The notes below the pieces were generated by a model. It did not search any database and was not told the origin of the DNA. It saw only the letters and a program-made list of their open reading frames with translations. Of a stretch of DNA of 27,653 bases, positions 1-27,653 are shown piece by piece. The stretch spans positions 1 through 27,653 of the forward strand of contig JBFYXR010000501.1 of assembly GCA_041310455.1 (NCBI GenBank). Reading direction: 5' to 3'. The DNA comes from Desulfobacteraceae bacterium (GTDB lineage: Bacteria > Desulfobacterota > DSM-4660 > Desulfatiglandales > HGW-15). The position numbers and the translations under genes were made by a program. Position 1 is the stretch's first letter; the number at the start of each line of letters is the position of its first letter.

Positions 1-63
1 ATTCATATAACAAGCCCATAAACCAGAAGGTCTCAAAAACCACGCACTCTGGTTATCAGGGCG

Positions 64-1539
64 TTATTTCCGGCAACGCTTATATTTTTCCACCTCATCC
101 TTCATCCAGGAGGGCCAGAACGCATAGGCAATGGGATAGCTGGCGTCGAGGGCCTGCAGAGAGCCTTCTCCGGCGACCGACCTGATGATTTCGGCTGAAT
201 TATATCTGACCTCATCTACTCCAACCAGCTTGGCAACGGCCCTGTTGATCTCATCTTCGCTCTTGTCGTAGGGGTTGCCGTTTTTAAAGGCGCGCTGCAC
301 AGCAAGTTCGTTAAGGCACTCAATGCCCCTGTGCCATTCCTTGAAGGAGGGGAAGAACATCGGGCCATAGGATATCCAGAACTCGATATATTTCGCGCCG
401 GCATTATAGACTACCCAGACAGAGCCCCCTTCGCTTACACTTCCCCTTACAATGCTGTCGTCGCCCATGGCGATATTTTTCCCCTTGAGCAGTGAATCAA
501 TACCTCCGAACTTGAGCCCGACCTCTTTTGTCCTTGTCAACCGCTCGCCTTCCTGAAAGGTTCTTACAGCCTGGGGAAGCTTTATTAGTGCAGGGAAAAG
601 GCTTTTCCCGAGCCCTTCGGCAACACCTACTGTCACGCCCCACCCTGATTCAGGGTTCGGGATTACCAGGTCGGCCCTGGAAATCTTATAGTGCTCTGCA
701 AGCTTTTTGCCGAGTTCCCTCCTGATCTGGAATATCTCCTTTCCCCTGTACAGAGAGGCGACATTGCCGAAATACACACCCTGGAAGGTGTCCGGCAGGA
801 TGGCCTCCTCCATGAGCCTCTTTCTTTCAATCCCTTTGGATGAGCATATGGTCATCTCGGCGCCGTCATACTCGCCCTCTATGAAACCGCCGAGCCTCCT
901 GTGTGAACAGGATTCGGAGCTGGCCACGAAGGTCCTGTCGATTACCCCGTAACAGAATGGTTCGAATGCCAATGAATCGTTCAATGTAATAAGGGAGCAT
1001 TCCTTTCCATCATAGATAAGGGCAGTAAGGGCGAATGTAGCTCGTCCCTTGAGCTTGTTGACCAGCCTGTACCCCGCATCAAAAGAAATGCCGTCCTCTT
1101 CAATATACCTATGCAGGAGCGCCCCGATGATCTCCGTTTTATTGCTGGTCTTGATGACATAGCCGTCTTCCAGCTCCGATCTCAGATCCCCTTCCCTCAT
1201 GAGATAGCCGTCAACGGTTAACACGACCTTATACCTGGAATTCTTGACAGGATACACCTCGATCGGCTCGGCATTATATTTTTCCGCCACGGAGCTCTTA
1301 CCATAGCCTATGTTTCCGATCGCTGCTACAGGCTCAAGGTCCTGGAATATGCCGATCAGCCTGTTGTCTATTACCTCTGCGATCCTGCCGAGACCTTTAT
1401 GGATGTAGATACCCTTTTTTGTCCCTATGGCTATCCCCGTGGTGGCCTTGCCGCGGTGCTGACATGCTCCCGTTGCAAGAAATGCCTTTGTTACCAGCTC
1501 CCTGTCTTCAGGACCATAAATCCCTACAATCCCGTCCAT
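64..1539 (-). CDS. purF: Amidophosphoribosyltransferase (PurF)-like protein with degenerate glutaminase domain and no Fe-S cysteines
   Basis: PurF layout: MDGIVG N-terminus (canonical MCGIVG), QHRG, SESC, VYF, PESG, RTF and PRPP loop GDDSIVRG. Cys1 is Asp, GHxRY is GNIGY and HNG is VDG. RBS AGAGGT lies upstream of the ATG. Confidence 0.85.
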   Translation of the reverse strand: MDGIVGIYGPEDRELVTKAFLATGACQHRGKATTGIAIGTKKGIYIHKGLGRIAEVIDNRLIGIFQDLEPVAAIGNIGYGKSSVAEKYNAEPIEVYPVKNSRYKVVLTVDGYLMREGDLRSELEDGYVIKTSNKTEIIGALLHRYIEEDGISFDAGYRLVNKLKGRATFALTALIYDGKECSLITLNDSLAFEPFCYGVIDRTFVASSESCSHRRLGGFIEGEYDGAEMTICSSKGIERKRLMEEAILPDTFQGVYFGNVASLYRGKEIFQIRRELGKKLAEHYKISRADLVIPNPESGWGVTVGVAEGLGKSLFPALIKLPQAVRTFQEGERLTRTKEVGLKFGGIDSLLKGKNIAMGDDSIVRGSVSEGGSVWVVYNAGAKYIEFWISYGPMFFPSFKEWHRGIECLNELAVQRAFKNGNPYDKSEDEINRAVAKLVGVDEVRYNSAEIIRSVAGEGSLQALDASYPIAYAFWPSWMKDEVEKYKRCRK

Positions 1540-1609
1540 GTTGTTACCTCTGCCTAGAATAATGTTTGTATCTGTTATTTTTTGCTTCAGACCTGCAGTA
1601 ACTTCGGCC

Positions 1610-1704
1610 TATAAAGCCCTCAGCTATCAGCATTCAGCTCACAGCTAATTATTGATATTTTTATTTTTTGCTGACTGCTGACTGCTGATCGCTGACAGCT
1701 GATT
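1610..1704. repeat. Inverted heptamer array (NNNCAGC x4, AT-rich spacer, GCTGANN x5), hairpin-forming intergenic element, copy 1
   Basis: TATAAAGC CCTCAGC TATCAGC ATTCAGC TCACAGC ... GCTGACT GCTGACT GCTGATC GCTGACA GCTGATT. It starts at the carB stop codon, and a related copy lies at 17164-17256. Confidence 0.8.
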
Positions 1705-4700
1705 TATTTTATATCCTCATGATAGCTCTGAAGCGACTTCACCTTCCCATGACCCTTGCGGAACGCAGCAATGCCCCTTGAGGCGGCGATGGCAGCGGCC
1801 AGTGTTGTGATGTAGGGAATCTTGTACTTGATGGCCGCCTTGCGTATATATGCATCATCATGCTTGCTCAGCTTGCCGCTCGGCGTATTCACAACCAGGT
1901 TGATCTCTCCGTTCTTTATCCCGTCTACAATATTCGGGCGGCCTTCATGCATCTTGAGAATCAGTTCGGATTCAACCCCGTTCTCGGTGAGAAATCTGTG
2001 GGTACCGTTTGTGGCCTTGATCCTGAAGCCAAGGTTCCTGAACTGCCTGGCAGGCTCCAGGACAGCAGGCCTGTCTCCTTCGCACACAGTCAAAAGCACC
2101 GTTCCACCGGCCGGCAGGACCTGCTGGGCGGCCTCTTCGGCCTTGTAATATGCAAGCCCGAAGGAATCGGCAAGCCCCAGGACCTCGCCCGTTGAACGCA
2201 TCTCAGGCCCGAGTATGGGATCAACCTCAGGGAACATGTTAAATGGAAACACCGCCTCCTTCACCCCGAAATGAGGTATGGTTTTCGGTTTTATATCAAG
2301 TTCGGAGAGCTTCTTCCCCAGCATCATCTGGGTTGCCAGACGCGCCATGGATATGTTGCACACCTTTGACACCAGGGGAACAGTCCTGGATGCCCTGGGA
2401 TTGGCCTCAAGTATGTAGACCGTGTCATTCGCAATGGCATACTGGATGTTCATGAGGCCGACAACATTCAGTTCAATGGCGATTCTCTTGGTGTACTCAT
2501 ATATGGTTTCAACATGCTTTGCGGGTATGCTCACGGGCGGTATCACGCAGGCGGAGTCTCCCGAATGTATCCCTGCCAGTTCGATATGCTCCATAACTGC
2601 CGGAACAAAGGCGTCGGTTCCATCAGCGATGGCATCCGCCTCTGCCTCTATGGCGTTCTCAAGAAATTTGTCTATGAGTATCGGCCTTTCGGGACTTACA
2701 TCCACGGCAGCCGCCACGTAGCGCCTCAGCATTTCCTCGTCGTGTATCACCTCCATGGCCCTTCCCCCGAGCACATAGGAAGGCCTCACCATAAGGGGAT
2801 ACCCTATTGTCCTGGCAACTCCCAGCGCCTCTTCCAGCGTGCTGGCCATGCCTGATTCCGGCTGGGGTATCCCGAGCTTCCTCATCTTGTGCCTGAAACG
2901 GTCCCGGTCTTCGGCAAGGTCTATCATATCAGGAGATGTACCTATGATTTTTACGCCTGCCGCTTCGAGCTCCGCCGCAATATTCAGGGGCGTCTGCCCG
3001 CCGAACTGCACTATCACGCCGTCCGGTTTCTCCTTTTCATAGATGCTCAGCACGTCCTCAACCGTAAGCGGCTCAAAATACAGCTTATCCGATGTGTCAT
3101 AGTCCGTTGACACTGTTTCCGGGTTGCAGTTGACCATTATGGACTCAAATCCCTCGTCCCTGATGGCAAAGGCCGCATGCACGCAGCAGTAGTCGAACTC
3201 TATGCCCTGGCCTATCCTGTTCGGCCCTCCTCCGAGCACCATGATCTTTTTCCTGCTGCTGGTTGAGACCTTGTCCGTAGCGTTGTACGTGGAAAAATAA
3301 TATGCAGCATTCTCAACGCCGCTCACCGGTACCGGCTCCCACCTCTCTGCAACCCCCATGGCTATTCTCTGGTCCCTGATCTTCTTTTCCTGCACATCCA
3401 GGATCTTTGCCAGGTATTTATCGGCAAAACCATCTTTTTTGGCCTGCTCAAGAAGGTCGTTCGGGATCTCCTTCCCCCTGTATTTGAAGATCTTCTTCTC
3501 CAGCTCAACCAGCTCCTTCATCTGTTCGATAAACCATTTCTTTATATGGGTCTTTTCATGAAGGAAGTCCACCTGCGCGCCTTTCTTCAAGGCCTCATAC
3601 ATTATGAACTGGCGCTCGCTCGTTGGCTCAGAAAGCAGCTCAAGAAGCTCTTCAAGGGATTTGTCCTGGAACTTTTTAACAAAGCCGAGCCCATATCTGC
3701 CGTTTTCAAGGGACCTTATCGCCTTCTGAAAGGCCTCCTTGTAATTCTTACCTATGCTCATCACCTCTCCCACGGCACGCATCTGGGTGCCCAGCTTGTC
3801 CTCCGAGCCTTCAAACTTTTCAAAGGCCCATCGGGCGAACTTGACAACCACGTAGTCCCCCCAGGGGATGTACTTCTCAAGCGTACCTTCCCTCCAGTAA
3901 GGTATCTCGTCAAGCGTCATGCCGCCTGCGAGCATGGATGATACCAGGGCTATAGGGAAGCCCGTTGCCTTGGAGGCAAGGGCCGATGATCTTGATGTCC
4001 TAGGATTGATCTCAATAACAACGACCCTGTCGGTCTTGGGGTCATGGGCAAACTGTATGTTGGTCCCGCCTATTACCCTGATGGCCTCCACTATAGAATA
4101 GGAATAATCCTGGAGCTTCTTCTGCAGCTTCGGATCTATGGTCAGCATGGGCGCGGTGCAGTAGGAATCCCCCGTATGTATGCCCATTGCGTCGACGTTT
4201 TCAATAAAGCACACCGTTATCATCTGGTTCTTGGCATCACGGACTACCTCCAGCTCAAGCTCCTCCCATCCAAGTACGGACTCTTCAATAAGGATCTGGC
4301 CGACAAGGCTGGCCGAAATCCCACGGCTTGCTATGGTCCTCAGTTCCTCCACGTTATATACAAGGCCCCCGCCTGTGCCTCCCATTGTATAGGCCGGCCT
4401 TATCACGACCGGGTATCCGAGCTTATCAGCAATCTTTTCAGCCTCTTCAACCGAATAGGCAGGCTCGCTCTTGGGCATGTCGATCCCGAGTTTGGCCATG
4501 GTCTCCTTGAATGCGATGCGGTCCTCGCCCCTCTTGATCGCATCCACTTCAACGCCTATAACCCTGACCCCGAACTCATCCAGAACGCCAGCCTCCGCAA
4601 GTTCAGAGGCCAGATTCAAACCTGTCTGCCCCCCGAGGTTAGGCAGCAGGGCATCAGGGCGCTCCTTTTCAATGATCTCTTTCATGGTCTGAAGGTTAAG

Positions 4701-4904
4701 GGGTTCAATATAGGTAAAGTCCGCCATGCCGGGATCGGTCATGATGGTTGCAGGATTGGAGTTGACAAGAACAATTTCATAGCCCAGTTTCCTAAGGGCC
4801 TTGCATGCCTGGGTCCCCGAATAATCAAATTCGCAGGCCTGGCCGATGACGATTGGTCCTGAACTGATGATCATTACCTTTTTAATGTCTTTGAGTCTGG
4901 GCAT
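1704..4904 (-). CDS. carB: Carbamoyl-phosphate synthase large subunit
   Basis: SGPIVIGQACEFDYSG, NSNPATIMTD, HTGDS, GGGPNRIGQGIEFDYCCVHA, NPETVSTDYD, two ATP-grasp domains and a C-terminal MGS domain; 1066 aa; RBS AAGAGGAG. Confidence 0.98.
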   Translation of the reverse strand: MPRLKDIKKVMIISSGPIVIGQACEFDYSGTQACKALRKLGYEIVLVNSNPATIMTDPGMADFTYIEPLNLQTMKEIIEKERPDALLPNLGGQTGLNLASELAEAGVLDEFGVRVIGVEVDAIKRGEDRIAFKETMAKLGIDMPKSEPAYSVEEAEKIADKLGYPVVIRPAYTMGGTGGGLVYNVEELRTIASRGISASLVGQILIEESVLGWEELELEVVRDAKNQMITVCFIENVDAMGIHTGDSYCTAPMLTIDPKLQKKLQDYSYSIVEAIRVIGGTNIQFAHDPKTDRVVVIEINPRTSRSSALASKATGFPIALVSSMLAGGMTLDEIPYWREGTLEKYIPWGDYVVVKFARWAFEKFEGSEDKLGTQMRAVGEVMSIGKNYKEAFQKAIRSLENGRYGLGFVKKFQDKSLEELLELLSEPTSERQFIMYEALKKGAQVDFLHEKTHIKKWFIEQMKELVELEKKIFKYRGKEIPNDLLEQAKKDGFADKYLAKILDVQEKKIRDQRIAMGVAERWEPVPVSGVENAAYYFSTYNATDKVSTSSRKKIMVLGGGPNRIGQGIEFDYCCVHAAFAIRDEGFESIMVNCNPETVSTDYDTSDKLYFEPLTVEDVLSIYEKEKPDGVIVQFGGQTPLNIAAELEAAGVKIIGTSPDMIDLAEDRDRFRHKMRKLGIPQPESGMASTLEEALGVARTIGYPLMVRPSYVLGGRAMEVIHDEEMLRRYVAAAVDVSPERPILIDKFLENAIEAEADAIADGTDAFVPAVMEHIELAGIHSGDSACVIPPVSIPAKHVETIYEYTKRIAIELNVVGLMNIQYAIANDTVYILEANPRASRTVPLVSKVCNISMARLATQMMLGKKLSELDIKPKTIPHFGVKEAVFPFNMFPEVDPILGPEMRSTGEVLGLADSFGLAYYKAEEAAQQVLPAGGTVLLTVCEGDRPAVLEPARQFRNLGFRIKATNGTHRFLTENGVESELILKMHEGRPNIVDGIKNGEINLVVNTPSGKLSKHDDAYIRKAAIKYKIPYITTLAAAIAASRGIAAFRKGHGKVKSLQSYHEDIK

Positions 4905-4981
4905 AAAAATCTCCTCTTGGAAAACCCTGTCCGGTTTTTATTAGATTTTACGGATGAACCCTCTTCCGGCAAGTTGTGAGG

Positions 4982-5009
4982 TCAGGATATCGGATTCGGG
5001 ATTCAGGAT
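4982..5009. repeat. Short heptamer tandem array (TCAGGAT-like x4) in the carB leader
   Basis: TCAGGAT ATCGGAT TCGGGAT TCAGGAT, read directly. Confidence 0.6.
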
Positions 5010-5039
5010 GAAAACAAATGAACGTTTTTTAGCTGCGCT

Positions 5040-5068
5040 AATATAGTTAAACCCCCTATTAGTGTCAA
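5040..5068 (-). promoter_or_regulatory. sigma70-type promoter for carB
   Basis: Minus strand TTGACA-N17-TATATT, with the -10 box about 135 nt upstream of the carB ATG. Confidence 0.75.
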
Positions 5069-5140
5069 GCATCTACTGTTCGCTCACGAACAATATTTTA
5101 AGAGATAGCCCCGCTGCCTCCTGAAAATTTCTGTCCGCAT

Positions 5141-5182
5141 AACGAAATTGTTTATATCAAATCTGTGACCTACATTTTTGTT
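5141..5182 (+). promoter_or_regulatory. Candidate paired enhancer sites (WAC-N6-GTW) for a sigma54 activator upstream of glnB
   Basis: AACGAAATTGTT (5141) and TACATTTTTGTT (5171) are 30 bp apart and end 79 nt before the -24 element. The same geometry occurs at glnA. Confidence 0.5.
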
Positions 5183-5231
5183 GTTTATCCCGGGATCTTG
5201 AGACCCGCGAATAAATTCATAACACATTGTA

Positions 5232-5260
5232 TTGACTTGTAATTTCCCTCACCTTATAAA
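5232..5260 (+). promoter_or_regulatory. sigma70-type promoter upstream of amt remnant-glnB-glnD
   Basis: TTGACT-N17-TATAAA, immediately abutting the sigma54 element. Confidence 0.6.
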
Positions 5261-5261
5261 A

Positions 5262-5277
5262 TGGCACAAAGGTTGCT
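5262..5277 (+). promoter_or_regulatory. sigma54 (-24/-12) promoter
   Basis: TGGCACAAAGGTTGCT is GG-N10-GC and matches the TGGCAC-N5-TTGCW consensus. It lies upstream of nitrogen genes. Confidence 0.85.
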
Positions 5278-5297
5278 ATTGATATGATCAGCAATCC

Positions 5298-5504
5298 GCA
5301 AACCCTGCCGGTTTTGCCAGACTCTTCTTCGGCAAATCCGGCCGGCTGTGGATACAATTTGTTTCTGTTGCCGCAACAATGATCTTTGCTTTTTCCATGA
5401 CTTCTATTATCCTAAAGGCTATCGATCTGTTGACAGGCCCAGGGGTATCAGAGAAGAAAGAAGGAAAAGGCATTGATATCAGCCTCCACAATGAGACCGG
5501 ATAC
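5298..5504 (+). pseudogene. amtB: C-terminal remnant of ammonium transporter Amt (last TM helix and cytoplasmic tail)
   Basis: In-frame translation ANPAGFARLFFGKSGRLWIQFVSVAATMIFAFSMTSIILKAIDLLTGPGVSEKKEGKGIDISLHNETGY matches the Amt C-terminus (NPxG..GLFFG...QL..Q...ILK..D...GLRV.EEE..G.D.S.H.E.GY). There is an in-frame stop at 5280-5282 and no N-terminal portion. It sits directly upstream of glnB. Confidence 0.8.
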
Positions 5505-5545
5505 GGTCGCCGGCGGGCAGGGATCTGTATCCCGATGGAAGATAA

Positions 5546-5911
<366 letters not shown>

Positions 5912-5967
5912 TCTGTTAAGCGGTTTCTTCACGAATGAGTGATTTATGAATAACTTTTAATGATAAA

Positions 5968-8670
5968 ATGAATAATCCATCATATCATTTGAATAAGGCC
6001 CTGCACCATAGCCCGGCCGCGCAGCTGGTTTCTGCGGGATCTCCCGTGGAAACGCTAAAGAAGGCCAGAGAGGATCTGGTTGCCGATTTTCTGGAAGGGA
6101 AGGTGTCCTTTTCCTTCCAGGAGGAGTACTCGGAGATCATGGACTATTATTTCCGCATGACTCTCCAGGAAAGCAGAGCAGGGGAAGCGCTTTTCAGGAA
6201 GGGCATACCTTTCGCGCTGGTTGCGGTGGGAGGCTACGGGCGGAATGAACTATGCCTGTATTCGGATATAGACATACTGATCCTCTTCAATAAAAACATA
6301 CCTCCCCAGGCAAAGGCCCTTGCAGAGGAGATATTTTATCCCCTCTGGGATATCGGGATGGAACTGGGTTACGGGGTCCGCACTGTTAAAGACTGCCTCT
6401 CCCTTTCAAAAGACGACTTTGAGGTCCTGACATCCCTTATAGATATACGATTTATATGCGGAGATTCACCTCTGTACCTGAAGCTGGCTGAGGAGTTCCA
6501 GAAAAAGGTTATCAGGAAAAGCGCTTCATCCTTTGTAAAGTGGCTTTATGAACTTAACAAGGTCAGGATGACGACCTTCGGAGACGCGAGCCACCTGCTT
6601 GAACCCAACCTCAAGGAAGGGATAGGAGGGCTGAGGGACTACCATCACATCCTTTGGATGGCAAAGGCCTTTCTGGATGTCAAGGAGCCTGAGGAGCTGG
6701 AGCAGCTCGCAAAATTTTCCCCGGACGAGTACAAGGATCTCAAGGATTGCGTAAGATTTATCCATCTGGTCCGCAATCATCTCCATCAGCTTTCAGGAAG
6801 GAAAAATGACCGCCTGGTTTTCGAATATCAGGAAAAGATTGCCAGGCGCCTTGGTTACAGAAACCAGCCCAAATTTCCGGCAGTCGAACAGTTCCTTGGA
6901 AGGCTTCATTCAGGCATGGAGTCCGTAAAAACCCTGCACAGGTCCTTCCTGTCAATTCATGCACCCCAACGCCGCCGGGATACTGGAAATACGACGGACA
7001 GAGAAGTATCCGGGGGCATTCATATGTCGGACAATGAGTTAAATTTTGCTTCAAACAGCCTTATCATAAATGATCCCTGCATAATGATGGAGATCTTTGA
7101 AGCCGGCTGCCGTCTCGGGCTTCCCCTTTCCCTGGAGGCAAGGAGGCAGGTTAAAAAATTCTCTTACCTCGTTGATGATGATTTCATGCGGTCTCAACGG
7201 GCCTTCAGGGCTTTTCTGAATATCATGAATGACCCCAACACTGTTGACACCCTTGACCAGATGTTTGAAACAGGATTCCTGGACGCCTATATCCCTGAAT
7301 TCGGGGCAATAAGAGACCGGGTGCAGTTTGATGCCTACCATATCTTTCCGGTCGGAAGGCATGTCCTCGAGACAGTGGCAAACCTGAAAAGCCTCCCAAA
7401 GGAAAAGGACCTGTTCCTCTTTGAAACCTTTGCCGACATTAAAAACAGTGAACACCTTTTCCTGGCAGGACTCTTCCATGATATAGGAAAGAGCGGGAAA
7501 GGGCACGCGCGCAGAGGGGCTCAAATAGCGAGAGCCATCCTTGAACGGATGGGATACCCGGAAAATTGGATTGAAGAAATTGCCTTTCATATAACCCATC
7601 ACCTCCTGCTGGCGGAGACCGCCACCCGCAGGGACCTGGACGACGAAAAAATAATCATCCATACAGCCCGGATCATAGGTGACATAGACCGGTTAAAGGC
7701 ATTATATCTTTTGACATGGGCCGATTCAAAGGCCACAGGGCCGAGGGCCTGGAACGAATGGGCAGCCAACCTGGTTCAGGATCTTTTTTTCAAGACGCTG
7801 CATATCCTTGAAAGCGGCGAACTGGCAACGCCCGATTCATCCCAGACGATCAGCAGACTGAAGGCCAGGCTCAGGCGCAGGACGGCTGAAAATATCAGTC
7901 ATGTCGATTTTGAACGTCTCTTCGATCTGATGCCCACCAGATACAAACTCAGTACCGCCTCAGCAGATATCATACGCCACATGGAGATGGTCCTCAGGTT
8001 TAAGGAAGAGGTTTCAAGGGGCGATGCCATACCATTTATCCTGGACGTCAAGGAGGATAAAACAGGCGGATTCTGGCAGGTAAGCTTCGTGGGCAGGGAC
8101 AGGCCGGGGCTTTTTTCCGATATTGCCGGCGTAATGGCCCTGAACAGCATCAATATCCTTTCTTCAAATATATATACATGGAGGAACGGCGATGCCGTTG
8201 ATATCTTCTATGTTACAAAGCCCCTTGACCGGCTTCATCCTCATGCCACATGGGAAAAGGTTGAATCCCTTTTAAAGGGGGCCTTCAGCGGGAAGATCTC
8301 CCTGGCCCAGCGTCTGGCTCAGAAGGCAGAACCTTCCGTGCTGACCGAGGCAGGAAAGCCCAGACACCCTCCCGCGGTGGTTATCGACAACCATTCCTCG
8401 GATTTTTTCACAATTATAGAGGTCTTTGCATCCGACAGGATCGGCCTGCTTTATCTCATAACACACACGCTGTTTGAGCTTGAACTGGATATCCGTATTG
8501 CAAAGATAGGCATGAAAGGAGACCAGACAGCCGACGTCTTCTATGTCCGTGACCTCGAAGGGCAAAAGGTTGAAGATGAGGGGCGGGTCAATGAGATAAA
8601 AAATTCACTTCTCTACCAGCTTTCCGGGGATAAGCAGCCCCTGAGACCCGATCAAATAGCCTCCGGCTGA
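5968..8670 (+). CDS. glnD: [Protein-PII] uridylyltransferase / uridylyl-removing enzyme
   Basis: NT motif AVGGYGRNEL..YSDIDIL, EPNLKEG.GGLRD, HD domain LFHDIGK and two C-terminal ACT domains (DRPGLF, DRIGLL). Adjacent to glnB. Confidence 0.95.
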   Translation: MNNPSYHLNKALHHSPAAQLVSAGSPVETLKKAREDLVADFLEGKVSFSFQEEYSEIMDYYFRMTLQESRAGEALFRKGIPFALVAVGGYGRNELCLYSDIDILILFNKNIPPQAKALAEEIFYPLWDIGMELGYGVRTVKDCLSLSKDDFEVLTSLIDIRFICGDSPLYLKLAEEFQKKVIRKSASSFVKWLYELNKVRMTTFGDASHLLEPNLKEGIGGLRDYHHILWMAKAFLDVKEPEELEQLAKFSPDEYKDLKDCVRFIHLVRNHLHQLSGRKNDRLVFEYQEKIARRLGYRNQPKFPAVEQFLGRLHSGMESVKTLHRSFLSIHAPQRRRDTGNTTDREVSGGIHMSDNELNFASNSLIINDPCIMMEIFEAGCRLGLPLSLEARRQVKKFSYLVDDDFMRSQRAFRAFLNIMNDPNTVDTLDQMFETGFLDAYIPEFGAIRDRVQFDAYHIFPVGRHVLETVANLKSLPKEKDLFLFETFADIKNSEHLFLAGLFHDIGKSGKGHARRGAQIARAILERMGYPENWIEEIAFHITHHLLLAETATRRDLDDEKIIIHTARIIGDIDRLKALYLLTWADSKATGPRAWNEWAANLVQDLFFKTLHILESGELATPDSSQTISRLKARLRRRTAENISHVDFERLFDLMPTRYKLSTASADIIRHMEMVLRFKEEVSRGDAIPFILDVKEDKTGGFWQVSFVGRDRPGLFSDIAGVMALNSINILSSNIYTWRNGDAVDIFYVTKPLDRLHPHATWEKVESLLKGAFSGKISLAQRLAQKAEPSVLTEAGKPRHPPAVVIDNHSSDFFTIIEVFASDRIGLLYLITHTLFELELDIRIAKIGMKGDQTADVFYVRDLEGQKVEDEGRVNEIKNSLLYQLSGDKQPLRPDQIASG

Positions 8671-8820
8671 AGCCGATTGCCCAGGGGGCCGGAGATTCAA
8701 TGGCCAGGGGAAAATCATTTCCGGATTGCCTCCATCACCCGAATCCTTTCCTTTCAGGTTTCTGTGACCGGCCAGACAATCTGCGGCCGCCCCGAATTAT
8801 GGAAAAAATGTAAGAAAAGA

Positions 8821-8857
8821 AAAAAGTGTTGCAATAAATGCCGATATTTTATATTCA
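8821..8857 (+). promoter_or_regulatory. Putative sigma70 promoter with A-tract, duplicated upstream of the paralogue (10652-10690)
   Basis: AAAAGTGTTGCAATAAATGCCGATAT aligns with AAAAGTATTGAAATAATTCGGGATAT. The -35 boxes are TTGCAA/TTGAAA and the -10 boxes at 17 bp are weak. Confidence 0.35.
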
Positions 8858-8961
8858 ATTATAAATAGTATTGATACTGAACTATTAGCGACCTTCCTGT
8901 CTGCCTTTCGGAGGGAGGTCATTAATCTTAAGCATCTTCAAACATTAAAAGGAGGTCATTT

Positions 8962-10587
8962 ATGGGAAAAAGAGCAAGGCATGACATTTTTATTAATCTC
9001 AAGCGGTTTCTTCTGGTACTGTCCTTTCTGCTCGTCACAATAGGATGGGCACAGGCCGCCGAACCTGCAAAAATAGGCGGAAATAACGTAAGCGATTACA
9101 TAACATTATATCCTGATAAATTTACCGACAGGGAAAAGGCCCTTGCTGAAAAGTGGATTGCCGACAACAAGGCTATTGAAGCCCGAGGCCCAATTGACAT
9201 AAAGGCCCTTATCAGCGGCAACCTCCCCAAGGACACCCCGGGTGTCATAAGCGGTTCTCTTGCAGTAACAGAGGAAATGATCCGCTATAACAACAATAAG
9301 TATGACCCTGATAATCCCGTCCTGAATGATGCGGCCTATGCCAAAAAGCTGGGCTATGAGAACATCTTCGCCATGCCCACCTTCGCCGCCAATGACGACA
9401 ACATCTTGAAGGCATATCCGGCTGAGGCAAGAGACAAGCTGCTTGTCAGCGATCTCAATCACAGCATCACATATTACAAGCCGATATACCCGGGTGACAC
9501 CCTCTATACCGTTATCAATAAACGGTCCTTTTTAGATGCAACCCCGAAGGAAGGATCTATATTCCGCGCCGTTTGCATTCAGTGCGAGGCCAGTATCTAC
9601 AATCAGAAGGGTGAAAAGGTTAATGACTGCATCTTCCGCGTCACAGAAAATATCGGGATTTTGAAGGAGGGCACGGCAAACGTTTCCGGAGGCATGAATC
9701 CCGCCTGGGTCGGCCCGGCATGGACAAGCCGGCCCATGCATATTTACACCGATGCGGATTATAAATACATCAAGGAACTCTGGTCAAAGGAGAAACGTCA
9801 GGACGGCACGCCCCTTTACTGGGAAGATATAAAGGTAGGCGACGAGCCCACATGGACTGTTGACGGCCCTATCATGGCGACCGCCAATCCCACCAGGCCC
9901 TATGGCCAGGGTATCGGCGGCAGCCGCACCCTGAAAAAAGAGATCATGGACCCCGCGATCTTTAAGACCTTGATCAAAGACGAAAATGGAATCTGGCTCA
10001 CCTCTAATAAAGAGGGTTATATCCCCACCGTGCCTTCCACGGGAGGCCGTGACGGCGCTCCTGCCGGCGCTCCCCCATCAGGCGGACAGGCCGGCGCCCC
10101 TGCTGGAGCTCCCGCATCAGGCGGACAGGCCGGCGCCCCGGCCGCCAGCGGTCCTGCCAGTGACATCGATACAAAAGAGATCCATAAACAGGTCGGTTCA
10201 GAAAGAGCCGCTTTGATCAACTACGTGGGCCGAGACATCGCCATTCGCCATATCAACAACTGGATGGGCGATAAGGGCTGGATCTCTAACATACGCTGGA
10301 GCATCATGGCCCCATCGGCCCTTGCAGCGGTCGGTCTTAAAGTCGCCGCAAACCCTGCTTCAGAGCGTTTCGTTGATCAGGTGCCCAAATTGAAGGCAGC
10401 GAACAAGGTCGTGAATGCCCATGGCCTGACCTATGAGCTGGCTATCGTAAAGTCCTATATCGCCAAGAAATACCAGAAAGGCAACGAATATTTCGTTGAC
10501 CTGATATGGTGGATTGAAAATCTGGATGGTTATATATGGGAAGAGGGCGGCGCAACAGTCAGGCTGCCCTCTAAAAACACAAAGTAA
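8962..10587 (+). CDS. Signal-peptide-bearing double hotdog-fold (MaoC/FAS1-like dehydratase family) protein, paralogue 1
   Basis: N-terminal basic-hydrophobic-AQA signal. Hotdog 1: YDPDNPVLND..YAKKLGY...AMPTF, YKPIYPGDTL, YNQKGEKV. Hotdog 2: YWEDIKVGD, IH...NWMGDKGWI, VDLIWWIENLDG..WEEGGATVRLPS. RBS GGAGG. Confidence 0.7.
   Translation: MGKRARHDIFINLKRFLLVLSFLLVTIGWAQAAEPAKIGGNNVSDYITLYPDKFTDREKALAEKWIADNKAIEARGPIDIKALISGNLPKDTPGVISGSLAVTEEMIRYNNNKYDPDNPVLNDAAYAKKLGYENIFAMPTFAANDDNILKAYPAEARDKLLVSDLNHSITYYKPIYPGDTLYTVINKRSFLDATPKEGSIFRAVCIQCEASIYNQKGEKVNDCIFRVTENIGILKEGTANVSGGMNPAWVGPAWTSRPMHIYTDADYKYIKELWSKEKRQDGTPLYWEDIKVGDEPTWTVDGPIMATANPTRPYGQGIGGSRTLKKEIMDPAIFKTLIKDENGIWLTSNKEGYIPTVPSTGGRDGAPAGAPPSGGQAGAPAGAPASGGQAGAPAASGPASDIDTKEIHKQVGSERAALINYVGRDIAIRHINNWMGDKGWISNIRWSIMAPSALAAVGLKVAANPASERFVDQVPKLKAANKVVNAHGLTYELAIVKSYIAKKYQKGNEYFVDLIWWIENLDGYIWEEGGATVRLPSKNTK
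10054..10143 (+). repeat. In-frame 39-nt tandem repeat (GAPAGAP[P/A]SGGQA x2.3) in an Ala/Gly/Pro linker
   Basis: Units at 10054-10092 and 10093-10131, partial unit at 10132-10143. Absent from paralogue 2, which has a shorter linker. Confidence 0.85.
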
Positions 10588-10612
10588 AAGATAATCTGAA
10601 CAAATCATATAT

Positions 10613-10642
10613 GGGGCTGTCCGACCGGGCAGCCCCTTTTTT
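10613..10642 (+). terminator. Rho-independent terminator after paralogue 1
   Basis: GGGGCTGTCC-GACC-GGGCAGCCCC followed by TTTTTT. Confidence 0.85.
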
Positions 10643-10787
10643 ATGCAGAAAAAGAAAAGTATTGAAATAATTCGGGATATCCGTTAAAAACAAGATATTT
10701 CATTACTAAACTTCTTTTTTACTTTCAATAACCATTTAGGTTACATTATTAATCATAACTGTTTCAAAAAACGAATGGAGGTCATTT

Positions 10788-12341
10788 ATGGGAAAAAGCA
10801 TGAGACGTGACATTTTTATCAACTTAAAGCGGGCGATCTTAATAGCTTCGCTTCTGCTCCTCACATTAGGATGGGCTCAGGCCGCCGAACAGGCTAAGGC
10901 GGCCGGCAATGTGGAAAGTGATTTTGTGACATTATATCCCGGCGTGTTCACCGAAAAGGAAAAGGCCTCCGTCGAAAAGTGGATAGCAGAGAACAAGGCC
11001 ATTGAAGAGCGCGGCCAGGTTGACATACAGGCACTAATAAAAGGGACACTACCCAAGGATACACCAGGTGTCGGCGCAAAGCTTGAGGTTACAAGGGAAA
11101 TGATGCTTTACAATTCCAACAAGTATGACCCTGAAAATCCTATCCTCAATGTTGCGGAATATGCAAAAAAGCTGGGTTATAAGGACATCATCGCCTATCC
11201 GACCTTTGCCCCTAACGACGACATAATAATGCCGAAGTATCCATTAAGGGACAAGATGCTTGTCAGTGATCTTAACCACAATATCACCTGTTATAGGCCG
11301 ATCTACCCCGGAGATACTATTTACACCGTTATTAATAAGCGCTACTTTATTGATGCAACCCCACTCGAAGGTGACACATACAGGAGGGTCTGCATTTATT
11401 CCGAGGCCAGCCTCTACAATCAGAATGGTGAAAAGGTTCAAGACGCCATTTTCAGGGTCACAGAGAACATCAGGATGCTGAAGGAAGGCAAAACGGCAAT
11501 CGCTGACGGCGGTCCTATGCCTGCGTGGGAGTCCCCTGCCTGGAAGAATCGTCCAATTCATGTCTATACCGATGCCGACTGGGACAAGATCAAAAAGATA
11601 TGGTCGGAGGAAAAGCGTCAGGGCGCCACACCCCTTTACTGGGAGGATGTGAAGGTTGGCGCCTATACCGGTAAGACTCTGGATGGCCCCATAATGGCCT
11701 CTGTCACCCCGACTGAGCCCTATGGCATGGGCACCGGCGGTAGCCGCACCCTGAAAAAAGAGATCATGGACCCTGCAACCTTCAAAACAATGATAAAGGA
11801 TGAAAACGGAGTCTGGATCACAAAAAACAAGGCTGACTATATTCCGCCTGTGCCTGGCGCCAAGGCCGAAGAAGCTCAGGAGCCCGCTGCCGCTCCTGCC
11901 TCTTCCGGAGGCAATGACATAAACACTGCTGATATCCACAAGTCAACCGGCAGCGACAGGGCGGTCCTGATCAACTACATGGGCCGCGATATGGCCATAC
12001 GCAATATCAACAACTGGATGGGCGATGCGGGCTGGCTTTATAACATCCGCTGGAGCATTATGGCCCCTTCTGCCATGGAGGCAGCCGGCAGAAGAACCAT
12101 ACAGAGTCCGATCACAGAACGCTATGTTCACAGGATCCCCGTACTGGCACAGGCAAACAGGGTCGTCAATGCACACCCCCTCAGTAATGACGTGGGCATA
12201 GTGCAGGCCTATATAGAAAAAAAGTTTGTCCGGAACAACGAATTTTTTGTAGATCTGGTCTGGTGGGTTGAGGATATCGACGGGTATATCTTTGAAGAAG
12301 GCGGAGCGACGGTAAGGCTTCCATCTAAAAACGTGAAGTAA
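10788..12341 (+). CDS. Signal-peptide-bearing double hotdog-fold (MaoC/FAS1-like dehydratase family) protein, paralogue 2
   Basis: Collinear with 8962-10587, with long identical blocks (GGSRTLKKEIMDP, INNWMGD, EEGGATVRLPSKN), the same AQA-A signal cleavage motif and the same GGAGGTCATTTATGGGAAAA start context. Confidence 0.7.
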   Translation: MGKSMRRDIFINLKRAILIASLLLLTLGWAQAAEQAKAAGNVESDFVTLYPGVFTEKEKASVEKWIAENKAIEERGQVDIQALIKGTLPKDTPGVGAKLEVTREMMLYNSNKYDPENPILNVAEYAKKLGYKDIIAYPTFAPNDDIIMPKYPLRDKMLVSDLNHNITCYRPIYPGDTIYTVINKRYFIDATPLEGDTYRRVCIYSEASLYNQNGEKVQDAIFRVTENIRMLKEGKTAIADGGPMPAWESPAWKNRPIHVYTDADWDKIKKIWSEEKRQGATPLYWEDVKVGAYTGKTLDGPIMASVTPTEPYGMGTGGSRTLKKEIMDPATFKTMIKDENGVWITKNKADYIPPVPGAKAEEAQEPAAAPASSGGNDINTADIHKSTGSDRAVLINYMGRDMAIRNINNWMGDAGWLYNIRWSIMAPSAMEAAGRRTIQSPITERYVHRIPVLAQANRVVNAHPLSNDVGIVQAYIEKKFVRNNEFFVDLVWWVEDIDGYIFEEGGATVRLPSKNVK

Positions 12342-12353
12342 AACACGACAGGC

Positions 12354-12391
12354 AAAAAAAGGGGGTGCCCTTCCGGGCAGCCCCTTTTTTT
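12354..12391. terminator. Bidirectional Rho-independent terminator between paralogue 2 and the HEAT-repeat gene
   Basis: A7-GGGGGTGCCC-TTCC-GGGCAGCCCC-T7, between convergent stop codons. Confidence 0.85.
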
Positions 12392-12393
12392 AT

Positions 12394-13188
12394 TTACTCC
12401 GGCTTGTTTTTAGCCCACCAATCCAGCCATTTCTCAGGGTCATCGCCAAGGCGCTGGCCGGTTATCTTCTTCAAGGCCTGGCCTGCATAGCTCTCCTTTC
12501 CATAGGACTGAAGCAATTCAATCAGGGAGGGCACGGCCTCCTGGGCCTCAAGCTCCCCGAGGGCATATGCCGCCTTCTGCCTGACATCAGGATCTTCGCT
12601 TTTCAGGGCTTCGATCAATGCCTGCACTGCATTGCCCAGCAGGTCAATCAGCCATCTTTCAGACATTTTACCAAGGGCCTCTGCCGAGCAGGAGCGGACC
12701 TCATAGTCAGCGTCTGTCCGGAGGGCCGCTATGAGCGAATCGACGGATTCCACGTCCGCTATTTCACCGAGGGCGACTGCCACACTGCGCCTGACCCCGG
12801 AACGGGGGTGGTTCAGGAGTGCGTCTGAAAGGGGTATTACGGCGGGCTTGCCGATCCTGGTCAGAGACTCCCGGCATTCATCGGAAATATAGGGTCCGAA
12901 GTTGCCGAATACCGTCACCACATTCAGGATTTTTTTTAACAGTGATTTGTGTCTCTCGGTAGAATCCAGCAGTTCTATAAGATACTGGACCGAAGGGAGG
13001 GCTTCGGCTCCCATCCCGCCAAGATTGCGCGCCGCAATGATCTTTTGCTTTGCCGATCCTGACTGAAGCATTTCAATCTGCTCCTTAACAACCTCAGACA
13101 CAGCAGTATCCTGGGCGCCCGATTGCCCGGCGGTTAATAACAGCACAGCAAGGAAAAGTAACGCAGCTGATGTGATAAATTTTTTCAT
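12394..13188 (-). CDS. Exported HEAT-repeat (PBS lyase HEAT-like) protein
   Basis: Signal peptide MKKFITSAALLFLAVLLLTAGQSGA, repeated VR..A..ALG.I/L motifs and C-terminal LKKITGQ..GDD..KW..WW. Confidence 0.8.
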   Translation of the reverse strand: MKKFITSAALLFLAVLLLTAGQSGAQDTAVSEVVKEQIEMLQSGSAKQKIIAARNLGGMGAEALPSVQYLIELLDSTERHKSLLKKILNVVTVFGNFGPYISDECRESLTRIGKPAVIPLSDALLNHPRSGVRRSVAVALGEIADVESVDSLIAALRTDADYEVRSCSAEALGKMSERWLIDLLGNAVQALIEALKSEDPDVRQKAAYALGELEAQEAVPSLIELLQSYGKESYAGQALKKITGQRLGDDPEKWLDWWAKNKPE

Positions 13189-13332
13189 TGAAGTCCCTGA
13201 GTTCTCCCTTTGGTAGCGTCAATATTCTGGTCCTATATATACGTTTGAACAGGACATGGCAATTGAAATATCCGGCTCAGCCATTCCCAGGGTTAATTTT
13301 TTTTTAGATTGCATGTGATGCCTCCCGCAGCT

Positions 13333-16300
13333 CTACTGATTGCTTAACAAATATGCCTCATAAAATCCCCTGACCCTTTTAAGGCATTCGTTCAGTTGGT
13401 CCATAAAAAGCTCGGCGTTCGAATCCACACCCAGCATCCTTTTTGACAGTGCGGAAAGCTCATTTCGGTCTCCGGGAATTGCATGCACCTGGCGGTCCTC
13501 AAGGAGCTGGAGATAGTGTTCCGTCCTCCTTAAAAATACATAATCCTTCTTGAGGGTATCAGCCGTCTCATCGGGCAGTATCCCTGCCTCGCACAGTGAT
13601 TCTATGGCAAGCATGGTATTGCCCTCATAGCTGATTCCCCTGTCAGGGCTGTGCATCATCTGGAGCCCCTGCACCATGAACTCCACATCCCTGATCCCGC
13701 CTATCCCTGATTTGATATCCACTTTATCCGTGAGGGGGCCTGCATATGTCTGTATCGCGAGGTTCCTCATCTTTTCAATGGACTCGATAATCAGTCTTCG
13801 ATCCCTTGGTCTTTTTAACAGGGCGTCCAGCTGCTCAAGAAATTCATAGCCCAGACTCAGAGCTCCTGCAACAGGCCTCATCTTTATGGCCGCCTGTATC
13901 TCCCACAGGGATGCTGACTTTTCATAATAATTCATTATCCCCCTGATGCTGTTGACCAGTTCTCCAGAGGTCCCGAAGGGTCTCAGCCGCAGATCCACCC
14001 TGTATGCATAGCCTTCTTCGGTATAGGAAGAGAGGTCCGATATAACCTCCTCCATAAGCCTTGAAAAAAGCTCCTTATTGTCATAGCAGTGCCTGCCGTC
14101 TCCTTTTGAAATACCGGGCATATGAAAGATCCCCAGGAGATCGATATCTGAGCTGTAGTTGAGTTCGTTGCCGCCCATCTTCCCGAAGGCCATGATACAG
14201 AAACAATCGGCAAGCCCCCGGCCCTCAACCTTTTTCCCATCAATTATCCTTTTGAGGCATTCCTCCAGCACTGCCTGTGTCAATGCCTCCGCAAGAGCAG
14301 TCAGCTCCTGCATGATAATCCTGGGAGACACCTTCAGATACATGTCCCTTGTGCCGATCCTCAATATCTCCCGTCGTCTGAACCTGCGGAGCTTGTTTAG
14401 CCATTCCCCGCGGCTCAGGCATGAGCTTGCAGAGGCCCTCAGCTCCTTTTCAAGGTCTTCCCTTCTCCTGATGCGGTGCAGCACCTCCGGTATAATCAGC
14501 CAGTCAAAAAACCCCGGATTCCTGATGAGTGTGTCAGAAAGGAACTGGCTCCCTGAGAATATGCTCAGCAATATCTCCAGATGCATAGGCTGGGATAAAA
14601 GGACATTGTAATGGAACTCCGCATTGCCGAAGGAGTGGATGAAGCGGTCCCAGTTGTTGAGCGCCATATCAGGGTCAGGCATCCTTTTTAACATGTCCCA
14701 TGCAAGAAGGGCTATCCTGGTAAAAAGTTCCCTCCTGCTCCCTTCGCCTGCCAGCCCCTGAAGGTTGATATATGCCCTCCGGGGGTCCCTGAATCCGCCC
14801 TGGGACAGTATCCTGTTTCTAAGATCCTCCGGCATATGCTCGGAAAGGATTACGTCCACAACCGTCCCTGTATCGGGGCCGGGCAATGAGTCACGGCCGA
14901 AATATCTTTCCGCGAAGACCCTGACCATCGCCGTATGGGTTTCAAAATCCAGATACAGCTTCTGTGCCGTATCAAGAGGCCCGCCCCGCGCATAGCCCAT
15001 GCGTCTCGCCAGATGGCCGAATTCATTTGTCCCTGCTGAGGGGAGGAAGAGGTCCCTGGCATTGCCCCTCAGCATCCTGAGTCCGTTTATAAGATTCCTC
15101 AGGAAATTGTATGCCTCCATAAGGCGCATTGAGTCTGCCTCCGACAGGATGCCTGCTTCGCCCAGGACCGCCAGCGCTTCGTGAATGCGTGCAGTCCTTA
15201 GGGCAGGGATCTCCTTCCCATGTATGACCTGCAGGATCTGAACGCCGTATTCAAGATCAACAAGGCCGCCCGGGCTGAATTTAGCGTTGACCTTTCCGGG
15301 AACGCTCTTTTCCCGAAATTGCTTTTCCCTCAGATTTCTTATCTCCGCGATATCTATGTTGTCTGAAAAATATACAAGATCATCCCTTATACGCTCGAGC
15401 TGTCTGCCCAGTTCATAATTCCCACCTATGGCCCTCATGCGGACCAGAGAAAGAAGCTCATAAGCATGGGCCTGTCCGTCTTTTCCATAGTATCCGCAGA
15501 AGGTCTCCAGGCTGCACGCAAGAGGGCCTGATTCTCCGTGTGGCCTCAATCTCAGATCAACCTGAAATATTCCCTCCCTCTTTGATTCGATAAAGAGGTT
15601 GACGCCTTTTGCCAGCAGATTGAAAAACTCGGAATTTTCTATGGGCGATTCGCCGTCAGTCCTGCCGTTGTCGTTATATACAAACATCAGTTCGATGTCC
15701 GAGGCGTACCCCAGGGCGGCGCCTCCGAACTTGCCAAGTCCGAGAACGGCATAAGCGGCGCTGAGGCCTGCAACGGAGGTGGGCCGGCCGTATCGCTTGA
15801 CAAGATCGCTGTACACTGCATCAGCTGCTGAATCAACGACGGCTTCGGCAAGCCCTGTCAGCCTCTCTGCCATGGATTTAATATCCGGCTCATTCTTGAA
15901 GATATGATCCAGATCGATCAGAAAAATTTCCTGATCCTTAAAATTATTGACTGCCTTTTTCCTTTCATCAAACGAAACAGCCCCTTCCACTGCCAGGGCC
16001 AGCTTTTCCCTTACAGCCTCCGGCGAGCTGCTCAGGAGGTGCCCATGACCTTCCGGCCTTAATAATGGAAGCAGAGATTCATATTGAAGCCTGATAAAAT
16101 CCTCCCAGAGGAAATCGCTCGCCCCCAGAAGCCGCGCGAAGTCCTGGAGATTGTCTGAGTCGGCGAGATAGGAAATCCATTTTTCCTTGAATGGCTTCTT
16201 CAGAACATCGTTTAACAGCTGTTCAAACCTCGAGAGGGCTGCGTAGGGATCTGGCGCCTTGACCAGAAAATAGGTGAACTCCTTTGTGAGAAGGACCGAG

Positions 16301-17133
16301 AGCTTTATCCTGTCCAGAATATCCCTGTCCTCAATCTTGTGCCCGCGCAGATCAACAAGATCAATAACGTCTTCAACCCTTCCATGGATTGTCCTTATCC
16401 TCACATGTTCAAGCAGTATATTATGCAGAGAGAGGGCATTGGACAATGAATATAAAAAGGCGGGTGTATCTTCAGAGACTATTTTCAGTCTTGTAAAAGG
16501 GCCTTCATTGCTGATATCGATCTCAACCGGATAAAGGACCGGTTCCGAACCTGACTGGATAATGGAAAGATGATTTACAACCATCTCATTTACGCGGTTC
16601 CTTGCCTCCATGAAGGATTGGTCATCACCCTGTTCCAGCAGGCTGATTACCTCCTCAATATTCCGGCTGAGCTGATCCGCCCAATTTTCAAAATACAGCG
16701 GATTGACAAGGACGCCGGAAAAAAAATCAATAATTTTCCGCCTGCTGACGTCCCTGTAAGGTGAGGATAATGAATGCCTCCTGTTTTTGGAAAACCGGGA
16801 TGGTTCAGCGTCATAGTCGGTTGAATATGTGTAGACATCTCCGGACATTATGTTAAAGCCTGTGCCCGCGAAGATGCCTGTTATCAGGGAAAGTTCGCCG
16901 GGATAATCAAAGGCGAGGACTGTGCATTCAATTTCATCCTCTCTTACCCTGTCGATGATGAGTTCTACCGGGTGATTTGAAGAAAGCCTTGATATGGCGA
17001 CGATATGGCGCCTTACATGGTCTTCGGAAAACCGCTTGAAATAGTCATGGCCCAGCCTGTTATGATGGCCCTTCAAGACCTCTTCATCCATCTCAGGCAT
17101 TGATTTTTTAAGTGACTCAAGATCTGGTTTCAT
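13333..17133 (-). CDS. glnE: Glutamine synthetase adenylyltransferase/deadenylase with extra N-terminal GlnD-like ACT domains
   Basis: Two GlnE NT domains (GLGKFGG..LGYASDIE; AFGKMGGNELNYSSDID), two D(L)RLRP.G.SG motifs, and K...GG..D.E/F motifs. The N-terminal ~290 aa contain ACT motifs (DYPGELS, EDTPAFLY). Downstream of glnA. Confidence 0.9.
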   Translation of the reverse strand: MKPDLESLKKSMPEMDEEVLKGHHNRLGHDYFKRFSEDHVRRHIVAISRLSSNHPVELIIDRVREDEIECTVLAFDYPGELSLITGIFAGTGFNIMSGDVYTYSTDYDAEPSRFSKNRRHSLSSPYRDVSRRKIIDFFSGVLVNPLYFENWADQLSRNIEEVISLLEQGDDQSFMEARNRVNEMVVNHLSIIQSGSEPVLYPVEIDISNEGPFTRLKIVSEDTPAFLYSLSNALSLHNILLEHVRIRTIHGRVEDVIDLVDLRGHKIEDRDILDRIKLSVLLTKEFTYFLVKAPDPYAALSRFEQLLNDVLKKPFKEKWISYLADSDNLQDFARLLGASDFLWEDFIRLQYESLLPLLRPEGHGHLLSSSPEAVREKLALAVEGAVSFDERKKAVNNFKDQEIFLIDLDHIFKNEPDIKSMAERLTGLAEAVVDSAADAVYSDLVKRYGRPTSVAGLSAAYAVLGLGKFGGAALGYASDIELMFVYNDNGRTDGESPIENSEFFNLLAKGVNLFIESKREGIFQVDLRLRPHGESGPLACSLETFCGYYGKDGQAHAYELLSLVRMRAIGGNYELGRQLERIRDDLVYFSDNIDIAEIRNLREKQFREKSVPGKVNAKFSPGGLVDLEYGVQILQVIHGKEIPALRTARIHEALAVLGEAGILSEADSMRLMEAYNFLRNLINGLRMLRGNARDLFLPSAGTNEFGHLARRMGYARGGPLDTAQKLYLDFETHTAMVRVFAERYFGRDSLPGPDTGTVVDVILSEHMPEDLRNRILSQGGFRDPRRAYINLQGLAGEGSRRELFTRIALLAWDMLKRMPDPDMALNNWDRFIHSFGNAEFHYNVLLSQPMHLEILLSIFSGSQFLSDTLIRNPGFFDWLIIPEVLHRIRRREDLEKELRASASSCLSRGEWLNKLRRFRRREILRIGTRDMYLKVSPRIIMQELTALAEALTQAVLEECLKRIIDGKKVEGRGLADCFCIMAFGKMGGNELNYSSDIDLLGIFHMPGISKGDGRHCYDNKELFSRLMEEVISDLSSYTEEGYAYRVDLRLRPFGTSGELVNSIRGIMNYYEKSASLWEIQAAIKMRPVAGALSLGYEFLEQLDALLKRPRDRRLIIESIEKMRNLAIQTYAGPLTDKVDIKSGIGGIRDVEFMVQGLQMMHSPDRGISYEGNTMLAIESLCEAGILPDETADTLKKDYVFLRRTEHYLQLLEDRQVHAIPGDRNELSALSKRMLGVDSNAELFMDQLNECLKRVRGFYEAYLLSNQ

Positions 17134-17163
17134 AAAGGTGTCTTTTTGTTATTGGACATTGAT

Positions 17164-17256
17164 TATAAAAAAGCTCTCAGCGTTCAGCTATCAGCTGTCA
17201 GCTTAAACCTTCATCGTGCATAATTCAGCTGAAAGCTGACTGCTGATAGCTTTATA
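17164..17256. repeat. Inverted heptamer array, copy 2
   Basis: TATAAAAAAGC TCTCAGC GTTCAGC TATCAGC TGTCAGC ... GCTGAAA GCTGACT GCTGATA GCTTTATA. Same family as 1610-1704. Confidence 0.8.
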
Positions 17257-17289
17257 ACATACTACAAATTGCATCCCTATGAAAAGCGC

Positions 17290-17326
17290 AAAAAAAAGGC
17301 CCGCGGACAGCAGGTCCGGGGGCCTT
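17290..17326 (-). terminator. Rho-independent terminator after glnA
   Basis: Minus strand AGGCCCCCGGAC-CTGCT-GTCCGCGGGCCT followed by a run of T, about 25 nt after the glnA stop. Confidence 0.8.
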
Positions 17327-17350
17327 ATCTTGGAAGGTTATTAAAAAGGC

Positions 17351-18775
17351 TTAAATGTCGTAATAAAGCATAAATTCATAGGGATGAGGTCTCAGATCCA
17401 TTGCCTCAACCTCATTCACCATCTTGTAGTCGATCCAGGTATCAATAACATCCTGTGTAAACACATCGCCCTTGAGCAGGAAGGCATGATCGTTCTTCAG
17501 GGCATTCAATGCTTCACGCAGTGACCCGGGTGTCTTGGATACCTTCATTGCCTCTTCCGGCGGAAGGTCATAGATATTTTTATCCAGAGGCTTGCCCGGA
17601 TCGATCTTGTTCTGGATGCCGTCAACCGCAGCCATCATGATGGCTGAGAAGGCAAGATAGGGATTGCACGACGGATCAGGGCAGCGGAACTCAATGCGTT
17701 TGGCCTTGGGAGAAGTGCTGTACATGGGAATACGCACGGCAGCGCTGCGGTTTCTCTGGGAATAGGCCAGGTTGACAGGGGCCTCATAGCCCGGTACCAG
17801 ACGCTTGTAACTGTTCGTTGTCGGGCTGGTCAGGGCAAGCAGCGCAGGTGCATGCTTCAGGATGCCTCCGATAGCGTACATCGCGGTCTGTGAAAGGCCT
17901 GCATAACCGTCTCCTGCAAACAGGTTACTACCACCCTTCCATAAAGAAAAATGGCAGTGCATGCCGCTTCCATTGTCTCCGAAAAGGGGCTTGGGCATAA
18001 AGGTCACGGTCTTGCCGGCCTTGCGGGCGGTATTCTTGACAATATACTTGAACTTAAGAAGGTTGTCGGCCATCTCGACTAGGGGCGAAAACTTGGTCCC
18101 TATTTCACACTGTCCCGCAGTGGCCACCTCATGGTGATGCACTTCCACTTCAATGCCGATTCCCTCAAGATTCAAGGCCATCAGGCTTCTCAGATCCATC
18201 AGTGTGTCGGAAGGAGGAACAGGGAAATACCCCTCCTTATGGCGGATCTTGTAGCCGAGGTTGGGATTCTCGACACGTCCTGAATTCCAGATACCTTCAT
18301 TGCTGTCTATATGATAATAGGACTCATGGGAGTTGGTGTCGCAGCGAATATCGTCAAAGACAAAAAATTCAGCCTCCGGGCCCAGATAGGCGATATCTGC
18401 AACACCGGTGCTCTTCAGATAGTTCTCTGCCTTCAGCGCGATATTGCGCGGATCCCTGGTATAGTCGGCCCCGGTAACCGGGTCACATATGTTGCATATC
18501 ATTACCAGCGTCTTGGTGTCCATGAATGGATCTATAAATGCCGTGGAAGGCACGGGTTTGATAAGCATATCCGACTCATTGATTGCTCGCCATCCCCTTA
18601 TGGAGGAACCGTCAAAACCCTTTCCCTTCTCGAAGGTGTCCTCGTCTACGACTGCTGCAGGAAAACTGGAATGCTGCCACAATCCGGGGAAATCCATAAA
18701 ACGCAGATCCACAATCTTCACGTTTTCCTTTTTAATAAGTTCAAGTACATCCTTTGGTGTATTTATTCCAGCCAT
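17351..18775 (-). CDS. glnA: Glutamine synthetase type I (GSI-beta, adenylylatable)
   Basis: [73 protein letters not shown] and the adenylylation loop [10 protein letters not shown]. Confidence 0.98.
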
Positions 18776-18914
18776 AAAACTCTCTCCTTTATGCTATATA
18801 TTTTTACCAGATAATTCGGTACTCCTAAAATACTTAATTAATTTAGTCCCTGGATTATAACCTTATCCTGTAATTTATTCTTTTACTTTTTTTAGAAATC
18901 CTGATTCTCTTAAT

Positions 18915-18930
18915 AGCAACAGCCATGCCA
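18915..18930 (-). promoter_or_regulatory. sigma54 (-24/-12) promoter of glnA
   Basis: Minus strand TGGCATGGCTGTTGCT (GG-N10-GC). It shares the TTGCTATT ending with the glnB-region promoter. Confidence 0.85.
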
Positions 18931-19008
18931 ATGCATCAAATTTAAAAATTAGGCTTTACATTCAGCATGTTACACTCATCCCGCAGGAGAACTCAAAGAT
19001 AATTATAA

Positions 19009-19051
19009 TACATTATTGTAATTCTTTGGGTTGACATGCAACAATTTAGTA
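19009..19051 (-). promoter_or_regulatory. Candidate paired enhancer sites (WAC-N6-GTW) upstream of glnA
   Basis: Minus strand TACTAAATTGTT (19051-19040) and TACAATAATGTA (19020-19009) are 31 bp apart, with 78 nt to the -24 element. Confidence 0.5.
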
Positions 19052-19222
19052 GGGGCCAAACTGTTTGTTCCCATTCCTGATGGGCAGACGCTCCGGTCTA
19101 CAGCTTCAAAAATATGAACATACCCATAAAGATATAATTTCTTCAAGATCATTCCAACTTGAATAAAGAGGGTTCTAGTGATATAGGATGAACACATTTA
19201 ATCCGGCAGAACCGGGACAAAC

Positions 19223-19326
19223 TTTCTCCCCTTCTCAGGGTGAGGCTGGAGGAGGTCTTGAAACTTCTATGCGGAAAATAAATCCGATGAGACCCCACCT
19301 TAATCCTCCCCTGCTAAAAGGGGAGG
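19223..19326. repeat. REPIN/MITE-like composite element, copy A
   Basis: Two inverted arms (AGACCYC...CCTCCCCT-loop-AGGGGAG) separated by about 28 nt. The right arm GAGACCCCACCTTAATCCTCCCCT is identical in copies B and C. Confidence 0.85.
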
Positions 19327-19405
19327 TAATTTTGAAAGCATCCTGCCAAGATTTTCATCAAGCTAATGATTTTGCGACTAACGGTCTAAATAGAGGAGAT
19401 ATGTA

Positions 19406-19717
19406 ATGAGAATCCATCTTAATATAATCTTTCTTGCAATCCTGTTTTTCGCCTGCCTCGCCCCGCAAGCCTGTCAGACACCGGCGGGACGCTCAGCCGG
19501 GAATGTTGTGGACGACTCAGCCATTACAACAAAGGTGAAGGCAAAACTGCTTGCGGATAATATCCTGAGTATTTTTACGATCTCGGTAAAGACCTTTAAG
19601 GGAGAGGTTAGGCTGACCGGCGCCGTAAAGACATCCGAACAGAAGGAGCGCGCAACAACCATAACTCAGTCAGTTACCGGCGTTAACAGGATAAACAACC
19701 TGATAAGGCTCAAGTGA
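19406..19717 (+). CDS. BON-domain (OsmY-like) probable lipoprotein
   Basis: Signal peptide ending in ACQ, followed by DDSAITTKVKAKLLAD..., V.TFKGEVRLTG.V and A....SVTGVNRINN. RBS AGGAG lies 7 nt upstream. Confidence 0.88.
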   Translation: MRIHLNIIFLAILFFACLAPQACQTPAGRSAGNVVDDSAITTKVKAKLLADNILSIFTISVKTFKGEVRLTGAVKTSEQKERATTITQSVTGVNRINNLIRLK

Positions 19718-19730
19718 TTTATATTGTCTC

Positions 19731-21368
19731 CTATTTCTGACCCGGAAGAATCCCAGGGATCTGACCAAAAATCATAGTCCGGTTTCGTCCCTTTTCCTTG
19801 GCAAAGTATAATGCATGATCCGCATTTCTGATAAAATCGCTGATCTCATCACCATGCTGAGGTATAACTGTGCAGAGTCCCAGGCTGATTGTGACAAAGG
19901 GGTTTACGCTTGACCCTTTGTGGGCGATATTCCTGTCCATTATAGCCATGCGGATCTTCTCTGCAATAAAGAATGCACCTTTTTCATCGGTATCAGGCAG
20001 TATCACAGCAAACTCTTCCCCTCCATAACGTGCGCTGAGGTCATCCGGCCGGTGAATGCTTCTTGATATCTCTCCGGCCACCTCCACAAGACATTCGTCT
20101 CCCATCTGGTGGCCATACAGATCATTATATTTTTTAAAAAAATCCACATCGGCCAGGATAAGGCTCAAACAGCCTTTTTTACGGGACATCCGCTGCCATT
20201 CCTTTGTCATGAACTCATTGAACATACGGCGGTTAGCGATCCCCGTCAGACCGTCAATCTGTGAAAGCTCAGTCAGTTTCTTATTGGCTGCCTTCAGGTC
20301 GTCGGTGCGTTCCTTAATGGTCTGCATCATGATGTCAAAACTCTTTGCCAGGGTCCCTATCTCGTCCTTGCGATCAAGATTAAGCCGACCCGAAAAGTCC
20401 TCGTCATACTCAAATCCCAGGGCATGATTTGTCAAGTGCTGCAATGGCCGGACGAACTTGTAATGGAGCAAAACAATCAATGCGGCGGAAACAATCAATC
20501 CTGCGCCGATGAAAAAAAGCAACGCGTACCAGAGACTGGTAAGCCCCTGCTTTGTAATCTCTCTCGGGAACCGGTAGTAAATGGAGAAAACAGGTTTCCC
20601 GTAAACATCATCGTAGAAAGTACGTACATCCGTGAATTGATCCTGTGAAAGCGTATAAAAGGTAAGATCCTTTTCAACATATGTCGTCTGTTCATCCTTA
20701 ATAAGGTTGATTTTCTCAATAGTGAGAGGATAATCCAACTCAAAATCCAGCCGGGTCTGATCTTTAAGGGATTCTATCATTTCGCGGTTAATGAACCGGC
20801 CCATCGTAATCATGCCCCTGGACGGACCTGAACCGTCGGAACGCAGGATAGGACGGGTTACAAACATCATAGGGCCTTTAGGTGTATCTATCACGCCTGA
20901 CTTTAGTCTGTTTTTTTCCACTTCAGAAGTGGAATCCAGAGAGATCATCGGATGTGACGGGTCCAGTTTTTTATTACTCAGAAAATCAATAGTTACGGCC
21001 GCTTCTTTTTCTAAATCATAGGCATGTCCCCATATAACAGTTCCATCATTTTTAAAATAGAAGATCAAATTAACGTTATTACTTTTAAATGTCTCAGACA
21101 GCAGATTGCCTTCAATATAGTCTTCAGAAAGACTGTCAATGAAATCATAGCTGTCACTCCATTGCGCCCAGTCGTGGCAAATTTTATCCAGGTGATAGAT
21201 TTCACGGTTAATCGACTTCATCACCCTGCGGATATTCTCAGCGGTCTCGTTATGTTCGATTTTAATAAAGCTGGGAAATATAATTGAACGTTGTACGAGA
21301 TAAAACAGAAAAGACATCAATATTAAAAATACAACAACATAGATGAATGCCTTAACTCTTATTGACAT
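19731..21368 (-). CDS. Membrane diguanylate cyclase (CHASE4-HAMP-GGDEF)
   Basis: Two TM segments, CHASE4 motif DWAQWSDSYDF, HAMP RKDEIGTLAKSFDIM, DGLTGIANRR, DVDFFKKYND.YGH..GD, I-site RPDD and active site GGEEF. Confidence 0.92.
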   Translation of the reverse strand: MSIRVKAFIYVVVFLILMSFLFYLVQRSIIFPSFIKIEHNETAENIRRVMKSINREIYHLDKICHDWAQWSDSYDFIDSLSEDYIEGNLLSETFKSNNVNLIFYFKNDGTVIWGHAYDLEKEAAVTIDFLSNKKLDPSHPMISLDSTSEVEKNRLKSGVIDTPKGPMMFVTRPILRSDGSGPSRGMITMGRFINREMIESLKDQTRLDFELDYPLTIEKINLIKDEQTTYVEKDLTFYTLSQDQFTDVRTFYDDVYGKPVFSIYYRFPREITKQGLTSLWYALLFFIGAGLIVSAALIVLLHYKFVRPLQHLTNHALGFEYDEDFSGRLNLDRKDEIGTLAKSFDIMMQTIKERTDDLKAANKKLTELSQIDGLTGIANRRMFNEFMTKEWQRMSRKKGCLSLILADVDFFKKYNDLYGHQMGDECLVEVAGEISRSIHRPDDLSARYGGEEFAVILPDTDEKGAFFIAEKIRMAIMDRNIAHKGSSVNPFVTISLGLCTVIPQHGDEISDFIRNADHALYFAKEKGRNRTMIFGQIPGILPGQK

Positions 21369-21465
21369 TATTTAAAGTCCTTTAAAAACAACAAATTTTA
21401 TTAATAGCGCCTGGATAATTTAATTCAAAGACACTATCGGACTTTCAGGCCTTTTTCTTAATTGA

Positions 21466-23238
21466 TTATGAAGGGAATAGATCAAGTTTCTCTCCATCCT
21501 TAATATTTATCAACCCTTCCTCACAGATCCTTATATAAGGGATCGCCGCACCCGTAAGTGTAGCCAGGGTCAGCAGGGGGTCATCAAAGGGAAAGCCCAG
21601 CCCTTTTATAATACCTGTCATCTCTTTGAATTTATCGGAAAGATCCTCAAGCGGAATATCTGTCATAAGGCCGAATATCGGCAGAGGGATTTCTGAGAGT
21701 ATATTCCCGTCAACGCATACTACTGCACCCCCCCTAATTGAGTGCACTCTGTTGACTGCATATGCCATGTCTTCTTCATTTGTCCCTACGGCTATTATGT
21801 CGGAAGAATCCCAGGCGGAGCTGCTTGCAATTGCCCCTCGCTTGATGTTAAATCCCCTGAAAAGCCCCGTGAATATCCTACCACGGGCATTTGCCCTGTC
21901 GATAGCAGCAATCTTCAGTATGTCCCTGTTAATATCAACATTAATTATTCCATCGATAACCGGAAGGGAGGTTATATATTCTTTCGTAACTAGGTCAGTC
22001 ACAAGATCGATTATCCTCGCGTTAACCTGGCCGCTTGTTTTTTTGGCTCTTATTAAAAAATCAGCTGCCCTGACCTTCCCGGGGATAGAAATGCTGTTAA
22101 GAGTTGAATGGGAGAAGGCGTATCTCCCGGGCATAACAATCAGCTCTCCACCCCTCGCAATCACCTTCCCCCTGCTGATGACATACTCTGCCCTGATCTC
22201 CCTAAGGTTCGGGATAATCAGCATGTCTCCATGCCTCCCTGGAGCGAGGCCGCCCGTAATCCTGTCCAGGCCGAAATACTGTGCCGGATTAAGCGTTGCC
22301 ATCTGAACCGCATTAACAGGGTTAAAGCCAAGATCAATAGCCCTCTGCAGCACATTTTCCATGTATCCCCTCTCCAGCAGCTCAGGGGGATTTACGCCGT
22401 CTGTAACGAGGATCAACCTCCGCGTGTCAATGCCCTTATCCTTTATTGCGGATGTGGCGGCAAGATCCTTTCTTATGCTTCCCTCCCTTATCATCACATG
22501 AAGGCCCAGCCTCAGCCTATCCACTGTCTCCTCAAGACTGATGGGCTCATGGCATGATGTAACCCCTGTGGCGACATAGGCCATGAGCTTTTTGCCCCTG
22601 GCGCCTGCCGAGTGGCCTTCCAGGCTTTTTCCTGCCTTCATTGCCTCCGTAAAGTTTGGCAGAAACTCATCCAGTCTCTGCATTACTCCCTGCCAGTAGG
22701 CCTCTCCAAGTCCGAGGACATCGGCCCTTGAAAGGAGATTCTTAATGATTTCTCGTTCAGGGATTTTTACGTTCCCGCTTATGGATACCATGGCAGGGGC
22801 TGTGGCGAAAATCTTTATGGGCTGATCCTTGAGGGCCTCCAGAAAATCGGCTACCCCCTCATAACCTGCTATGGGAAACGGCTCCATAGTTTCGGTTATG
22901 ACAGTTGTTGTTCCGCCGGCCATTGCGCGTTTCAGAAATTCATAGGGGCTGTATTTGCAGTCCGCGAGGTGTGTATGACCGTCTATAAGTCCTGGTATCA
23001 CTGTCCTGCCCGCTGCATTGATTACTACAGTGTCCGGCCCGATGATTTCTCCCGGCGCATCGCCCACATAGGCGATCAGCTCGCCTTTCATGGCTATGGA
23101 ATGGTTATGAAGGAGTTCTCCTGTGTAGACATTAAAGACGCAGGCATCAACAACTGCCAGGTCTGCCTTGTCTTTGCCCGTAAGGACATTGATCAGGGAT
23201 TTTCTATCATCTATATTCATTAGTTTAGTGAATCCCAA
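21466..23238 (-). CDS. ade: Adenine deaminase-family amidohydrolase (start may be the ATG at 23220)
   Basis: PGLIDGHTH, GTTT, GLGE, GH, CHE, REGS, TDG, MATLNPAQY, G.LAPG..GD and the Ade C-terminal domain. Confidence 0.8.
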   Translation of the reverse strand: MGFTKLMNIDDRKSLINVLTGKDKADLAVVDACVFNVYTGELLHNHSIAMKGELIAYVGDAPGEIIGPDTVVINAAGRTVIPGLIDGHTHLADCKYSPYEFLKRAMAGGTTTVITETMEPFPIAGYEGVADFLEALKDQPIKIFATAPAMVSISGNVKIPEREIIKNLLSRADVLGLGEAYWQGVMQRLDEFLPNFTEAMKAGKSLEGHSAGARGKKLMAYVATGVTSCHEPISLEETVDRLRLGLHVMIREGSIRKDLAATSAIKDKGIDTRRLILVTDGVNPPELLERGYMENVLQRAIDLGFNPVNAVQMATLNPAQYFGLDRITGGLAPGRHGDMLIIPNLREIRAEYVISRGKVIARGGELIVMPGRYAFSHSTLNSISIPGKVRAADFLIRAKKTSGQVNARIIDLVTDLVTKEYITSLPVIDGIINVDINRDILKIAAIDRANARGRIFTGLFRGFNIKRGAIASSSAWDSSDIIAVGTNEEDMAYAVNRVHSIRGGAVVCVDGNILSEIPLPIFGLMTDIPLEDLSDKFKEMTGIIKGLGFPFDDPLLTLATLTGAAIPYIRICEEGLINIKDGEKLDLFPS

Positions 23239-23242
23239 AGAT

Positions 23243-23344
23243 TTTCTCCCCCTCTTAGGGGGAGGGAGGAGGGGGTCTTAGAAACCGGTCAAAGCACATG
23301 ATTCTTGATGAGACCCCACCTTAATCCTCCCCTGAGAGGGGAGG
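23243..23344. repeat. REPIN/MITE-like composite element, copy B
   Basis: Same two-arm structure as copy A with a spacer of about 29 nt. It abuts the ade start. Confidence 0.85.
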
Positions 23345-23446
23345 ATGGCCGTTTTGAAATACAACATGTTCTTTTTTTATTAACAGAGTCGAGTTGGAAA
23401 TAATTCTTTAAATGAAAGCCCGTGCCTTCCGGCGATAAAATGAAGT

Positions 23447-24676
23447 TTATATATTTCCACTTTGCCGGCGGAGGAACGATGGCATCAGTTCATGGCCCTT
23501 TTCAAAAAACAGGCCGCTCTCCCTTGCCGCCCTTTCAGTAAACGGGGGTTTTCCGGTTGACGTTTCCAGTCCCTTTTTCCCAGCCCATGCAAATGGGGTG
23601 GGATCGGCTATGTGTGTCTTTTTAACTATCGGCGTGAAATGATCGCTTATTACCATGATCCTGTAATCTTCGTGCTTCTTCAATCCTTCAAGCACCACCC
23701 CAACCACATCCCTGTCAAAGGACTCTATGGCCTGAATCTTTTCTTTGTAATTGCCGTTGTGGCTTGCCTCGTCAGGGGCCTCCACATGCACCAGTATGAA
23801 ATCAAGCTCATCAAGGCCCTTAAGCGCACCTTCAGCCTTTCCGCGATAATTGGTGTTCAGATACCCCGTCGCACCTTCCACATGGATAGGCCGGAAGCCG
23901 AGATAAACCCCGATGCCCTTGATAAGATCTACGGCAGAGATAACGCCGCCGCTGAGCCCGAACCTCTCCATAAAAGTCTGAATCCGGGGCGCCTTGCCCT
24001 GACCCCACAGCCAGATGGAATTCGCCTCTTTCTTCCCGGCCTTTTTCCTCGCCATATTAACGGGATGGTCCTTAAGGACAGGCCATGACCCGCGGATAAG
24101 CAATGTGACCGGATCATTTGATGCTTCATCAAGGTAAGAGGACATGTCCTGGTCCAGGACGTTGTGGGGAGGTATTGTTGCTGCCTTTTCCGGTCCATCC
24201 TCCCATACAAGGAGATGGCGATAGGCAACTCCCGGATACATCGTTATTCCGGTGTTTCCCATCTTCTGTTTCAGTGTCTCAACAATCAGGCCGGCCTCAT
24301 CTGTTGTAATATCACCGGAGCTGTGGCTGACCATGATAATCTTTCCATCAGGTTTCCTGTCCAGGTTCACCAGGTTCATCCTGAAGGCGACCTGGCTTTT
24401 AGTAAGCGACACCCCCATGCTTGCGGCCTCAAGGGGCGACCTGCCGCATTGATACAACACAGGATCATAGCCAAGGAGACAAAGGTTGGCCACATCGCTT
24501 CCCGGTTCCATGCCTGCCGGGACCGTCCCGGCCAGACCTATACCGCATGAGGCTATCCTGTCCATATTGGGCGTGTTCGCCGCCTCAAGCGGGGTCCTGT
24601 CTCCAAGTTCCTTCAGGGGATAGTCGGCCATGCCGTCTCCCACAAGGACGATGTATTTTGTCTTGTTAGTGCTCAT
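23447..24676 (-). CDS. apgM: Cofactor-independent phosphoglycerate mutase, ApgM type (proposed homoserine kinase family)
   Basis: GDGMAD, TPLEAA.TPNMD, GSDVANL, YPGVAYRHL, AVDLIKGIG, HVEAPDEASH.G, SDH.TP..H. Downstream of hom. Confidence 0.88.
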   Translation of the reverse strand: MSTNKTKYIVLVGDGMADYPLKELGDRTPLEAANTPNMDRIASCGIGLAGTVPAGMEPGSDVANLCLLGYDPVLYQCGRSPLEAASMGVSLTKSQVAFRMNLVNLDRKPDGKIIMVSHSSGDITTDEAGLIVETLKQKMGNTGITMYPGVAYRHLLVWEDGPEKAATIPPHNVLDQDMSSYLDEASNDPVTLLIRGSWPVLKDHPVNMARKKAGKKEANSIWLWGQGKAPRIQTFMERFGLSGGVISAVDLIKGIGVYLGFRPIHVEGATGYLNTNYRGKAEGALKGLDELDFILVHVEAPDEASHNGNYKEKIQAIESFDRDVVGVVLEGLKKHEDYRIMVISDHFTPIVKKTHIADPTPFAWAGKKGLETSTGKPPFTERAARESGLFFEKGHELMPSFLRRQSGNI

Positions 24677-24732
24677 ATCGTAATATTACATCCTGACCGG
24701 TTTCAAATCCGGCTTTTTAAAATTAATAGTGA

Positions 24733-24789
24733 GGCGCAAGGCCCAGGGCTCAAGGGAAAGATTTCAAATCTCAAATTTGAAATTTCAAA
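24733..24789. repeat. Two adjacent heptamer arrays (GGCNCAR x3; TTTCAAA-like x4) between hom and apgM
   Basis: GGCGCAA GGCCCAG GGCTCAA, then TTTCAAA TCTCAAA TTTGAAA TTTCAAA. Confidence 0.6.
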
Positions 24790-24802
24790 TTTTTTATTAA
24801 TA

Positions 24803-26104
24803 CTAACCCTGTTCCACCCTTATCATCACTGTCCTGTCCATGAGGATATCGAGACCCGCCAGTTCATTCAATGCCTTGGTCACATTTTTTTCCTTTGCCT
24901 CATGTGTGAGCATAACCACAGGCACAAAACCCTTCTCACCCCTGCCCTTCTGGATCACCGATGATATGCTGATGTCGTTATCGCCAAGCACACCTGATAT
25001 TTTTGAAAGAACACCAGGTTTGTCAACGGCAGAAAAACGGAAATAATAAGGTGTAACCAGATCCTCTATACCCTTCATGCTTATATTGTTCCTTGCCCTT
25101 GCATGTGCGAGGGGAGGCATAAGGATTACAGCCCCGCTGTTCATCTGTCTTGCCATAGAGATGATATCCGAGGCCACTGCGCTGCCGGTCGGCCGCCTTC
25201 CTGCGCCAAGGCCATAGTACAGGCTGGGCCCGGAAAAATCGCCTTCAACATAAATCGCGTTGTATGCCTCGTTTACATTGGCCATTATATGATTTTTGGG
25301 AACCATTGCCGGGTGCACCCTTGCCTCTATCTTTCCTTCCCTGTTCCTTGCGATTGCAAGCAGCTTGAGATTATACCCGAAGTCGCGCGCAAAGCTGATA
25401 TCATCCGGGGTCAGGCAGTCAATGCCTTCCCTGTAAATGCTCTTAAAGGGCACAGGTATGCCGAAGGCTACCGAGATAAGGATCGCCAGCTTGTGGGCGG
25501 CGTCCGTTCCGTCAACATCAAGGGTCGGAGGATCTTCGGCATAGCCCAGCCTCACTGCGCCCGCAACTGCCTGATCATAGGGGAGGCCGTCCTGCGTCAT
25601 GCGGGTAAGGATATAGTTCGATGTCCCGTTGACAATGCCCATAATCGTCTTGATATTGTTTGCTGAAAGGCCTTCCCTGATGGAGCGTATCACCGGTATG
25701 GCCCCGCCCACGCTTGCCTCAAAGCCTATGTTGACCCCGTTTTCCTCCGCGGCCCTGTATATCTCGCTGCCGTACTCAGCCAGAAGGGCCTTGTTGGCCG
25801 TAACGACATGCTTGCCTTTCTTGAGCGCCGCCAGGATGAATTCCTTCGCCTTTTTAAGACCGCCGATCAATTCAACAACAATGTGGATCTCCGGGTCATT
25901 GATAACAGCCTCGGCATCTCTGGTGAGGATGCCGGGAAGCAGAGATATGCCCCTGTCCGAATCAATATCGAGATCCGCGATCCTTTTTATGACAATCTCC
26001 GAGCCGACCCTGTTGTATATGGTCTCCCTGTTGTTCAGCAATGCCTCTACTGTCCCAGCGCCTACTGTCCCGAAGCCGATAATGCCGACATTTACCTGTT
26101 GCAT
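24803..26104 (-). CDS. hom: Homoserine dehydrogenase with C-terminal ACT domain
   Basis: GIIGFGTVG, VELIGG, HVVTANKALLA, FEASVGGAIP, NGTSNYILT, GYAE.PP..DVDG.DAAHKL, GAGRRPT.SAV and ACT motif DKPGVL..I. Confidence 0.96.
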   Translation of the reverse strand: MQQVNVGIIGFGTVGAGTVEALLNNRETIYNRVGSEIVIKRIADLDIDSDRGISLLPGILTRDAEAVINDPEIHIVVELIGGLKKAKEFILAALKKGKHVVTANKALLAEYGSEIYRAAEENGVNIGFEASVGGAIPVIRSIREGLSANNIKTIMGIVNGTSNYILTRMTQDGLPYDQAVAGAVRLGYAEDPPTLDVDGTDAAHKLAILISVAFGIPVPFKSIYREGIDCLTPDDISFARDFGYNLKLLAIARNREGKIEARVHPAMVPKNHIMANVNEAYNAIYVEGDFSGPSLYYGLGAGRRPTGSAVASDIISMARQMNSGAVILMPPLAHARARNNISMKGIEDLVTPYYFRFSAVDKPGVLSKISGVLGDNDISISSVIQKGRGEKGFVPVVMLTHEAKEKNVTKALNELAGLDILMDRTVMIRVEQG

Positions 26105-26185
26105 AGAGTCCCTCGTTAATAGCTATTGTTTATTATCCAAGTTATAAATTGATGAACATTTCAGCTGGATATTTTTTAATAATCT

Positions 26186-26289
26186 CCTCACCTTTTAGGG
26201 GAGGATTAAGGTGGGGTCTCTTATGGTTTAATGTTTTTTATCGATACGCCAAGACCCCCTCCTGACCTCCCCCTAAAAGGGGGAGGAAA
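26186..26289. repeat. REPIN/MITE-like composite element, copy C (inverted relative to A and B)
   Basis: Reverse complement of GAGACCCCACCTTAATCCTCCCCTAAAAGGTGAGG, a 30-nt spacer, then AAGACCCCCTCCTGACCTCCCCCTAAAAGGGGGAGG. Confidence 0.85.
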
Positions 26290-26305
26290 TTTGGACGCAT
26301 CAATC

Positions 26306-27472
26306 TCACAGCACCTGTTTGATCCCCTTTATTGCCTGTTTTGTCCTGTGGGGGTTCTCAACAAGGGCGAATCTCACATACTCATCGCCGTACTCACCAA
26401 ACCCCATCCCGGGAGAAACAGCGACCTTTGCCTTCCTGATAAGCATCTTGGCGAATTCCACAGAGCCCATGCCCCTGTACTGCTCCGGTATCCTGGCCCA
26501 TACAAACATGGTGCCTTTCGGTTTCTCAATATGCCAGCCTACACGGGACAAGCCGTCACAGAGGGCATCCCGCCTTTTGCGGTATATCTCGACGGCCTCA
26601 TCGACACAATCATAAGGGCCATTGAGGGCGATAATGGCGGCTATCTGAATCGGCTGAAACATCCCGTAGTCGAGATAGCTCTTTATCCTCTTCAGTGCCG
26701 CTACCATCTTTTTGTTCCCCACACAGAAGCCGACCCTCCATCCGGGCATGGAATAGCTCTTTGACATACTGTAAAGCTCCACACCTACCTCCTTTGCGCC
26801 CGGTATCTGGAGAAAGCTGGGAGGTTTATACCCGTCAAAGACCAGGTCCGCATAGGCAAAGTCATGGATAACCATCATCTTATGCTCGCGGCAGAAATCA
26901 ACGATCTTTACAAAAAACTCCCTGTCAACCACGGCAGTAGTCGGGTTGTGGGGATAGGATATAATCAGCATCTTCGGAGCGGGCCATGTCAGCTTTGTCG
27001 CTGCAAGCAGGTCTTCAAAAAAGTCCCTGCCTGGTCCGATCGGAATGCTGCGCAGATCCCCTCCCGCAATAATTACAGAATAGGGGTGGATCGGATATGT
27101 CGGGTTGGGCGCGAACACGACATCCCCTGGGCTCACAGTAGCCAGCACCAGGTGAGCAAGGCCCTCCTTTGCTCCCATCGTGGCTATGGCCTCTTCATTA
27201 GGATCAAGGTCAACATCATAATGTCTCTTGTACCAGTCGCAGATGGCAAGCCTCAGCTTGGGTACCCCGGCAGATGCCGAATACCTGTGGTTGCGGCCGT
27301 CCTTGGCGGCATCCAGAAGTTTTTTTACAATATGTTTCGGGGTGGGGATATTGGGATTTCCCATCCCCATATCTATAATATCCTCGCCCTTATGTCTGAG
27401 TTCCATCTTGAGTGCGTCCACGGTGGCAAAGACATATGGCGGCAGTCTCTTCATTCTTACAAATTCTTCCAT
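26306..27472 (-). CDS. alaC: PLP-dependent class I/II aminotransferase, AlaC/YfdZ-like
   Basis: [68 protein letters not shown]; RBS AAGGAG. Confidence 0.85.
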
Positions 27473-27653
27473 TAATTGATCTCCTTGAAGGTAAAGAATA
27501 ATTTTACTGATTCGGCTTTATCTAACCAGTGTATATCCTCAGGCATTTATTGACCCCCTATGATGCCTTCCTTCTATCTAAGCATCCCTACATGGGATCA
27601 ATGTCCTGATTATCATACATCAGCGGCGCCCTCGGAACAGTGAAAAGGCATTG

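Follow-up and report, generated by a model that had tools for sequence, protein, structure and literature searches.

A Cys-less PurF-like protein and a carA-less carB that probably draw nucleotide precursors directly from ammonia in sediment Desulfobacterota

The carB'-purF' locus

The window, that is, the whole stretch of DNA that was analysed, comprises 27,653 nucleotides. Close to its first letter, on the reverse strand, lies purF' (64..1539), which encodes a 491-aa Cys-less PurF-like protein of the MDG type, with the N-terminus MDGIVGIYG; the boundary of the window falls 63 nt past its stop codon. Directly 5' of purF' and on the same strand is carB' (1704..4904), a full-length gene for the carbamoyl-phosphate synthase (CPS) large subunit (1066 aa) that belongs to a divergent subtype and has no adjacent carA. 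The spacer between the two genes (1540..1703, reverse strand) measures 164 nt, compared with just 11-26 nt in most relatives, and bears a heptamer-array hairpin element. Upstream of carB', a sigma-70-like promoter (TTGACA-17-TATATT, 5040..5068, reverse strand) is predicted from a consensus match only, at 11 of 12 positions. On the forward strand, a sigma-54 promoter (TGGCAC-N5-TTGC, 5262..5277) precedes a divergent unit made up of an amtB remnant of which only the last 68 codons are present (5301..5504), glnK/glnB for the PII protein (5573..5911) and glnD for PII uridylyltransferase (5968..8670).

An earlier note on this DNA had reported aspartate at residue 2 of PurF', too far from cysteine to be a one-base error, in a full-length reading frame with a good ribosome binding site, and all of this was borne out. 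Codon 2 (1534..1536, reverse strand), which corresponds to the Ntn nucleophile Cys1, reads GAC, two base changes from TGC, and a Shine-Dalgarno sequence, AGAGG, stands 7 nt 5' of the ATG. The ATG is preceded, at a distance of 15 nt, by an in-frame TAG, so that no longer form of PurF' could supply the cysteine, and an alternative start is thereby excluded as the explanation for its absence.

Replaced and retained residues in PurF'

PurF' consists of an Ntn-like domain (aa 1-235), a type I phosphoribosyltransferase (PRTase) domain (aa 236-400) and a conserved C-terminal region (aa 401-491). The Ntn-type and PRTase domains are those of PurF of the [4Fe-4S] type, represented by the Bacillus subtilis enzyme (1AO0/1GPH) and the profile TIGR01134. 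The B. subtilis structures are the best solved relatives of PurF' (sequence E 2e-32; Foldseek E 5e-29), with an alignment to 1GPH that spans residues 3-399. The two-domain fold is also predicted by an AlphaFold model of moderate confidence (pLDDT 74), whose top Foldseek matches were all PurF (E 5e-29 to 3e-22). Against TIGR01134 (purF), PurF' scored 125.5 bits, below the equivalog cut-off of 350; the canonical PurF of one relative (locus L043) scored 526.8 bits.

PurF' was aligned with 40 canonical PurFs, and residues were compared in E. coli/B. subtilis numbering. Every motif quoted in the earlier note was found in the translation: GNIGYG (75-80), LTVDGYL (108-112) and LNDSLAFEP (186-194) in the glutaminase region, DTFQGVYF, PSFKEW and QALDASYP at the Fe-S cysteine regions, and RTF (326-328) and DDSIVRG (360-366) in the PRTase domain. 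Identity to B. subtilis PurF is about 26%, and the differences include the residues on which glutamine use depends. The nucleophile Cys1, which defines PurF (EC 2.4.2.14), is replaced by Asp2, and the other changes in the pocket are His to Asn76, Arg73 to Gly78, Thr76 to Lys81, Gln to Glu91, Asn101 to Asp110, Asp127 to Lys134 and, for the arginines of RDxxGxRP, Arg to Asn187 and Arg to Glu193. Of the oxyanion hole (Asn101-Gly102) and the glutamine pocket with its ligands Arg73 and Asp127, only Gly102 (G111) and Tyr74 (Y79) remain, and R29 and G30 of the HRG motif are also kept in this domain. With these pocket residues replaced, PurF' is not expected to use glutamine by the known mechanism. 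All four Fe-S cysteines are lost as well (D250, S398, S460 and A463).

The PRTase site, in contrast to the glutamine pocket, is retained. Both the PRPP-binding loop DDSIVRG (442..462, reverse strand; DDSxVRG in PurF) and the PPi-binding flexible loop with its RTF, Arg and Lys are present, and R326, F328, R336, K343, D360, D361, S362, V364, R365 and G366 are all kept. Across the family, GDDSIVRGSVS (aa 359-369) and R326, F328, R336 and K343 are 100% conserved and match canonical PurF. Residues of the interdomain channel have changed, with Ile335 to Gln, Pro to Gly and Thr to Val fixed in the family.

Distribution, selection and neighbours of the MDG family

Among Desulfatiglandales-like Thermodesulfobacteriota, at least 135 species-level MAGs carry a member of the MDG family, which was also found on 202 metagenome contigs, with more than 120 protein clusters related to PurF' at 73-91% identity. 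The carB'-purF' pair is present on complete Desulfatiglandales chromosomes as well (OY759599.1, OY762721.1 and CAXXJJ010000001.1). The full-length members all start with MDG. The alternative raised by the earlier note, that close relatives would have Cys at residue 2 and this copy would be decaying, was checked and did not hold: the close relatives lack the cysteine too, and dN/dS in the family is 0.04-0.12 (about 0.09), far from 1. All three domains are constrained (pN 0.12-0.18 versus pS of about 0.8). In a set of 121 members, D2, N76, G78, K81, E91, D110, N187 and E193 are 100% invariant and K134 is 98% conserved. The earlier description of a dead glutaminase domain is thus correct as to the loss of the glutaminase residues but not as to the domain being simply dead, since the replacements are themselves invariant under purifying selection, which suggests that the N-terminal domain has been rebuilt for something.

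A tree of 140 sequences places the MDG family within an old, deep Cys-less clade, apart from all Cys-type PurFs, in which position 1 is occupied by S, A, G, P, L, K or D. Asp at the Asn101 position (codon 110 of purF', 1210..1212, reverse strand) is common to nearly all Cys-less PurF-like proteins, with 23 of 25 non-Cys proteins carrying it as against none of the 95 that have Cys, and the pairing with Cys1 loss includes four Ser-type proteins scattered within the canonical clade.

Linkage to carB, proposed in the earlier note as a feature to be followed, is frequent without being universal: of 92 informative non-redundant loci, 57 have carB' directly upstream of purF' and 35 lack it, and a further 8 cases are partial. 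No carA adjoined carB'-purF' in the loci examined. A canonical carA-carB-purF operon is present on the same contig as purF' in seven relatives (loci L043, L023, L149, L155 and L162 among them). With both sets on one contig, carB'-purF' has the appearance of a glutaminase-free shadow of carA-carB-purF. Relative to canonical CarB, the fixed differences of CarB' are concentrated about three-fold in residues 1-553 (29 of 169 columns, versus 9 of 143; p = 0.005).

Among 158 MDG loci, genes for ammonium handling recur as neighbours: AmtB in 11, GlnK in 13, GlnD in 12, glutamate dehydrogenase (GDH) in 6 and a glutaminase-less GltB-FMN domain in 12. DUF1846 (pyrJ) occurs in one of the 158, a locus with a PurF' 78% identical and the three genes in one operon, in the order carB'-purF'-DUF1846 (L012). 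No pyrJ is visible in the window, where any gene downstream of purF' would lie beyond the boundary. The surrounding 10 kb was free of purD, purL and other purine genes in all 158 loci, and tblastn searches around MDG genes for purD, purL, guaA, hisF, pyrB and glmS gave essentially no matches. Clustering with purine genes was seen only for an Ala-type Cys-less relative, distant from the MDG family, which lies directly 5' of purD, the gene for the enzyme that consumes phosphoribosylamine (PRA). The closest outgroups of the family (38-49% identity) are on archaeal contigs, where their neighbours are an SMC-like gene and CTP synthase or else carA-carB-pyrB-pyrD. This company is pyrimidine rather than purine, and counts, like the lack of purine genes around the 158 MDG loci and of carB' in 35 of the 92, against reading PurF' as an ammonia-dependent PRA synthase.

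A Gly-type relative (P0178) lies on a contig too short to reveal its neighbours. A Ser-type relative (locus L091) is encoded two genes from DUF1846. The block around it was considered as a glutaminase-free island and dropped, because the flanking glmS encodes a normal Cys1 enzyme and because guaA-PPase, purL and hisF often have their glutaminases in separate genes.

Candidate functions of PurF' and CarB'

In textbook nucleotide synthesis, nitrogen is taken from glutamine by amidotransferases. The earlier note had offered three readings of PurF', namely a PRA synthase that takes only ammonia, a PRTase acting on a new acceptor and a PRPP-sensing pseudoenzyme, and the genomic context favours the first, leaving the other two with lower probability. 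The carB'-purF' pair mirrors the canonical operon, pyrJ follows it in one relative (L012), a Cys-less relative lies beside purD, and genes for ammonium assimilation are found nearby. In the window itself a carA-less carB adjoins a Cys-less purF, the core of the proposed module. We consider the chances about even that PurF' is an ammonia-dependent PRA synthase acting within a glutamine-independent nucleotide module.

PurF' would then form PRA from PRPP and free ammonia. The former glutamine pocket, with the new carboxylates Asp2, Glu91 and Asp110 and without Arg73, would capture and deprotonate NH4+, and NH3 would then use the old channel between the domains to reach C1 of PRPP. CarB on its own can form carbamoyl phosphate with NH3, and CarB' may likewise supply ammonia-dependent carbamoyl phosphate, with PyrJ, in some relatives, as an ammonia-only CTP synthase of the same module. 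Together, PurF' and CarB', with or without PyrJ, would form a glutamine-independent route for nitrogen into nucleotides, parallel to the canonical glutamine-dependent carA-carB-purF set. Such a route would save the ATP cost of glutamine synthetase and would suit energy-limited anaerobes in ammonium-rich sediment. Only tentatively do we go further and see in the pocket a specialized site for the capture of ammonium, with Asp at the Asn101 position as its mark, and in PurF', CarB' and, where present, PyrJ a dedicated nitrogen entry to purines, pyrimidines/arginine and CTP alongside the canonical enzymes. The change of Ile335 to an invariant Gln and the two invariant lysines in the pocket (81 and 134) are not obviously needed by a simple ammonium funnel.

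An unlikely but credible alternative is that PurF', as a PRTase or an amidotransferase, works with another donor of nitrogen or another acceptor. The N-terminal pocket might bind or hydrolyse a compound other than glutamine, for instance a different amide, or a carbamoyl compound or carbamate made by CarB', and feed the PRTase site, or the phosphoribosyl group might be moved to a nucleophile other than ammonia. Nine pocket residues have been exchanged for an invariant set (K134 at 98%) that includes two lysines and three carboxylates, the channel changes are fixed, the linkage to CarB' is tight and possibly translationally coupled, and distant relatives are found among pyrimidine genes. Methionine aminopeptidase, however, is not expected to remove an initiator Met before Asp; the Met in front of Asp2 is thus likely retained, which makes Ntn-type hydrolysis implausible. 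The context points to no candidate substrate, and ammonia explains the purD and pyrJ contexts more simply.

Rather improbable is a non-catalytic pseudoenzyme that senses PRPP or nucleotides and regulates CarB' or nitrogen metabolism. By analogy with PyrR, a regulator with a PRTase fold, PurF' might bind PRPP, or else AMP or GMP in the manner of the PurF feedback sites. Distant subfamilies are also repeatedly linked to CPS genes, and in Bacillus and in animals CPS is under allosteric control by PRPP and nucleotides; sensing would equally require the conserved PRPP-binding residues. The entire flexible loop and the catalytic Asp-Asp pair are nevertheless invariant, relatives adjoin purD, and a regulator of CarB' is hard to reconcile with the 35 of 92 loci that lack carB' and the seven in which purF' stands alone near the canonical operon.

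It is very improbable that PurF' substitutes for CarA, docking on CarB' and delivering or gating ammonia for carbamoyl-phosphate synthesis. The constant absence of an adjoining carA, the 11-26 nt that separate the genes in most loci, and the concentration of fixed differences in residues 1-553 of CarB' are consistent with such a role, the CarA docking surface of E. coli CPS being on this N-terminal half of CarB. But the fold of PurF' is unrelated to that of CarA, the intact PRTase site would be left without a role, many loci have no carB', and carA may be encoded elsewhere. A decaying pseudogene or an artefact of sequencing or annotation, for which the loss of catalytic residues is the one argument, can be dismissed in view of the intact reading frame, the MDG start throughout, the spread of the family over 135 species and 202 metagenome contigs, dN/dS of about 0.09 and the agreement of DNA-run and RNA-run contigs with the window.

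To return to the ammonia-dependent synthase, its chemistry would have precedents. According to the work cited in PMC3261824, E. coli PurF C1A and C1S mutants no longer work with glutamine but still make PRA from NH3, which, on that account, makes the proposed reaction feasible on the PurF scaffold. Those are laboratory point mutants with a pocket otherwise intact, whereas the whole pocket of PurF' has been rebuilt and frozen by selection. A natural counterpart is crenarchaeal PurF', a PurF paralogue that lacks the N-terminal Cys, clusters separately from true PurF and occurs alongside it, and whose suggested activity is that of an ammonia-dependent PRPP aminotransferase (Brown et al. 2011, Biol Direct 6:63, PMC3261824). 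The MDG family resembles it in being Cys-less and in clustering separately from true PurF, with coexistence seen in seven relatives, but differs in being bacterial, in having Asp where the crenarchaeal proteins start with Ala or Val, and in lying with carB' and nitrogen-regulation genes instead of in purine clusters. As ammonia use by a Cys-less PurF was already proposed in 2011, the present case is an extension and not a new principle.

Experiments have shown that PyrJ (DUF1846/UPF0371; Streptococcus pneumoniae Spd_0310) takes ammonia but not glutamine (bioRxiv 10.1101/2024.09.24.614635). In function it parallels the proposed role of PurF', as a dedicated ammonia-using stand-in for an amidotransferase of nucleotide synthesis; the two are unrelated in fold and origin, and the activity of PurF' is a prediction. 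Vertebrate CPS1 retains a dead glutaminase domain and uses free ammonia, a precedent for the loss of the glutaminase with the synthase kept, although its glutaminase has a class I fold and stays fused to the synthase, whereas CarB' has no small-subunit gene nearby. When the literature was searched for a Cys-less PurF associated with carB, nothing emerged beyond Brown et al. 2011 and the PyrJ preprint, and the glutamine-independent module of carB', Cys-less purF and pyrJ is put forward here as a proposal, not as an established system.

If the proposal is right, many uncultivated anaerobes with plentiful ammonium run a cheaper nitrogen route that saves glutamine synthetase ATP, with purines served by PurF', carbamoyl phosphate by CarB' and CTP by PyrJ. 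A function would also be assigned to a large family that currently carries the names 'amidophosphoribosyltransferase' or 'hypothetical protein', and metabolic reconstructions that count MDG genes as glutamine-dependent purF would need correction. The switch of Asn101 to Asp with Cys1 loss would provide a testable structure-function rule for the conversion of a class II amidotransferase into an ammonia enzyme.

Promoters and transcripts

The promoters of carB' and purF' look sigma-70-like rather than sigma-54-like. Sigma-54 sites are present at glnK and glnA in the window, and none was found upstream of carB' or purF' in 70 loci scanned, nor in nine loci with a NifA-like activator beside purF', so that control of these genes by NtrC or NifA is not supported. 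A scan of the whole window against Rfam found no riboswitch or other RNA family. Contigs from a DNA run differed from the window at 4 letters in 4,748 bases, and RNA contigs of a wetland metatranscriptome matched parts of it exactly. These RNA contigs, for which DNA carry-over is possible, cover the 5' end of purF', carB' and the carB' leader. One of them (1477-1625) spans part of the carB'-purF' spacer and the 5' end of purF', and another (4889-5039) ends just downstream of the sigma-70-like promoter.

Residues replaced and retained in PurF'

The purF' gene (64..1539, minus strand) encodes a protein of 491 aa with the N-terminus MDGIVGIYG. Codon 2 is GAC, a ribosome-binding site (AGAGG) lies 7 nt 5' of the ATG, and an in-frame TAG 15 nt 5' of the ATG rules out a longer form with a cysteine. 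Pfam matched the class II amidotransferase domain alone (GATase_7/6), and the score on the NCBIfam purF equivalog model (TIGR01134) was 125.5 bits, below the cut-off of 350 bits. The closest solved structures were those of B. subtilis PurF (1GPH/1AO0; E 2e-32, residues 3-399), and PurF structures were also the top Foldseek matches (E 5e-29) of an AlphaFold model of moderate confidence (pLDDT 74).

An alignment of 121 members of the MDG family, the relatives of PurF', with 40 canonical PurFs bore out every substitution listed in the earlier note and added others. Replacements in the glutaminase domain are C1->D2, H->N76, R73->G78, T76->K81, Q->E91, N101->D110, D127->K134, R->N187 and R->E193. 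The Fe-S ligands have become D250, S398, S460 and A463, the channel residue Ile335 is Q329, and the Thr of the PRPP loop is V368. Residues retained are R29-G30 (HRG), Y79 (Tyr74) and G111 in the N-domain, and R326/F328 (RTF), R336, K343 and D360-D361-S362-x-V364-R365-G366 in the PRTase domain. Because the replacement residues of the old glutamine pocket are themselves invariant across the family (K134 at 98%), the pocket is, judging from the alignment, rebuilt and then frozen rather than abandoned. PurF' shares the scaffold of PurF but fails the tests that define it: Cys1, the oxyanion Asn and the glutamine ligands are missing, and the score is below the model cut-off. It should not be annotated as EC 2.4.2.14.

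An exhaustive HMMER search over 50%-identity representatives gave full-length matches that fell off sharply (60%, 49%, 38%, 38% and 30% identity), with canonical PurFs from about 30%. A tree of 140 sequences places the MDG family inside a deep Cys-less clade that stands apart from every Cys-type PurF; in this clade position 1 is Ser, Ala, Gly, Pro, Leu, Lys or Asp, and the Ile335->Gln and Thr->Val replacements are shared. Asp at the oxyanion-hole position Asn101 was found in 23 of 25 non-Cys proteins versus 0 of 95 Cys proteins, a rule for Cys-less PurF-like proteins that we consider new. The same replacement in four Ser-type proteins dispersed inside the canonical clade means that the coupling of Cys1 loss to Asn101->Asp appears to have had more than one origin.

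Spread, selection and transcripts

A word-indexed search identified over 120 clusters that share 73-91% identity with PurF', from Thermodesulfobacteriota/'Deltaproteobacteria' MAGs and metagenomes; all full-length members begin MDG, bar one with MDR. Scanning one genome per species placed the gene in at least 135 species, the best 80 of the 135 matches all being MAGs labelled Desulfatiglandales, Desulfobacteraceae or similar, and a JGI metagenome scan added 202 contigs. MDG genes 70-71% identical to that of the window on contigs labelled as Woesearchaeota and Nanoarchaeota MAGs (L081 and L082) are probably Desulfobacterota contaminants from binning.

In the 272 pairs whose dS was not saturated, the median dN/dS (Nei-Gojobori) was 0.09 and the highest value 0.19; between the window gene and its closest genome relative it was 0.05. 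In all three regions pN (Ntn-like domain, 0.18; PRTase domain, 0.12; C-terminal region, 0.18) was far under pS, at about 0.8. On these sequence criteria purF' encodes a conserved PurF paralogue, free of glutaminase residues, whose PRPP site is intact. The conserved family, the low dN/dS and the invariant replacement residues exclude a decaying gene or an artefact. RNA contigs from one wetland metatranscriptome run, in which DNA carry-over is possible, are identical to the window at 1477-1625 (purF' start and spacer), 4085-4398 (carB') and 4889-5039 (carB' leader).

Gene neighbourhoods of purF' and carB'

Directly upstream of purF' on the same strand is the full-length carB' (1704-4904; 1512 bits on NF003671), preceded by a sigma-70-like promoter (TTGACA-17-TATATT). 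The intervening spacer, 11-26 nt in most relatives, is enlarged to 164 nt by a heptamer-array hairpin element of CTGACTG/CAGC repeats (1610-1704); an Rfam scan of the window returned zero matches. Divergent from carB' is an amtB-remnant/glnK/glnD unit (plus strand) with a textbook sigma-54 promoter at 5262 (TGGCA-N6-TTGCT). The amtB remnant (5301-5504, plus strand), with this intact promoter in front and glnK behind, is cut down to the final 68 codons, whose product is 53% identical to the AmtB of a relative over residues 337-404; at this position relatives have a full amtB. Lying 8-14 kb farther along are glnE (13333-17133, minus strand; 1266 aa) and glnA, which has its own textbook sigma-54 promoter (18930, minus strand; TGGCA-N6-TTGCT). 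Upstream of carB' or purF' no sigma-54 promoter was present in the 70 loci scanned, window included, and the sigma-70-type promoter of carB' beside sigma-54-controlled nitrogen genes is a new feature.

The N-terminal extension of GlnE (about 280 aa) resembles the ACT region at the C-terminus of GlnD, with NCBIfam GlnD models matching residues 6-279. Two tandem paralogues of 541 and 517 aa (8962-10587 and 10788-12341, plus strand), which tblastn aligned at 62% identity, have N-termini resembling signal peptides and a linker of low complexity rich in Ala, Pro and Gly; the 541-aa protein had zero NCBIfam matches, and a homologue (65% identical) occupies the equivalent place in relative L094.

A context survey of 158 pooled non-redundant purF' loci found CarB' (80-93% identical to that of the window) directly 5' of purF' in 57 of the 92 loci with sufficient upstream sequence, plus 8 partial cases, and carA never adjoined carB' in this pool. 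Usually, then, purF' shares an operon with a carA-less paralogue of carB. It is located among ammonium-assimilation genes, recurring neighbours being a NifA-like GAF/sigma-54 activator (15 of 158 loci), GlnK (13), GlnD (12), a stand-alone glutamate-synthase FMN domain (12; Pfam PF01645), AmtB (11) and GDH (6); no purine gene recurred in the 158 loci. The FMN-domain protein (L003:16881-18464, L033:4716-6347 and 10 more loci) has about 530-580 aa, a Cys-rich N-terminus and no amidotransferase domain, and is one more synthase component that lacks its glutaminase. On a 2.8-Mb Desulfatiglandales contig (L012) the operon is carB'-purF'-DUF1846 (557 bits); DUF1846 is PyrJ, which when purified converts UTP to CTP with ammonia and not with glutamine (bioRxiv 10.1101/2024.09.24.614635).

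Seven loci have a second arrangement: carA-carB-purF, then a NifA-like activator, then a solitary purF'. The purF of this operon is canonical (527 bits; ECGIFG...HRGQ...HNG), so that at least seven relatives have purF' together with a canonical carA-carB-purF operon. The earlier note had proposed looking for a second, canonical purF in the genome, and the answer, for relatives alone, is that one lies on the same contig as purF'. The activator stands between the canonical operon and purF' in L043, L023, L054, L136, L149, L155, L162, L124 and L158; the L043 copy (7962-9770) scores 511 bits on TIGR01817 (cut-off 529). In loci with this neighbour no sigma-54 promoter was found 5' of purF', and a conserved CTTGACA box is present instead.

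When CarB' was compared with the carA-linked CarB of L023, L043, L149, L155, L162, L164 and L084, the two were 52% identical, whereas PurF' was 72-75% identical between the two arrangements; by this comparison CarB' and the housekeeping CarB are paralogues rather than orthologues. Scored against E. coli CarB, CarB' reaches 1154 bits and the carA-linked CarB 1376 bits. Fixed differences of CarB' are three-fold enriched in residues 1-553 (29/169 versus 9/143 columns, p=0.005), the half that in E. coli CPS holds the surface on which CarA docks. One cluster of these substitutions falls at 254-265 (Q254L, E260L, Y261Q, R265Q), and CarB' has short deletions near 421, 481 and 534. On the archaeal contig L084, a LAGLIDADG-type ORF (5587-6717) separates carA from carB.

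Proposed function and distant relatives

Among the readings in the earlier note, synthesis of phosphoribosylamine from PRPP and free ammonia is the one we prefer, at about an even chance of being correct. The new carboxylates Asp2, Glu91 and Asp110, with the loss of Arg73, would have made the former glutamine pocket a site that captures ammonium and supplies the old channel, and carB'-purF', with or without pyrJ, would shadow carA-carB-purF (and pyrG) without depending on glutamine. CarB alone uses NH3. Since PurF Cys1 mutants also retain NH3-dependent activity, as cited in PMC3261824, such chemistry would be feasible for PurF'. Four findings sit less comfortably with ammonia use: the family lacks linkage to purine genes, its nearest outgroups keep pyrimidine-type company, Lys81 and Lys134 in the pocket and Gln329 in the channel are invariant, and carB' is missing from more than a third of loci. 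On these grounds the rivals are kept. Use of a different donor or acceptor is unlikely, though it is the best placed of them; a PRPP-sensing pseudoenzyme, also raised in the earlier note, is a little less probable still; and a role as a substitute for CarA is improbable.

The nearest described concept is the crenarchaeal PurF', likewise a Cys-less PurF paralogue, for which ammonia dependence was proposed only (Brown et al. 2011, PMC3261824). A literature search found no description of a carB'-purF' (or carB'-purF'-pyrJ) type module; what is new is the bacterial MDG clade, together with the operon that links its genes to a carA-less paralogue of carB and, in one relative, to pyrJ.

Among more distant Cys-less proteins, an archaeal Asp type is divergent to carA-carB-pyrB-pyrD, and Asp/Lys types have an SMC-like gene and CTP synthase alongside. 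A Ser type lies within a carB-guaA(PPase)-purL-hisF-purF'-glmS-DUF1846 block whose glmS is a normal Cys1 enzyme. An Ala type is directly 5' of purD, and in L092 (8436-10745) a purD downstream of an Ala-type gene is interrupted by an intein (Hint_2).

Follow-up and report, generated by a model that had tools for sequence, protein, structure and literature searches.

Dehydratases and hydratases of the hotdog fold are textbook thioester enzymes. Among them, the mesaconyl-CoA hydratase MeaC (PDB 8hgn), the Chloroflexus protein 4e3e, MSMEG_6754 (4v12) and 5i7n share a pseudo-dimeric double-hotdog architecture, and MeaC-type enzymes work in the cytoplasm on CoA thioesters. HadA, also cytoplasmic, pairs with a separate catalytic protein, HadB, and acts on ACP-bound mycolic acid precursors, and the Pfam family PF13452 (FAS1_DH_region) describes the hotdog without catalytic function at the N-terminus of HadAB and of the fungal FAS dehydratase. 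Here we have analysed a stretch of 27,653 nucleotides (the window), in which two adjacent genes, p1 and p2, encode proteins of the same predicted architecture as MeaC and its relatives, but with a putative signal peptide and without the GDxNPxH motif. An earlier, sequence-only reading of this DNA had described the two genes as paralogues; the ORFs agree with it exactly and their products are 62% identical end to end (BLASTP E = 0). The features of the locus are collected in Table 1.

Table 1. Features of the p1-p2 locus, with positions in the window
Feature	Position	Strand	Basis or remark
PII gene preceding glnD	5573-5911		
p1, weak promoter-like block 5' of the gene	8829-8857	+	A-run; -35-like TTGCAA at 8829-8834; TATATT/TATTCA at 8850-8857
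p1, ribosome-binding site GGAGGT	8951-8956	+	Sequence; 6 nt before ATG at 8962
p1, double-hotdog protein, 541 aa, predicted exported	8962-10587	+	ORF; PF13452 match; AlphaFold2 (AF2); Foldseek
p1, predicted signal peptide, 32 codons, cleavage AQA/AE	8962-9057	+	Inspection, hydropathy, conservation in close homologues
p1, N-terminal HadA/PF13452-like hotdog core	9259-9624	+	Pfam PF13452 at residues 100-221
p1, disordered Gly/Pro/Ala-rich insertion inside second hotdog	10036-10161	+	AF2 pLDDT <50 at residues 365-396
p1, 39-bp tandem repeat within this insertion	10053-10144	+	TRF: period 39, 2.4 copies
p1, intrinsic terminator	10613-10646	+	GC-rich stem of 10 bp and T-run
p2, weak promoter-like block 5' of the gene	10662-10690	+	TTGAAA, 17-nt spacer, TAAAAA
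p2, ribosome-binding site GGAGGT	10777-10782	+	Sequence; 6 nt before ATG
p2, double-hotdog protein, 517 aa, predicted exported	10788-12341	+	ORF; AF2; Foldseek
p2, predicted signal peptide, 32 codons, cleavage AQA/AE	10788-10883	+	Contains RRDIF; h-region Sec-like
p2, N-terminal hotdog, residues ~95-232	11070-11483	+	Secondary-structure order; hhalign to PhaJ/HadB, E 5e-6
p2, second hotdog, residues ~283-517	11634-12338	+	AF2, Foldseek; contains conserved N396, H463, D468, K479
p2, disordered linker splitting second hotdog, residues ~352-386	11841-11945	+	AF2
Bidirectional terminator common to p2 and the convergent HEAT-repeat gene	12352-12391	.	Found on both strands
Exported HEAT-repeat protein gene, between p2 and glnE	12394-13188	minus	

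Two MaoC/FAS1-type hotdogs had been assigned to each protein, and this stands for the fold, whereas at the sequence level only the N-terminal, HadA-like half fits. The AlphaFold2 models (p2: pLDDT 92.1, pTM 0.88; p1: pLDDT 90.1, pTM 0.87) confirmed the double-hotdog fold; in a Foldseek search against the PDB the top match of both was MeaC (E 7e-11 for p2 and 4e-10 for p1; probability 1.00, as for hydratase 2 and related structures), followed by 4v12, 5i7n, 4e3e and 2bi0. The likeness to the MeaC type is structural (E 1e-9 to 7e-11, target TM 0.5-0.6), with an identity of only about 12%, and p1 and p2 are some 150 residues longer, owing to helices at the N-terminus, to a large insertion and to a disordered G/P/A linker in the second hotdog. 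The fifth match, 2bi0, is Rv0216, a mycobacterial double hotdog with no demonstrated hydratase activity; it differs from p1 and p2 in being cytoplasmic, in an identity of 8-9% and in having no sequence-detectable homology to them. Searched with one sequence alone, the PDB sequences gave no match. PF13452 matched p1 by a small excess (23.6 bits against a cutoff of 22, 1.6 bits over) and did not match p2, and among homologues the precomputed match was present in several and absent in most; PF01575, the MaoC catalytic domain, gave no Pfam match in either protein, and the NCBIfam models of HadA/HadB type scored only 12-20 bits against cutoffs of 180-350. HadA was reached by the family profile only (E 5e-6), and the same profile touched the N-terminal half of MeaC weakly (E 5e-4). 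The second, C-terminal hotdog is visible by structure only and the likeness in sequence is confined to the first half, the group HadA/UPF0336/PF13452 being the sole relationship at that level. Like HadA, the N-terminal half has no catalytic His. Unlike in HadAB, the partner half is fused to it and lacks a HadB-like motif, and export is predicted.

By inspection and hydropathy, both leaders have the make-up of a type I (Sec) signal peptide, with a basic n-region (net charge +3 within the first 14 residues in each), an h-region at residues 16-28 and small residues at -3 and -1. The p1 leader, MGKRARHDIFINLKRFLLVLSFLLVTIGWAQA, is followed after cleavage by AEPAK, and that of p2, MGKSMRRDIFINLKRAILIASLLLLTLGWAQA, by AEQAK; both end in GWAQA before AE, so that A-Q-A occupies positions -3 to -1. 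Residues 9-27 are the sole strongly hydrophobic stretch in either protein, and in the p1 model the N-terminus is a low-confidence helix separate from the fold. The signal peptides of the sequence-only reading are thus borne out by their n/h/c composition, hydropathy, the placement of the ribosome-binding sites and conservation in close homologues, and Sec-dependent export of p1 and p2 to the periplasm is a supported prediction. Other kinds of leader were rejected. The proteins are not lipoproteins, because there is no cysteine in the leader. A Tat leader was ruled out, as the RR pair is not conserved (RRDIF in p2, RHDIF in p1, and RY, RC, RQ or RH in close homologues) and the h-region, separated from the motif by NLKR, is too hydrophobic (Kyte-Doolittle about 3 over 10 residues). 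A conserved disulfide was likewise ruled out, since cysteine positions differ between p1 and p2 and neither of the two cysteines of p2 is conserved.

Could p1 and p2 be ordinary cytoplasmic (R)-enoyl-CoA or enoyl-ACP hydratases whose leader is a start-codon artefact or an uncleaved anchor? Homologues are named 'MaoC family dehydratase' or 'acyl dehydratase' in source records, and the fold matches CoA hydratases. However, the start codons are secure, because GGAGGT lies 6 nt before each ATG and the 22 nt around the ATG are identical in the two genes; after M5 the next in-frame Met of p2 comes only at about residue 104. The leader with its AXA site is conserved in all close homologues, by the positive-inside rule the domain would lie outside the cytoplasm even if an anchor stayed uncleaved, and the catalytic dyad is absent. 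Action on acyl-CoA or acyl-ACP thioesters in the cytoplasm is also indirectly disfavoured by the signal peptides and by the way leaders were gained and lost in the family. We find this possibility hardly credible.

A homologue search with a 309-residue core query gave a small family of 287 representatives (about 300 sequence clusters) among 1.84 billion proteins. None of them is characterised, and the literature yielded neither a characterised member nor an account of exported MaoC-like proteins. A single-sequence scan of genome contigs matched one locus (L001), and the exact p2 sequence had no match in the contig index. Retention of the leader, complete in close homologues, does not extend to the whole family: 97 members have none and 75 carry a Sec, lipoprotein or twin-arginine leader, with at least nine gains or losses on a neighbour-joining tree. 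Distant members have canonical Tat motifs (TRRNFMK, DRRTFLK), lipoboxes or SLH domains; such Tat motifs occur in members P0030 and P0041 and in partner proteins of loci L027 and L091. Gram-positive members are lipoproteins or SLH-anchored and adjoin solute-binding proteins. Judged from these predicted leaders, export is a trait of the clade and not of the family.

The hydratase-2 motif, which we take to be G-D-x-N-P-[LIV]-H with catalytic Asp and His, is degenerate in the N-terminal hotdog of p2 (YDPENPILNV) and has no catalytic His. In an hhalign comparison with manually entered PhaJ and HadB sequences, the Asp position fell on Pro115 of p2, with Asp114 adjoining, and the C-terminal half showed neither an alignment to these sequences nor the motif. 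A residue census found L, Y, F, W or R at the His position in 178/178 family members, and over these homologues the Asp/His dyad is missing from both halves. About 30 residues, many of them polar, are at least 93% conserved across the family, where overall identity is just 25-35%. They are equally conserved in leaderless and leader-bearing members, none being specific to either class, which speaks for a single function common to both, probably catalysis. This pattern supports the view that function is independent of compartment across the family. Candidates for alternative catalytic residues are H463, D468, K479, R199, D176, E275 and N396 (p2 numbering).

Since the usual catalytic residues are missing and members have switched repeatedly between inside and outside, the chemistry of the family is probably undescribed. 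A family that dropped the dyad, keeps a different invariant polar set and was re-targeted repeatedly by Sec, lipoprotein or Tat leaders implies, if the predictions are right, thioester-independent chemistry on the hotdog fold. The earlier suggestion that the fold has been repurposed outside the cytoplasm gains independent support from compartment switching, loss of the dyad and the lack of recurrent CoA genes nearby.

Absence of the dyad from both halves would also suit non-catalytic periplasmic binding or carrier proteins, whose tunnel would sequester a ligand, hydrophobic or phenolic, that is to be taken up, sensed or detoxified. Rv0216 is likewise a double hotdog without known activity, and TonB receptors or solute-binding proteins often adjoin the genes. 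Yet near-invariant His, Asp, Lys, Arg and Glu among the 30 or so positions, at so low an identity, are more enzyme-like, and around half of the family is cytoplasmic, among catabolic enzymes, so that we think a pure binding role unlikely. Far less probable still is the modification of envelope lipids or lipoproteins, with p1 and p2 acting on the acyl chains that lipids of the outer membrane or the periplasm carry. The hotdog tunnel classically holds acyl chains and both proteins are predicted to be exported; however, the cytoplasmic half of the family has identical conserved residues, Gram-positive members stand beside solute-binding proteins, and lipid or LPS biosynthesis genes do not recur as neighbours. 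Gene context thus gives no support to this idea of the sequence-only reading.

Which genes do recur? The most frequent neighbours were Fe-S flavoenzymes of the Oxidored_FMN+Pyr_redox_2 type (ene-reductases), in 13/69 loci or about 19%, by statistics that rest on naive ORF calling, are noisy in high-GC contigs and cover heterogeneous contexts. Their best scores were against BaiCD, bilirubin reductase and FadH-type models, all below cutoffs. Six loci had EFR1-like flavodoxin-ferredoxin fusions, at a mean distance of about 0.5 kb, and SDR, ADH, glyoxalase-fold proteins, LysR and TonB receptors or solute-binding proteins also recurred. Acyl-CoA ligase, ACAD, thiolase, CoA-activating and beta-oxidation genes showed no recurrence in these statistics; CoA-related genes are found in a few contexts: L008 has a CoA-transferase and a thiolase, while L002 and L006 each have a ptb/buk-like pair. 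Transhydroxylase-type Mo enzymes adjoin the hotdog gene in L008, and L090 contains a tannase/feruloyl esterase and three TonB receptors. Because of these neighbours (ene-reductases, Tat flavodoxin-ferredoxins with NapGH-like proteins, Mo enzymes, tannase, TonB) and the origin of homologues in wetland, peat and gut metagenomes, the family context suggests that phenolic or alicyclic compounds from plants are turned over anaerobically, a field in which many enzymatic steps lack assigned enzymes.

Our preferred reading, to which we give somewhat less than an even chance, is that p1 and p2 are periplasmic, CoA-independent hydro-lyases of free enone or enoate-type small molecules. As Sec-exported enzymes of an uncharacterised, divergent double-hotdog family, they would use the hotdog tunnel without CoA or ACP and would reversibly eliminate water, or another leaving group, at the beta position or add it there. 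Their substrate would be a free small molecule whose carbonyl or carboxyl group is alpha,beta-unsaturated or beta-substituted, probably a plant- or humic-derived phenolic or alicyclic compound, and a new residue set would replace the MaoC Asp/His dyad. In relatives the product or substrate would be linked to the Fe-S flavoenzymes, dehydratase and ene-reductase together removing a beta-substituent reductively. The data show the export signal, the fold, the lost canonical motif, the changes of compartment in the family and the neighbour statistics; that we deal with an enzyme rather than a binding protein, the reaction type and the substrate class are what we infer. Bile-acid 7-alpha-dehydroxylation, in which BaiE acts with BaiCD/BaiH, likewise combines a dehydratase with an Fe-S flavoenzyme ene-reductase. 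Its logic of eliminating a substituent and then reducing the C=C bond would fit the p1/p2 family as a pathway analogy, not as homology, for BaiE has the SnoaL fold and bile-acid genes are absent here. With roughly 300 sequence clusters, two structure models of high confidence and a few candidate catalytic residues, the family is a defined target that can be tested.

A broader form of this reading seems doubtful to us: the family would be a new enzyme class that uses the hotdog fold without CoA to convert free small molecules on both sides of the membrane, with the Gram-negative periplasmic form as the catalytic partner of Tat-exported flavodoxin/Fe-S proteins and NapGH-like quinol dehydrogenases. 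If true, it would reveal an unrecognised periplasmic system for the reductive transformation of plant polyphenol- or humic-type compounds, where dehydration followed by ene-reduction amounts to reductive dehydroxylation, possibly coupled to respiration. Perhaps p1 and p2 instead belong to a periplasmic redox system, as its catalytic or substrate-binding subunit; this would be a new kind of organic-substrate reductase in which Tat-exported flavodoxin-ferredoxins are fed by NapGH-like, cytochrome b or PepSY_TM membrane modules, the partners being encoded elsewhere in this genome. L027 and L091 have an operon in common (Tat-EFR1-like, NapH-like, Tat-NapG-like, exported hotdog, OYE-FAD), an EFR1-like fusion also adjoins leaderless members in L002 and L013, and cytochrome b and PepSY_TM genes stand beside exported members in L090 and L003. 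However, fewer than 10% of the loci show this arrangement, none of these or the other partner genes of relatives lies within the 27.6-kb window, the proteins have no conserved Cys or His clusters, and hotdog folds are not known as carriers of redox cofactors. We consider a redox subunit improbable.

The location of p1 and p2 between convergent glnD and glnE is as the sequence-only reading gave it, with a HEAT-repeat gene also intervening and a PII gene ahead of glnD. Are they then nitrogen-scavenging lyases that release ammonia from a beta-amino compound outside the cell and are co-regulated with nitrogen status? MaoC-like hotdogs can eliminate ammonia, as does beta-alanyl-ACP ammonia-lyase; the gln-cluster position is kept in the window and in L001, L010 and L015; and read-through from the sigma-54 promoter of glnB-glnD (5262-5277) is possible, as a scan between glnD and p1 found no clear terminator. 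A sigma-54 promoter also precedes glnA, whereas a motif search found none 5' of p1 or p2, so that their direct control by NtrC/sigma-54 was rejected. Moreover, each of the two genes has its own terminator, homologues of about 74-76% identity and below lie in unrelated contexts, and the wider family keeps redox and catabolic company, not that of nitrogen genes. The nitrogen role is thus very unlikely, and since the synteny is seen only among close relatives and p1 and p2 lack a sigma-54 promoter, the placement appears incidental. A functional link with the HEAT-repeat gene is unsupported: this gene runs convergently, is located downstream of glnE and accompanies p1 and p2 in close relatives only.

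The expression signals were attributed to each gene separately, and for the ribosome-binding sites and terminators (10613-10636 for p1 and the bidirectional 12366-12379 after p2) this holds. The supposed promoters amount to a common A-rich segment and a TTGMAA element, nothing more: the block AAAAGTRTTGMAATAAWT 5' of p1 aligns with the region 5' of p2, a sigma-70 scan reported neither, and a promoter function for the p1 block is only plausible. An Rfam scan of 8600-12500 gave no riboswitch or leader RNA hinting at a ligand. In this genome p1 and p2 are best explained as stand-alone paralogues that are transcribed separately.

In the window, Pfam and NCBIfam matches together with one translation give the order carB (minus strand), PII gene, glnD, p1, p2, a HEAT-repeat gene, glnE and glnA (the last three on the minus strand). 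The sequence-only reading had described p1 and p2 as tandem exported paralogues, each with a ribosome-binding site and a terminator, and this was confirmed: the two proteins share 62% identity from end to end, GGAGGT stands 6 nt 5' of the ATG in both genes, 22 nt of the start regions are identical and a GC-rich hairpin with a T-run follows each gene. A promoter for each gene had also been suggested. The two upstream regions do share an A-rich block that has a TTGMAA element, but no site there passed a scan for consensus sigma-70 promoters, so promoters of their own are plausible rather than established. Export of the two proteins is supported by what can be read from the sequence. At both N-termini a basic n-region (net +3) leads into a hydrophobic core of 13 residues and then into GWAQA and AE, an equivalent leader is kept in every close homologue, and by hydropathy no other stretch of either protein is strongly hydrophobic; AlphaFold places residues 1 to ~40 with low confidence, as a helix apart from the fold. 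A lipoprotein was rejected since the leader has no Cys, and so was a Tat leader: p2 has RRDIF, but p1 has RH and the orthologues RY, RC or RQ, and the very hydrophobic h-region is separated from the RR-like motif by NLKR. We therefore read these as Sec leaders with a predicted cleavage site between AQA and AE.

AlphaFold2 models built with a 65-66 sequence alignment (p2, pLDDT 92.1 and pTM 0.88; p1, 90.1 and 0.87) bear out the predicted double-hotdog fold for both proteins. With either model, double-hotdog proteins of the MaoC type ranked first in a Foldseek search of the PDB, namely the mesaconyl-CoA hydratase MeaC (8hgn), 4e3e, 5i7n, MSMEG_6754 (4v12) and Rv0216 (2bi0), at E-values of 1e-7 to 7e-11, target TM-scores of 0.5-0.6 and 8-13% identity; hydratase-2 domains, fungal FAS dehydratase regions and FatA-type thioesterases came next. 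Is p1 or p2 then a MaoC hydratase? At sequence level the label proposed earlier applies to hotdog 1: in p1 it scores just above the PF13452 cutoff (23.6 bits, cutoff 22), and a profile of the family picks up HadA (E 5e-6), Rv0637 and the N-terminal half of MeaC, always via this domain. The label does not extend to hotdog 2, which could not be aligned with the catalytic MaoC domain. A Pfam scan gave no further match in p1 and none in p2, and the HadA-type NCBIfam matches of p1 and p2 were all sub-threshold. Alignment of hotdog 1 with PhaJ and HadB by hhalign (E 5e-6; approximate) superposes YDPENPxLND-x-YAK on the hydratase-2 motif, the Asp/His motif of MaoC catalysis, with Pro115 at the position of the catalytic Asp. 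None of the 178 full-length members has His at the position of the catalytic His, which L, Y, F, W or R takes instead. The hydratase-2 catalytic motif is thus absent from p1 and p2, which have the fold yet are not to be classed as (R)-enoyl-CoA hydratases; given also the leaders, the chance that they are ordinary cytoplasmic hydratases seems to us close to negligible. The motif loss would fit a non-catalytic binding role, which we consider unlikely; the family alignment keeps another polar set, with D176, D189, T191, R199, N211, Q212, E275, D287, H463, D468 and K479 at 93% or more, and N396, Y260, H258 and D262 at 85-93% (p2 numbering).

HMMER, run exhaustively against 1.84 billion representatives, found only 287 proteins at E ≤ 1e-3, 72 of them at E ≤ 1e-30, and an indexed search gave 306 clusters. 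Among the sources of these clusters are Deltaproteobacteria, Firmicutes/Clostridiales, MAGs of Pseudoxanthomonas and Asticcacaulis, and numerous metagenomes from wetland, peat and gut; their names go no further than 'hypothetical', 'acyl dehydratase' or 'MaoC family dehydratase', and the searchable literature yielded no characterised member. The signal peptide, conserved among the close homologues, is not a property of the whole family: 97 of the 178 full-length members begin straight at the conserved YPGVY segment, and 75 have a hydrophobic leader. Among the leaders are Sec signals and lipoboxes, a textbook Tat motif in two cases (TRRNFMK, DRRTFLK) and an SLH-type surface anchor in one, and parsimony on a neighbour-joining tree requires at least nine changes between the two states. 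Both classes keep the conserved residues to the same degree, with no class-specific position, which argues for the same function in the cytoplasm and outside it, and a CoA- or ACP-thioester substrate does not easily fit such a function. This compartment switching is the strongest, if indirect, support for the earlier suggestion that the proteins may work independently of CoA. Tandem or nearby paralogue pairs are also found in leaderless contexts among the related loci (L002, L004/L005, L069, L089; the L002 pair, of 426 and 475 aa, lies 29 bp apart), and the recurrence of two-copy arrangements may indicate hetero-oligomers.

In 90 related loci that we fetched, ORFs were called and the neighbours up to 7 kb away were clustered, with annotation of the clusters that recurred. 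In these rough statistics over heterogeneous contexts, the commonest neighbour (13 of 69 loci) is an Oxidored_FMN+Pyr_redox_2 Fe-S flavoenzyme whose best models, BaiCD, bilirubin reductase and FadH-type, are all sub-threshold; EFR1-like flavodoxin-ferredoxin fusions occur at six loci at a mean distance of ~0.5 kb. FAD_binding_2 flavoproteins, SDR, Zn-ADH, glyoxalase-fold proteins and LysR regulators also recur, as do TonB-dependent receptors near the leader-bearing class and ABC solute-binding proteins in Firmicutes. Two independent long contigs (L027, L091) have in common an operon for a Tat-EFR1-like protein, NapH-like and Tat-NapG-like proteins, an exported hotdog, small exported G/P-rich proteins and an OYE-FAD enzyme, a Fe-S flavoenzyme of ene-reductase type. 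At L008 a leader-bearing member lies directly 3' of a transhydroxylase-type (AthL/BthL-like) molybdoenzyme pair, L090 has genes for a tannase/feruloyl esterase, three TonB receptors, cytochrome b and PepSY_TM, and L003, L045 and L047 have a common module of SDR, FAA-hydrolase and histidinol-dehydrogenase-like genes. Acyl-CoA ligases, acyl-CoA dehydrogenases and thiolases did not recur among the annotated clusters within 7 kb. What these contexts have in common is redox catabolism of small molecules, often alongside electron-transfer modules directed to the periplasm, and not lipid or fatty-acid metabolism; an envelope-lipid enzyme, a role open to an exported hotdog protein, is highly improbable against this background. 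The same company would suit a subunit of a periplasmic redox system, which we hold to be rather improbable.

We tentatively propose that p1 and p2 are periplasmic, CoA-independent hydro-lyases or isomerases acting on free carbonyl or carboxyl compounds. After Sec export and cleavage the mature proteins would reside in the periplasm, where the hotdog tunnel would bind a free molecule whose carbonyl or carboxyl group is beta-substituted or alpha,beta-unsaturated, and a new set of residues, the candidates being H463 and D468 together with K479, R199 and E275, may replace the lost Asp/His dyad. In relatives, the hotdog step could be coupled to ene-reduction by Fe-S flavoenzymes. The analysis shows the export signal, the fold, the loss of the motif, the switching of compartments and the pattern of neighbours; the type of reaction and the class of substrate are inferred. 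The hotdog fold itself is known; a family of it that has lost the canonical motif, is exported time and again and lies among redox enzymes is new.

The gln surroundings, part of the initial interpretation, look incidental. The window and two related loci, L001 and L010, have the order glnD, hotdog, HEAT, glnE; at L015 a hotdog gene lies 3' of glnD, with no HEAT-repeat gene or glnE downstream of it. The hotdog members of all four are close relatives (69-83% identity), and more distant homologues (~74-76% identity and below) have unrelated locations, for example beside NRPS or beta-helix proteins. A perfect sigma-54 -24/-12 motif (TGGCACAAAGGTTGCT) lies ~300 nt upstream of the PII gene of the PII-glnD unit and a one-mismatch motif upstream of glnA; a search upstream of p1 and p2 found nothing comparable. 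Control by NtrC/sigma-54 is suggested for the gln units but not for the hotdog genes, and we regard the location as inherited synteny, not functional evidence. Read-through from glnD into p1 is possible, as no clear terminator was found between them. A nitrogen-scavenging ammonia-lyase, to which the gln neighbours might point, is very unlikely. Export and thioester independence are the parts of the initial interpretation that find support; its MaoC label covers one half of the protein only, and its gln context seems incidental.

Coordinates of features in the window and at related loci (L handles), and layout of the hotdog proteins
Feature	Location	Strand	Remark
PII gene	5573-5911		112 aa; before glnD
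glnD	5968-8670		
p1 ORF	8962-10587	+	541 aa
Hairpin and T-run 3' of p1	10613-10636		GC-rich
p2 ORF	10788-12341	+	517 aa
Hairpin and T-run 3' of p2	12366-12379		GC-rich; bidirectional
Exported HEAT-repeat protein	12394-13188	-	
Its counterparts	L001:1684-2481, L010:4175-4774		
glnE	13333-17133	-	
glnA	17351-18775	-	
Perfect sigma-54 motif	5262-5277	+	
One-mismatch sigma-54 motif	18915-18930	-	
purF-like gene	64-1539	-	491 aa
39-bp repeat	10053-10144		
Gly/Pro-rich hotdog linker	10036-10161		
Helical segment after the leader	residues ~44-94		
Hotdog 1	residues ~95-232		
Conserved connecting region	between hotdogs 1 and 2		RPxHxYTDxDW … LYWEDVxxGD
Hotdog 2			disordered Gly/Pro/Ala-rich insertion ahead of central helix
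Leaderless pair	L002:8692-11428		
Common operon	L027:6524-14574, L091:4735-14620		
Second family member	L091:15286-16950		more distant
AthL/BthL-like pairs	L008:6392-9801, 16881-20304		
Beta-helix-like family	L011:1376-3358, L013:5483-7372, L017:6642-8879, L020:2724-4286, L029:6719-9733 and 16169-18010		
Gly/Pro-rich exported proteins	L091:4010-4498, 11529-12065, 14701-15114; L090:10298-11770, 13884-14201; L082:828-1370; L029:6719-9733		
Gly/Pro-rich segment with EF-hand	L015:11746-12186		

Several further features were observed. The HEAT/PBS-lyase-like repeat protein (signal peptide …SGAQD) is encoded directly downstream of glnE, convergent with p2, and is kept in close relatives. The glnE product is unusually long (1266 aa), its first ~270 residues matching the ACT-domain C-terminus of GlnD (NCBIfam), an architecture also seen in L001. 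The class-II glutamine amidotransferase near the window's start scores 125 bits against a purF model cutoff of 350, and is purF-like, though probably no amidophosphoribosyltransferase proper. The L091 operon has a second EFR1-like gene after the hotdog, and L027 alone a glyoxalase before OYE-FAD. The two AthL/BthL-like pairs of L008 (pyrogallol-phloroglucinol transhydroxylase-type, PF21423) flank its leader-bearing member, and the locus also has CoA-transferase III, an OYE-FAD enzyme, SDR and IclR/MarR regulators. Exported beta-helix-like proteins of 520-1000 aa, a family without Pfam match that shares a ~70-aa C-terminal module, occur at seven loci beside leader-bearing and leaderless members alike; the window has no copy. 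The linker insertion of p1 is partly encoded by the 39-bp tandem repeat (2.4 copies, 88% match; GAPAGAPxSGGQA), which looks like a recent expansion and is absent from p2. Low-complexity segments of the GPPPGG/GAPAG type are shared by this linker and many exported proteins in several loci, some of them fused to EF-hand motifs.
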